Below, piece after piece: positions 1 to 53,063 of a stretch of 53,063 bases of DNA (positions within the stretch are counted from its first letter, which is position 1; the number at the start of each line of letters is the position of its first letter). The position numbers and the translations under genes are program-made. This DNA is from Candidatus Nanopelagicales bacterium (GTDB lineage Bacteria > Actinomycetota > Actinomycetes > S36-B12 > UBA5976). The notes below the pieces were generated by a model. That model saw only the letters and a program-made list of their open reading frames with translations, did not search any database and was not told where the DNA came from. Location: the NCBI GenBank assembly GCA_044341215.1, contig JBIISC010000005.1, forward strand, positions 1-53,063. Direction: 5' to 3'.

Positions 1-2
1 GA

Positions 3-476
3 AAGTCTGGAAATCAAACGCCTTTCATCGCGCTCACTGCCAGAAATGAGAAGTTGGATGTAACGCAGGGTTTGCGAGATGGCGCGGATGACTACATCAC
101 AAAACCATTTGGTTTAGAAGAGCTAGTGCTGAGAATAAAAGCAGTCCTACGCAGAGCTGGGAAAACCACAGAGATTCAAGTCTTTACTATCGGTAATCTT
201 GTTCTCGATTACGAAAAGCACATTGTGTCTTGCGATGGCGATGAATTAGAAATATCACCAACCGAGTTCACACTCTTGCAAGTTTTGATGGAAAACCAAG
301 ACAAAGTTGTACGCAAACAAGTCTTGATGCGTGAAGTTTGGGGTTTTGATTTCGAGACTAATACTTCGGTCCTAGATACTTACATTTCGTACCTTCGCAA
401 GAAACTACCAGACAAGTCGCAAGTTCAAATAAAAACTATCCGTGGAGTGGGTTTCAAAATTGAGGCTGTCAAATGA
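3..476 (+). CDS. OmpR/PhoB-family response regulator (5'-truncated by window edge)
   Basis: Frame open from base 3 (KSGNQTPFIALTAR). Receiver end GADDYITKPF and winged-helix motifs (SPTEFTLL, VLDTYISYLRKKL, TIRGVGF). Confidence 0.93.
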   Translation, partial: KSGNQTPFIALTARNEKLDVTQGLRDGADDYITKPFGLEELVLRIKAVLRRAGKTTEIQVFTIGNLVLDYEKHIVSCDGDELEISPTEFTLLQVLMENQDKVVRKQVLMREVWGFDFETNTSVLDTYISYLRKKLPDKSQVQIKTIRGVGFKIEAVK

Positions 477-1801
477 AGCTAAGAACCAAGGTGCTCGCGA
501 GCTTTGCAGTAATCATGACTTTAAGCCTTTCCGTCTTCGGATTCTTCGCACTCAACTCAGTAGAGCGAGATGCAAAGAACCTACTTTCTACAAAAATGGA
601 ATCAGCCCTGCGTGAGATCAACTCATTAGATGATTCACCCATAACCGCATCATTTAGTGTGGCTGCCAATGTGGACTTTGAACTGCTAGTTGGCCTCTAC
701 GACTCAAAAGGTGAATTACTTAGTTTTACCGAGACTGAAATTGAACTCAACTCAATCGACAAACCAGACGTTTTGTCTGCAATTGCAAACCCGGTCGAAA
801 CCAATGGAACAAAGTCATACTTGATTAGGTCCATTGACCTTTTGAATGGCTCATTCATAATTCTGGCAACAGGTCTAGAGCCAGTTCAAGAATCTGTTTC
901 TGCTCTTCAACAACAAATTTTGTTTGCTATCTTGGTCATTTTGTTTGTAAGTCTCATTCTGGTTTTTATGATTATATATAAAGACTTGTCAGCAATAAAG
1001 AAATTGACTCGCGATGCAGATCTGATTTCGAATGGAAATCTTCAAGCCGAACTTTCGCTTATTCCTGGAAAATCAGAGGTTGCAGATCTTTCAAGATCCA
1101 TATCGGCAATGGCATTCACACTTCAAAAACAATCTACGGATATGCAGCAGCTGCTTGGAGATATATCTCACGAGCTAAAAACACCTCTAACTTCTATTAA
1201 GGGGTACACAGAACTCCTTTCTCAAAAACTATCAGAGTCTGAAGATGACATGCGAGCTTTTGAGATATTGCAAAGCGAAATAGATCACATGACTCGCTTA
1301 ATTGAAGACATACTTCTAATGTCGAGACTAGGTGCGATTAAGTATGAATTGGAAGACGAAGTTGATTTAGGCAAGTTAGTAAAAGCTCGCTTTGCAATTT
1401 TGCAAGAACTTCAACCGGAACGAGAAGTTAAAATCATCGATGAATGCAATCAAACCGTCAGGATTTCTTTGCCACTCATCACCAGGCTGATTGACAATCT
1501 AATTTCAAACACGATGGCTCACACGTTAGCCACTGATTCGGTCAGTATCTGCACATTCATTGAAGATGGAACTTGGTCGCTTCAGTATGAAGATTCTGGA
1601 AACGGCTTACCGCCGAGTTACTCACAAGCTCCGGGCAGTGACTTCATCCGTTTTGATGAGCGGAGATCTGAAGGTAAGGGGACAGGTTTGGGTCTAAGCA
1701 TCATCCAACAGATAGTTAATCAGCATGATGGCACTTTGGCTCTTGGCAAGAGTTACCTAGGCGGCCTCTTATTGAGAATAACAGCGCCCATCAAGAATTA
1801 A
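473..1801 (+). CDS. Sensor histidine kinase (HAMP, HisKA, HATPase)
   Basis: Two TM segments, H-box DISHELKTPLTSIKGY, N-box NLISN, G-boxes DSGNG and GTGLGL. ATGA overlap with the regulator. Confidence 0.93.
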   Translation: MKLRTKVLASFAVIMTLSLSVFGFFALNSVERDAKNLLSTKMESALREINSLDDSPITASFSVAANVDFELLVGLYDSKGELLSFTETEIELNSIDKPDVLSAIANPVETNGTKSYLIRSIDLLNGSFIILATGLEPVQESVSALQQQILFAILVILFVSLILVFMIIYKDLSAIKKLTRDADLISNGNLQAELSLIPGKSEVADLSRSISAMAFTLQKQSTDMQQLLGDISHELKTPLTSIKGYTELLSQKLSESEDDMRAFEILQSEIDHMTRLIEDILLMSRLGAIKYELEDEVDLGKLVKARFAILQELQPEREVKIIDECNQTVRISLPLITRLIDNLISNTMAHTLATDSVSICTFIEDGTWSLQYEDSGNGLPPSYSQAPGSDFIRFDERRSEGKGTGLGLSIIQQIVNQHDGTLALGKSYLGGLLLRITAPIKN

Positions 1802-1881
1802 CTTAAACTTGTCCTCATGTCGAGAGTCAAGGTGCTCATTCCATTACAAACGTTTAATCACGTTTTAGGTGGCTGGGAAAA

Positions 1882-2772
1882 GTGAATAGTCGTCCATCTA
1901 TTCGGCTTCTTCGGCCTAGGCAATGGGTTAAAAACTTACTAGTTTTCGTGCCAGCCTTGGCGGCGCATTTAGTGCCCAACGGGACGCAACGTATTCAACT
2001 AATTTTTGCCTTTTTGGCGATTAGTTTTTGCGCTTCAGCCGTTTATGTAATAAATGATTTATTTGACGCAGATTCAGATCGGTTGCATCCTACGAAAAAG
2101 AATCGACCAATTGCGGCCGGAGAAATCGGAAACACGACTGCAATAAATATTGCAATCGGGCTTTTAGTTGTTGCCGCCTTGCTCGCAGGTCATGTCAATG
2201 CAGTTTTTGTTTCATGGCTCGTGGGTTATTTTGCATTAACACTGCTCTACACGTTTTGGTTGAAGCAGCTTGTTTTAGTGGACTGCTTCACACTGGCAAC
2301 TCTCTACACGTTTCGCATTTTGGCTGGTGCAGCAGTTGTAAATATTCAGGTATCGTTTTGGCTTCTAGCCTGTTCAGGATTTCTATTCCTTTCGCTCGCT
2401 TTCGCAAAGCGCTATGGCGAAATAGCAATAAATGTTTCTCAAGGTCGCGAATATTTTGTTGGACGTGGATATCAAAACTCTGATGCCAATCTAATTCTTA
2501 ATTTTGGAGTCGGGTCTGGTTTGATTTCGACATTAGTTTTGGCACTTTACGTAAATAGCGGTTCGATAGTTGAGTTATATCGCACACCTTTCGTAATCTG
2601 GGGAACCGTTCCAATCTTGTTACTTTGGATATTCCGAATTTGGTTAAAAACTCATCGTGGTGAAATTGCAGACGATCCTTTGTTATATGCCACCAAAGAT
2701 CCGCTCAGTATTGCTGCAGGTCTTTTAGTCGCAGCATTGGTAGTTATTGGCGCTGAAGGTTGGATAGTTTGA
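1882..2772 (+). CDS. UbiA-family prenyltransferase, decaprenyl-phosphate phosphoribosyltransferase-like
   Basis: RPRQWVKNLLVF, YVINDLFDADSDRLHPTKKNRPIAAG and KRYGE motifs. Multi-TM; adjacent to DprE1/DprE2-like genes. Confidence 0.85.
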   Translation: MNSRPSIRLLRPRQWVKNLLVFVPALAAHLVPNGTQRIQLIFAFLAISFCASAVYVINDLFDADSDRLHPTKKNRPIAAGEIGNTTAINIAIGLLVVAALLAGHVNAVFVSWLVGYFALTLLYTFWLKQLVLVDCFTLATLYTFRILAGAAVVNIQVSFWLLACSGFLFLSLAFAKRYGEIAINVSQGREYFVGRGYQNSDANLILNFGVGSGLISTLVLALYVNSGSIVELYRTPFVIWGTVPILLLWIFRIWLKTHRGEIADDPLLYATKDPLSIAAGLLVAALVVIGAEGWIV

Positions 2773-4061
2773 AATTTCAATCTTGGGGTCGGTTAAGCGG
2801 TAGTCAAGGGGAAGTGAAATTAGTCTCCGATGTTGATCAAATTGCCGATTTACTCCATAACGGGGAAAACTCTCTTGCGTATGGTGCGGGCAGAAGTTAT
2901 GGAGATGTTTGCCTAAATCCAGACGGAACCTTATTGGCAATAGCTGGACTCGACAGATTTATCTCTTTTGATCCTGAGTGTGGTGTTTTAACTTGCGAGG
3001 CTGGGGTTTTGTTACGAGATATTCAGCGCCACTTCACTCCACTAGGTTGGGCATTGCCGGTAACACCTGGAACTCAGTTCGTAACCGTTGGTGGAGCTAT
3101 CGCAAATGATGTGCATGGGAAGAGCCACCATGTTCATGGAACCTTCGCACACAATGTTTTGAAATTCACTTTAATTAGAAGTGACGGCGATGTACTTGAA
3201 TGTTCTCCGGTTAAGAATCAGAAGTGGTTTGCAGCCACAATTGGTGGCATCGGATTAACCGGTGTGATTTCCACAGCCACCCTTCAGCTGCAGCCAATCG
3301 CGAGTTCCTGGATAGATACTGAAACTATCCCGTTTGGATCGGTAGAAGAATTCTTCAAACTCACAACGGAGACAAATCCACTTTGGGAAAACTCGGTTTC
3401 CTGGATCGACTGCACCACAAAGCGAAAAAACCACGGCCTTTTGATGTTGGGAAATCGCTCGCAATCTTCAAAGCCTGCAAAATTCAAGGACGGAATTAGA
3501 TTTCCGTTTGAGCCGCCATTTTCATTGGTGAACAAATTGACGCTAAAGCCTGGGAACCTTGGCTATTACGCACTAAATCGAATGAAGCCGCGCAAATCAA
3601 CCGTTCATTACGAGAAATTCTTCTATCCTTTGGACGGCGTGAAGGAATGGAACAAGGTTTACGGCCCTAAGGGTTTCTTCCAATATCAAAGTGTTATTCC
3701 GCCTGAAAATGCACTTGAAGGCACGAAAGAGATGCTGAAAGAGATTAGCAATTCGGGCCAAGGTTCTGTCCTAGGAGTGCTTAAAGCCTTCGGTGATAAA
3801 CCATCACTCGGAATGCTGAGCTTTCCAATGGCTGGAACCACACTTGCACTCGATTTTCCAAATTGTGGCATGGAGACAGAACAGTTATTCCAACGTCTCG
3901 ATGCAATCGTAAAAGCTGCGAATGGTCGGGTGTATTTGGCAAAGGATGCTCGAATGTCGCGAGAAATGTTCGAAAGTGGCTACGACCAAATTCTAAACTT
4001 CAAGAAGTTTAGAGACCCTAAGATAAGTTCGGCAATGTCAAAGAGATTGTTAGGTAGTTAA
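2769..4061 (+). CDS. FAD-binding oxidoreductase, DprE1-like decaprenylphosphoryl-ribose oxidase
   Basis: GAGRSYGD, PGTQFVTVGGAIANDVHGKSH, GFFQYQ, LALDFP and GRVYLAKD motifs. TTG at 2769 overlaps the upstream stop; the ORF track start is 2760. Confidence 0.85.
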   Translation: MKFQSWGRLSGSQGEVKLVSDVDQIADLLHNGENSLAYGAGRSYGDVCLNPDGTLLAIAGLDRFISFDPECGVLTCEAGVLLRDIQRHFTPLGWALPVTPGTQFVTVGGAIANDVHGKSHHVHGTFAHNVLKFTLIRSDGDVLECSPVKNQKWFAATIGGIGLTGVISTATLQLQPIASSWIDTETIPFGSVEEFFKLTTETNPLWENSVSWIDCTTKRKNHGLLMLGNRSQSSKPAKFKDGIRFPFEPPFSLVNKLTLKPGNLGYYALNRMKPRKSTVHYEKFFYPLDGVKEWNKVYGPKGFFQYQSVIPPENALEGTKEMLKEISNSGQGSVLGVLKAFGDKPSLGMLSFPMAGTTLALDFPNCGMETEQLFQRLDAIVKAANGRVYLAKDARMSREMFESGYDQILNFKKFRDPKISSAMSKRLLGS

Positions 4062-4799
4062 GTGAAACGTATCGTTATTGTTGGAGCAACATCCACTATT
4101 GCAACCGAATGTGCTCGGATCTGGAATCTTGAAGACAATGTGGAATTCATTCTTGTTGCACGTGACAAGTCGAAGGCGAAACGAATCGCAAAAGACTTGA
4201 AGGTACGCAATCCAAATAATCACTTTATGATTGAAGAAATTGATTTTGAAAAACCGAAACAAATCGAATCACTTATTGAAACGATTGCAACCAAAAATAT
4301 CGACACTGTTTTGATCGCGCATGGCATCTTGCCCAATCAGCAAGAATCGCAAAACAATCTGCGCACGATTAAGGAAGCAGTTAGTGTCAACGCATCGTCA
4401 GTTGCGATGTTCGCTGAAGGTTTTGCAAGTGAGATGGCGTTCACTGGCGGCACGATAGGTGTGATTGGTTCAGTAGCTGGAGATAGAGGCCGCAAGACCA
4501 ATTACCTCTATGGATCAACAAAAGCTCTGGTAGAGACCTTCACTCGCGGTCTGGCACATCGATTTGCTGGAACCAGCCTCAAAATCGTCCTAATCAAGCC
4601 AGGCCCAACTGCCACTGCCATGACCGCAGAACTAACCCAAAAGGGGCAGAAACAGGCCAATCCGAGCCTCGTTGCTGCCCAGATAGTTAAAGGTATGAAG
4701 GCTGGCAAACCAGTCATTTACACCCCAGGAATCTGGCGCTGGATCATGTTGGTAATCAAACATCTACCTTCCCAGATCTTCAATCGCCTCAATATCTAA
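4062..4799 (+). CDS. SDR, DprE2-like reductase
   Basis: GATSTIA Rossmann variant, GSVAGDRGRKTNYLYGSTK (YxxxK), IKPGPTATAMT. Starts directly after the DprE1-like gene. Confidence 0.82.
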   Translation: MKRIVIVGATSTIATECARIWNLEDNVEFILVARDKSKAKRIAKDLKVRNPNNHFMIEEIDFEKPKQIESLIETIATKNIDTVLIAHGILPNQQESQNNLRTIKEAVSVNASSVAMFAEGFASEMAFTGGTIGVIGSVAGDRGRKTNYLYGSTKALVETFTRGLAHRFAGTSLKIVLIKPGPTATAMTAELTQKGQKQANPSLVAAQIVKGMKAGKPVIYTPGIWRWIMLVIKHLPSQIFNRLNI

Positions 4800-4830
4800 G
4801 ACTTCCAACAAACTAAACTCGGGCACCTAA

Positions 4831-6069
4831 TTGCCGGGAGAATTTGTGTCTGATGAGCTAACGCCTGAAACCGATCAGGTTGAGGTAGAAGTTGTTGAAA
4901 CACAAGAAGTAGAACCCAAAAAGCAGCGTAAATTCTTTCACCTGCCTAAAACAAAAGTTGGCAAATTCTTTTTCTACGGTGTTGGGGTTCCAATATTTCT
5001 AGTCGGTGCAGCGAGCGCGATATCTATCGCGATGATGTTGACCAAACCAAGTACCGATCCAGTGAGTGCAAGAGTTGCAGACTGGATGCGCGATCACGGA
5101 ATCGGTTTTGTGGTCACTGGAGTTGAATGGGTTGAATACCAACTGAATCCACCAACAATTGGTGGCGATCCAGACCAAGACATTATCGATGGGCAAGTAG
5201 ATAACTCGCCAACTCCTTCAGAGTCTTCAACTGAACCAGTCACTTTGCGCCAACCAATGCCAACTCAAGTCACACCTGCACTAAAAGGTGAAGGCATCTT
5301 CAAAACCAAAGTTGAAGTGGATGGGGTTCCAGTAATTCAAGTTGCATATGTGCGACCAGATAAAGAACACACTTCTTATCTCGCTGGCGTGGTGTGGATG
5401 AGCGGAAAGCATGTTTCCTTCGAACAACATCCCGGCACTGACGATCCAGGCCAACTTGAAAGATGGTCCACTGGCATACAAGCTCCTAAAAATGAAGCAT
5501 CAGGAATGATTGCAACGTTCAATGGCGGTTTCAAAGTTGCAGATTCACAAGGTGGTTATTACCAAGACAACATCACACTTGGAAAGCTGCAAAACGGCTC
5601 TGCTTCAATCGTGGTTTACAAAGATGGAACACAAGATGTTGGCATGTGGGGTCGCGACTTCAAAATGTCACCAGATGTGAAATCTGTTCGACAAAACCTC
5701 AAACTTCTAGTCGACAATGGAAAACTCTCGACTAACGTGGATTCAGCAGTTAGTTCATCATGGGGTGCGACTCTTGGCGGTGGGCTATATGTGTGGCGAA
5801 GTGGCATTGGCGTAACCGCCAATGGCGACTTTGTGTATGTTGTGGGAGATGCGCTCTCTGCCCGTACACTGGCCGAAATCCTCGTCAAAGCTGGTTGTGT
5901 GCGAGCAATGCAGCTCGACATTAACCGCTGGTGGGTTTCATACATGTGGTACTTGCCAAATGAACGTGGTCATTTAAACCCATACAAGCCAGTTGAATTC
6001 CCGCGTCCCGCAAACCGCTACCAAGTTGAAGCCAGCCGAGACTTTTTCGTCATCTACTTCAAGCCATGA
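4831..6069 (+). CDS. Membrane-anchored phosphodiester glycosidase (NAGPA-like) family protein
   Basis: Single N-terminal TM, Pro/Ser/Thr linker, ATFNGGF, WRSGIG and AMQLDIN motifs. Exact start uncertain. Confidence 0.7.
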   Translation: MPGEFVSDELTPETDQVEVEVVETQEVEPKKQRKFFHLPKTKVGKFFFYGVGVPIFLVGAASAISIAMMLTKPSTDPVSARVADWMRDHGIGFVVTGVEWVEYQLNPPTIGGDPDQDIIDGQVDNSPTPSESSTEPVTLRQPMPTQVTPALKGEGIFKTKVEVDGVPVIQVAYVRPDKEHTSYLAGVVWMSGKHVSFEQHPGTDDPGQLERWSTGIQAPKNEASGMIATFNGGFKVADSQGGYYQDNITLGKLQNGSASIVVYKDGTQDVGMWGRDFKMSPDVKSVRQNLKLLVDNGKLSTNVDSAVSSSWGATLGGGLYVWRSGIGVTANGDFVYVVGDALSARTLAEILVKAGCVRAMQLDINRWWVSYMWYLPNERGHLNPYKPVEFPRPANRYQVEASRDFFVIYFKP

Positions 6070-6080
6070 GCAGATTCAAG

Positions 6081-6638
6081 TTATTTCTTCTTAATCTGGG
6101 AAATACTTGCTTTTACTAAATCCACAAGTAGTTTTGCATCAACTTTCCAGTCACTTGGAACTTGAATAGTTTTTTTGTTCACTTTGTAGTCAGTCAAGCG
6201 TTTTTCAAACTTTGCAATGACATCTGCACCCCAGGGAGCAATCAAGATATGGTTCTTCAAGACGCTCACACCAAAAATATAGTCATCACCAATTTTGAGC
6301 ATCGGCTGATTCCAAGCAATCACAAGATCGGCTTTTGGAAAGGCATCTTGTAAAACTTTAAATATGGCTTTCGCAGTCTTTTTCTTCACCGCATCATGTG
6401 GCTCTAGGTATTGGGCAAGTGTGTTGAAGCGCTTTGCTGTTGTTGAACCGCGAGAATACATAACCAGGGCATTGGCGTGAGCCTGAGAGAAGCCGTGGTT
6501 CTCTTTTAAGTAAGCAATTTGCTCGGGATACTTTTGCCCAGCTAACTCAGCCATCACTGAGTGCCAATACTGCATTGGCTGCCCATGTTTCTTCTCAATC
6601 GCAGGGAAGAATGAGGAACGCTCTTTGTTTTCTGGCAT
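6081..6638 (-). CDS. DUF4287 + DUF1801-like two-domain protein
   Basis: SFFPAIEKKHGQP...LKENHGFSQAHANALV (DUF4287-like) followed by IAWNQPM (YdhG/DUF1801-like). Start moved to ATG 6638 because of a leaderless TAGATT-N6-ATG. Confidence 0.7.
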   Translation of the reverse strand: MPENKERSSFFPAIEKKHGQPMQYWHSVMAELAGQKYPEQIAYLKENHGFSQAHANALVMYSRGSTTAKRFNTLAQYLEPHDAVKKKTAKAIFKVLQDAFPKADLVIAWNQPMLKIGDDYIFGVSVLKNHILIAPWGADVIAKFEKRLTDYKVNKKTIQVPSDWKVDAKLLVDLVKASISQIKKK

Positions 6639-6656
6639 GGGCAAAATCTAGTATCA

Positions 6657-8033
6657 CTACAACAGTGTTGCTTCGATACCGATATTCCAGACAGTATTGC
6701 TATTACCCGTAGCGGTGATTACAACTGCACCACCGCCAGAGGCATAGAACACATCGGATACGTAGGTAGCGCTCTTATCTAATGTCAAGATCGCCACAGG
6801 CGCAGTCCAGTTTGCACCGTTTTTAACAGACTTATAAACCTTGCGGCTACTGCCTGCGCCATCGCCAGATCCAATTATTACTGGATTAGAACCGTCGCTG
6901 GTGATTTCATGGAAGTAGTAATCGCCGCTTGCCCAATTCTTAGCGCTGGCTAGTTCACCCAATTTGCCAACCTTAACCACATAGTCAGCGCTATTAGTTG
7001 CGTAGGACTCGTAGGCCGCCCAGATATTTTCGCCAACGACTGCAAGTTTGATGCGGTTTGCTTCATATGACTTAGCTAATGCAGCTTTGTCTGAAGGTGT
7101 GAAACTTGTCGCACCTGACTGGCTGATGGATGCAAAAACTTTTACAGGGATTTCGTTATAACCACTCATCCAAGAAATTGCCGCCTTGCCACCTTCGGTC
7201 AAAACTGTTGACCCGATGAAGTAAGCGTAATTCTGAACCTTAGCCTTGAAATTGAGTGAATCGATTTTGACAGCATTTCCCCAAGGCGCATCAGGTGCTG
7301 ATCGACGAGCTGCGAAGATTGCAAAAGTTGAGCCTTTCAATTCTGCTTTCCATCCTTTAGTGTCGCGAAAAGTCATCCAGCTCATTACTTGGTTGCCGGC
7401 TTCATTTGTTACCAAACGAATGTCGAAAATTTGGTAGTTGCAATTTTCTGGAGTTTTAGTGCAATTGCCGAAAACGTTTGCGTTTACAGCATTTGCTACA
7501 TTTTCAAATGCAAAAGGCGAATACTCATCTGTACGGGTCCATGTGACGTATTGCAATGAGTCCGAAAGCGACCGCACGCCAGCGATGGTGACACTTTCGC
7601 CATTGGAAACCATGTCGAGATCGTTAAACCATTGTCCAGTGACGCTGCTATCTGGGACATCAATCGCACTCTGCCAATTAGTTTCTCCAGCGAGTAGTTC
7701 CCGATATTTGATCACTTCTTCATCCAACCAAGCAACGAGTATTAAGCCACTATCAGTTACGGTGACTTGAGGAGACGCGAATGGGGTAAAAGTTAAAGTG
7801 GCAATTGCTTGCTTGTCTGTCCATGCGCTAGAACCACGCTTGTATGAAATCCAAACTTTAGAAGAATCGTCATCCACACGCTTGCCCCACACAACAGCAC
7901 TAACTGTGCCATTTGTGGCTTGATCGCGACGGCCTAAGTCTTTTTGGCCGCCAGATAGGTCAATTCCACTAGCGGAGCTGAGTGGCGTTAAAGCCAGAAC
8001 TAGCCCGCAAATTGCGATGAGAGTTTTGCGCAT
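6657..8033 (-). CDS. Secreted hypothetical beta-rich (propeller-like) protein
   Basis: Signal peptide MRKTLIAICGLVLALTPLSSA, GAGGAG RBS, recurrent W-containing beta segments. Confidence 0.7.
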   Translation of the reverse strand: MRKTLIAICGLVLALTPLSSASGIDLSGGQKDLGRRDQATNGTVSAVVWGKRVDDDSSKVWISYKRGSSAWTDKQAIATLTFTPFASPQVTVTDSGLILVAWLDEEVIKYRELLAGETNWQSAIDVPDSSVTGQWFNDLDMVSNGESVTIAGVRSLSDSLQYVTWTRTDEYSPFAFENVANAVNANVFGNCTKTPENCNYQIFDIRLVTNEAGNQVMSWMTFRDTKGWKAELKGSTFAIFAARRSAPDAPWGNAVKIDSLNFKAKVQNYAYFIGSTVLTEGGKAAISWMSGYNEIPVKVFASISQSGATSFTPSDKAALAKSYEANRIKLAVVGENIWAAYESYATNSADYVVKVGKLGELASAKNWASGDYYFHEITSDGSNPVIIGSGDGAGSSRKVYKSVKNGANWTAPVAILTLDKSATYVSDVFYASGGGAVVITATGNSNTVWNIGIEATLL

Positions 8034-8221
8034 GAATATCTCCTCTTAGGTATTGCGCAAACTTATCGTGGACGCTTTAGGAAGGTCCAAACACGCTTGG
8101 GGTCACAGTCGAAAATGGGATTTCCCATGCACAAAATTGCGGGACTTTCGCCACTAAGTTAATTGGCTTTGCGGGCGTATCCTTTACATGAAGCAAATTA
8201 GTGCTTCAGATCGAGGGAAAA

Positions 8222-9016
8222 ATGTCCAGAACATATGTAGTCACTGGTGCCGGCTCCGGCATAGGTGCAAAGACTCGTGAACTTTTACTTGCCTCAGGTG
8301 CGACAGTGGTCGGTGTTGATATCAAGAACGCCGACGTTGAAGCGGATTTAAGCACTCCAGCCGGCCGCGCACTTGGTGCGCAAAAAGCTGTTGAAGCTGC
8401 TCATGGAAAGGTTGACGCAATAATTGCATGTGCTGGATTAGCGCATCCAATTCCTGCAACCGTATCGGTTAACTTTTTTGGAGTCACAGAATTTCTAACC
8501 GAAATGTTGCCAGAACTTTCAAAGAGCAAGTCACCGCGTGTGGCGGTTACGTCTTCTATGGCTTCATTGATGCCTAACGATTCAGAGCTTGTTGAAGCAA
8601 TGATGGCTGGTGATGAAACAAAAGCTGTTGCAAGAGCTGCAGCATTAGTTGCAACTGGTGGGGGAGCCGAGCAGTTGATTTATGGCTCGACAAAACGTGC
8701 AATTAGTCGCTGGATTCGTCGAGTATCGCCGATGGCTGATTGGGCAGGTGCAGGAATTCCACTTAATGCAGTAGGTCCTGGCATTGTTGAGACACCAATG
8801 GTCGCAGACATGATTGCGACAGAGGAAGCTCGTAAAGGCATGCTTGAGTTGGTCCCTATGCCACTTCATGGCTTTATGAAACCAGAAGTTATCGCGAAAG
8901 CTTTGATTTGGTTGACGAGCGAAGACAACACCCACATGACCGGCCAGACAATTTATATTGATGGCGGTTCGGATGTGGTTTTGCGTGGAGACAATATTTG
9001 GGATTTGACTAAATAA
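8222..9016 (+). CDS. SDR oxidoreductase (3-alpha-hydroxysteroid dehydrogenase/carbonyl reductase-like)
   Basis: VTGAGSGIG, YGSTK, NAVGPG and IDGGSD motifs. GAGGG RBS before ATG 8222. Confidence 0.8.
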   Translation: MSRTYVVTGAGSGIGAKTRELLLASGATVVGVDIKNADVEADLSTPAGRALGAQKAVEAAHGKVDAIIACAGLAHPIPATVSVNFFGVTEFLTEMLPELSKSKSPRVAVTSSMASLMPNDSELVEAMMAGDETKAVARAAALVATGGGAEQLIYGSTKRAISRWIRRVSPMADWAGAGIPLNAVGPGIVETPMVADMIATEEARKGMLELVPMPLHGFMKPEVIAKALIWLTSEDNTHMTGQTIYIDGGSDVVLRGDNIWDLTK

Positions 9017-9024
9017 ATCTACGA

Positions 9025-9062
9025 ACAAATATGGCCCAGGAAAAATCCTGGGCCATATTTGT
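9025..9062. terminator. Bidirectional intrinsic terminator between SDR and katG
   Basis: Perfect 17-bp inverted repeat ACAAATATGGCCCAGGA / TCCTGGGCCATATTTGT with a 4-nt loop between convergent genes. Confidence 0.85.
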
Positions 9063-9068
9063 CTTTAA

Positions 9069-11234
<2,166 letters not shown>

Positions 11235-11329
11235 CTACTTGCTCTACTTAGCATGGGGCAAGTATGGAGGGGCGCCTAATTGCTAGCAAAACATATAGAG
11301 AATCGATGAAAATGGAGTGCTAAAGATGG

Positions 11330-11788
11330 TTAGTCGCCCCATTTTGAGGGCAACTTATTCGCAGGAGTAGCGATGAATTGTTCATCGCCTTGTCTAGCAG
11401 GTTCACCAAGAAGTTGCCGGGCCAAAGCAAGTTGTCTGTCCACGAACACTCCATCGTATTTCGCGCCCCGACCAATAAGTCGATCAAAGCCGATGTGTGT
11501 GAACCAGAGAAAAACATAGGCCGTTGATGTGTGTTCAAACTTGAAGTCCGTAACCACTGAGATGAACATCGCGATTGCAGGCAGGGGATAGGTGTGAAGC
11601 AAATCGTAAATAAGTTCTACTTTTCGGTTATTGCGAAATCTCTCAGGAAAAAATAAATCTGGCACGAATACTGCGACCAAAACCCAGAGATAGGAAAGAT
11701 TGAATTGAGAGTATGCAGCTAGAGAGGAAAGCACCAAAACAGTTCCCTCAATTTTCAAAATGGGTAACTTGCGTTTGCGCTTTGCCAT
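11330..11788 (-). CDS. DUF4260-like membrane protein
   Basis: LKIEG, PDL, YDLLHTY and HIGFDRLIG motifs. Leaderless TAGTAT-N6-ATG. Confidence 0.65.
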   Translation of the reverse strand: MAKRKRKLPILKIEGTVLVLSSLAAYSQFNLSYLWVLVAVFVPDLFFPERFRNNRKVELIYDLLHTYPLPAIAMFISVVTDFKFEHTSTAYVFLWFTHIGFDRLIGRGAKYDGVFVDRQLALARQLLGEPARQGDEQFIATPANKLPSKWGD

Positions 11789-11849
11789 GTCAAAATACTA
11801 TTGGGCTGACCCACTACAAACCTAAGCATTCAACCAATAGATTGAGCGC

Positions 11850-13181
11850 ATGAAAATTAAGTATTCAGTGAGTAAAAGCGACAAATTCGACCAGATGCGC
11901 GCTGGCGCTGTTTATCAGATATTCCCAGACCGCTTTGCACGTGACGAATCTGTCACTGCAGATCGCGAGTTAGTCAATTGGGATTCTGCGCCAACTCCAC
12001 AAAACTTCTTTGGTGGCAACCTAAAAGGTATCACCAGCAGACTTGAATACATCGCCGATCTTGGGATTAAAAATATTTACTTCAATCCAATTTTCAGTGC
12101 CCACTCGAATCACCGCTATGACGCTCATGACTACATGAAGATTGACCCACTTCTCGGAACAGAACAAGACTTTCGTGATTTAGTTTCCAAAGCAAAGTCA
12201 CTCGGCATGGGAGTGATCATCGATGGAGTTTTCAATCACGTGGGAGACCACTACCCAGATTTCGTAGCTGCGATGCATGGAGACAAGAAAAAAGCCGAAC
12301 AGTTCTTTATCTATCCAGATGGCTCATACCAAACATTTGGCAGCGCACAGTCTTTGCCAAAGCTAAATCTTGAAAACAAACACGTCTTAAAGCACATCGC
12401 AAAGGTGATGGAGCATTGGGACAAGTTTGGGATTGCTGGTTGGCGTTTCGATGTGCCTTATAAAGTGGATAACTCAGTTTGGAAGAAACTTCGCAAGCTC
12501 ACTAAACATGTTCCATCAGCACAATTCATTGTTGCTGAAGCCTGGACTGACTGGACTTTTGCCGAGCATTTCGAGTCTGTGCAAAACTATAAAACCGGAA
12601 ATCGAATCCTTGATTACACAGTTCACATGCGCTGTGACTCCGAAGACTTTATTCTTGATGTGACTCGCTATGCCGAGGCTTGGAAAGATGGAAGCTTGCT
12701 CTGGAACTTCATTGACAGCCATGACACCACTCGCTACTTAACCCAATGCAAACATGATTACGAGGCTTTCTTAATTGGCTTCGCCTTAAACATCTTGATG
12801 CCAGGAATTCCAATAATCTATTACGGAACAGAACTTGCAACGCCAGGGGAGAATGATCCAGGTTGCCGCACTTCGTTTCCTAAGGAACTAAATCATGAGC
12901 AATCCATAACTCACTCATTTACCCGAGATTGGATTCGGATGCGTCAGATTCCAGCCTTGAGCCATGGAAACCTTGAAGTACAAGAGTTAAAGAATCATGC
13001 AATGGTTTTCACTCGCAAACAGGGCAAGTCCAAAATTGAAGTTTTGGTCAACACCGGCCATCGCGAAGAGCTATTAAAAGTTGACATCAATGGGAGTTGG
13101 AAAACCGTTCGCCATGAAGATTTTGAGATTTCAGGAAACCGCGTTCCACAGCGAATCCTGCTTTACCGAGTCTCAGACTAG
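11850..13181 (+). CDS. GH13 alpha-amylase family glycosidase (neopullulanase/cyclomaltodextrinase-like)
   Basis: YQIFPDRF, GGNLKGI, HRYD and DGVFNH motifs, plus catalytic WRFDV, AEAW and SHD. Confidence 0.9.
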   Translation: MKIKYSVSKSDKFDQMRAGAVYQIFPDRFARDESVTADRELVNWDSAPTPQNFFGGNLKGITSRLEYIADLGIKNIYFNPIFSAHSNHRYDAHDYMKIDPLLGTEQDFRDLVSKAKSLGMGVIIDGVFNHVGDHYPDFVAAMHGDKKKAEQFFIYPDGSYQTFGSAQSLPKLNLENKHVLKHIAKVMEHWDKFGIAGWRFDVPYKVDNSVWKKLRKLTKHVPSAQFIVAEAWTDWTFAEHFESVQNYKTGNRILDYTVHMRCDSEDFILDVTRYAEAWKDGSLLWNFIDSHDTTRYLTQCKHDYEAFLIGFALNILMPGIPIIYYGTELATPGENDPGCRTSFPKELNHEQSITHSFTRDWIRMRQIPALSHGNLEVQELKNHAMVFTRKQGKSKIEVLVNTGHREELLKVDINGSWKTVRHEDFEISGNRVPQRILLYRVSD

Positions 13182-13196
13182 TTGTAAAATTAAAAG

Positions 13197-14357
13197 ATGA
13201 CCCAGCGAGTGCTACCCCCTGAAGTGGAAAACAAGCTACGTCAAAGTTCGAAGTCAGTTGCTCAAGTGATTCGAACTACTCGGGGGCTTTCTTTTAGCCG
13301 CTTACCAGCTTGGACTTATGAACAGTTCCAACCAAACTCAAGCATTGCAAAAATGGCAGAGCGACTTTCTGGCGCTAGGTTTGAAATTGAAACTACTGCA
13401 ACTGAAATCTCGTTTCAGTATCGTTCCCTTCGAGATAGCGCACCCGCGTTTAATTGGATCGCTGGTCCATCAACTATTTCGCTGACTACGGACGGCTATG
13501 AAGAAAGCATTTCACATTCGAATGGAGACTTAAGAATCTGGAATGGTGATCAAGTTCAGGAAATCGTTAAAGGAGAAGACTCAATTGCTAGTTTCACTTT
13601 GCCAAAAACTTCCACGCCGCGCATTGTTCAAATCTGGCTTCCACAAAATTGCCCAATTGAAGTTATAGATCTCAAAGCCAATGCCGAATGGATTCCAGCT
13701 CCGGTTTCGAATAAGCCAAAGTGGGTGCACTACGGAAGTTCTATTAGCCATTGCGAAGATGCTGCATCACCAATCGGAGTTTGGCCGGTTGCAGTAGCAA
13801 GACAACTTGGTCTTGATGTTTATAACTTAGGTTTGAGTGGGTGTGCAAATCTGGAACAGTTTGCCGCTAGGACTATTCGTGATTTACCGGCAGATCTAGT
13901 TAGCCTCAAAGTTGGCATCAACATTGTCAATGGCGCAAACCACACTGCCACAACTTTCGCACCTGCAGTTCACGGTTTCTTAGACACAATTCGCGACGGC
14001 CATCCAACCGCGAAAATCCTTGTGATTTCACCAATATGTTGCCCTGCACACGAAAACAATCCTGGCCCTTCTTCAACCAATGCAGATGGAATGATTCAAG
14101 GACAGGAGTTCAGCAAGGACCATGCCTGGATTGGCGAGCTCACATTGAGTTCAATTCGCACAATCTTGAGTGAAATCGTCAGAAAACGTTTTGAATCCGA
14201 TCCAAACATCTTTTATCTTGACGGATTAAAACTATTCAATGAAGTCGAAGCCCAAAGCCTTCCCGATGGAATTCACCCGGACGCTGACGGCTATTTGAAA
14301 ATTGCTGAAAATTTCGTTGCAAACTATCCAAGAGATTGGATTGCAACAAAACTATAA
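13197..14357 (+). CDS. SGNH/GDSL hydrolase
   Basis: Blocks YGSSISH, NLGLSG, VGIN and DGIHP. Confidence 0.85.
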   Translation: MTQRVLPPEVENKLRQSSKSVAQVIRTTRGLSFSRLPAWTYEQFQPNSSIAKMAERLSGARFEIETTATEISFQYRSLRDSAPAFNWIAGPSTISLTTDGYEESISHSNGDLRIWNGDQVQEIVKGEDSIASFTLPKTSTPRIVQIWLPQNCPIEVIDLKANAEWIPAPVSNKPKWVHYGSSISHCEDAASPIGVWPVAVARQLGLDVYNLGLSGCANLEQFAARTIRDLPADLVSLKVGINIVNGANHTATTFAPAVHGFLDTIRDGHPTAKILVISPICCPAHENNPGPSSTNADGMIQGQEFSKDHAWIGELTLSSIRTILSEIVRKRFESDPNIFYLDGLKLFNEVEAQSLPDGIHPDADGYLKIAENFVANYPRDWIATKL

Positions 14358-14437
14358 GAGTTCGAATAATAAACTGATAGTTAAATAGTTTAAAGATTAA
14401 CGAGTAATGTTAAATAAATTGCTCTATGAAAAACTTT

Positions 14438-15415
14438 TTAGTAGCTTGTAAGTTCGGTTGCAGCGTGCACAATCTTGTCCACGGAAGGCAACCAAGCGTT
14501 TTCGAGGTTTGCTGCGTATGGAACTGGAGTACTTGGAGAACTAATAAGTCTTGGTGGTGCATCGAATAGAGACCAAGAATCACTCATAGTTCGAGCAATT
14601 AGGTCAGAACCCCAAGAACCTCCTGCAGGTCCTTCTTGAACGACAAGTAGCCGGCTGGTTTTGGACAAACTTTCTCTGATAGTTGCATCGTCGAAGGGAA
14701 CTAATGTGCGTGGGTCGATCACTTCAACTGATATACCGCGAGAGTTCAAGATTTCGGCAGCTTCCACCGCACGATGACGCATTAGTTGGGTGGCAACAAT
14801 TGTGAGGTCGGTTCCGCGAGTTACAACCTGTGCAACTCCTAGAGGGATGCGTTCGTTTGAGATATCGCCTTTAACGTTGAACAAGCCTTTATGTTCAAAA
14901 ACTAGCACTGGATTGTCGTCCACAATTGCTGAGCGCAATAAACCATACATATCGTTTGGGGTTGCAGGTGTGACAATTTTTAGACCCGGAATATTTAGAA
15001 ACCAATTCTCAGCACTTTGGGAATGTTGGGCCGCAAAGCCACCACCAACACCGTTAGCAAGTCGGACTGTCACTGGAAGTTTGTATTGACCAGCAGACAT
15101 GTAGCGATACTTTGCAAGTTGGTTTGCAATCTGATCGAATGTCACACCAGCAAAGTCTGCAAACATTAATTCTGCGATTGGACGAAGACCTTGGATAGAA
15201 CTACCGATTGCAGCGCCGATAATTGCTTGTTCTGAAATAGGAGTATCTAGAACTCGCTGAGGACCAAATTCGTCAAACAATCCAAGCGATGTTTTGAAAA
15301 CTCCACCAGCGGCACCAACATCTTCACCAAGCAAGATGATGTTTGGGTCAAGACGCATTTCGGCGGCGATGGCGGCTGGAATGGACTTTCGAAAATTCAT
15401 CTGTTCTTCGGCCAT
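14438..15415 (-). CDS. ThDP-dependent dehydrogenase E1 beta subunit (acetoin/pyruvate dehydrogenase-like)
   Basis: GEDVG, DTPISEQ, ELMFADF, AQHSQ, FEHK and VIDPRTLVP motifs. Start placed at ATG 15415 just after the alpha-subunit stop. Confidence 0.9.
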   Translation of the reverse strand: MAEEQMNFRKSIPAAIAAEMRLDPNIILLGEDVGAAGGVFKTSLGLFDEFGPQRVLDTPISEQAIIGAAIGSSIQGLRPIAELMFADFAGVTFDQIANQLAKYRYMSAGQYKLPVTVRLANGVGGGFAAQHSQSAENWFLNIPGLKIVTPATPNDMYGLLRSAIVDDNPVLVFEHKGLFNVKGDISNERIPLGVAQVVTRGTDLTIVATQLMRHRAVEAAEILNSRGISVEVIDPRTLVPFDDATIRESLSKTSRLLVVQEGPAGGSWGSDLIARTMSDSWSLFDAPPRLISSPSTPVPYAANLENAWLPSVDKIVHAATELTSY

Positions 15416-15417
15416 GA

Positions 15418-16431
15418 TTAATCCATCACATCCGTGTAAAGCTCTGATAAATCTGGTTCTGGCCAAGACACTGCTCGATTTTTTGCTTCACTAACTTCAA
15501 TGCGAGCATTTTCTTTGATACGTTCAATTGTTTGTGCACCGTCAGGATTGAATTCTTTTATTGCGTTTTCGAGTAGCAGAATTGGGTCTCGTTTCATCCA
15601 CTCATCAAGTTCGCCTTCTGGCCGGTATGCAGCGAGGTCTGCTCGAGAATGTCCTGAGTGACGGTAGGTGACTGCTTCAATAAGAGTGGGTCCGTCACCG
15701 CGACGTGCACGATCAGCAGCATCGGCGACGATAGCGCTCATTGACACTACGTCATTTCCATCAACTTGAACACCATACATCGCATAGCCAAGTGCGCGAT
15801 CAACAATCTTCTCACCGCTGGTGGTGGACTTGACGGGACTGTATTCGCCATACTGATTATTTTCGACAACGAAAATAACAGGTAGTTTCCACAAGGATGC
15901 AAGATTCAACGATTCATGGAATGCACCGATATTTGTTGCGCCATCACCAAAAAAACAAACCGAAACTTTTCCGGTTCCTAAGAACTTAGCTGCAAGTGCC
16001 GCGCCATTAGCAATCGGAAGATGTCCACCGACAATTGCATTAGAACCCAATGCACCGATGCTTGCATCAGTGAAATGCATCGAGCCACCTTTGCCATTAC
16101 ATAGTCCGCCAGCGCGACCTAGTAGTTCGGCAAAACATGCATCGATTTGTGCACCTTTGGCGATAGTCGCACCGTGACTTCGATATGTGCAGGTCATTGT
16201 GTCATCTGAGCGAAGAGCACTTATTGCACCAACTGAAACAGCTTCTTGTCCTTGATAAAGATGGGTACTGCCTCGAACGAGTCCAGCTAAATATAGATCT
16301 TGAACTTCGTCTTCAAAGAATCGAATTTCATACATTTTTTTCAAGACATTTTCGAAGTCGTTTGGCAATTGCTGCTTCAACGTAGGTACTTCGCGAGATT
16401 CCCATGCGACGTATGGGTGTGTGATATTCAT
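15418..16431 (-). CDS. ThDP-dependent dehydrogenase E1 alpha subunit
   Basis: HLYQGQEA, YRSH, GKGGSMH, ThDP motif GDGATN...ENN, and YRHSGHS. Confidence 0.9.
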   Translation of the reverse strand: MNITHPYVAWESREVPTLKQQLPNDFENVLKKMYEIRFFEDEVQDLYLAGLVRGSTHLYQGQEAVSVGAISALRSDDTMTCTYRSHGATIAKGAQIDACFAELLGRAGGLCNGKGGSMHFTDASIGALGSNAIVGGHLPIANGAALAAKFLGTGKVSVCFFGDGATNIGAFHESLNLASLWKLPVIFVVENNQYGEYSPVKSTTSGEKIVDRALGYAMYGVQVDGNDVVSMSAIVADAADRARRGDGPTLIEAVTYRHSGHSRADLAAYRPEGELDEWMKRDPILLLENAIKEFNPDGAQTIERIKENARIEVSEAKNRAVSWPEPDLSELYTDVMD

Positions 16432-16437
16432 GATGCC

Positions 16438-17541
16438 CTATTGAACTCTATATTGCTTAATGAAATCTTCATTGAGTTGCCAACCAAGGCCTGGATTCTC
16501 ACTTAGCTGTATGTGACCGTCAACTAGAGCTGGCCTGTTGGCAATGAGGTTCCACCAAACTGGATCTCGGTCTGGGTGGAAACACTCAGCGTAAGTTCCA
16601 TGAGATTGGCTAGCAATTAGGTGGCTAGAAACTTGAGGTTCTTCGTGATGTGCCATTTGCACTTCAAAGGTTTTGGCCATTGCAGCGACCCGCAGCCATG
16701 CAGTCGGTCCTCCTGACCAAGATGCGTCGAAGTTGCACACGTCAACTGAGTTTGCTTCAAATAAATCTCGGCAACCACCTGGGCTAAATTCTGATTGGCC
16801 GGCACAAATTGGGATGGAAGAAGAATTTCGGACGCGGGCCATTGACTTTCGATCGTTCTGCCACTGCACTGGTTCTTCAAACCAACGAAGATTTAATTCT
16901 TTGGTCAGTCCAGCAAATTCCACTGCATCTTGTACTGACCAACCTTGATTGGCATCAACTGCAATTGCGAAATCATCACCGGCCGCTTCGCGTGCTATTC
17001 GCACTCTTTGTGCATCATCAGCGGGTGATTTACCGCCGACTTTAAATTTAATTCCTGCAACTCCCATTTGCTTATATTCTGCAATTTCATCCGCAATTTT
17101 TTCGTTAGGGGTGTGGTAGTAACCACCGATTACGATCATTGGAATCTTTGAGCGATATCCACCCCATAGTCTCCAAAGTGGCTCGCCAAGATATTTCCCG
17201 TACAGATCCCATAGTGCAGCATCGACCCCGGCAAGGGCTACCAATCCGATTCGACGGTCCCGCAAGATGTTGAATGTGGCTGGGTAGGAGGTTTCCCAGC
17301 AGGCATTGATGTTTCGAGGATCCTTGCCGATCAGTCCTGGTTCGATTTCTTGGTGGACGACCTGCTCGATTTCCCCCAGAGATTTATCTTCGTCACCCGC
17401 GTAGGCCTCGCCAACAAGACCATCATCGGTATGAATGCGGGTGATAACGGTTGCTCGGTGGGTCATGCGGTAATAGCTGCCCCGGTACTCACGAGCCAGT
17501 GGCGCTATCAGCGGGACGGTCTCAATGCGGACGATTTTCAT
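16438..17541 (-). CDS. Enolase-superfamily enzyme, mandelate racemase subgroup (probable acid-sugar dehydratase/racemase)
   Basis: DAALWDL, KFK, VDANQGW, WFEEP, AGQSE, NFD, AHH and PGLG motifs. Confidence 0.88.
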   Translation of the reverse strand: MKIVRIETVPLIAPLAREYRGSYYRMTHRATVITRIHTDDGLVGEAYAGDEDKSLGEIEQVVHQEIEPGLIGKDPRNINACWETSYPATFNILRDRRIGLVALAGVDAALWDLYGKYLGEPLWRLWGGYRSKIPMIVIGGYYHTPNEKIADEIAEYKQMGVAGIKFKVGGKSPADDAQRVRIAREAAGDDFAIAVDANQGWSVQDAVEFAGLTKELNLRWFEEPVQWQNDRKSMARVRNSSSIPICAGQSEFSPGGCRDLFEANSVDVCNFDASWSGGPTAWLRVAAMAKTFEVQMAHHEEPQVSSHLIASQSHGTYAECFHPDRDPVWWNLIANRPALVDGHIQLSENPGLGWQLNEDFIKQYRVQ

Positions 17542-17560
17542 TGTCTCAACCTTCTCTCGC

Positions 17561-17574
17561 TGGAAACGTTTCTA
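17561..17574. promoter_or_regulatory. LacI-type operator O1 (TGGAAACGTTTCTA)
   Basis: Near-perfect 14-bp CG-centred palindrome at the predicted transcription start of the leftward operon. Recurs at 17683 and 26127. Confidence 0.75.
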
Positions 17575-17580
17575 TGAGTA

Positions 17581-17609
17581 AGGATAGACTTCCTTGAAGC
17601 GCTGGTCAA
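17581..17609 (-). promoter_or_regulatory. Sigma70-type promoter for the leftward enolase-E1 operon
   Basis: Minus strand TTGACC (17609-17604), 17-bp spacer, TATCCT (17586-17581). Confidence 0.7.
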
Positions 17610-17682
17610 GAGAAAATCAAGAGAAGAAATGTGCTTGAGATACTTGACAGGAGGAGATTTCAAGGACGAGAGTTAGCCTTAC

Positions 17683-17696
17683 TGGAAACCATTCCA
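17683..17696. promoter_or_regulatory. LacI-type operator O2 (TGGAAACCATTCCA)
   Basis: Variant of the same palindrome just downstream of TAGCCT and upstream of the ABC binding-protein gene. An extra half-site ATTCCA follows. Confidence 0.65.
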
Positions 17697-17745
17697 GAAT
17701 GATTCCAAACTCGGCAGAAGCGCCGTGGGAGGGGAGCCCGGATAA

Positions 17746-19053
17746 ATGAAGCGAATTCTCGCGATTGCCACAGCTGCATTACTCACCATGGTTGCAGTTG
17801 CTGGTTGTAGTTCAAGTGATGAGGCCAGTAAGCCAGTCAAACTGGTGATGTGGTGGTGGGGCGATCAAGAAGCGCCTGGAGCTAAAGATTGGTTGGATGC
17901 AACAGTTAAAGCATATGAAGATGCAAATCCAAATGTCACCATTGAAACTGTCTTACAAACAACAGATGGTTTAATTCCTGCATTCCAGGCAGCAGCAGCT
18001 GCTAAAAGTGGTCCTGATCTTCAGTACTTCTGGGGCGGAATTTATTCACAGCAACCTGGCTGGGATGGCGCTATCACGCCAATTTCAGATTTGATTCCTG
18101 CTGAAGAGTTGAGCCATTACATCAACGCTGATGTTGAGTTGTCTTATCAAGGAAAAGTTTGGACAGCTCCTTGGTATGTAAACCCTTCATTCCCATTGCT
18201 AGTTCGTAATGACATCTTGTCGAAGTACAACCTAGAAACTCCAGTTACATGGGACGATTTCCTAAACACATGTGATGTTTTGAGTGCTAAAGGTGTTACC
18301 ACTATTGCTGGTGGCGTTAAAGATGGTTGGTTCGGTGGTTGGTTGTATTCAATCCTCGGAGCACAATCTCTAACTTCTCAAAAAGATGTAATCGAAGCAG
18401 TTATCGGCAATCAAAAGTTCACTGATGCAAAACATGCTGACTGGTGGACACGTTTGCAAGAATCTAAGGATCACAATTGCTGGAACGATGACATTAACTC
18501 ACTAGAGCTTTACCAAGCTCAGCAACGTTGGGTTGATGGCAAATCAGCAATGACAGTCGTCGCAGGACCAGATGCACCGAACTTTGTTGGAAAAGTTGGC
18601 GCTGACAAGGTCACTGTTATGGCAATGCCAAAGTGGGCAGATGGGCCGAATGCAGGCAAAATGGGAAGTACATCCCAGACAATTGGTGTTACTTCTTGGA
18701 GTAAGAATCAAGCCGAAGCTGCTAAGTTCATCATGTTTACACACGAAGCTGCTCAATTGCAGTCTTGGTATGACATGACTGGTGCTATGCCAGCTGACGA
18801 TCGATTCGATATTTCTGCAGTGACTGATCCGGTTCGTAAGAACCTCTTCACAATCACCATGAATGGAGCTCCATACTTGGAAAACTTCATTCCAGCTCAA
18901 CTTGATTCAGATGCCGTATTTACAAACGTGCAGTTAGTTCTTAAGGGCACAATTACTGGCCCAGAAGCAGCAGCTGCAATGCAGGCAACAATTGAGAAGC
19001 TAAGAAAAACTGATCGCGCCCTGGTGGATAATTTCACCAATTGGGGTAAGTGA
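17746..19053 (+). CDS. Carbohydrate ABC transporter substrate-binding lipoprotein (CUT1 type)
   Basis: Lipobox VAGC, YEDANPNVTIE, SBP family 1 layout, GGAGGGGAG RBS. Confidence 0.9.
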   Translation: MKRILAIATAALLTMVAVAGCSSSDEASKPVKLVMWWWGDQEAPGAKDWLDATVKAYEDANPNVTIETVLQTTDGLIPAFQAAAAAKSGPDLQYFWGGIYSQQPGWDGAITPISDLIPAEELSHYINADVELSYQGKVWTAPWYVNPSFPLLVRNDILSKYNLETPVTWDDFLNTCDVLSAKGVTTIAGGVKDGWFGGWLYSILGAQSLTSQKDVIEAVIGNQKFTDAKHADWWTRLQESKDHNCWNDDINSLELYQAQQRWVDGKSAMTVVAGPDAPNFVGKVGADKVTVMAMPKWADGPNAGKMGSTSQTIGVTSWSKNQAEAAKFIMFTHEAAQLQSWYDMTGAMPADDRFDISAVTDPVRKNLFTITMNGAPYLENFIPAQLDSDAVFTNVQLVLKGTITGPEAAAAMQATIEKLRKTDRALVDNFTNWGK

Positions 19054-19078
19054 TCTAAGTGATTAGTGCGAGTGCGTT

Positions 19079-19981
19079 GTGGCAGTAAATGAGCTTTCGC
19101 TCATGAAGCGTCGCCGCGCACTCGCACTAGGTCACCTCCCGTGGGTGTTACCTGCAGCCGTTGTCATTGTATTTGTTTTCGGTTATTCGGTTTTTGCACT
19201 ATTTGAGCAATCGTTTAAATATAAAGATCAGTGGGTTGGATTTGAAAACTTCGACCTAGTTTTAGGTGATTCACTTTTTCGAACTGCCATCTGGCACAAC
19301 ACATTACTTTTAGCGGCGGTGCCAGTACTTGTCGCACTTGGCACAGCATTAGCTCTAGCACTTTTCGAAGTTCGCAACTTTGTGGGACTTTATAGAACCG
19401 CAATTTTCCTTCCCTATATTTTGCCAATTCCAGTTGTTGGCGTTGTCTTTGGTCAGCTACTTCAATTCAACGGCGCACTGAACTCAGCACTTCGTGCGCT
19501 CAATCTTCCGGGATTCGCACTTGATTGGTTGGGTGACCCACAGTTGTCACTTCCAACAATGGGTGCAATCATTATTTGGAAAGAAGTGGGATTCGGCGCA
19601 ATATTGATTTTGGCACGTTTAATGTCTCTTCCATATGAACTTTTCGAAGCTGCACGCATTGATGGTTGCAATTTTTGGCAGATGACCCGTCGAGTGACAA
19701 TTCCGCAGCTAAAAACTGTGCTTGTTTTCTACTTCATTAACGAAGCCATCGTGATGGTTTCCTGGGTTTTCAACTATGTCTACGTGATGACAAATGGCCA
19801 AGGTGGGCCAGGCGACTCAACGTTTGTTTCAGAGCTTTATATCTACCGAGAAGCATTCCAAAACCAAGCCCCTGAACTAGCAGCAGCAGCCGCAGTTATG
19901 TTGCTGGTTGCTACATCAGTATTTATCGTTGGACTATTTACGATGCAGCGGAAAATGAGCAAGGGAATGTTTAATGACTGA
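19079..19981 (+). CDS. Carbohydrate ABC permease (MalF-like)
   Basis: WVGFENF, WLGDP and EAARIDG loop. Start uncertain. Confidence 0.9.
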   Translation: MAVNELSLMKRRRALALGHLPWVLPAAVVIVFVFGYSVFALFEQSFKYKDQWVGFENFDLVLGDSLFRTAIWHNTLLLAAVPVLVALGTALALALFEVRNFVGLYRTAIFLPYILPIPVVGVVFGQLLQFNGALNSALRALNLPGFALDWLGDPQLSLPTMGAIIIWKEVGFGAILILARLMSLPYELFEAARIDGCNFWQMTRRVTIPQLKTVLVFYFINEAIVMVSWVFNYVYVMTNGQGGPGDSTFVSELYIYREAFQNQAPELAAAAAVMLLVATSVFIVGLFTMQRKMSKGMFND

Positions 19982-20813
19982 CAAACCAGCTCAAGATCGT
20001 TCTATTGCTATCTCGAGTCAATTGATATTGACCCTTGGGGCTGCAATGGCTTTAGCACCCGGTTACTTGATGATTACAGGTTCGCTGAAAACTCAAGCTG
20101 ATTTTCTAGCAAGTCCATGGTCACTTCCTACAAATATTTCTTTTGCGGGATATCAAAATGCCCTTACTGATCAATTTCCGCGTTGGTTTTTAAACACAAT
20201 TATTGTTGCCGGATTATCGGTTGCTCTAACAGGTTTACTTGCAGCAACTGCAGCCTGGGGATTTGTGAATTGGAAGTGGCGCGGTCGCGAAACTATTCTG
20301 GGACTATTGGTTTCGCTAATGGTTGTGCCACCAGTTGTTTTGCTAATTCCGTTATTTCAACTTGGTGCAAAAATCGGATTGATTTCCACCTATCAATTGT
20401 TGATTGCAGTTTATGTTGGTCTGACTTTGCCGTTTTCAATCTATCTACTTGCTAATTTCTTTAGAACGATTCCAGTAAGTCTGCTTGAAGCCGCACAAAT
20501 AGATGGGGCATCGCCACTTCGATCTTTCGTATCGGTAGTTCTGCCGCTATCAGGTCCACCAATAATTACCGTGGTGGTAGTTAACTTGCTCTGGGCATGG
20601 AATGAATTGTTACTGGCTCTGGTCTTTATGCAACAAGATGATTTAAAAACTTTAATGATCGGAATAACTGGATTCCAAAGTCGTTATTCGCTTGATATCC
20701 CAACTGTGATGGCCGGACTTACGATTGCTACAACGCCGTTGGTGCTGGTTTACATTTTTGGTCAGCGCTACTTTATGGCTGGCCTAACTGCCGGCGCTGT
20801 TAAAGGAGAATGA
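19974..20813 (+). CDS. Carbohydrate ABC permease (MalG-like)
   Basis: EAAQIDGA, WNE and QRYFMAGLTAGAVKG motifs. Confidence 0.9.
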   Translation: MTDKPAQDRSIAISSQLILTLGAAMALAPGYLMITGSLKTQADFLASPWSLPTNISFAGYQNALTDQFPRWFLNTIIVAGLSVALTGLLAATAAWGFVNWKWRGRETILGLLVSLMVVPPVVLLIPLFQLGAKIGLISTYQLLIAVYVGLTLPFSIYLLANFFRTIPVSLLEAAQIDGASPLRSFVSVVLPLSGPPIITVVVVNLLWAWNELLLALVFMQQDDLKTLMIGITGFQSRYSLDIPTVMAGLTIATTPLVLVYIFGQRYFMAGLTAGAVKGE

Positions 20814-20817
20814 GATA

Positions 20818-21093
20818 GTGGAGTTTTTGGTAAAGATACAAGTATTTACACCTGAGACGATGGAAGCCGATCAACTTTTGAGTTTGATAAGTGCTGAACG
20901 AGCTCGCGGTAAGGAACTAAAGGATGCTGGAACTATTGCACGTATCTGGCGAATTCCTGGTACCAAAAACAATGTTGGAGTATGGAATGCTGCTGATGCA
21001 TCTGAACTCCATGCTGCAATTTCATCATTACCACTCTTTGCCTATATGAATGTAGAAGTCACACCACTCGCAACCCACCCACTTGAGAGCTAA
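20818..21093 (+). CDS. Muconolactone delta-isomerase family protein
   Basis: 91 aa. MEFLV, E-x-x-R-x-x-EL, IWRIPG, LPLFAYMNVEVTPLATHP is the typical CatC pattern. Confidence 0.85.
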   Translation: MEFLVKIQVFTPETMEADQLLSLISAERARGKELKDAGTIARIWRIPGTKNNVGVWNAADASELHAAISSLPLFAYMNVEVTPLATHPLES

Positions 21094-21105
21094 GAGGAGC
21101 TTGAA

Positions 21106-21888
21106 ATGAAACTCAAAGACCGCGTTGGAATTGTCACGGGAGGCGCGAAAGGACTTGGAAAAGCAATTGCCGAGGAACTTATGAAAGAAGGCGCATCGAT
21201 TGCAATTTTCGATCTCAATTTAGATGAGGCTCAGGCAACTGCTAAGGAACTTTCTAAGTTTGGTACTGCCCGCGCATATCGATGCGATGTTTCAAATTCA
21301 AAGGAAGTCGACGATGCATTCGCGCAAGTTGTGGCTGATTTTGGAAAACTAGATTTGCTGGTCAACAATGCAGGTGTTTCTTTTGTCGGACCACACATCA
21401 AAGACGTCACAGACGAAGTTTGGGCTACAAGCATTGGCGTGATGCAGACTGGAGTTTTTTACTGCATGCGGGCAGCGACTAAATACATGCTTGAGCAGCG
21501 CTCTGGTTCAGTTGTAAACATCTCATCAATTCGTGGTTACAGCTCAAACCCTGGCCGGATTGCATATTGCTCTTCAAAGGCTGCAGTAATCATGATGAGT
21601 CAAGTAGCAGCAGCTGAGTGGGCTCCTTACGGCGTTCGATGTAACTCGATCGCACCAGGTGTGCAGCGCACCCCAATGTGGGATGCAGATGTAAAGCTCG
21701 GTGTAGTTGATGAAGAGCGCGTATTGCGGGTTACTCCTGCCGGACGATTAGGCGAACCAAGCGAAGTTGGTCGTTTGGCAGTTTTCCTTTGCAGTGATGA
21801 TTCCGAATTCATAAATGGCGCATGCATCTCTATTGACGGTGGTCTAACAAGTGTTCCTATCGATGGAATTGTGACCCGACCATCATGA
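21106..21888 (+). CDS. Classical SDR oxidoreductase
   Basis: TGGAKGLG, NNAG, YCSSK and IDGG motifs. Confidence 0.9.
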   Translation: MKLKDRVGIVTGGAKGLGKAIAEELMKEGASIAIFDLNLDEAQATAKELSKFGTARAYRCDVSNSKEVDDAFAQVVADFGKLDLLVNNAGVSFVGPHIKDVTDEVWATSIGVMQTGVFYCMRAATKYMLEQRSGSVVNISSIRGYSSNPGRIAYCSSKAAVIMMSQVAAAEWAPYGVRCNSIAPGVQRTPMWDADVKLGVVDEERVLRVTPAGRLGEPSEVGRLAVFLCSDDSEFINGACISIDGGLTSVPIDGIVTRPS

Positions 21889-22958
21889 GCAGAGAAGTCA
21901 AAGTTGCGGCAATAGCCGGCGACGGAATTGGCAAGGAAGTTCTGCCGCCAAGTTTGGCATTGGTCGAAGCCGCTGCAAAAGTTTCAGACCTCTCTATCAC
22001 TTGGGATCTAATTGACTGGAGTTCAGACACCTTTTTGAAAACTGGTAAATACATTCCTGAAGGCGGTATGGAAAGACTGATGGCCTGCGACGCAATTTAT
22101 TTTGGTGCAGTCGGAGATCCTCGGGTTGCAGATCATGAATCTTTATGGGGATTACTGCTCTCGATGCGGCAAAACTTTCAGCAGAATGTAAATGTCCGAC
22201 CAATAAAGCGGCTGCCAGTACCAAGCCCATTAGCTTCACCTTTAGATTTTGACATACTGTTGGTGCGCGAAAATGTTGAAGGCGAATACACGCCAATCGG
22301 TGGACAGATGCGTTTAACAGGTGGCAATCAAGTTGCAATGCAGGTTTCAGTGTTTAGTAAATTCGCAACCGAAGCAGTTGCCCATTACGCATTCCAACAA
22401 GCACGTTTGCGTAAATCAAGTGTGTGTGCTGCCACGAAATCAAATGCGCTTGCACATTCAATGACTTTTTGGGAAGACGTGATCCGCGAAGTTGCTACCC
22501 AATACCCAGATGTGTCACTCAGGTTCTCGCACATAGATGCATTAGCAGCCGAATTTATTCTGCGTCCATGGAATCTTGATGTGGTGGTCGGGTCTAATCT
22601 CTTTGCAGACGTATTGGCAGATATTGGCGCTGCAATAATGGGAAGTATTGGCGTTGCTGCTTCTGGAAATATCAATCCCGAGCGTTCCATGCCTTCGCTT
22701 TTTGAACCAGTACATGGTTCAGCGCCAGACATCGTTAATCGTGGAATCGCAAATCCAACTGGTCAGCTTCTAACAGCAGCAATGATGTTAGATCACTTAG
22801 GTGCACCGGAAGGCGCAGAATTGTTGCGAAGTTCCGTTGTGCAGACTCTTGCCAATCCGAAATTTCATACTGGGGATGTTGGAGGCACTGCAACAACATC
22901 AGAAGTTTTTGCTGAAGTTGCCCGGCGCATGGCTCCCTTAACGGTTTCTTCTGTTTGA
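21885..22958 (+). CDS. Tartrate dehydrogenase/decarboxylase-like beta-decarboxylating dehydrogenase
   Basis: GDGIGKEV, SLWGLL, RENVEGEY, ATKSN, NLFADVLAD and FEPVHGSAPDI motifs. Confidence 0.85.
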   Translation: MSREVKVAAIAGDGIGKEVLPPSLALVEAAAKVSDLSITWDLIDWSSDTFLKTGKYIPEGGMERLMACDAIYFGAVGDPRVADHESLWGLLLSMRQNFQQNVNVRPIKRLPVPSPLASPLDFDILLVRENVEGEYTPIGGQMRLTGGNQVAMQVSVFSKFATEAVAHYAFQQARLRKSSVCAATKSNALAHSMTFWEDVIREVATQYPDVSLRFSHIDALAAEFILRPWNLDVVVGSNLFADVLADIGAAIMGSIGVAASGNINPERSMPSLFEPVHGSAPDIVNRGIANPTGQLLTAAMMLDHLGAPEGAELLRSSVVQTLANPKFHTGDVGGTATTSEVFAEVARRMAPLTVSSV

Positions 22959-22970
22959 TACGGGCCACTT

Positions 22971-23867
22971 GTGACTATATTGACATTAGGTGCTGGGGAA
23001 CTAACTGCGGAAATTAATGCTGCCAACGGTGGGGTTATTCAAAGTCTTCGTTGTGGTGGAAAAGAAATGCTTGCGCAGATGCCGTGGAAGCAGGAACCCC
23101 CAATTGCCACAGATGTTGAAGCCGAATGGCTGAAATCCTGGGCTGGAGGCTGGCAGTTACTTGTTCCGAATGCCGGATCTGCATCTTTGATTGCTAAACC
23201 TCATCAAGGATTTCATGGAAATGCTTCAGTGCAAGAATGGAAACTTGTCAGTCATACTGATACTGCTTGCATTATTGAATGGCAAGAAGCAGATCTGAAG
23301 GTCACACGTGAGATTCATGTTGAATCGCAAAAGGTCTCGGCACGAACAACTCTTACAAACCTTGGCCAAATAAAACTTCCATACATCGCAACCGAACACT
23401 GCATACTTGGTGAAACTTCATTGGCATTTCCAGCAACTTTGAGTTCGGCTAGTGGAGTCACAGTGGAAGAACTGGGCTATGACGGTGGGAAGATGGGTTC
23501 GGCTAAACAATCTTTAAGTGAAAGCGGCCTTGCTTCGATTGAAGGCACGCCAACCGCAAAACTTTATTCCTGCAGCAACGTTGATGAAAATGGTTTTCAA
23601 TTTGAGACTGCATCACACCGACTATCTATGACGTGGGATGTTGAGAGCTTGCCATATATGTGGCTCTGGCTTGAATTGAATTCAACGTTGGATGCCCCTT
23701 GGAATGGGCGAGTTAAGGCAGTTGGACTTGAGCCATCAAATGCCGATCACGGCTTAGGTCTTGACGAGTGCCTGAACAAACAAAACGCACAATACTTACC
23801 AGCCGGGCAAACGGTTGAATGGTGGATTACCCTAAACATATACGAAAAAGGAGCAAGCAATGTCTGA
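22971..23867 (+). CDS. Galactose-mutarotase-like (aldose epimerase fold) protein
   Basis: GGWQLLVPNAG, FHG, EH, PYMWLW and GLEP segments resemble the mutarotase superfamily. Confidence 0.65.
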   Translation: MTILTLGAGELTAEINAANGGVIQSLRCGGKEMLAQMPWKQEPPIATDVEAEWLKSWAGGWQLLVPNAGSASLIAKPHQGFHGNASVQEWKLVSHTDTACIIEWQEADLKVTREIHVESQKVSARTTLTNLGQIKLPYIATEHCILGETSLAFPATLSSASGVTVEELGYDGGKMGSAKQSLSESGLASIEGTPTAKLYSCSNVDENGFQFETASHRLSMTWDVESLPYMWLWLELNSTLDAPWNGRVKAVGLEPSNADHGLGLDECLNKQNAQYLPAGQTVEWWITLNIYEKGASNV

Positions 23868-24351
23868 CATCTACGCAGTGCAACACGTGGGGTTAACTGT
23901 AAGTAATTTAGAACGTTCAGTTAAGTTCTATCGAGATGTTCTTGGATGCAAGGAATTATTCACTCAGGAAAAAGCTGGTGGATACCTTGCGGCAATTGTT
24001 GGCTACCCAGATGCAAGTGTGAAGATGACTCACCTGAGCGATCCAGCTGGCCGACTAGTCATAGAGCTCTTTGAATATGTACATCCTGAAATGTTGGAGA
24101 TAAAACTTGAACCACGCCGAATAGGAAATGCTCACCTTTGTTTCTTAGTAAAAAATCTGCAAGCTGTCTATAAACGAATTAGCGATGTCCACTCAGATTT
24201 CTTTTCCGAACCAGTAATTGTTGACACCGGCGCTAACAAAGGTGGCGCTGGTCTATATCTGCGTGACCCGGATGGAATTACAATCGAACTATTCGAGCCA
24301 GCCCCTGGCACCGCAGCACATCAATTGATGGAGTCAACAAAAAATGATTAG
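23860..24351 (+). CDS. VOC (glyoxalase/bleomycin resistance/dioxygenase) family protein
   Basis: HVGLTVSNLERSVKFY, IELFEY, HLCF and RDPDGITIEL. The H/E/H/E metal ligands are present. Confidence 0.88.
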   Translation: MSDIYAVQHVGLTVSNLERSVKFYRDVLGCKELFTQEKAGGYLAAIVGYPDASVKMTHLSDPAGRLVIELFEYVHPEMLEIKLEPRRIGNAHLCFLVKNLQAVYKRISDVHSDFFSEPVIVDTGANKGGAGLYLRDPDGITIELFEPAPGTAAHQLMESTKND

Positions 24352-25084
24352 TTTTGAAGGAAAAGTTGCAGTAGTCACAGGTGGCGCAAATGGCATCGGT
24401 GCAGCAGTAGCAAAAGTACTTGCCGACAATGGCGCTTTAGTTGCAGTGTTCGATCTGGAAAGCATCAACGATTCTCGCCATAAAGCGTATGAAATTGATC
24501 TCTCAGATCAATCCGCATTGGAAATTGCGGCCAAGAAAGTTATTGCAGACCTTGGACATGTAGACATTTTGATAAACGTGGCCGGAATGTGTCCAACAAA
24601 TATGTTGTTAGATCTTGACGTTCGGCTCTATGAAAAAACTTTGGCAGTGAACTTGCTCGCGCCAATGCTTTTAATGAAGTTCTTTGGCGCAGACATGGCA
24701 AAGCGCAAAACTGGAAGAATTGTGAATGTAACCAGTATCCATGGAAAGCTAAGTGAGCCAGGTGCTGCTGCATATGACGCGAGCAAGGGTGGACTGGAAG
24801 CAGTAACTAGAACTGCAGCACTTGAACTTGCCGACTTAGGAATTCTTGTCAATGGTGTTGCTCCTGGATTTGTAAATACCCGAATGTCAGTCGTGAATGG
24901 TGTCTCAGAACTCGAATCAGAGTGGTTTAAAAACATTTACCAAGAAAATGCCCGACTACCACTAAAACGTGCATCTGAACCATCAGAAATTGCAAACGCC
25001 GTTGCCTGGCTTGCTAGCGAAGCAAATACATATGTGACTGGACAAATCCTTACTGTTGATGGCGGATTGTCTTCACGTTTTTAA
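24344..25084 (+). CDS. Classical SDR oxidoreductase
   Basis: TGGANGIG, NVAG, YDASK and VDGG motifs. Confidence 0.9.
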   Translation: MISFEGKVAVVTGGANGIGAAVAKVLADNGALVAVFDLESINDSRHKAYEIDLSDQSALEIAAKKVIADLGHVDILINVAGMCPTNMLLDLDVRLYEKTLAVNLLAPMLLMKFFGADMAKRKTGRIVNVTSIHGKLSEPGAAAYDASKGGLEAVTRTAALELADLGILVNGVAPGFVNTRMSVVNGVSELESEWFKNIYQENARLPLKRASEPSEIANAVAWLASEANTYVTGQILTVDGGLSSRF

Positions 25085-26092
25085 CTATTTTTTAGGTGCT
25101 GCGCAGCTTTCGCCAATAGCAAAACTTGTCGGAAGAATTATGGTTCTAGGTTCCGCGCCATTGATCTGCTCTAGTAAAAGTTCGGCAGCTTTTTCGCCAA
25201 CATTCATTGCATCTCGTGTCACCCGAGCAAGTGGTGGGTCAATGAATTCCGCCAGTGGCAAGTCATCGCAAGTAACAAGTGAAACATCTGTTGGAACTTT
25301 TAGTTTCAATTCCCGCAATGCGCGCAATACGCCAACCAAAATTTGATTGCCGCCAACGAAAATTGCTGTGGGCGGGTTCGGTTCGCGCATAATCTTCAAC
25401 GTTGTGTCATAACCGTGAATTTCTGAGTATCCACCCGGAATTAGTGTGACTTTTACATCAGGGTTGGATTTAGCTGCTGCCTTGAGAGCAAGTGCACGTT
25501 CGCGCGAAGGTCGCACGCGCGGCGCACCACTGATCAAAACAATCCGTCTATGTCCGAGATTAATCAGGTGTTGTGCTGCCGGCATCACACCACTTGCGTG
25601 ATCGTGAAGTACTGCGCCAGCTGGAATGTCGGCAGGTAACTCTCTATCAATCAAAACAATTGGTTTTTTGTAAGCACGTAACATTTCAAGAGTTCTAGGA
25701 TTTTCTTCATCAGTAATCGAAAGGATAAGTCCGTCCACCCGTCGGGACGCGAAGTGTTTTATGTAATCGGCATCGAGTTCAGGGTTTCCTTGGCTGTTGC
25801 TGATTAGTAGTGAATAGCCAGACTTACTTAGTTCGTTTTCTGCTCCAACAGAGTTAGTTGCAATTACTGGATTTGAAACGTTGATCGCAACAAAGCCAAT
25901 TGATTGGGTAGCGCCGGTGCGCATACTCATAGCTAGTAAATCTCGTTCATATCCCAAAGCTGCTACAGCGTCCAGAACACGGTTACGCATAACTTCGCTT
26001 ACATCCGGCGAATCGGTGAGAACTCGAGATACCGAGGAAATGGCAACGCCAGCCCTTTTGGCCACCTCGCGCATACCCACTTTTTCGTTCAT
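25085..26092 (-). CDS. LacI-family transcriptional regulator
   Basis: N-terminal HTH MREVAKRAGVAISSVSRVL, periplasmic-binding-like effector domain, C-terminal ESC. Confidence 0.95.
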   Translation of the reverse strand: MNEKVGMREVAKRAGVAISSVSRVLTDSPDVSEVMRNRVLDAVAALGYERDLLAMSMRTGATQSIGFVAINVSNPVIATNSVGAENELSKSGYSLLISNSQGNPELDADYIKHFASRRVDGLILSITDEENPRTLEMLRAYKKPIVLIDRELPADIPAGAVLHDHASGVMPAAQHLINLGHRRIVLISGAPRVRPSRERALALKAAAKSNPDVKVTLIPGGYSEIHGYDTTLKIMREPNPPTAIFVGGNQILVGVLRALRELKLKVPTDVSLVTCDDLPLAEFIDPPLARVTRDAMNVGEKAAELLLEQINGAEPRTIILPTSFAIGESCAAPKK

Positions 26093-26126
26093 AAAACCTC
26101 ACAAGTTCTGGGCTAAGTGTATTTAC

Positions 26127-26140
26127 TGGGAGCGTTTCCA
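26127..26140. promoter_or_regulatory. LacI-type operator O3 (TGGGAGCGTTTCCA)
   Basis: Same palindrome family, located in the divergent lacI/lactonase intergenic region. Confidence 0.7.
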
Positions 26141-26203
26141 AAAGCCCTTACAAGAGGCATAATGGGGCTATTAGCGCTCATTTGAGACCCAGATAGGTGG
26201 ACC

Positions 26204-27016
26204 ATGGCATCAACGCCTGAAATCGTTCTCAGTGGCTTTGCCTTCCCCGAATCCCTGAGATGGCATAACCAGCAACTTTGGTTCAGCGACGTGTTAACTG
26301 GAGAAGTCCATCGCTCATCCTTAAATGGAAATACCGAGATTGTGACTCATATTTCACCAACAGTTTCTGGCTTGGGATGGTTGCCATCTGGTGAGTTATT
26401 GGTTGTCGACTGCGAAGCCCAGCAACTCTTGAGAATCTCACCAACCGGTGAAAAACATTTACATGCTGATCTTTCTTCCCACTGGAAATTCCCCGCGAAT
26501 GACATGTTGGTAGACGATGATGGTACGGCTTGGGTTGGTAGTTATGGATTTAATCCCGAAACTGATGCGCCGGTCCCTTCTTCGATGTTAAAAGTTTCAA
26601 ACACTGGCGAAGTAATTGGTGAAGTGCCTGATCTGGTTTTCCCAAATGGAGCTGGACGAATTGATGCAAACCACTTCATTGTGTCGGAAACTTTTGCTGG
26701 TCGTTTAGCGATTGTAAATACTGAAGGAAAACCGAAAGTAATTCGAAGGATTGAATTACCAGACGGAAGTACACCGGATGGGTTAGCAGTCAAAGACGAT
26801 GGAAGTGTGTGGGTGGCCTTGGCTTATTCGGAATGTGTAGTTCGAATAGATTTAGAAACTGGCAAATCCGAACGAGCTATCGAACTTCCAGGAATTGGGG
26901 TTTATGACTGCACGTTTATCGATTCCAACACTTTGCTAATCGCAACTAGCGACAAAGATGAATCACATGTTGTTGAAGATAGACCTGGAAAGATTCTTAA
27001 GGTAAACCTCGGCTAA
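26204..27016 (+). CDS. SMP-30/gluconolactonase family protein
   Basis: FPESLRWH...LWFSD, ANDM, FPNG and PDGL metal-binding motifs. Confidence 0.88.
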   Translation: MASTPEIVLSGFAFPESLRWHNQQLWFSDVLTGEVHRSSLNGNTEIVTHISPTVSGLGWLPSGELLVVDCEAQQLLRISPTGEKHLHADLSSHWKFPANDMLVDDDGTAWVGSYGFNPETDAPVPSSMLKVSNTGEVIGEVPDLVFPNGAGRIDANHFIVSETFAGRLAIVNTEGKPKVIRRIELPDGSTPDGLAVKDDGSVWVALAYSECVVRIDLETGKSERAIELPGIGVYDCTFIDSNTLLIATSDKDESHVVEDRPGKILKVNLG

Positions 27017-27024
27017 GCAAGCTA

Positions 27025-27699
27025 TCAGATATTAAAGTTTGAAACCACTACTTCTGCTATACCTATTCCGGCGAGAAGCGATGCCATAGCAATACTTTTC
27101 TTGCGTCCAATTACTTGTGGTAACCCCATTACATCTTGGCCAATATCCGATTCCATATCTTTGAGCACGTTTAAGAAATGAAACGCTGAAGCAAAAAGGA
27201 TGAAAGCTAAGACAATCCAAGTCGGTGGATAGCTCCCAGCAGCAATATAGATGGCCCATGGCAGCGCCCCAAATGAAACAACATATGGCAACACCGAAAG
27301 TATTGTTGCCTTCAGTTTCACGTTGTATGCGGTTGCACTTAATAAACCAATAAAGTGAATTGCACTTCCGTTAAGACCCAACGGACTCAAGAATGAAACG
27401 ATTAATGCACTTAACAAAGCAATGAGAATAGATATCCTCAAAGTCTTTGTGTCAATAGTGCCTGCAACAAGTGGTTTCTTATTCCTCAGGGCCTCACTAT
27501 CTTTCGCGAAATCCAAGAAGTCGTTTGTCCAGCCAACAACGAACTGGCCCAGAAGGATGGCAAACGAAATAAACAATGCATCACTAAATGAAACCTGAGT
27601 AATCGACAATATAAATGTGATTGCTACAACCAGCACCGTAGGCCCAAAGTGTGAAGCTTTCATCAACCCGACAAACTGCGCTCGAATTGTGTGACTCAT
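27025..27699 (-). CDS. UbiA-family prenyltransferase
   Basis: ASHFGPT, GWTNDFLDFAKD...KPLVAG and HFLNVLKDMESD motifs. Start set by leaderless TATTAT-N6-ATG at 27699. Confidence 0.75.
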   Translation of the reverse strand: MSHTIRAQFVGLMKASHFGPTVLVVAITFILSITQVSFSDALFISFAILLGQFVVGWTNDFLDFAKDSEALRNKKPLVAGTIDTKTLRISILIALLSALIVSFLSPLGLNGSAIHFIGLLSATAYNVKLKATILSVLPYVVSFGALPWAIYIAAGSYPPTWIVLAFILFASAFHFLNVLKDMESDIGQDVMGLPQVIGRKKSIAMASLLAGIGIAEVVVSNFNI

Positions 27700-27776
27700 G
27701 TGCTCATAATAGGAATAGGACTTATCGCTAATCACTAACTCACCTAAATATTGATATATGCCTTTACCCTTACCTC

Positions 27777-28379
27777 ATGAAACCAATCGGCAAACCTGCG
27801 GCAATAGTTGCTGTAATCGGACCAATTCAATCTGTGCTTGGATGGGTAATCGCTGGCTCTTTATGGGCAGGTTATGACCCCGTGTATCAAACAATCAGTG
27901 ATCTTGCTGCAGATGAGTCACCGGTCAAATTGATTATGTCCTCATTCTTTATTCTTGGTGGCACTCTGTCTTTGATTGGTGCGGTTTATGCAAGAACCCT
28001 TGCAATGCCAGGCCGGGTTGCACTCTTCGCTTCAGGCATCTGCACATATGGGTTAACGATCTTCCCAACACCTTTAGTTGGCCATTCAGATATGCATCGG
28101 TTGTTTGCAATTACCTCATTTGTGCTTTCCGCAGGATGGCCACTGCTGGCAATGCGTCGCGACAAGTCCGCGCCATTCATCATCCGACCAATTGCATCAC
28201 TTGTGGGCACGGCTGCTCAAGCGACATTGGCTTTGTGGTTTCTTATGGTTTGGGCAGACACCACAACGACAAATATTGGCGTCTGGGAACGGGTGGTAAC
28301 CACATCCCAATCGCTGTACGTTTCAGTCGTAGTGCTTACTATTTATTTGGGACAGCAAAAACGAAAAATTAATTCATAA
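27777..28379 (+). CDS. DUF998 family membrane protein
   Basis: GYDPVYQTISDL, a conserved His and GVWER. Five TM segments. Confidence 0.75.
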   Translation: MKPIGKPAAIVAVIGPIQSVLGWVIAGSLWAGYDPVYQTISDLAADESPVKLIMSSFFILGGTLSLIGAVYARTLAMPGRVALFASGICTYGLTIFPTPLVGHSDMHRLFAITSFVLSAGWPLLAMRRDKSAPFIIRPIASLVGTAAQATLALWFLMVWADTTTTNIGVWERVVTTSQSLYVSVVVLTIYLGQQKRKINS

Positions 28380-28388
28380 CAAGTACTT

Positions 28389-28464
<76 letters not shown>

Positions 28465-28491
28465 GAGAGGACGGAGAATAGCAGGGAGTCT

Positions 28492-28525
28492 AAAAAGTAA
28501 AGCGGCACATCTCTGTACCGCTTTA
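28492..28525 (-). terminator. Intrinsic terminator-like hairpin after tRNA-His
   Basis: TAAAGCGG / CCGCTTTA arms followed by a T-run on the minus strand. Confidence 0.55.
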
Positions 28526-28526
28526 G

Positions 28527-28603
28527 TGGGGTGAGTGACGGGACTTGAACCCGCGACATCCTGGACCACAACCAGGTGTTCTACCAGCTGAACTACACCC
28601 ACC
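28527..28603 (-). tRNA. tRNA-His (GTG)
   Basis: Reverse complement GGTGGGTGTAGTTCAGCTGGTAGAACACCTGGTTGTGGTCCAGGATGTCGCGGGTTCAAGTCCCGTCACTCACCCCA, with G-1 and CCA encoded. Confidence 0.97.
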
Positions 28604-28669
28604 ATGCAACTCTTAAGAGCAGCGGGCGGAAGTGTAACGGGTGAGAAAAGATGCTAAAAAATGGTGGCT

Positions 28670-29281
28670 TTATTCGAGCTTTTGTGAACCTAGATCTGCG
28701 GCTATTGCCTTAGCGGTTTTCATGTCCGGGCCATCACCTTCGACGAATACTGCTTTTCGATAGTAATTCAATTCTCGGATTGAGTCTGCAATGTCAGCCA
28801 ATGCCCGGTGATTGCCTTCTTTAGTTGGGGAAACATAGTAAGCACGCGGATACCAGCGGCGAGCAAGTTCTTTAACACTTGAAACATCGACTAACCGGTA
28901 GTGCAAGTAACTGTCGAGAGTCGGCATATGTTTGTTTAAAAACATGCGATCAACATAAATAGACGAACCAGCAAGTGGTGCTTTTTTCGGCTCGGCAATA
29001 TGTTGTTTGATATATGTGAGGATAAGTTGTTCGGCATCTTCTGTTGAAATTCCATTTGGGATTTCAGGCAACAATGCGGACTTGGTGTGCATGTCGATAA
29101 CGACTTGATCCATGAGGGCCAGCTGAGAATCTGTTGCCACAACTACATAGCTCACACCTTCATCAAGGGGGACTAGGTTGGCATCGGTAACTACGCAAGC
29201 AATCTCAACGATTACGTGTTGTTGGGGATCCAAACCTGTCATTTCAAGGTCGATCCATACTAGTTTTTCAGCGTCAGCCAC
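28670..29281 (-). CDS. orn: Oligoribonuclease
   Basis: LVWIDLEMTGL, MHTKS, LHYRLVDVSSVKEL and HRALADI motifs. Confidence 0.97.
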   Translation of the reverse strand: MADAEKLVWIDLEMTGLDPQQHVIVEIACVVTDANLVPLDEGVSYVVVATDSQLALMDQVVIDMHTKSALLPEIPNGISTEDAEQLILTYIKQHIAEPKKAPLAGSSIYVDRMFLNKHMPTLDSYLHYRLVDVSSVKELARRWYPRAYYVSPTKEGNHRALADIADSIRELNYYRKAVFVEGDGPDMKTAKAIAADLGSQKLE

Positions 29282-29326
29282 GCATGAAGCCTAGTTGGGG
29301 CATCTGATAAGGCTTAGGCTGAACCC

Positions 29327-29611
29327 ATGGAATCTCTCGCACTGCTCGTAGCCGTCATGGTTTTGGTGGTTTTTTCCAGCGTGTTTGTCGCATTGGCCTT
29401 ATCTTTTGCTGACAGCAAATTGGCTAGAGGATTTATCTATACCTTTGTTTCACTATCAAGTGGAGTAATCATTTGGATGGCTTTAGCCGTTAATTCGCTT
29501 GGCACCTGGGTGATGGCGCTGATAATAGTTGGACTTGGATCAGTTGCTATTTGGAATTCAAACCGGGTCAAACGCAACAACGAAGAAATTAAGCGTCTTA
29601 CCAGCGAATAA
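29327..29611 (+). CDS. Small three-TM hypothetical membrane protein
   Basis: Hydrophobic 94-aa ORF with leaderless TAGGCT-N6-ATG. Confidence 0.7.
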   Translation: MESLALLVAVMVLVVFSSVFVALALSFADSKLARGFIYTFVSLSSGVIIWMALAVNSLGTWVMALIIVGLGSVAIWNSNRVKRNNEEIKRLTSE

Positions 29612-30674
29612 GCCGTACGAATTTACTTCGCACTGTATTTACTACTTCGATTCCCTCAAGCAAGTTTTTGCGCGCCCGATCTGTCGGCACTCCATTTGCT
29701 TTGCAAAATGCGTGTAGTTCATTCAATAGAGTTTCATCAAGTTCTGGCCAAGGTTTAGTAGCAACTCTTGCGAGTGCAAACCATTCACTCCAAAGTGGAT
29801 CACCCATAAAGTCACGTGGGTTTAAGCCACCGAAAACTAAATCGTTGTCAACTAGGAATTGAGCAATCTCTGGAGTTAAAGTGATTTTGTTTCCAGTGAA
29901 TCCAGCGAGAGAGTCGATTAATTTGCGTCGCAGGCGATTAGTCAAAGATCCAGCTGGGAAACTAGGGTTAATAAATCTTAAGAATTGAACTGCTTCAACA
30001 GATAGCGATTCATTCAAACTATCTACTGGCGCAAAACTATTTCGCAGATTTTGGTTTACCCCAGCAAGTTTGAGTACATAATCAATTAAGTCATTATTTG
30101 CACGTTGCGATAGATACGGCCGAAGTGCAAAGGTGGTGTTGCTTGGAAGTTGGGAACGCCAAATCGCGGCGAAAGCCGCGTGCGAATAGGACCGTCTGGC
30201 TTTATGGGCGTATGAAACGTCAAACATCCAAGTGCGCCCAGCTTTAATTGATTCAGAATATGCGCTTGCAGCTAAATCGTCTGGTCGGCGCACAACAGCA
30301 ACCACATCAATCTGGTCGAAGTGTGCTTTTAAAAAATCGAGCAAAGCTTTTATCTCTTCACCAGTGCGTAAGCGAGTACCGATGTGTTCGCTGGTCATGA
30401 GCCATGTTCCATCGGTTAGGTTTACCGAAAACAGTTCGTCTAAGTGAAGACGCAAGTCGTTGCGATCTTTTTCACTATCAATCCCCATGCCACGCGCAAC
30501 CACACCTGGATTTTGACTAAATGCAAGTGCAAGTTGGGAATGATTTGGGTCTTTTATAAATGCAGGAACGTTGATTGAGTTTGCTGCCAGTAGGTTTTTG
30601 TTGAGCTCAATAGATTGTTGGAAAGTGGAGGTGCCCGTTTTGGACTTACCAATATGCAGGATTAGCCGGCGCAA
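29598..30674 (-). CDS. Sulfotransferase-like protein
   Basis: LHIGKSKTGTS (5'-PSB-like), TSEH and VRRPDDLAASAY (3'-PB-like). Confidence 0.65.
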   Translation of the reverse strand: MRRLILHIGKSKTGTSTFQQSIELNKNLLAANSINVPAFIKDPNHSQLALAFSQNPGVVARGMGIDSEKDRNDLRLHLDELFSVNLTDGTWLMTSEHIGTRLRTGEEIKALLDFLKAHFDQIDVVAVVRRPDDLAASAYSESIKAGRTWMFDVSYAHKARRSYSHAAFAAIWRSQLPSNTTFALRPYLSQRANNDLIDYVLKLAGVNQNLRNSFAPVDSLNESLSVEAVQFLRFINPSFPAGSLTNRLRRKLIDSLAGFTGNKITLTPEIAQFLVDNDLVFGGLNPRDFMGDPLWSEWFALARVATKPWPELDETLLNELHAFCKANGVPTDRARKNLLEGIEVVNTVRSKFVRLIRW

Positions 30675-30759
30675 CTCTTTTCACCACTTTCAAATCTAAT
30701 AGGTCGGCAAAGTGTAGGTCGTGAGCGCAATCAAGCCTAGATATTGGAATACTTAACGC

Positions 30760-31212
30760 ATGAGCCTGAATTCATATCCGTGGACTGCCTATCAGCAAAC
30801 CCATGTTGAGGTCTATTTACCTGAAGGGGTGAAAGTCCTAGAGCAGGTGGATGGCAATGAGGTAGGCGTATGGCCTTTTGATTACACGGAAGTTTGGATT
30901 CTTACCGCGTGTAATCCGAAGAGCCAGGAGCTAAGTCCTGCCGACAACAATCAGCGCCATAAAGTTCTGGGAGAACAATTAGCAGAGCTTGGTCTGAATT
31001 ATTTTTACACCCGAGGTTTTGATCCAACATCAAATTCATCAAGCGAGTGGAGTGAAGATGGATATGGAGTGGTTGGCCATGTCGGCAAGCAAGTTTTGGA
31101 GCTTGCCAAGGCATGGGAGCAAAACGCAGTATTTATTTGGCGGCCAAGTGAGTGGGTTGTTTTGGGTGTTTTGATAGATGGTCAAACAAAATCAGGTTGG
31201 CGTTATGTCTAG
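30760..31212 (+). CDS. DUF3293 family protein
   Basis: LTACNPKS...N, W-x-E and EQNAVF motifs. Confidence 0.75.
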   Translation: MSLNSYPWTAYQQTHVEVYLPEGVKVLEQVDGNEVGVWPFDYTEVWILTACNPKSQELSPADNNQRHKVLGEQLAELGLNYFYTRGFDPTSNSSSEWSEDGYGVVGHVGKQVLELAKAWEQNAVFIWRPSEWVVLGVLIDGQTKSGWRYV

Positions 31213-31220
31213 TGGGCACA

Positions 31221-32132
31221 ATGTCTAGATTGTCGCGCCCAATCTTTGTAGGTGGGGTTAGTCGAAGTGGAACTACGGTGGTTGGCAAACGACTGCTTGG
31301 CCGTCACACAGAAATTGGCTGTGTAAAGCCGGCTGAAATGTGGTTTATCTCCGACCGAGGTGGTCTATGCGATGTGGCTAATCCTGAAGTTGAATACATC
31401 CAAAAACAACTTCTTGCATTTAGGCGGGGTAATTTCTCCCAGCTTGCAGCGTTCAATAAACGGATGCGTGGGTTTTGGTATGGACGCCAATGGCAACGTG
31501 AAGACCGAATTAAAGGATTGCACGAAACTGTTAGTGGTGAACAACTTGAAAATGCGCTAACTGTGTTTAATGCAAACTATAAACAAGATTCTGTTTTAGC
31601 TGCCCAACAGCTAGCATCGGATTTAATAGATCCTTACATAATTTCACAAAACAAAAATCGTTGGGTGGACACAACTCCACGGAATGTTCGACGTGCAAAT
31701 GCAATCTATTCAGTTTTTCCAGACTTGAAACTCATTCATATGATTCGAGATGGTCGAGATGTTGCATCTTCTATTGTTTCGATGAACTGGGGTCCTAGCG
31801 ATATTCATTCGGCGCTTGAACAATGGTGGCTGCATCTGATGGAAGGTCAGATTGCAGCAGCCAAACTGCCAGCAGACCAAGTCCTCACCTTGCAACTGGA
31901 AGATTTGGTCGAACGAGATCGCAGCACTTCATATAAGAAGCTACTCGATTTCTTAGAAATAGACGATTCGCCAAAAATGCGGAAATACTTTGACGAAGAA
32001 GTATCAGCTTCAAATGCGAATAAAGATAGATGGCGAATTGGATTGCATCCAGCAGATATTGAGAAGCTCGATTTTGACTATGCGTTGTTCTGCGAAAATC
32101 TATTGGCGAAAGGATTGGTTATTCCAAAATAA
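31221..32132 (+). CDS. PAPS-dependent sulfotransferase
   Basis: PIFVGGVSRSGTT (5'-PSB), WVDTTP, IHMIRDGRDVASS (3'-PB) and EDLV. Start moved from 31152 to ATG 31221. Confidence 0.85.
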   Translation: MSRLSRPIFVGGVSRSGTTVVGKRLLGRHTEIGCVKPAEMWFISDRGGLCDVANPEVEYIQKQLLAFRRGNFSQLAAFNKRMRGFWYGRQWQREDRIKGLHETVSGEQLENALTVFNANYKQDSVLAAQQLASDLIDPYIISQNKNRWVDTTPRNVRRANAIYSVFPDLKLIHMIRDGRDVASSIVSMNWGPSDIHSALEQWWLHLMEGQIAAAKLPADQVLTLQLEDLVERDRSTSYKKLLDFLEIDDSPKMRKYFDEEVSASNANKDRWRIGLHPADIEKLDFDYALFCENLLAKGLVIPK

Positions 32133-32613
32133 GTTGGTAGCGCATTGCTTCTGCGCCATAACCGCCTTGGGCTTCAGCCATCGGCTTATAGCCAAATCTT
32201 TCCCAATATGTCGCTGCTGATTGCACAGCAGTTAATTCCATACTTTTGAATCCGCGCGAGCGAGCAATTGCAATTGATTGCTCCATAAATGTGCGGGCCA
32301 GGCCTTTGCCTTCGAAGTCAGGATGGATTGCAATATCGTGGATGTAGTAAGCATTCTCGGTATGGGTAATTTCACGAATGTCGCTGTGAAGCGGAACGGG
32401 AAGACCAGATTGCCAATTGAAACCAATGCAGTAGCCGGCCATCTGGCCATCTATGAATCCACCTAAGCAAGTTGGATTTGATACTAGAAGCTTTGTTAAA
32501 AAGGTTTCTTTTGTTTCAATGTAAATGTCACCGTAAGCGGCGCGTTGGACAATGAGCAATTCGTCTAGGTCTGACTCTTTCAATTGCCGGACTTCGAAAT
32601 TCATAATCATCAC
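32119..32613 (-). CDS. GNAT N-acetyltransferase
   Basis: YIHDIAIHPDFEGKGLA (motif A) and YWERFGY. Confidence 0.88.
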   Translation of the reverse strand: MMIMNFEVRQLKESDLDELLIVQRAAYGDIYIETKETFLTKLLVSNPTCLGGFIDGQMAGYCIGFNWQSGLPVPLHSDIREITHTENAYYIHDIAIHPDFEGKGLARTFMEQSIAIARSRGFKSMELTAVQSAATYWERFGYKPMAEAQGGYGAEAMRYQLILE

Positions 32614-32996
32614 AGCGTAATGTAGAGGTAACCCTTTTTAACCGATGTTTGGTACTTAGTAAGAGCCCTCGTAGCAGGACCAGCTTTCACATTGCCCGTT
32701 TTAGCATCAAATTGAGATCCGTGATAGGTGCAAACGAGTTTCTTGCCCTCAGCTTGTAATTGAAATCCTTGATGTGTACAGGATGTAGAAAAAGCAAAGA
32801 ACCCTGAAGCCGTTGCCAGCACACTAACTTTTTGACCTTGTCCGGGCACAGTAACGATTAACAAAGTGCCAGGTTTGAATTTTGAAATTTTACCTAGTTT
32901 GTATGTATTTGCCGCATTGGATCCTGGAGAACTAACCAGGGTAGCAACAATCGCAATTGTGCCGCCAATGAAGGTTCGTCGAGAAAAGTCTTCCAT
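32610..32996 (-). CDS. Rieske [2Fe-2S] protein with Tat-like signal
   Basis: SRRTFIGG, CTHQG and CTYHGSQF...GPA. Start set by TATTCT-N6-ATG at 32996. Confidence 0.88.
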   Translation of the reverse strand: MEDFSRRTFIGGTIAIVATLVSSPGSNAANTYKLGKISKFKPGTLLIVTVPGQGQKVSVLATASGFFAFSTSCTHQGFQLQAEGKKLVCTYHGSQFDAKTGNVKAGPATRALTKYQTSVKKGYLYITL

Positions 32997-33033
32997 GGAG
33001 GCAGAATAAGTGAAAATATCAAATTTGGCTTGG

Positions 33034-34341
33034 CTATATTCGTGACAGTTTCGCCAACATTGGGCTAGCTGGGTGCAATGTGACACTTTGAGTCATCCCA
33101 ACATCAGTCCAGTCATTGGTTGGACGGACATCAAAGTCGCGCAATATGCGCGCCATAAGCAATGGGCCTTCGACGAGAGCCATATCACGACCGATACACA
33201 TTCGAGCACCTAAACCAAACGGCAGGTATTCACTTCGAGCCAATTGGGATTGGGGATCTGAAAATCGGCTTGGATCGAATTTCTCTGGATCTTGCCAACT
33301 GCCTTGATGCTGCAACATATATGGGCTCATGATGATTAATGCATTTGCTGGGATCTCGACCCCTTCTAAAGTGTCATTCGAAATTGTGCTACGAGTGATT
33401 AACCAGGCTGGGGGATAAAGGCGCATAGTTTCTGCAAATACCGATTGCAAATAAGGAACTTGCGCTAGGTCGTTTAGGTGGGGCGCACTTTTTGCTTCAG
33501 AAATACAAGTTTGAAGAATTTCGGTTTTCTCATTAAGTAATTGCCACATCCATGCCATTGCACTTGCAACTGTTTCATGACCTGCAACAATGAATGTAAC
33601 AATTTCATCTCGGATAGCTTTGATATCGAATTTTTGTGGATCTGTTTCATGAGCTTCACGCAGCAAGGAGATAAAGGCATCAGGATGAGTGGCAGGGGAA
33701 AGCAATAATTGTTCTACAGCTTTATCTAGTTGTCGTATTGCAAGATTTAACTTGCGGTGGTTTTTGGTCGGAACCCATGTTGGAATTGGTAAGGGCATTT
33801 GCGCTTTCGCCACCACAACATCAAGTGCCGCAATTGTTGCGCTCGCAATAGCTTCACTCTCGCCACTTAGTGACTTACCAAAAAGTGCCCGCCCTACTAC
33901 TTCTAAAGTTAGGTGTTGCATTGCAGCGGCAATTTCAATTTCGGGACTTTGTGTCCATTTTTCTTTAAGTACCAAATATGAATCTTCAATTGATTCAATT
34001 ACTAAGGATTGCATAGCTCGGTGAAATGCAGGTTGCAAAACTTTGCGGTGGGATTTCCAAATCTCGCCATCAGCTGTAAGAAGTCCTTCGCCAGTAACTA
34101 TCGAAAGAGATTTATATTGCAAAGTTTGCTTCGCGTAATTCTTAGCATTAGTTCGCAATACGTAGTCAACTGTTTCAGGGTTACTTATGGAAAAGGCCGG
34201 GATAGGGACTGGATATTGCACAATCGCGCCATATTTTTGGTGCATATTCATCAAGAAACCGGTGGTGTCTGAGCGGATAGCAGCCAGGTTCTTGAGCATG
34301 GTTAGTGCGTCAGGCCCAAGGGCAACTTTTTTTACAGCCAC
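33034..34341 (-). CDS. Cytochrome P450
   Basis: AGHET I-helix, ETMR (ExxR), FDPSRF and FGLGARMCIG heme ligand. Confidence 0.95.
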   Translation of the reverse strand: MAVKKVALGPDALTMLKNLAAIRSDTTGFLMNMHQKYGAIVQYPVPIPAFSISNPETVDYVLRTNAKNYAKQTLQYKSLSIVTGEGLLTADGEIWKSHRKVLQPAFHRAMQSLVIESIEDSYLVLKEKWTQSPEIEIAAAMQHLTLEVVGRALFGKSLSGESEAIASATIAALDVVVAKAQMPLPIPTWVPTKNHRKLNLAIRQLDKAVEQLLLSPATHPDAFISLLREAHETDPQKFDIKAIRDEIVTFIVAGHETVASAMAWMWQLLNEKTEILQTCISEAKSAPHLNDLAQVPYLQSVFAETMRLYPPAWLITRSTISNDTLEGVEIPANALIIMSPYMLQHQGSWQDPEKFDPSRFSDPQSQLARSEYLPFGLGARMCIGRDMALVEGPLLMARILRDFDVRPTNDWTDVGMTQSVTLHPASPMLAKLSRI

Positions 34342-34405
34342 GACCTGAGCCTACGCATGTGGAAAGGCATGGAATCTTTGACTACCTTATGCTTTTGTCC
34401 CTGCC

Positions 34406-36280
34406 GTGAGTGGAAAGAGATTCCAATTGAGAGACCTAGTGAGAGACCTAGTGAGAGACCAAGTGAGAGCAAATTATTTTTCTAAATTTGCACTCGTTTT
34501 GACTATTGCAATTCTCGCTTCTTTCATAAATTTGCCAGGTTCCTCGGCGGCTAATGGATTTCGGTACAGCACCACGCCTTCACCGTATGTAGAAGGTGAT
34601 GACGAGGCTGCCAATATCTTTGATCCAGTCGATGTAAATAGTATTCAACTAGACGTTGCTGATTCGATTATTGAATATTTCAGAACTTGCTGTGATTGGC
34701 AGTTTGAAGGCCCGTGGAAAAGAGCCCAGCTCACCATGACCGTCAAAGGCGAAACTGTCGGACCTCTTTTGGTTGGCTTTCACTTAAAGGGTGCTTGGGG
34801 TTCTTGGCGGACAATTGACACGAAACCGGGAATTAAAATCAAAGTTGATGCCTTCGTAGAAGGTCAAAAGATTTTCGGCGTAAAGAAATTGATTTTGAAC
34901 AACATGGCTCAAGAAGGACCCGCGTTAAATCAGCAACTCGCTATGAGAGTTTTTCGTGCTATGGGTGTTCCAGCTTCACGCACTGGCTATACCAACCTTC
35001 AAATCAATGATTTGAATTATGGGCTTTACACCATGATCGAATCATTAGACAGAGTCAGCCTTTCAAGATGGTTTGAGTCAACTCAACATTTATATAAAGG
35101 TGGCGTCCCATATCACTGGGCTGACTTAGTTCCTGAATTTGAGTACGTTTTCCAAGTTGAAACTGGCAGCCTGACAAACCGCAGCGATCTGATGCCTTTG
35201 CTAGAGGCAAATGCAGCAGAGGATTGGTGGACCGAAATAAACAAAGTTGCTGACATGCAGGAAATGGTGCGCGAGTGGGCGGTTGAACAAACAATTGGCC
35301 ATTGGGACGGGTATTCCTACAATGGCAATAACTACTTCATTCACTCGGATGAAAATGGAATTTTTACCATGTTGCCTTGGGGTGTAGATGGCACTTGGGG
35401 TGGCCCAATTGACTACAACTGGACTAACAAAATAATGAGTCAAAGGTGCATTCAAACTCCACAATGCTTTGCTCTGTATGTTCAAGCAGTTGCAGATGCA
35501 ACTTACGCAATTAAAACTCTGGATTTAGATCAGATGGTTGTTGATATTTCTGAGCGAATCAATATTGAACTACAAGATAATGTCGAACCTTACTGGCGCC
35601 GTTACTGGTTTATGTCGAATAGCCTGGGTGATATCCAGTGGCATCAAACTTATATTAGGGCAGTCCTTAATCAAAACTACGACTGGGCGTTAGATAATTA
35701 TCAAGACGTGCCAGGTGTTTCTCGTGTGCAGCTTTATGACAGTGCTCTTCGCCTGCTCCGTGTGGCCGGGAAAGAAATCAAAATTCCAGTTGCAGAAAAT
35801 GACCTTTCAACCGTTTACTTGCAACCAGGAACAAAGAGCGTCTCGGTTAGTGCAAATGCAAGACAGAGCCAAGCCGATGTAGAAATTTCTGCATTAAATA
35901 ATTTGAAGACTGGCCTAAACAATATTTCTATAGACGTTACTTCTCGAAATGGACAGTCAAGTCAAGAATATATTGTTCCGGCTTATGTTTTAAGTAAGTC
36001 TTCGACAGATTTTGCTATTTCAACTGTTGGATCTAAAAATAGATTAACGGAAAGATCTTTTGTTAAATTACACAACACAGGTGTGATGGCAGGAATAAAA
36101 TCAATCAAGGACTTAAAGGTCACGGTTACTGGATCGATGAAAAACGGAACCGCTATGCTCAAAAAGATTATTGATGTATTGAAGGATGCTGGAATGTCCA
36201 CGCCAGACGAATCAACTTATAAAACAAACTCGCGGATGGCCAAAGGCACCACAAAGGTAGTTATTAGCTACCTAAAGTGA
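34406..36280 (+). CDS. Secreted CotH-family kinase-like protein with cadherin-like beta-sandwich domain
   Basis: Signal peptide, HLKG, KIKVD, LILNN, GLYTMIE, HWDGY..NNYF and MLPWGVD, then an Ig/cadherin-like C-terminal domain. The true start may be GTG 34463. Confidence 0.8.
   Translation: MSGKRFQLRDLVRDLVRDQVRANYFSKFALVLTIAILASFINLPGSSAANGFRYSTTPSPYVEGDDEAANIFDPVDVNSIQLDVADSIIEYFRTCCDWQFEGPWKRAQLTMTVKGETVGPLLVGFHLKGAWGSWRTIDTKPGIKIKVDAFVEGQKIFGVKKLILNNMAQEGPALNQQLAMRVFRAMGVPASRTGYTNLQINDLNYGLYTMIESLDRVSLSRWFESTQHLYKGGVPYHWADLVPEFEYVFQVETGSLTNRSDLMPLLEANAAEDWWTEINKVADMQEMVREWAVEQTIGHWDGYSYNGNNYFIHSDENGIFTMLPWGVDGTWGGPIDYNWTNKIMSQRCIQTPQCFALYVQAVADATYAIKTLDLDQMVVDISERINIELQDNVEPYWRRYWFMSNSLGDIQWHQTYIRAVLNQNYDWALDNYQDVPGVSRVQLYDSALRLLRVAGKEIKIPVAENDLSTVYLQPGTKSVSVSANARQSQADVEISALNNLKTGLNNISIDVTSRNGQSSQEYIVPAYVLSKSSTDFAISTVGSKNRLTERSFVKLHNTGVMAGIKSIKDLKVTVTGSMKNGTAMLKKIIDVLKDAGMSTPDESTYKTNSRMAKGTTKVVISYLK
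34428..34469 (+). repeat. 12-bp tandem repeat (TGAGAGACCTAG) x3.5
   Basis: TGAGAGACCTAG TGAGAGACCTAG TGAGAGACCAAG TGAGAG, encoding RDLV-RDLV-RDQV. Confidence 0.9.
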
Positions 36281-36291
36281 AGCCTGTGTAG

Positions 36292-37901
<1,610 letters not shown>

Positions 37902-37968
37902 CTACAATCTCCTATGTGCGCTAAGCACAAACCGCGCCTCAAGTGGCGCATTCTACGCAGGAGATCTG

Positions 37969-38550
37969 TTGAGCGAGAACGAAACCAGTAACTCTGAAAG
38001 CACCGAGACTGCGAACCTGCCAGATATCGTGCGTCGAGTCGGTGGAGACCTGGAGAAGGTAATCTCAAATCTGCCTGCATATGTGGATGAAAGATTCCCG
38101 TTGGACCGCTTCAAGCAAATTGCACTAGGTCGCCTAGTCGAAGCAAAGCCTGAACTCAATAACGAAAATGACATCGCAAAGATTGTTGATCTGCTGACTT
38201 TTCACGGCATCGATCGCGACCAAATGAATGACCTAAATGTTTTGCTCGACACCTACGGAACTGACGATGTGTGGACAGCAATTAATTACTTGTATGAAAT
38301 TGGTTTGCGGGACCGCGGTGTAGCATCTGAAGACGAAAGCAACACCAACGCATTTGTTTTTGTTCGCGCAGTACTAAGTCGAATTCGCGAACTTCGTGAA
38401 AGTGGCAAGCGAGTAGTGAACGAAGAAGTTCTAGACGCAACAGTTTGGGACATCAACGAATACATCGACGAAGCCGACTTAGATAACTACCAATACACCG
38501 GCGGAACTCTCGGCGGCGAAGACGTTCTTGAAGTCGAAGAAGACGAGTAA
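37969..38550 (+). CDS. Acidic helical hypothetical protein
   Basis: AGGAGA RBS before TTG 37969. The ORF-track start 37792 would overlap the divergent gene. Acidic tail EDVLEVEEDE. Confidence 0.75.
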   Translation: MSENETSNSESTETANLPDIVRRVGGDLEKVISNLPAYVDERFPLDRFKQIALGRLVEAKPELNNENDIAKIVDLLTFHGIDRDQMNDLNVLLDTYGTDDVWTAINYLYEIGLRDRGVASEDESNTNAFVFVRAVLSRIRELRESGKRVVNEEVLDATVWDINEYIDEADLDNYQYTGGTLGGEDVLEVEEDE

Positions 38551-38555
38551 GAACC

Positions 38556-39440
38556 ATGGCCGGCGAAAATCCACTAATAACACTTGGTGTTCCGAGACAC
38601 GTTTTAGTAGTTGCAGTCAAGGATAAGAATCCCAAACTTGCTTTAGATATTGCGGAAGCAAATTACAAAACTCTTGCAAAGAAATTTCACCCAGACCTTC
38701 CTGGCGGAGACGCTGACTACATGAGTTCACTTGGCGATGCCATGGAAGAAATTCGTGATCTAGATGCACTTGACTACTACTTGTCAGAACTTGTAGGTCG
38801 ACACGATGTGGCAGATGCCAAGGTTCAAGAAAAGGTTCGCAAAAGTGCAGCACTAATTGAAAAGCGCGACACTTTTTCATTACGAGCTCTTGCAGACCTA
38901 TTTGAATATGTTGACCAATTCACAATGCTTGGACTTCGCAAACCAACCACATTTTTTACATATGGCCAAACTGTCACCATGACTGTTGACGTGAGTGACG
39001 AAAATAAGGCAGAGATTGTTGGCTATCAAAACGAAGCTATGGACATGAGCGTTAGCGAATTTCGTTACACATCCGGCAAGTGGCAATTCAAAAATGAAGA
39101 TATTGATGCTAAAAAGATGTGGCACGAATTGGGAGACCCAAGTGTCAAACTCTCAGCCAAAGTAGTGGGATATGTAATTCGCGATCGTAATGTTGAGGTT
39201 GAACTCGACAGCGATGTCCAAGCACTTGGTGCGGGAGAAAAAATTAAAGATCTTCAATGGACAAAAGCTAGCGATTGCTGGTTCTTGCCATTTATCTCCT
39301 TCGGAGGATTACCAGTTTCTGAAAAAGATTCGCTTGATGAATTCAATATTCAACTGGTGCTTCACCGAAGAGATGATGACACAGAAGAAAACCTTTTCAG
39401 TGTCACACAGCGACTTTTGAAGTTCTCAGCAATTAAGTAA
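38556..39440 (+). CDS. Atypical J-domain protein with unknown C-terminal domain
   Basis: NPLITLGV (helix I), YKTLAKKFHPDLPGGD (helix II + HPD) and MSSLGDAMEEI (helix III). Confidence 0.72.
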   Translation: MAGENPLITLGVPRHVLVVAVKDKNPKLALDIAEANYKTLAKKFHPDLPGGDADYMSSLGDAMEEIRDLDALDYYLSELVGRHDVADAKVQEKVRKSAALIEKRDTFSLRALADLFEYVDQFTMLGLRKPTTFFTYGQTVTMTVDVSDENKAEIVGYQNEAMDMSVSEFRYTSGKWQFKNEDIDAKKMWHELGDPSVKLSAKVVGYVIRDRNVEVELDSDVQALGAGEKIKDLQWTKASDCWFLPFISFGGLPVSEKDSLDEFNIQLVLHRRDDDTEENLFSVTQRLLKFSAIK

Positions 39441-39457
39441 TTTGAATTAAAGGTTTG

Positions 39458-39530
39458 CGCGCCTGGAGGGACTCGAACCCCCAACCGACCGGGTAGAAAC
39501 CGGTTACTCTATCCATTGAGCTACAAGCGC
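39458..39530 (-). tRNA. tRNA-Arg (TCT)
   Basis: Reverse complement GCGCTTGTAGCTCAATGGATAGAGTAACCGGTTTCTACCCGGTCGGTTGGGGGTTCGAGTCCCTCCAGGCGCG. CCA is not encoded. Confidence 0.95.
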
Positions 39531-39565
39531 TGGTGGGCGTAGTTTCGCAGATGTACTCTGCATAT

Positions 39566-39604
39566 AAAAATGAGCCGCCTGAGAGTGTTCTCGCGGCGGC
39601 TCAT
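39566..39604 (-). terminator. Intrinsic terminator of the 39614-40318 gene
   Basis: ATGAGCCGCC / GGCGGCTCAT stem followed by a T-run on the minus strand. Confidence 0.75.
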
Positions 39605-39613
39605 CTTTAGGTT

Positions 39614-40318
39614 TTATTGCGTTACTGGCTCGATTTTTGCTCCAAGAACATAGACATTTCCAGAGTTTGTATCGTCTCCAACTGGATTTCCACCATTGAA
39701 GGTGTAGCGTTCAAACCCCAAATGAATGAGTGAATCATCATCAGAAATATTGTAAAAACCAGAAAGCACATTTAACTCATTAGCTTCTGGGACGTCGAAA
39801 TAAGTTCCGTCTCCAAACCCACAACCACTAAGAGCGCTACCTACATCGAATTGAGCCATGCAGAGATTTACCAAAACTTCACCATCTGATGCTGAAGCAA
39901 CCCAATAGAACGAAATTTTCACTTCCGTCACACTTTCCCAGCCTGAAGGTTTGGGGATATTTGTAAAAATAAACGGCGTCAGGTCGTCGTCACCAGTCAT
40001 TTCCCAAGCTGGTTGATCAAAACCGTCAATTAGATGGGTTCCGAAAGTTGCTTCGGCTGCAGCAGAATTCTCGAGATCCTTGGCTGTAAGGTAGATTGAA
40101 TCTAAGCTTTCAGTTCCTGCTGGCCCAATATTGTTCCAGCTGATTTTGTTTTGTTTCTTTGTACACTTTTTGTTGGCTTTGACAATCTTTATTGCGCCAC
40201 TTTTTTTGGTTACGCATGCGGTATAGGTTGTTTGTGATGTGATTGCTTGTGAACTTGCAACAGACGTTAAAAGCATTGTAAAAATTACAAGAAGTACAGG
40301 GTAGATTTTGTTTCGCAT
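39614..40318 (-). CDS. Secreted hypothetical protein
   Basis: AAGGAG RBS before ATG 40318, signal peptide, basic Cys-containing N-module and acidic beta-rich C-domain. Confidence 0.7.
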   Translation of the reverse strand: MRNKIYPVLLVIFTMLLTSVASSQAITSQTTYTACVTKKSGAIKIVKANKKCTKKQNKISWNNIGPAGTESLDSIYLTAKDLENSAAAEATFGTHLIDGFDQPAWEMTGDDDLTPFIFTNIPKPSGWESVTEVKISFYWVASASDGEVLVNLCMAQFDVGSALSGCGFGDGTYFDVPEANELNVLSGFYNISDDDSLIHLGFERYTFNGGNPVGDDTNSGNVYVLGAKIEPVTQ

Positions 40319-40440
40319 GACTCTCCTTGGCCGCATTTTTGAATACACAACGTATTCATGAGCGGACTTTTCCACGGCCTTTAAGAATATTCAAAGACAT
40401 TATTCGGCGTTTGTAGTCTTTTTCACGAAAGTGAGGTTTT

Positions 40441-40845
40441 ATGATTGAGATAAATATCAATGGCAATGTGGTGGGTGAGCCAGTAATGGTTCCAACTAAG
40501 AGTGGGGTGGCGATGTGTTCGCTAAGGGTGGCGGTGAACTCTCGTAGGTTTGATAAGGCCACTCAGATTTGGCTCGATGGCGACACCACGTTTTTTACTG
40601 TGACTTCGTGGCGTGGGCTTGCTGAAAATGTGGCTTCATGTGTGAAAAAGGGAGATCCAGTAGTCGTAGTTGGCAAACTACGTGTGCGCGAGTGGACCAA
40701 TGAAGAAAAGTCCGGCACTTCGGTTGAGATTGAAGCCGCGTCAATTGGCCATGACTTGAGCCGGGGAAGTTCCGAGTTCACAAGGGTTTCACGCTCAGAA
40801 TTTGATGGGTTAGAAGACGCTGCAGGGGTTTCGCACACGGGCTGA
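40441..40845 (+). CDS. ssb: Single-stranded DNA-binding protein, paralogous (SsbB-type)
   Basis: OB-fold pattern GNV..., W.DGDTTFFTV..WR.LAEN, KGDPVVVVGKL and IGHDL. Lacks the DDxPF tail; sits next to ettA as in other actinobacteria. Confidence 0.9.
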   Translation: MIEININGNVVGEPVMVPTKSGVAMCSLRVAVNSRRFDKATQIWLDGDTTFFTVTSWRGLAENVASCVKKGDPVVVVGKLRVREWTNEEKSGTSVEIEAASIGHDLSRGSSEFTRVSRSEFDGLEDAAGVSHTG

Positions 40846-40877
40846 GCGTGGTTTGAGCGCAGGTAGGCTTCGCCGCT

Positions 40878-42569
40878 ATGGCTGAATACATATATACCCT
40901 CAAAAAAGCACGTAAAGCTCACGGCGACAAGGTCATCTTGGACGACGTAACCCTGATGTTTTTGCCTGGTGCAAAAATCGGTGTAGTTGGTCCAAACGGT
41001 GCTGGTAAGTCGACTCTCATCAAATTAATGGCAGGACTTGAACAAGTCTCGAACGGTGAGGCATATCTAGCACCTGGTTACACCGTAGGCATTTTGGCTC
41101 AGGAGCCAAAACTTGATGAAACCAAAACCGTTCTTGGCAACGTTGAAGAAGGCGTAGCTGAAACTAAAGCGATGTTGGATCGCTACAACGAAATTTCTGC
41201 TGAGATGGCAAACCCGGACGCCGACTATGACAAGTTGTTGGAAGAAATGGGTAAGTTGCAAGAAAAGATTGACCACAAGAATGCATGGGATCTAGATGCA
41301 CAACTCGAAATGGCGATGGATGCACTTCGGTGCCCAGCACCAGATGCTGACGTGACAAAACTTTCAGGTGGCGAGCGCCGTCGTGTTGCACTTTGCAAGT
41401 TGTTGTTGCAACAACCAGATTTGTTACTGCTTGACGAACCAACAAACCATTTGGATGCCGAGAGTGTGCAATGGCTCGAACAACATCTTGAAAAATACCC
41501 AGGCACAATTGTTGCAATCACACACGATAGGTACTTCCTAGACAATGTTGCACAATGGATTTTGGAACTCGACCGTGGACGCTGCTACCCATATGAAGGT
41601 AATTACTCAACTTACCTAGAGATGAAATCAGCTCGATTGAAAGTTGAAGGCCAAAAAGACGTTAAGCAAAAGAAGCGTTTGGATGATGAACTTGAGTGGG
41701 TTCGATCAAATGCAAAGGCGCGTCAGACAAAGTCTCGCGCCCGATTGGATCGCTACGAAGAGATGGCATCTGAAGCTGAAAAGACTCGCAAGATGGACTT
41801 CGAAGAAATTCAGATTCCACCAGGACCACGTCTCGGTGCTGTTGTGGTTGAAGCGAATGGATTAACAAAAGGTTTTGACGACCGTGTGCTGATTGACAAA
41901 CTTTCATTCACAATGCCACGAAATGGAATCGTGGGTGTGATTGGTCCAAACGGTGTTGGTAAAACCACCTTGTTCCGGATGATTGTTACAGCTGCCGGTT
42001 TAGATGCTGAATCTGAAAAGCCAGACAGCGGTGAATTGAAGATTGGTGACACAGTCAAACTTTCTTATGTTGATCAGAGCCGATCAGGTTTAGATGCAAC
42101 AAAGTCGGTTTGGGAAGTCGTGTCTGACGGCTTGGACTGGATCAAGGTTGGTCAAGTTGAAATGCCATCTCGCGCATATGTTGGAGCTTTTGGCTTTAAA
42201 GGTGCAGATCAGCAGAAAGCCACTGGAATTCTTTCAGGTGGCGAGAGAAACCGATTAAATCTTGCTTTAACTTTGAAGCAGGGTGGAAATTTATTGCTGC
42301 TTGACGAACCAACTAACGACCTTGATGTTGAAACTTTGGGTTCGCTTGAAAATGCTCTGCTTGAATTCCCAGGCTGTGCAGTTATCACCTCCCACGATCG
42401 TTGGTTCCTTGACCGGATTGCAACCCACATTTTGGCTTACGAAGGCAATAGTGAGTGGTTTTGGTATGAAGGAAACTTTGAGTCATACGAAAAGAACAAA
42501 GTAGAACGCCTAGGTATTGAAGCAGCTCGTCCGCATCGTGCCACATATCGCAAGTTGACTCGCGACTAA
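40878..42569 (+). CDS. ettA: Energy-dependent translational throttle A (ABC-F)
   Basis: MAEYIY, two ABC domains (GPNGAGKST, LSGGERRR, GPNGVGKTT, LSGGERNR), C-terminal PHRATYRKLTR. Confidence 0.96.
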   Translation: MAEYIYTLKKARKAHGDKVILDDVTLMFLPGAKIGVVGPNGAGKSTLIKLMAGLEQVSNGEAYLAPGYTVGILAQEPKLDETKTVLGNVEEGVAETKAMLDRYNEISAEMANPDADYDKLLEEMGKLQEKIDHKNAWDLDAQLEMAMDALRCPAPDADVTKLSGGERRRVALCKLLLQQPDLLLLDEPTNHLDAESVQWLEQHLEKYPGTIVAITHDRYFLDNVAQWILELDRGRCYPYEGNYSTYLEMKSARLKVEGQKDVKQKKRLDDELEWVRSNAKARQTKSRARLDRYEEMASEAEKTRKMDFEEIQIPPGPRLGAVVVEANGLTKGFDDRVLIDKLSFTMPRNGIVGVIGPNGVGKTTLFRMIVTAAGLDAESEKPDSGELKIGDTVKLSYVDQSRSGLDATKSVWEVVSDGLDWIKVGQVEMPSRAYVGAFGFKGADQQKATGILSGGERNRLNLALTLKQGGNLLLLDEPTNDLDVETLGSLENALLEFPGCAVITSHDRWFLDRIATHILAYEGNSEWFWYEGNFESYEKNKVERLGIEAARPHRATYRKLTRD

Positions 42570-42973
42570 TGAAGAAGCTCACCAAGGTTATTCCACTTCG
42601 TTGGAACGATTTTGATGTGCTCGGACATGTGAACAATGTTCGTTACTTCGACTTTATGCAAGATGCCCGGGTTTCGCTTGTGGAGTCGATGGCTTTATCT
42701 AAAGCGGACATTGCAGATATTGGCCACGTAGTTGCACGCCAAGAAATTGATTACCTGAAAGCAATTCCTATGGAAGCAGTTTCGGTAACGGTGCAGGTAT
42801 CTGTCGACAAAGTAGGCGGAGCTTCTTACGAATTATCTTATGAAATCACTGACGGTTCAGGGCTGGTCTATGCCAAAGCATCAACGGTCATGGTCACATT
42901 TGATGTGAAAGGTGATTGTGTAGTTCGGATCCCGGAAAATATCCGCACGGCACTTGAAACCTACTGCAAATAG
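42569..42973 (+). CDS. Acyl-CoA thioesterase (4HBT/FcbC hotdog family)
   Basis: RWNDFDVLGHVNNVRY motif. Confidence 0.9.
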   Translation: MKKLTKVIPLRWNDFDVLGHVNNVRYFDFMQDARVSLVESMALSKADIADIGHVVARQEIDYLKAIPMEAVSVTVQVSVDKVGGASYELSYEITDGSGLVYAKASTVMVTFDVKGDCVVRIPENIRTALETYCK

Positions 42974-43013
42974 CCGAAGTGCGAATAATCTCTAATTTTG
43001 TAACAATAACGCC

Positions 43014-43688
43014 ATGGCTGTGCAATCACCAATCGAACTGAAGTATGAAGAGGCTGTCCACCTCGCTGGATTACTCAAAAATCTAGCTCGTTGGGATACC
43101 AGTTCAGTGATTCGAATCCAAACTCGCGGCAAAGTTGCCGGCATCTGGGCAAAGACCCCGATGGAATGCCTGGTCTTTATTGCGATCCCGCTAGCAGATG
43201 AACCTGCCATAGCTATCGATTGCGTTGTGTTTGCCAGCCGAATGCGAGACATCCTGGGAGATCTATCTTCATTTAATGAATCCAATCGAGTTAAGACTTA
43301 TGCGCTACCAGACGATTTAGGCAGACTAGTTGAGTTTATAGATATGCCACCAGAATCAAAGTGGGTTCAAGGAGAAAAAGTAACTTGTGGCAATTTGCGA
43401 GATGAAGTTGAAAAAGTAATTGCGGAGTATCACGAGCAGATTTCTATGTTCCCAACTGCAGACGACAAGATGCGTGATTATGTTGCCAATCAAGTTTGGC
43501 AAGGAAAGGCAATTTCAGGTTTTCCATTAAGAAGTATTCACGTTGCTCGTCAACTTGGATTCCTCGCAGATATAAATGCTTTAGCTAATTTCCAAAACGT
43601 TGATGGGTGGAAGCGGTTATCTACGCCAGGTGGTCAGGTTTATATTGATGGTCGACCAAAGAAAAACAAATTACGCGTAGTTCGTTAA
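43014..43688 (+). CDS. Conserved actinobacterial hypothetical protein
   Basis: Syntenic position between thioesterase and globin. C-terminal LGFL...GWKRLSTPGGQV pattern. Confidence 0.7.
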   Translation: MAVQSPIELKYEEAVHLAGLLKNLARWDTSSVIRIQTRGKVAGIWAKTPMECLVFIAIPLADEPAIAIDCVVFASRMRDILGDLSSFNESNRVKTYALPDDLGRLVEFIDMPPESKWVQGEKVTCGNLRDEVEKVIAEYHEQISMFPTADDKMRDYVANQVWQGKAISGFPLRSIHVARQLGFLADINALANFQNVDGWKRLSTPGGQVYIDGRPKKNKLRVVR

Positions 43689-43699
43689 TTGTTTTGTAT

Positions 43700-44116
43700 T
43701 TAATTGAGTTTGCGCTCACGACTTAAGTCATTAACTTCTTTTGGAGTCTGATTTACTAAAAAGTGGGCGACTTGAACTAAATATGTGACAAGTTCGTCAT
43801 GTAAGTCTTTTTCCATAGATTGCTTTTCGACTGCTGCCATCATGTGTTTCAGCCAAGCGTCTCTGGCTTTGTCATCTATTGCAAATGCAGCATGGCGCAT
43901 CCGAAGTCGCGGATGACCGCGTTCTTGAGAGTATGTGTCCGGCCCTCCCCAAAACTGCATTAAAAACAGAGTTAAGCGGCGAATCGCTGGCTCTAAATCA
44001 CCTTCTGGATACATCGGACGCAGGATTGGATCTGCAGGAATACCTTCATAGAAATCTTTCACTAACTGTGTGAAAAAAGTTTCTCCGCCAACTCGGGCGT
44101 AAAAGTCATCACTCAT
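43700..44116 (-). CDS. glbO: Group II truncated hemoglobin
   Basis: FYARVGG, FY, LRPMYP, QFWGGP..YS..RGHPRLRMRH and W(G8). Confidence 0.92.
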   Translation of the reverse strand: MSDDFYARVGGETFFTQLVKDFYEGIPADPILRPMYPEGDLEPAIRRLTLFLMQFWGGPDTYSQERGHPRLRMRHAAFAIDDKARDAWLKHMMAAVEKQSMEKDLHDELVTYLVQVAHFLVNQTPKEVNDLSRERKLN

Positions 44117-45060
44117 TGACGTGTTGTGGTTGGTGGTGTACCAGGAGTTGGGTATGGGCGAGTCAATATTGGAACGCTCACTCCTGCTGCATCGAAAGAG
44201 TTCTTAATGCGTTCGCGAAGTGCGCGAGCTAGAGTCATTTGTTGTTGCGGTGCGACCTTTGCAATCACTTTAATGAAAACTGCTTCACCGGACACTGATT
44301 CAATACCAACAAATTCTGGTCGACCGAGCAACATGTCGTCGTAAGTTGGATCTGAATCCATATCACTTGCAATTTGCTCGATAATATTTCTAATGCGATC
44401 CATATCTTCGTCGTATGCAACCGGAATCTCAACAGATGCCATCGTCCAACCTTGTGAACGGTTTGCTACACGAATGATTTCACCGTTGCGGATATACCAA
44501 ACAACACCAGACATGTCGCGAAGCCGAGTAACTCGAAGACTGACTTCCTCAACATTTCCAATTGCCACGCCAAGGTCAACCATGTCGCCAACACCAAATT
44601 GATCTTCAATAATTAGAAAGATTCCTGCGAGGTAATCTTTAACCAAAGTTTGGGCGCCAAAACCCAGTGCTACGCCAACAACTCCGGCACTTGCAAGAAG
44701 TGGACCAATGTCGACCCCGAGTCGGGTCAGAATCAAAAGAACTGCGGTTGCCCAAATCATGATTTGGGCTGCACTCTTTAAAAGCTGCCCAATGGCTTCG
44801 GCTCGCTGTTCGCGCCTTTCACCCATCATTAGGTCAGTCAATTCATGGGTCCGAGCATTCTTGCGGGCAGCGCCTAGGCGCTCCTTTTGAGCACTTTTAG
44901 CGGCTTTGCGAACTCCACGTTTAATCCCGCGGGTGAACAGGGCGTTAAGCACAACAGCGCTCACCAGCACGAGAGATATATACAGTGGAGCGCCTAGAAA
45001 CCAGTTCAAAAAGGCAGCGGTGGAAGCGAAGATGTTCTTAGCCGCGAGCAGTCCGATCAA
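44113..45060 (-). CDS. Small-conductance mechanosensitive channel (MscS family)
   Basis: ASAGVVGVALGFGAQTLVKD, EDQFGVGD and LRVTRLRD motifs. AAGGAG RBS before TTG 45060. Confidence 0.92.
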   Translation of the reverse strand: MIGLLAAKNIFASTAAFLNWFLGAPLYISLVLVSAVVLNALFTRGIKRGVRKAAKSAQKERLGAARKNARTHELTDLMMGERREQRAEAIGQLLKSAAQIMIWATAVLLILTRLGVDIGPLLASAGVVGVALGFGAQTLVKDYLAGIFLIIEDQFGVGDMVDLGVAIGNVEEVSLRVTRLRDMSGVVWYIRNGEIIRVANRSQGWTMASVEIPVAYDEDMDRIRNIIEQIASDMDSDPTYDDMLLGRPEFVGIESVSGEAVFIKVIAKVAPQQQMTLARALRERIKNSFDAAGVSVPILTRPYPTPGTPPTTTRQ

Positions 45061-45171
45061 GTGAAACTCCTTAAGTCTTTCAATGTCCAACCCTAACCCC
45101 AACGCGAAAGGGCGGTGGGCATAAGACTTAGCCCGTGGCTCTACGCTCGCACCATTGAAGAAGGGAACCTC

Positions 45172-47349
45172 GTGGTTGAAAAAGTGCTTCCATCGCAAGA
45201 TGTTTTGGATTTAGCAAAAGCATTCCGAGTAGCAACCGAATACACCGACGATACGGGCACAGTTATCAAAGTATCGGGTGCAACTGTTGAAAAGGTTCTT
45301 GCTGCACTTGGTGTTGATGTGAAAACGCCAGAGGGGCTCGCTTCAGCCTGGGATCGGGTTAGCAACGGCCCGTGGCGCAAAGTTCTTCCCTCAGTCGTAG
45401 TTTCTACACAAGGAATCGAAAAACTGTTTCCAGTTCATGTTCCAGACGGATCTGCAGTTGTTGTTTGGGTTGAACTTGAAGAGGGCGGAAGAGTTCCAGT
45501 TGGGCAGATTGACAACTATGTGCCTCCTCGCAGTGTTGATGGTTCTATGGTTGGTGAAGCTACTTTTGCAGTGCCGACAAATCTTCCACTTGGTTGGCAT
45601 ACATTGCACGCAACAATCGAAGGTGATGCAACACATAAGGCTGTGCAAAGTTCATCAACTCTTGTTGTAACGCCTAAAGTTTTGCAACTTCCGCAAGGAA
45701 TGCGCGGCAAGCGCACTTGGGGCTTGATGGCTCAAATCTACGCAACCCGCTCCAAAGAATCATGGGGCCTAGGCGACTTGCACGACCTTGCAACCTTAGG
45801 AAGTTGGGGAGGAAAACAAGGTGCAGGTTTTGTTTTAGTAAACCCAATGCATGCTGCCGAAGTTTCAGCTCCAATGGCACCTTCACCATACTTGCCAGCC
45901 ACGCGTCGCTACTTCAATCCAATATACCTACACATCGAAGATGTTCCAGAATATGCAAATCTAAAATCACGCACCAAAGCCAAGATTGAAAAACTTTCTG
46001 AACCATTATTGAAGCTAAACAACAATGCTGATTTGCTTGATCGCGATCGGGTTTGGACAGCGAAAAAAGAAGCACTTGAAATCTTGCTAGACGACAAACT
46101 CTCTGCATCACGCCAAGCGGCATTTGATAAATATGCTGCCAATGAAGGTGATGGTCTACGACTATTCGCCACATGGTGTGCATTCGCCGAGAAGTACGGA
46201 ATTTCTATCAGCAACTGGCCAGAAGGAATCCGGACACCTGAAAGTTCGGACATGAAGAAATTCAGCGAAAAGTTTGCAAAACGAATCAATTTCTATGCAA
46301 AACTTCAATGGCTAATTGACGAACAGTTTGCTCGCGCCCAAGCCGCCGCTCGCGAAAGTGGAATGGTCGCTGGTGTCGTTCACGACCTTGCCGTAGGTGT
46401 CCACCCAGAAGGTGCAGACGCATGGGCATTGCATTCAGTTCTTGCACAGGGAATCAACGTTGGATGTCCACCTGATTTGTTTAATCAACTTGGTCAAGAT
46501 TGGTCGCAACCACCATGGCGACCAGATGCATTGGTTGATGCAGCCTTCAAACCTTTCCGAGACATGCTGCGCACAATCCTTCGTCATTCTGGCGGAATTC
46601 GCGTCGATCATGCACTTGGACTCTTCCGGCTTTGGTGGATTCCACAAGATGGTGGCGCAAAAGACGGCACCTATGTTTGGTATGACCATGAAGCAATGGT
46701 TGGCATTCTCGCACTCGAAGCTCAACGTGTTGGCGCATTTGTAGTTGCTGAAGATCTTGGAACTTTAGAGCCGTGGATTTTGGATTACTTAGTTGAACGC
46801 GAAATCATGGGAACAAATATCGCATGGTTTGAATACGACAAAGATGGCAATCCGAAATCTCCTGAAGACTGGCGCGAGTTGTCCATGGCAACAGTTTCAG
46901 TTCATGACATTCCACCAGCTGCTGGATTTATGGATGGCGAACATATTCGGATTAAGGAAGATCTAAATTTGTTCACTTCTGATTCCGCACCATTTTGGGC
47001 AGACCATCGTGCAAATATGACAAAGTGGGAAACATTCCTTCGCTCATACGGTTATGTTGAAGAAACTGCTTGGAGCCGTCCACTTTCAACTCAAGCCAAA
47101 ATTGAAGGCATGCATCGTGTCTTAGCGCACACTAAAGCGCGCTTACTTGGTGTTTCTGTTCCAGACATTGTTGGTGATGTGCGCGCTCAAAATCAGCCAG
47201 GCACCGATCAGGAATATCCAAACTGGCGAGTGCCAACTTGCTATGGCGATGGAACCCCACTGCTCTTGGAAGATTTCACCGACAAGTCAGCAACTGTAGA
47301 TTTAGCCAATCGCATTTTCGCCGCTATCACTCATCGCCGTCACTGGTAA
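45172..47349 (+). CDS. malQ: 4-alpha-glucanotransferase (amylomaltase, GH77)
   Basis: SPYLP, HDLAVGV, GQDWSQPPW, RVDHALG, AEDLG, HD and QNQPGT..YPNWR motifs. Start GTG 45172 with AAGGGA RBS. Confidence 0.95.
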   Translation: MVEKVLPSQDVLDLAKAFRVATEYTDDTGTVIKVSGATVEKVLAALGVDVKTPEGLASAWDRVSNGPWRKVLPSVVVSTQGIEKLFPVHVPDGSAVVVWVELEEGGRVPVGQIDNYVPPRSVDGSMVGEATFAVPTNLPLGWHTLHATIEGDATHKAVQSSSTLVVTPKVLQLPQGMRGKRTWGLMAQIYATRSKESWGLGDLHDLATLGSWGGKQGAGFVLVNPMHAAEVSAPMAPSPYLPATRRYFNPIYLHIEDVPEYANLKSRTKAKIEKLSEPLLKLNNNADLLDRDRVWTAKKEALEILLDDKLSASRQAAFDKYAANEGDGLRLFATWCAFAEKYGISISNWPEGIRTPESSDMKKFSEKFAKRINFYAKLQWLIDEQFARAQAAARESGMVAGVVHDLAVGVHPEGADAWALHSVLAQGINVGCPPDLFNQLGQDWSQPPWRPDALVDAAFKPFRDMLRTILRHSGGIRVDHALGLFRLWWIPQDGGAKDGTYVWYDHEAMVGILALEAQRVGAFVVAEDLGTLEPWILDYLVEREIMGTNIAWFEYDKDGNPKSPEDWRELSMATVSVHDIPPAAGFMDGEHIRIKEDLNLFTSDSAPFWADHRANMTKWETFLRSYGYVEETAWSRPLSTQAKIEGMHRVLAHTKARLLGVSVPDIVGDVRAQNQPGTDQEYPNWRVPTCYGDGTPLLLEDFTDKSATVDLANRIFAAITHRRHW

Positions 47350-47367
47350 ACCAAATAGAATTAAGGA

Positions 47368-47649
47368 ATGAAGACCAACGTGAAACTACTAACAAAACAT
47401 TTTTTCGCTCTGACTGCAATTTTATTTGTGGCAATTTCTCCAGCTGCAGCAAACATGGTTGATGCTGGCGAAGAGCCAGGTGCTGCACTAAGTGCAATCG
47501 ACACAATCCTCTGGTTTGTAGTCACGCCTACTGTGGTTTGGGCAATCGTTTGGTTCTTGTGGTCAATTCCTAAGTGGCGCAGGACAAACGAGCCAAAGAC
47601 TGGTGAGAACTGGAATCCAAATCCATCTACTGATGTTGTCAATCACTAA
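47368..47649 (+). CDS. Small membrane protein
   Basis: Signal-like N-terminus plus one TM. TAGAAT-N6-ATG. Confidence 0.7.
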   Translation: MKTNVKLLTKHFFALTAILFVAISPAAANMVDAGEEPGAALSAIDTILWFVVTPTVVWAIVWFLWSIPKWRRTNEPKTGENWNPNPSTDVVNH

Positions 47650-47666
47650 TTATCAATAAGAAACTA

Positions 47667-47702
47667 AAACAAAAGGGCCGGCAAATGCCGGCCCATTTGT
47701 TT
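47667..47702. terminator. Bidirectional intrinsic terminator
   Basis: GGGCCGGCA-AA-TGCCGGCCC stem flanked by A-rich and T-rich tracts between convergent genes. Confidence 0.85.
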
Positions 47703-47707
47703 ATTAG

Positions 47708-50254
47708 TTATTTGTCAGCTGCCTGAGCGGCCAGTGCGCGAACTAGCCCATCGCGACCTTCGCCCACCAAACGCTTGCAACCGTAAGGAACTTCATCCTT
47801 TTTCAAGAATTCATTTGCCGCATCTACTGTGGATTTTGAAATCTGGATTGCTGGGAATAAACCATTTGTGAGCGTTTGTGCAATCTCGTTGGAACGAGTT
47901 TCCCAAAGCTTTGGCAACATGTCGAAGTAAGGCTTGATGTAGTCAGCACTTAGTTCGCGACGATCTAAGTCCATGAACCCGCCAACCATTGCACCTGTAA
48001 TCTCATTAGACAAGTCAAGGTCGTTTAGAAGTGAATCCCATACTGCCTTCTTGTTTTCAGCTGTTGGAATAAGAGCTCGAGCTGTTGCGGCATTTCGCTT
48101 GCCAGCAGAAGTTACGTCTGCATCTTCTTCCTTTGCGATTTCGGCCTCACCAATTCGACCAGTTGCAGCTAAGCGACTTAGCAACATCCAGCGGAAGTCA
48201 GCATCTACTTTGATGCCCTCTATTGAAACTGAGCCATCAAGAAGTCCAGCAACTACTGCTAATTGTTCATCTGTGCGTGCAATTCCTACGAAGTTCTTAG
48301 CTGATGCAAATTGTGCATCGCTGCCTGCAGGAAGGGTGCGAGTCCAGTTGAGGTAAGAATCTGCCAATTTCAACATATTCTTTTCACGCTTATCAGGGTA
48401 TGAATAAATCTGAGCTGCAGTTCGGGTTTGCATCAATACACGTTGAATAATTGGAATGAAAGATTCAAGCGGCAAAGCTCTTTCGATTAAATCAATGAAA
48501 TCCGAAGTTGCCATTTCAGCATCGCGAGTCATGTCCCAAGCTGCAGACATCATCAAAGCACGTGGTAGAGAATCTGGAATAGTTCCTAGACTCTCAACTG
48601 CAGTTTTCAATGACCGTTCATCGAGACGGACTTTTGCAAAGGTTAGGTCGTCGTCATTTAGCAGCAACAAATCTGGTTGCGCAACTCCAACGAGTTCCTT
48701 CACATCAGTGCGTGCACCTTCAACATCTAGTTCAATCTGCTTAATCCGTTCCAAACCTTTTGCAGATTTGTTGTAAAGACCAATTGCTATCCGGTGCTTG
48801 CGAAGTTCTGGTGACAGGCCAGCTGGCTCTAGTGGTGGCAGCTGAACGATTGCAACGGACTTGTAGGTTCCGTCAGAATTCAATTCAATTTCTGGCTTCA
48901 ACATGTTGACACCAGAAGTTCGCAACCAAGAATCAGTGAAACTAGATAGGTCACGACCACTGGCTTTTTCAAGTTCGACCAACAAATCTTTTAATTCTGT
49001 GTTGCCCCATGAATGCTTTTTCAAGTAAGCAGAGACTCCAGCTAAGAAATCTTTTTCACCAACAAATGCCACTAGTTGGCGCAAAGTTGATGCACCCTTC
49101 GCGTATGAGATTCCATCGAAGTTAACTTCGACTGTGTCGAGATCAATCATGTCGGTTGAGATTGGGTGCGTGCCCGACATCTGGTCTTCTCGGTAACCCC
49201 ATAGTTTTCGGTCCACATGGAAAGAAGTCCAGGCTTGATCGAAGCGGGTTGCCGCATTGTTTGCGTAGTACGAAGCCCATTCAGCGAATGATTCATTCAG
49301 CCACAGGTCATCCCACCATTCCATGGTCACTAGGTTTCCGAACCACATGTGTGCCATCTCATGCAAGATTACGTTTGAACGAAATTCACGTTCGTGGTCG
49401 GTTGCACGGGACCGGTAAATCACACCTTCGTAGAAGGTCACGCAACCAGCATTTTCCATAGCTCCTGCATTGAATTCTGGGACAATGATTTGGTCATATT
49501 TGTCGAATGGGTAACCAACGCCAAAGTCTTTTTCAAATTGTTTGAAACCTTGTTTGGTAATCAAGAACATATCTTCATGATCTAAGAATTCAGAAAGAGA
49601 TTTACGGCAGTACCAACCAAGAGGGTATGTGCCAAATTCACCTGTGTATGAATCGGTAACACCGAAGTAATCTCCGGCAACGATTGCCGTTATGTATGTT
49701 GACATTACCTTGGTCTCGGCAAATTTGTGACGTGCACCATCTGCTAAATCAGACTTTTCAGCAAATGTGTTGCTGAAAACTTTCCAGTGAGCTGGTGCGT
49801 CAACAGTGAATGCGTAGGTGGCTTTGAGATTCGGTTGATCAAAGCATGCGAAAACCCGGCGGGCATCAGCAATTTCAAACTGCGAATAAAGATAAATCTC
49901 GTTGTCGGCCGGATCTGTAAATTTATGCAGACCTTCACCAGTGTTTGAGTACGCGCAGTTCGCAGTAACTTCCAAAACGTTTTCTTCTTTTAGACCATTA
50001 AGTTGCAGACGAGTTCCATCAAATGAACTTGCATCGATTGCAACACCGTTTAATGAAGCAGAAACTAGCTCTGGCGCGATCAAGTCAATCCAGGTTGAGC
50101 CGCCAGCCTTTGCGCTAAACGAAACTCGAGTGACACTCTTGAAGTTGGCGTTATCTGCCACATCAGTTAGGTCTAAATGGATCTCATATTTCTTTGCTGA
50201 AACTGTTTTGGCGCGTAAAGCGCATTCTTCACGGGTTAGATTCTCAGTGGACAC
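47708..50254 (-). CDS. pepN: Aminopeptidase N (M1 family)
   Basis: NLTREE, GEGLH, GAMEN, HEMAHMWFG..WLNES and ISYAKG motifs. Start GTG 50254. Confidence 0.96.
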   Translation of the reverse strand: MSTENLTREECALRAKTVSAKKYEIHLDLTDVADNANFKSVTRVSFSAKAGGSTWIDLIAPELVSASLNGVAIDASSFDGTRLQLNGLKEENVLEVTANCAYSNTGEGLHKFTDPADNEIYLYSQFEIADARRVFACFDQPNLKATYAFTVDAPAHWKVFSNTFAEKSDLADGARHKFAETKVMSTYITAIVAGDYFGVTDSYTGEFGTYPLGWYCRKSLSEFLDHEDMFLITKQGFKQFEKDFGVGYPFDKYDQIIVPEFNAGAMENAGCVTFYEGVIYRSRATDHEREFRSNVILHEMAHMWFGNLVTMEWWDDLWLNESFAEWASYYANNAATRFDQAWTSFHVDRKLWGYREDQMSGTHPISTDMIDLDTVEVNFDGISYAKGASTLRQLVAFVGEKDFLAGVSAYLKKHSWGNTELKDLLVELEKASGRDLSSFTDSWLRTSGVNMLKPEIELNSDGTYKSVAIVQLPPLEPAGLSPELRKHRIAIGLYNKSAKGLERIKQIELDVEGARTDVKELVGVAQPDLLLLNDDDLTFAKVRLDERSLKTAVESLGTIPDSLPRALMMSAAWDMTRDAEMATSDFIDLIERALPLESFIPIIQRVLMQTRTAAQIYSYPDKREKNMLKLADSYLNWTRTLPAGSDAQFASAKNFVGIARTDEQLAVVAGLLDGSVSIEGIKVDADFRWMLLSRLAATGRIGEAEIAKEEDADVTSAGKRNAATARALIPTAENKKAVWDSLLNDLDLSNEITGAMVGGFMDLDRRELSADYIKPYFDMLPKLWETRSNEIAQTLTNGLFPAIQISKSTVDAANEFLKKDEVPYGCKRLVGEGRDGLVRALAAQAADK

Positions 50255-50370
50255 TGAAAAAGCCTTTCTCTGCGGCAACTGTGCCTTTTCCTACTCCCAT
50301 TCTCACATATGCACGAATGTCGACAGCGGGGGATATCCACCTAGGCCAAACGCTCTGCCACAATTCAGCC

Positions 50371-50820
50371 ATGCGTATTCACCTTGGGACAGACCATGCC
50401 GGCTTCGAGTTCAAAAATGCTCTTGCTGAGCATCTACGGGCAAAGGGCCACGACGTGGTCGACCATGGCGCTTTCGAGTATGACGCCGAGGACGACTATC
50501 CAGCTTTCTGTATTTCAGCTGCGAAAGCTGTGGCTAGTGAAACTGGCAGTTTGGGCATCGTGATTGGTGGATCTGGCAATGGCGAGCAGATAGCTGCAAA
50601 CAAAGTGCCAGGTGTTCGAGCAGCACTCGCATGGAGCGTTGAAATAGCCAAACTTTGTCGCGAACATAACAATGCAAATGTGATTGGCCTCGGTGCTCGG
50701 ATGCATGATCAAGAAACATCTTATGCAATTGTTGATGCGTTTCTTGAAACTCCTTACAGTGACGCTGAACGGCATAATCGCCGAATAGCGCAGATTGCTG
50801 ACTTCGAAAACGAACGTTAA
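50371..50820 (+). CDS. rpiB: Ribose-5-phosphate isomerase B
   Basis: MRIHLGTDHAG, DYP, GGSGNGEQIAANKV, REHNNAN and RH.RRI motifs. Start ATG 50371. Confidence 0.96.
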   Translation: MRIHLGTDHAGFEFKNALAEHLRAKGHDVVDHGAFEYDAEDDYPAFCISAAKAVASETGSLGIVIGGSGNGEQIAANKVPGVRAALAWSVEIAKLCREHNNANVIGLGARMHDQETSYAIVDAFLETPYSDAERHNRRIAQIADFENER

Positions 50821-50929
50821 AACTTTAACTTGGGCAATTACCAATAGCCGAAGATGTAGCAGTTCTATTCGTATAAGGACGAGCAAGTTAAGCCTGTGGT
50901 ACTAGTTCTTTTGGGCTAGTCTTCCCTTC

Positions 50930-51802
50930 ATGAAGATTCGCGGGGGGCGACAATTATTAATTGCGCTCGTAGTGTGTAGTTTTGCAGTTAGTTTTTCACT
51001 AACTTCGGCGATTGCTGCACCTGCGACAGGTAGCAAAATCAAAGTTACTGCACTTTTAAATCTTTTGAAGGTAAAAAGTGAACAGAATTCCAACAGCTAC
51101 GACCGAGCCCTTTTTCACCATTGGGCTGATTTGGACTCAGATGGATGCGACACCCGCGCGGAAGTTTTAGTTCTGGAAACTTTCAAGAAGGTTACATACA
51201 CAACTCAAAGTGGCTGCACAGTTTCCACGGGGAAATGGTTTTCGGTATATGACAATCAAAACATCACCATCGCTGGTTCACTCGATATCGATCATTTCGT
51301 GCCATTGAAAGAAGCATGGGAGTCTGGCGCGAGTCATTGGACTTATGGTCAACGAGAAGCATTCGCTAACGATTTAGGTTTCGGTCCAAGTTTGATTGCA
51401 GTTTCGGCATCGACTAATCGTTCAAAAAGCGATCGCGATCCAGCATCTTGGATGCCACCTAGCAGTAGCTATCACTGCACATACGCAAAAGACTGGGTGC
51501 GGGTGAAATATCGCTGGCATCTTGCAATTGATTCAACTGAGAAATCATCTTTGATCCGAGAACTAGCAACTTGTACAAACAAAATTACCAAGGTCCCACC
51601 ACGTGTGAAAGTAAGAATGACTGGTGGAACTGGTTCAAATACAAACAACAATGGTGGCGGTTCTTCAAACGGAGCAACAGATGATCGCTACGCATACTGT
51701 TACTTGGCAACTGCTGCCGGGCTGGGACCTTATTACCGCGGTGTCGACCCGGAATACTCCTGGTATCGCGATAATGACGGCGACGGCGTGGTTTGCGAGT
51801 AA
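50930..51802 (+). CDS. Secreted HNH-type nuclease (DUF1524-like) with C-terminal Excalibur Ca-binding domain
   Basis: Signal peptide, YDRALF.HW, CDTR, DIDHFVPL, FAND, NRSKSD, a Gly/Asn linker and RDNDGDGVVCE. Confidence 0.85.
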   Translation: MKIRGGRQLLIALVVCSFAVSFSLTSAIAAPATGSKIKVTALLNLLKVKSEQNSNSYDRALFHHWADLDSDGCDTRAEVLVLETFKKVTYTTQSGCTVSTGKWFSVYDNQNITIAGSLDIDHFVPLKEAWESGASHWTYGQREAFANDLGFGPSLIAVSASTNRSKSDRDPASWMPPSSSYHCTYAKDWVRVKYRWHLAIDSTEKSSLIRELATCTNKITKVPPRVKVRMTGGTGSNTNNNGGGSSNGATDDRYAYCYLATAAGLGPYYRGVDPEYSWYRDNDGDGVVCE

Positions 51803-51828
51803 CCTTTAGGTATTAGATTGGTTGAATT

Positions 51829-52242
51829 ATGAACATGAAAAGTTTATGGCACAAACATCCAGGTGTTAGAAGTGGTGCAAAACTTTCGATGGGCGAGCGA
51901 GCAGCCGATGCAATGCGAAATGGCATGGGTTCTTGGCCATTTGTTTTCAGTGCTCTTACCTTTCTAGTTATTTGGATTTCAGGCAACCGAGACTCTGGGT
52001 TCGATCCTTTCCCGTTTATCTTGCTTAACCTAATTCTTTCTTGCATTGCCGCACTCCAGGGCGCCATTCTTTTGATTGCAGCGAAACGTGAAGACCAAAT
52101 TTCAAGCGAACTTGCCCAACACACTTACCAAGTTGATCAGGAGAATCTAGAGCTCACCCGGCAGGTTCACGAACTTTCTGTTCGCATTGAAAAACTCACT
52201 CAAGAAGTCCACGCCGAACTTAAGAAACAAAACGTGAAATAG
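51829..52242 (+). CDS. DUF1003 family membrane protein
   Basis: GERAAD...GSWPF and FDPFPFILLNL motifs. Confidence 0.85.
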   Translation: MNMKSLWHKHPGVRSGAKLSMGERAADAMRNGMGSWPFVFSALTFLVIWISGNRDSGFDPFPFILLNLILSCIAALQGAILLIAAKREDQISSELAQHTYQVDQENLELTRQVHELSVRIEKLTQEVHAELKKQNVK

Positions 52243-52243
52243 C

Positions 52244-52612
52244 ATGCGTATTTATTTCCCATTAACTAAGTCTGAAGTATTTGAATTGCAAAAATCCGGC
52301 AACCTGGCAGCGCAAATCCGCATCGGGATTGCTGCTACTGAAGGATTCAAGAAAACTGTTGAAACTGACGATGAAGATGAGCTTGAACTGATTGCTTCTC
52401 TTTCAGCAGGAGATCTAAGTGATTCCGCAGTAGTCATTACTGTCATAGATGCCACCGCAACAGTGGTGGATGACGAAATGGGCGAGGTTGAGTTTGATGG
52501 TGAGATTCGGCTAGTCGATTGCGAATGCTTGATGATCGCAGATGTTGACAGCCAAGAATTAAGCTGGTTTGGTATCCAGGAAATTGATCAAGTGGTTATT
52601 GCAATTTCTTAA
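52244..52612 (+). CDS. Conserved actinobacterial acidic hypothetical protein
   Basis: MRIYFP N-terminus, DEDELE and C-terminal LSWFGIQEI pattern. Confidence 0.7.
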   Translation: MRIYFPLTKSEVFELQKSGNLAAQIRIGIAATEGFKKTVETDDEDELELIASLSAGDLSDSAVVITVIDATATVVDDEMGEVEFDGEIRLVDCECLMIADVDSQELSWFGIQEIDQVVIAIS

Positions 52613-53063
52613 GTTCCTCTAAATAAAATTTTGCTTCAACATCAATCGCATCAGTCATCTGGTCTAGAACCATTTGTTCAACTTTGCTACCGACGAATGG
52701 AAGATTAACCTTCACGTGTCCATCGATTGAAACCACGCATTGCCCAGCATTTTCAACTATCTTCATCTCTGCATTCACTTCAACAGGTAAACCTGGCGCT
52801 GAAATTTCAGTCACGCCTTCTCGAACATTTCCACTTGCCCGCTGCCAAAGTCGAGTTTCATCAATTTTCAAAGTTTTGCCGATAATTGCTTCCAAGAATC
52901 CCGGCCATTCACCTTCAAATTCTCGAGAGATATGAATCTTCAATCCACCGTCAGAAGTTTGCTCCACTGAATGTTTGGGATTTTGTGCAAACGAAAATTC
53001 CATTAATCTGTCCAGGCTTGATTCGTCAGACATCATCCGAATTGCGCTCGACAGATCGCACGG
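52596..53063 (-). CDS. DUF2505-like (SRPBCC-type) protein, 5'-truncated by window edge
   Basis: Frame open to the window end. G.VKVNLPFVGSKVE C-terminal pattern. Confidence 0.65.
   Translation of the reverse strand, partial: PCDLSSAIRMMSDESSLDRLMEFSFAQNPKHSVEQTSDGGLKIHISREFEGEWPGFLEAIIGKTLKIDETRLWQRASGNVREGVTEISAPGLPVEVNAEMKIVENAGQCVVSIDGHVKVNLPFVGSKVEQMVLDQMTDAIDVEAKFYLEELKKLQ

Follow-up and report, generated by a model that had tools for sequence, protein, structure and literature searches.

In the oxidative D-galacturonate route of Agrobacterium, the substrate is processed by uronate dehydrogenase, a lactone isomerase, galactarolactone cycloisomerase, KdgD and a semialdehyde dehydrogenase. 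The other described sugar routes with which we compared the cluster analyzed here are the non-phosphorylative L-rhamnose/L-fucose routes, proceeding via a diketo-hydrolase or an aldolase, and the pentose Routes I–III, as far as they are set out in the accessible part of Watanabe et al. (2019; PMC6336799). Like the routes in that part of the source, the cluster encodes a candidate sugar 1-dehydrogenase, a lactonase, a candidate enolase-superfamily dehydratase and a second short-chain dehydrogenase (SDR), and it lacks a kinase. Among the oxidative non-phosphorylative sugar routes, the gene set represents a real, conserved and uncharacterised variant, and the chances are about even that it constitutes a LacI-repressed regulon by which a sugar or sugar acid is taken up and oxidatively broken down without a kinase.

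The window, that is, the whole stretch of 53,063 nt that was analyzed, comes from a small-genome lake actinobacterium. A sequence-only reading had listed 14 cluster genes with their families, arranged in four transcription units and devoid of kinases, aldolases, FAH-family proteins and dioxygenases. The ORF positions together with Pfam and NCBIfam profile searches confirmed the genes and families, the spacing (genes of one unit overlap by up to 49 nt or are separated by at most 25 nt) fits four units, and the Pfam profiles found none of the four enzyme classes among the 14 genes. Two of its terms do not hold, however. The cluster contains no ABC ATPase, E2 or E3, so that these components must come from elsewhere, and a GDSL-family esterase gene just to the left of the assigned start (13197..14357, forward strand; Pfam Lipase_GDSL_2/3), a possible accessory part, has homologues of 36–37% identity that adjoin related clusters in three other loci (L234, L012 and L014); "self-contained" is therefore too strong. 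"Island" lacks a compositional signal, because the GC content of the cluster (0.45–0.48) is like that of the rest of the window (0.42–0.48).

The enolase-superfamily gene (16438..17541, reverse strand; MR_MLE_N/C) encodes a member of the mandelate-racemase (MR) subgroup. Its sequence contains K165-x-K167, D196, E222, D272 and H298/H299, the pattern of KxK, Asp/Glu metal ligands and His-Asp that we take, with the residue roles, to be characteristic of this subgroup. Among named proteins, its best matches are dehydratases of acid sugars (arabinonate dehydratase, 180 bits; L-talarate/galactarate dehydratase, 176 bits), and the protein is itself probably an acid-sugar dehydratase. The closest solved structure, a single protein deposited as PDB 3MSY, 4H83 and 3NO1, matches with 564 bits over residues 2–366, so that the two probably belong to the same orthogroup. 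These entries, presumably structural-genomics depositions from a marine actinobacterium, are titled "mandelate racemase/muconate lactonizing enzyme", and the titles state no function; the matches listed in a whole-word literature search for the three identifiers were all unrelated.

Only 6 nt separate the enolase gene from the gene for the E1 alpha subunit (15418..16431, reverse strand; E1_dh, 254 bits), which contains a GDG...NN thiamine diphosphate (ThDP) motif at residues 162–192 and whose closest solved structures are mitochondrial-type pyruvate dehydrogenase (PDH) E1 alpha subunits (201 bits). The E1 beta gene of the ThDP-dependent 2-oxoacid dehydrogenase (14438..15466, reverse strand; Transket_pyr, 141 bits, and Transketolase_C, 105 bits) reaches 322.6 bits with the NCBIfam model for the PDH E1 beta subfamily, whose cut-off is 321. 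Counted from the TTG listed as its start, it shares 49 nt with the E1 alpha gene, and thus the actual start may be later.

Nine independent genomes had enough flank for an analysis of this neighborhood (G429, G512, G537, G449, G494, G532, G698, G658 and G779), and all nine have an E1 alpha/beta pair no more than 10 kb away from an enolase orthologue of at least 57% identity. E1 directly adjoins the orthologue in seven of the nine; in the locus L056, one DUF4432 gene separates the enolase gene from that for E1 alpha, and in G658 and G779 the E1 pair adjoins an enolase paralogue of 50–54% identity instead. Two E1 lineages accompany the enolase, one with 61–66% identity and alpha-beta order, the other with 41–52% identity and mostly beta-alpha order. 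Because of this co-location, the MR-type enolase is read as catalyzing the step directly before that of the ThDP E1, and we infer the dehydration of an acid sugar followed by decarboxylation of the 2-keto-3-deoxy acid. Neither E2 nor E3 is present in most of the variant loci or in L238, the locus of a distant high-GC actinomycete. A full E2 gene adjoins the E1a-E1b-MIase-enolase operon of L210, and in the genome from which the window comes, contigs C6 and C33 carry E2 genes.

Genes for a CUT1-type ABC solute-binding protein (17746..19053; SBP_bac_1) and two permeases (19079..19981 and 19974..20813; both BPD_transp_1) are located on the forward strand. The best solved relatives of the binding protein are sugar or oligosaccharide binders (at most 78 bits), and an RNA library contains a 978-nt contig that spans 17910–18887 of its gene with 25 differences. 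Further along this strand, a 298-aa protein (22971..23867) had no Pfam match under default settings, the sole distant hit being DUF4432 (E 0.019). Its AlphaFold model (pLDDT 82.6) matches aldose 1-epimerases (3NRE, E 9.8e-17; TM 0.64–0.72); as modelled, the protein has the aldose 1-epimerase fold, in keeping with its earlier description as mutarotase-like. SDR2, the candidate sugar 1-dehydrogenase (24344..25084, forward strand; adh_short_C2, 174 bits), has relatives of 34–38% identity in SDR-SBP-permease-DUF4432 cassettes of metagenome loci. The lactonase gene (26204..27016, forward strand; SGL, 98.7 bits) belongs to the SMP-30/gluconolactonase family.

Four further forward-strand genes make up the remainder of the cluster enzymes. 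The muconolactone-isomerase-family (MIase) protein of 91 aa (20818..21093; Pfam MIase, 105 bits) is the sole MIase in the genome; it scores 82.9 bits with the NCBIfam equivalog, below the cut-off of 130.6, and its L210 orthologue (53% identity) adjoins E1 beta. SDR1 (21106..21888; adh_short_C2, 216 bits) is 54% identical to its counterpart in L055 and 56–58% to those in Solirubrobacterales loci. The beta-decarboxylating dehydrogenase (21885..22958; Iso_dh, 257 bits) resembles tartrate/D-malate dehydrogenases (TDH-like); it reaches 415 and 413 bits with the NCBIfam tartrate dehydrogenase models, below their cut-offs of 501 and 470, and 304 bits against PDB 3FLK. Among the Iso_dh paralogues of the genome, its gene is a third, dedicated copy. 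TDH-like homologues elsewhere (44–50% identity) were unaccompanied by other cluster genes in seven of the eight loci fetched around them, and in the eighth (L168) nothing but SDR1 and VOC was matched, weakly (32–33%). The copy of G449 shares its locus (L054) with the enolase-E1 genes, beside which Amidohydro_2, GFO_IDH_MocA and a CUT2 sugar ABC system are also encoded. The single-domain VOC (glyoxalase-fold) protein (23860..24351; Glyoxalase, 48.8 bits), for which no close solved structure was found, is 59% identical to its counterpart in L004, which adjoins E1, and 52% to that in L055.

A LacI-family repressor (25085..26092, reverse strand; LacI HTH and Peripla_BP_3) is encoded between SDR2 and the lactonase. 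With up to three mismatches, the operator word CTGGAAACGTTTCCAG has four matches in the window, versus 0.36 expected, and none of 100 shuffles reached four. Three of the four are in the two divergent intergenic regions: the putative LacI-type operators O1 (CTGGAAACGTTTCTAT, 17560..17575) on the side of the enolase operon, O2 (CTGGAAACCATTCCAG, 17682..17697) on the side of the transporter operon, and O3 (CTGGGAGCGTTTCCAA, 26126..26141) between lacI and the lactonase gene. The fourth, at 10750, is inside a catalase-peroxidase gene. The word search thus agrees with the sequence-only reading, which had linked the units by three related operators. In L238, the word occurs in the Enol/LacI and SDR2/SGL intergenic regions (two matches versus 0.03 expected); it was not found in L055.

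That reading would have been contradicted if homologues of the genes never occurred together elsewhere, but they do. L238 contains ten non-transport genes in the same sub-operons with 37–73% identity (SDR2, 55%; E1b, 63%; E1a, 61%; Enol, 61%; LacI, 66%; MIase, 58%; SDR1, 73%; TDH, 51%; VOC, 65%; two copies of the SGL lactonase, 37% and 41%). The order MIase-SDR1-TDH-VOC is kept and a CUT1 ABC system is present, while DUF4432 is missing. Parts of the set co-occur in L055, L056, L004 and L210, and cassettes of the L126 type combine SGL, SDR, CUT1 and DUF4432 genes with enolases. The presence of the cluster is patchy, with one of three other genomes of the genus containing it, and similar DNA (at least half of the cluster's words) was detected in 19 lake-metagenome runs, 5 of which may be the source of the DNA itself. 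Altogether, the gene set has a conserved neighborhood that is not due to chance. No characterised pathway mapping onto it was found in the literature searched, and to that extent the combination is, as had been claimed, not a described pathway.

The route that we infer from the gene families and their catalytic motifs, the operator sites and the conservation across genomes, with its substrate and each of its reactions, would run as follows. The CUT1 system would import the substrate, powered by an ATPase encoded elsewhere, the aldose-1-epimerase-fold protein would equilibrate ring forms, SDR2 would oxidize C1 to yield a lactone, and the SMP-30 lactonase would open it. The enolase would then dehydrate the acid sugar to a 2-keto-3-deoxy acid, which E1, encoded in the same operon, would decarboxylate, either oxidatively with a borrowed lipoyl-E2/E3, giving an acyl-CoA one carbon shorter, or non-oxidatively, giving an aldehyde. 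The closest characterised relatives of E1 are pyruvate E1s, and it could act on another keto compound. Finally, the conserved MIase-SDR1-TDH-like-VOC operon would turn the shortened product into central metabolites; in one chemically coherent ending, the TDH-like enzyme would oxidatively decarboxylate a D-malate-like dicarboxylate to pyruvate. Several of the above findings count against this route: the two E1 lineages with their differing gene orders, the absence of E2 and E3 from the cluster, L238 and most variants, the TDH-like homologues that occur elsewhere without other cluster genes, the missing DUF4432 in L238, and the failure to find the operator word in L055.

TDH-family enzymes need a 2-hydroxy-dicarboxylate, which favors a substrate that is a uronic acid or a sugar oxidized at both ends. 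SDR2 would then be uronate-dehydrogenase-like, the MIase-like protein would isomerize an aldarolactone, the enolase would be an aldarate dehydratase or lactone cycloisomerase, E1 would convert a 2-keto-3-deoxy-aldarate (4-hydroxy-2-oxoglutarate in the case of a pentarate) to a malyl-type product, and the TDH-like enzyme would convert D-malate to pyruvate. L-talarate/galactarate dehydratase is among the nearest named enolase relatives (137 bits to 2PP0), and homologues bear the JGI label "D-galactarolactone cycloisomerase", an automatic name. Also, L210 joins E1/E2 with a CoA-transferase III and an HpcH/malyl-CoA-lyase-like gene, and CoA_transf_3 adjoins E1 beta in L234. However, the L210 enolase is merely 25% identical to that of the cluster, A. 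tumefaciens Gci (4GGB) merely reaches 120 bits, the epimerase-fold protein, LacI and CUT1 also suit a neutral sugar, and no natural pentarate source was found in the literature searched. We regard this version as rather unlikely.

A similarly small but real chance is that E1 is an acetoin-dehydrogenase-like ThDP lyase, cleaving an alpha-hydroxyketone or diketone that SDR1 and VOC would form out of the 2-keto-3-deoxy acid. Such cleavage corresponds to the ThDP-dependent C–C cleavage of the sequence-only reading, as opposed to direct decarboxylation of the enolase product. In favor of a lyase, SDR1, VOC and E1 are found together with 53–61% identity in Solirubrobacterales loci (L004, L006, L007, L009 and L013) where the enolases have only 25–28%, the models for acetoin reductase and butanediol dehydrogenase give SDR1 189–196 bits, albeit below their cut-offs, and the cluster has no E2. 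Against a lyase, the enolase and E1 alpha genes form one operon and are adjacent in seven genomes, and E1 scores best on PDH E1 models.

The matching upper-pathway families would also fit an ordinary L-fucose/L-rhamnose/pentose-type non-phosphorylative pathway with its terminal hydrolase or aldolase elsewhere and with E1, TDH-like and MIase proteins as unrelated passengers, and the genome has one FAH and one DHDPS-family gene outside the cluster. However, the FAH gene is in a housekeeping context, between leuA-like and gltX and beside an IclR regulator and aconitase-family genes, and in L238, where the same operator word recurs, E1, MIase, TDH-like and VOC accompany the enolase, which makes such a pathway highly improbable. 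A non-sugar substrate, either a lactone or a product of ring cleavage in aromatic or humic matter, on which a muconolactone-isomerase and cycloisomerase-like pair would act, would accord with the Pfam MIase match and with the L210 MIase adjoining an enolase-superfamily gene, but is very unlikely given the MR-type KxK and His-Asp pattern, the failure to find an intradiol dioxygenase in the 91%-complete genome, and the presence of a CUT1 transporter, LacI, an epimerase-fold protein and an SMP-30 lactonase in the cluster.

The proposed route of dehydration and ThDP-dependent decarboxylation shares with the Agrobacterium D-galacturonate route the formation of a lactone by a dehydrogenase (an SDR), lactone isomerization, an enolase-superfamily enzyme, and decarboxylation after the 2-keto-3-deoxy acid. 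However, the isomerase is an amidohydrolase in Agrobacterium and an MIase-fold protein in the cluster, decarboxylation is carried out by a DHDPS-family enzyme there and would be carried out by a ThDP E1 here, and the score of 120 bits separates Gci from the cluster enolase. With the heterotetrameric E1 of the pyruvate, branched-chain 2-oxoacid and acetoin dehydrogenase complexes, the cluster E1 has in common an E1_dh alpha subunit with the ThDP motif and a transketolase-like beta subunit. In contrast to those, it lacks adjacent E2/E3 genes, remains below equivalog cut-offs (345.6 versus 393.85), and is encoded beside a gene of the enolase superfamily in a putative sugar regulon. The upper half of the route (dehydrogenase, lactonase and enolase-family dehydratase) matches the logic of the known oxidative routes, as the sequence-only reading had it. 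Unlike the non-phosphorylative routes in the accessible part of PMC6336799, the cluster has no FAH hydrolase, aldolase, second dehydratase or semialdehyde dehydrogenase, and has instead E1 alpha/beta in one operon with the enolase plus MIase-like, TDH-like and VOC proteins. If the proposed route is correct, a thiamine-dependent enzyme stands where the known routes use an aldolase or hydrolase.

All 14 open reading frames that the sequence-only reading had named between 14438 and 27016 exist, and their families are as it had stated according to Pfam and NCBIfam, so that its observation as a whole is confirmed. They comprise ThDP-dependent 2-oxoacid dehydrogenase E1 beta (14438-15466, minus strand) and E1 alpha (15418-16431, minus strand), an enolase-superfamily protein (16438-17541, minus strand), a CUT1 binding protein (SBP, 17746-19053) with two permeases, a 91-aa MIase-family protein (20818-21093), two classical SDRs (SDR1, 21106-21888; SDR2, 24344-25084), an Iso_dh protein that is nearest to tartrate dehydrogenase, yet below both equivalog cut-offs (TDH-like, 21885-22958), a 298-aa protein (22971-23867), a VOC protein (23860-24351), a LacI repressor and an SMP-30/gluconolactonase-family protein (SGL, 26204-27016). 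The SDR and SGL assignments are at the family level, at which substrate specificity is not readable from sequence. PDB sequence searches yielded generic SDR matches naming no substrate for SDR1 and SDR2, no matches for the lactonase, no close match for the VOC protein, and only distant sugar binders, again naming no substrate, for the SBP.

The host genome (1.28 Mb, 82 contigs, 91% complete) carries the cluster on its contig C22. The designation of the cluster as an island was not upheld, as its GC content is not deviant. When the flanks were compared with those of two congeners without the cluster, the sole matches were to DNA of the tRNAs and of the RNase T gene. A tRNA-Lys(ctt) and tRNA-His(gtg) pair lies at 28389-28602, 1.4 kb to the right of the cluster, with a UbiA-family gene and a DUF998 gene in between. 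Directly to the left of E1 beta, 11850-14357 contains genes for a GH13 alpha-amylase-family protein (443 aa) and for a GDSL esterase (386 aa), and homologues of the esterase (36-37% identity) adjoin related clusters at three other loci (L234, L012 and L014). These neighbours might point to a precursor that is acetylated or glycosidic. Elsewhere in the window, a UbiA-family prenyltransferase gene adjoins an FAD_binding_4 oxidase gene (1882-4061), and a sulfotransferase gene accompanies a cytochrome P450 gene (31152-34341); as accessory genes, both pairs are unusual in a genome of 1.28 Mb.

Within the transcription units, the genes are spaced by -49 to +25 nt. The three related operators that had been proposed to link these units were recovered, with sites in the divergent intergenic regions of enolase/SBP and lacI/lactonase. 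Allowing up to 3 mismatches, the 53 kb contain 4 occurrences of the idealised word CTGGAAACGTTTCCAG, compared with 0.36 expected, and none of 100 shuffles reached 4. The fourth operator-like word, at 10750, is located inside the catalase-peroxidase gene (katG) and was taken as a chance match; this gene (9069-11225) encodes a KatG-like protein with two peroxidase domains. The repressor has the HTH and the sugar-binding domain of the LacI family, and the predicted operators at the promoters are palindromic, as in a LacI-family regulon.

The enolase contains K165-x-K167, D196, E222, D272 and H298/H299, as read from its sequence, a motif set that we take to be the pattern of the mandelate-racemase subgroup. 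Its scores are far below the cut-offs of all named NCBIfam equivalogs, for example L-rhamnonate dehydratase (107 vs 393) and muconate cycloisomerase (102 bits, with a cut-off of 335). The closest solved structure (3MSY/4H83/3NO1, 564 bits) carries only a family name. Judged by sequence matches, the orthogroup is sparse yet widespread. At E 1e-80 or better, it was detected in 1 of 400 other genomes of a phylum sample and in 8 of 200 of an order sample, and, at E 1e-120 or better, in 4 of 400 other genomes of a class sample (one of them also in the order sample). Within the genus, one of three other genomes has the enolase, and at least 4082 proteins of a large protein collection match it at E 1e-100 or better, among them homologues of 64-65% identity from the culturable Pseudonocardia acaciae, Tessaracoccus sp. 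MC1865 and Asanoa siamensis.

The neighbourhoods of the enolase matches revealed a consistent association. Up to 20 kb were fetched around each match, and two loci (L057 and L059) that were too short on the relevant side were excluded. All nine remaining independent genomes have an E1 alpha/beta pair no more than 10 kb from the enolase orthologue. The pair is directly adjacent to it at six loci (L048, L050, L053, L054, L055 and L238); at L056, a bona fide DUF4432 gene (49 bits) is inserted between the two, and in the genomes G658 and G779 the E1 genes adjoin an enolase paralogue of 50-54% identity, 8-11 kb from the copy of 57-62% identity. Two paralogous enolase copies are present in five genomes (L048/L049, L050/L051, L052/L053, L234 and L236), 8-37 kb apart and with 49-62% identity to that in the window. 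Most of these copies come with a LacI gene of their own, suggesting that the regulons form a related family. The paralogues that lack E1 (L049, L051 and L052) retain only LacI, SDRs or neither. Other anchors were less useful. E1 alpha has matches in 83 of 401 genomes, the host included, most of them in ordinary E1 operons, and only 3 of the 16 loci fetched around them were informative (L209, L210 and L212). The TDH-like protein was rejected as an anchor, because 7 of the 8 loci fetched with it contained no other cluster gene; thus, it does not trace the cluster alone.

The expectation that the gene set would co-occur in other taxa was borne out. A near-identical copy of the cluster is present in a lake Actinomycetota MAG (L002), where all 14 proteins are 87-99% identical by tblastn best hit; this locus and G589:C121 are probably one contig and were counted as one relative. 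The decisive locus is L238, from a genome with a GC content of 69% that belongs to another family, which harbors, in this order, SDR2 (55% identity), SGL (37%), an SDR, SGL (41%), E1 beta (63%), E1 alpha (61%), enolase (61%), LacI (66%), MIase (58%), SDR1 (73%), TDH-like (51%) and VOC (65%), followed by a MalK ATPase and a different CUT1 system. The operator word recurs at equivalent places of this locus, the enolase/LacI and SDR2/SGL intergenic regions (2 matches vs 0.03 expected). Partial sets were found elsewhere. L055 contains the enolase, E1 alpha, E1 beta, SDR2, SDR1 and VOC genes at 50-66% identity as far as the contig end, and the operator word was not found there. At L004 (Solirubrobacterales), VOC-E1 alpha-E1 beta at 59-60% identity lie beside a DUF4432 gene, and sister loci have VOC and SDR1 at 53-58%. 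L210 (G339:C10:54501-74500) comprises an operon of E1 alpha, E1 beta, MIase (53%) and an enolase (25%) and a divergent full lipoyl-E2, with genes for a CoA-transferase III, an acyl-CoA dehydrogenase, an HpcH/citrate-lyase-like lyase, GH1 and a sulfatase nearby; it may represent a CoA-dependent cousin of the pathway. Another locus, L054 (G449:C53:44001-64000), combines enolase-E1 beta-E1 alpha with Amidohydro_2, GFO_IDH_MocA, a CUT2 sugar ABC system, a TDH-like gene (44%), and PrpD-like, P450, EamA and AMP-binding genes. The MIase, SDR1, TDH-like and VOC genes are conserved together as one operon.

A more distant cassette of SDR, SBP, permeases, DUF4432 and enolases, at L126 also with an SGL lactonase, is much more common; of 80 metagenome loci, 40 contained it with three or more family matches. 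Therefore, the 298-aa protein and SDR2 were placed in a generic upper module of sugar oxidation. The sole family match of the 298-aa protein is DUF4432 (E 0.019), and it has 8 relatives in a collection of 5.8 billion proteins. Scans of genome and metagenome contigs retrieved relatives of at most 35% identity, except for the near-identical lake MAG; relatives of 40-44% identity exist in the collection of 5.8 billion proteins. The label "mutarotase-like" given to this protein is supported, because the top Foldseek matches of its predicted model (pLDDT 82.6) are all aldose 1-epimerases (E 1e-17 to 1e-10) and in the ESM Atlas it neighbours clusters of DUF4432 and aldose epimerases. The protein is thus predicted to have the mutarotase fold of the aldose 1-epimerases. 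Four residues, H82, H143, D223 and E254, are invariant in a 9-sequence alignment and, by their order and spacing, would be the equivalents of H96, H170, D243 and E304 of GalM.

In the lower half, the MIase-family protein, the only one in the genome, belongs to the Pfam MIase family and scores below the cut-off for muconolactone delta-isomerase (TIGR03221; 82.9 vs 130.6 bits). The TDH-like protein is the third Iso_dh paralogue of the genome. With 415 vs 501 bits (NF006048) and 413.2 vs 470.4 bits (TIGR02089), it scores below both curated cut-offs for tartrate/D-malate dehydrogenase and is called no more than "TDH-like". Neither an FAH-family diketo-hydrolase nor a 2-keto-3-deoxy acid aldolase is encoded among the 14 cluster genes; the genome has one FAH gene, in a context of leuA, gltX, IclR and aconitase-family genes. 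Likewise, the cluster has no DHDPS-family gene, the single genomic match being on contig C50.

E1 alpha carries the ThDP motif GDG-x-NN (residues 162-192), and together with E1 beta it qualifies as a 2-oxoacid dehydrogenase E1. No 2-oxoacid_dh (E2) gene was found in the cluster or in L238. Elsewhere in the host genome, C6 carries an E2 gene with two lipoyl domains, C72 a Kgd-type fusion, and the end of C33 another 2-oxoacid dehydrogenase operon (G000:C33:11915-13375, L228), which encodes a 386-aa E2 with lipoyl and E3-binding domains. This operon, cut by the contig end, also contains a C-terminal E1 beta fragment with 37% identity to the cluster E1 beta, and a SorC-type regulator gene adjoins it. 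Its presence refutes the idea that the cluster E1 is the only alpha/beta E1 of the genome. It is possible that the cluster E1 borrows an E2 and yields an acyl-CoA, or that it acts as a stand-alone decarboxylase or lyase.

The interpretation of the cluster in the sequence-only reading as an oxidative sugar route thus stands in part: the upper half matches known oxidative logic, while the chemistry of the lower half is a matter of chemical reasoning. The upper half would consist of the epimerase fold, an SDR, the lactonase and an MR-type dehydratase. What is new is that this enolase is so tightly and repeatedly paired with E1 alpha/beta. The products of enolase-family acid-sugar dehydratases are 2-keto-3-deoxy acids, and 2-keto acids are the substrates of E1 enzymes; therefore, in the simplest reading, dehydration by the enolase and conversion of the 2-keto acid by E1 alpha/beta would be consecutive steps. 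TDH-family enzymes need a 2-hydroxy acid with a beta-carboxyl group, which on chemical grounds points to a dicarboxylate such as D-malate. By chemical reasoning rather than evidence, a 2-keto-3-deoxy-pentarate as the substrate of E1 would lead to D-malate. We regard it as conceivable, and on balance somewhat doubtful, that Actinomycetota use an undescribed natural ending with the 3MSY enolase family as the entry enzyme, namely E1-type ThDP decarboxylation of a 2-keto-3-deoxy sugar acid supplied by the dedicated MR-type enolase, followed by conversion of the shortened product by the fixed MIase-fold/SDR/TDH-like/VOC quartet in reactions new to these families. Taken together, the cluster is real and conserved, a predicted variant of oxidative sugar catabolism for whose key step there is a concrete hypothesis.

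Similar DNA, with half or more of the sampled words, was detected in 19 lake-water metagenome runs, and five of these may be where the DNA of the window came from. Three DNA runs of different studies have contigs that span gene junctions and reach all 30 bins; one of these runs represents a strain with many differences. In one metatranscriptome run, contigs covered only the SBP gene (978 nt) and 23187-23361; as DNA carry-over is possible in such libraries, this points only weakly to expression, and the regions with no contigs are no evidence either way. The regulon makes up about 1% of a streamlined lake-bacterium genome, and a variant of it persists in another small genome (G779, 1.35 Mb); therefore, the substrate probably matters as part of the dissolved organic matter of fresh waters. 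For the large enolase orthogroup, a crystal structure already exists with no function attached, and the conserved pairing of the enolase with E1 offers a concrete, testable reaction sequence. If true, natural ThDP decarboxylation of 2-keto-3-deoxy sugar acids would be a fourth kind of ending of non-phosphorylative routes. It would also parallel engineered butanetriol-type pathways, which reportedly use foreign keto-acid decarboxylases.

In agreement with the sequence-only reading, no described pathway with this gene set was found in a literature search that included few subscription-journal papers and no supplements and does not prove absence from print. The L-threonate 3-dehydrogenase route is kinase-dependent and does not map onto the cluster (Watanabe 2026, PMC12994016). 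Membership in the beta-ketoadipate pathway fails, with the MIase and the enolase below the cut-offs and no intradiol dioxygenase (Dioxygenase_C) found in the 91%-complete genome. In contrast to the Agrobacterium uronate route (Udh-Gli-Gci-KdgD), the cluster lacks a KdgD-type DHDPS, and its enolase matches Gci (4GGB) with 120 bits, compared with 564 bits for 3MSY. Unlike complete 2-oxoacid dehydrogenase complexes (PDH, BCKDH, acetoin DH), it has an E1 with no cognate E2 encoded alongside. Compared with the L-rhamnose/L-fucose routes, it lacks their terminal hydrolase or aldolase, and its predicted mode of operation is that of a non-phosphorylative oxidative sugar route in which the lower half differs.
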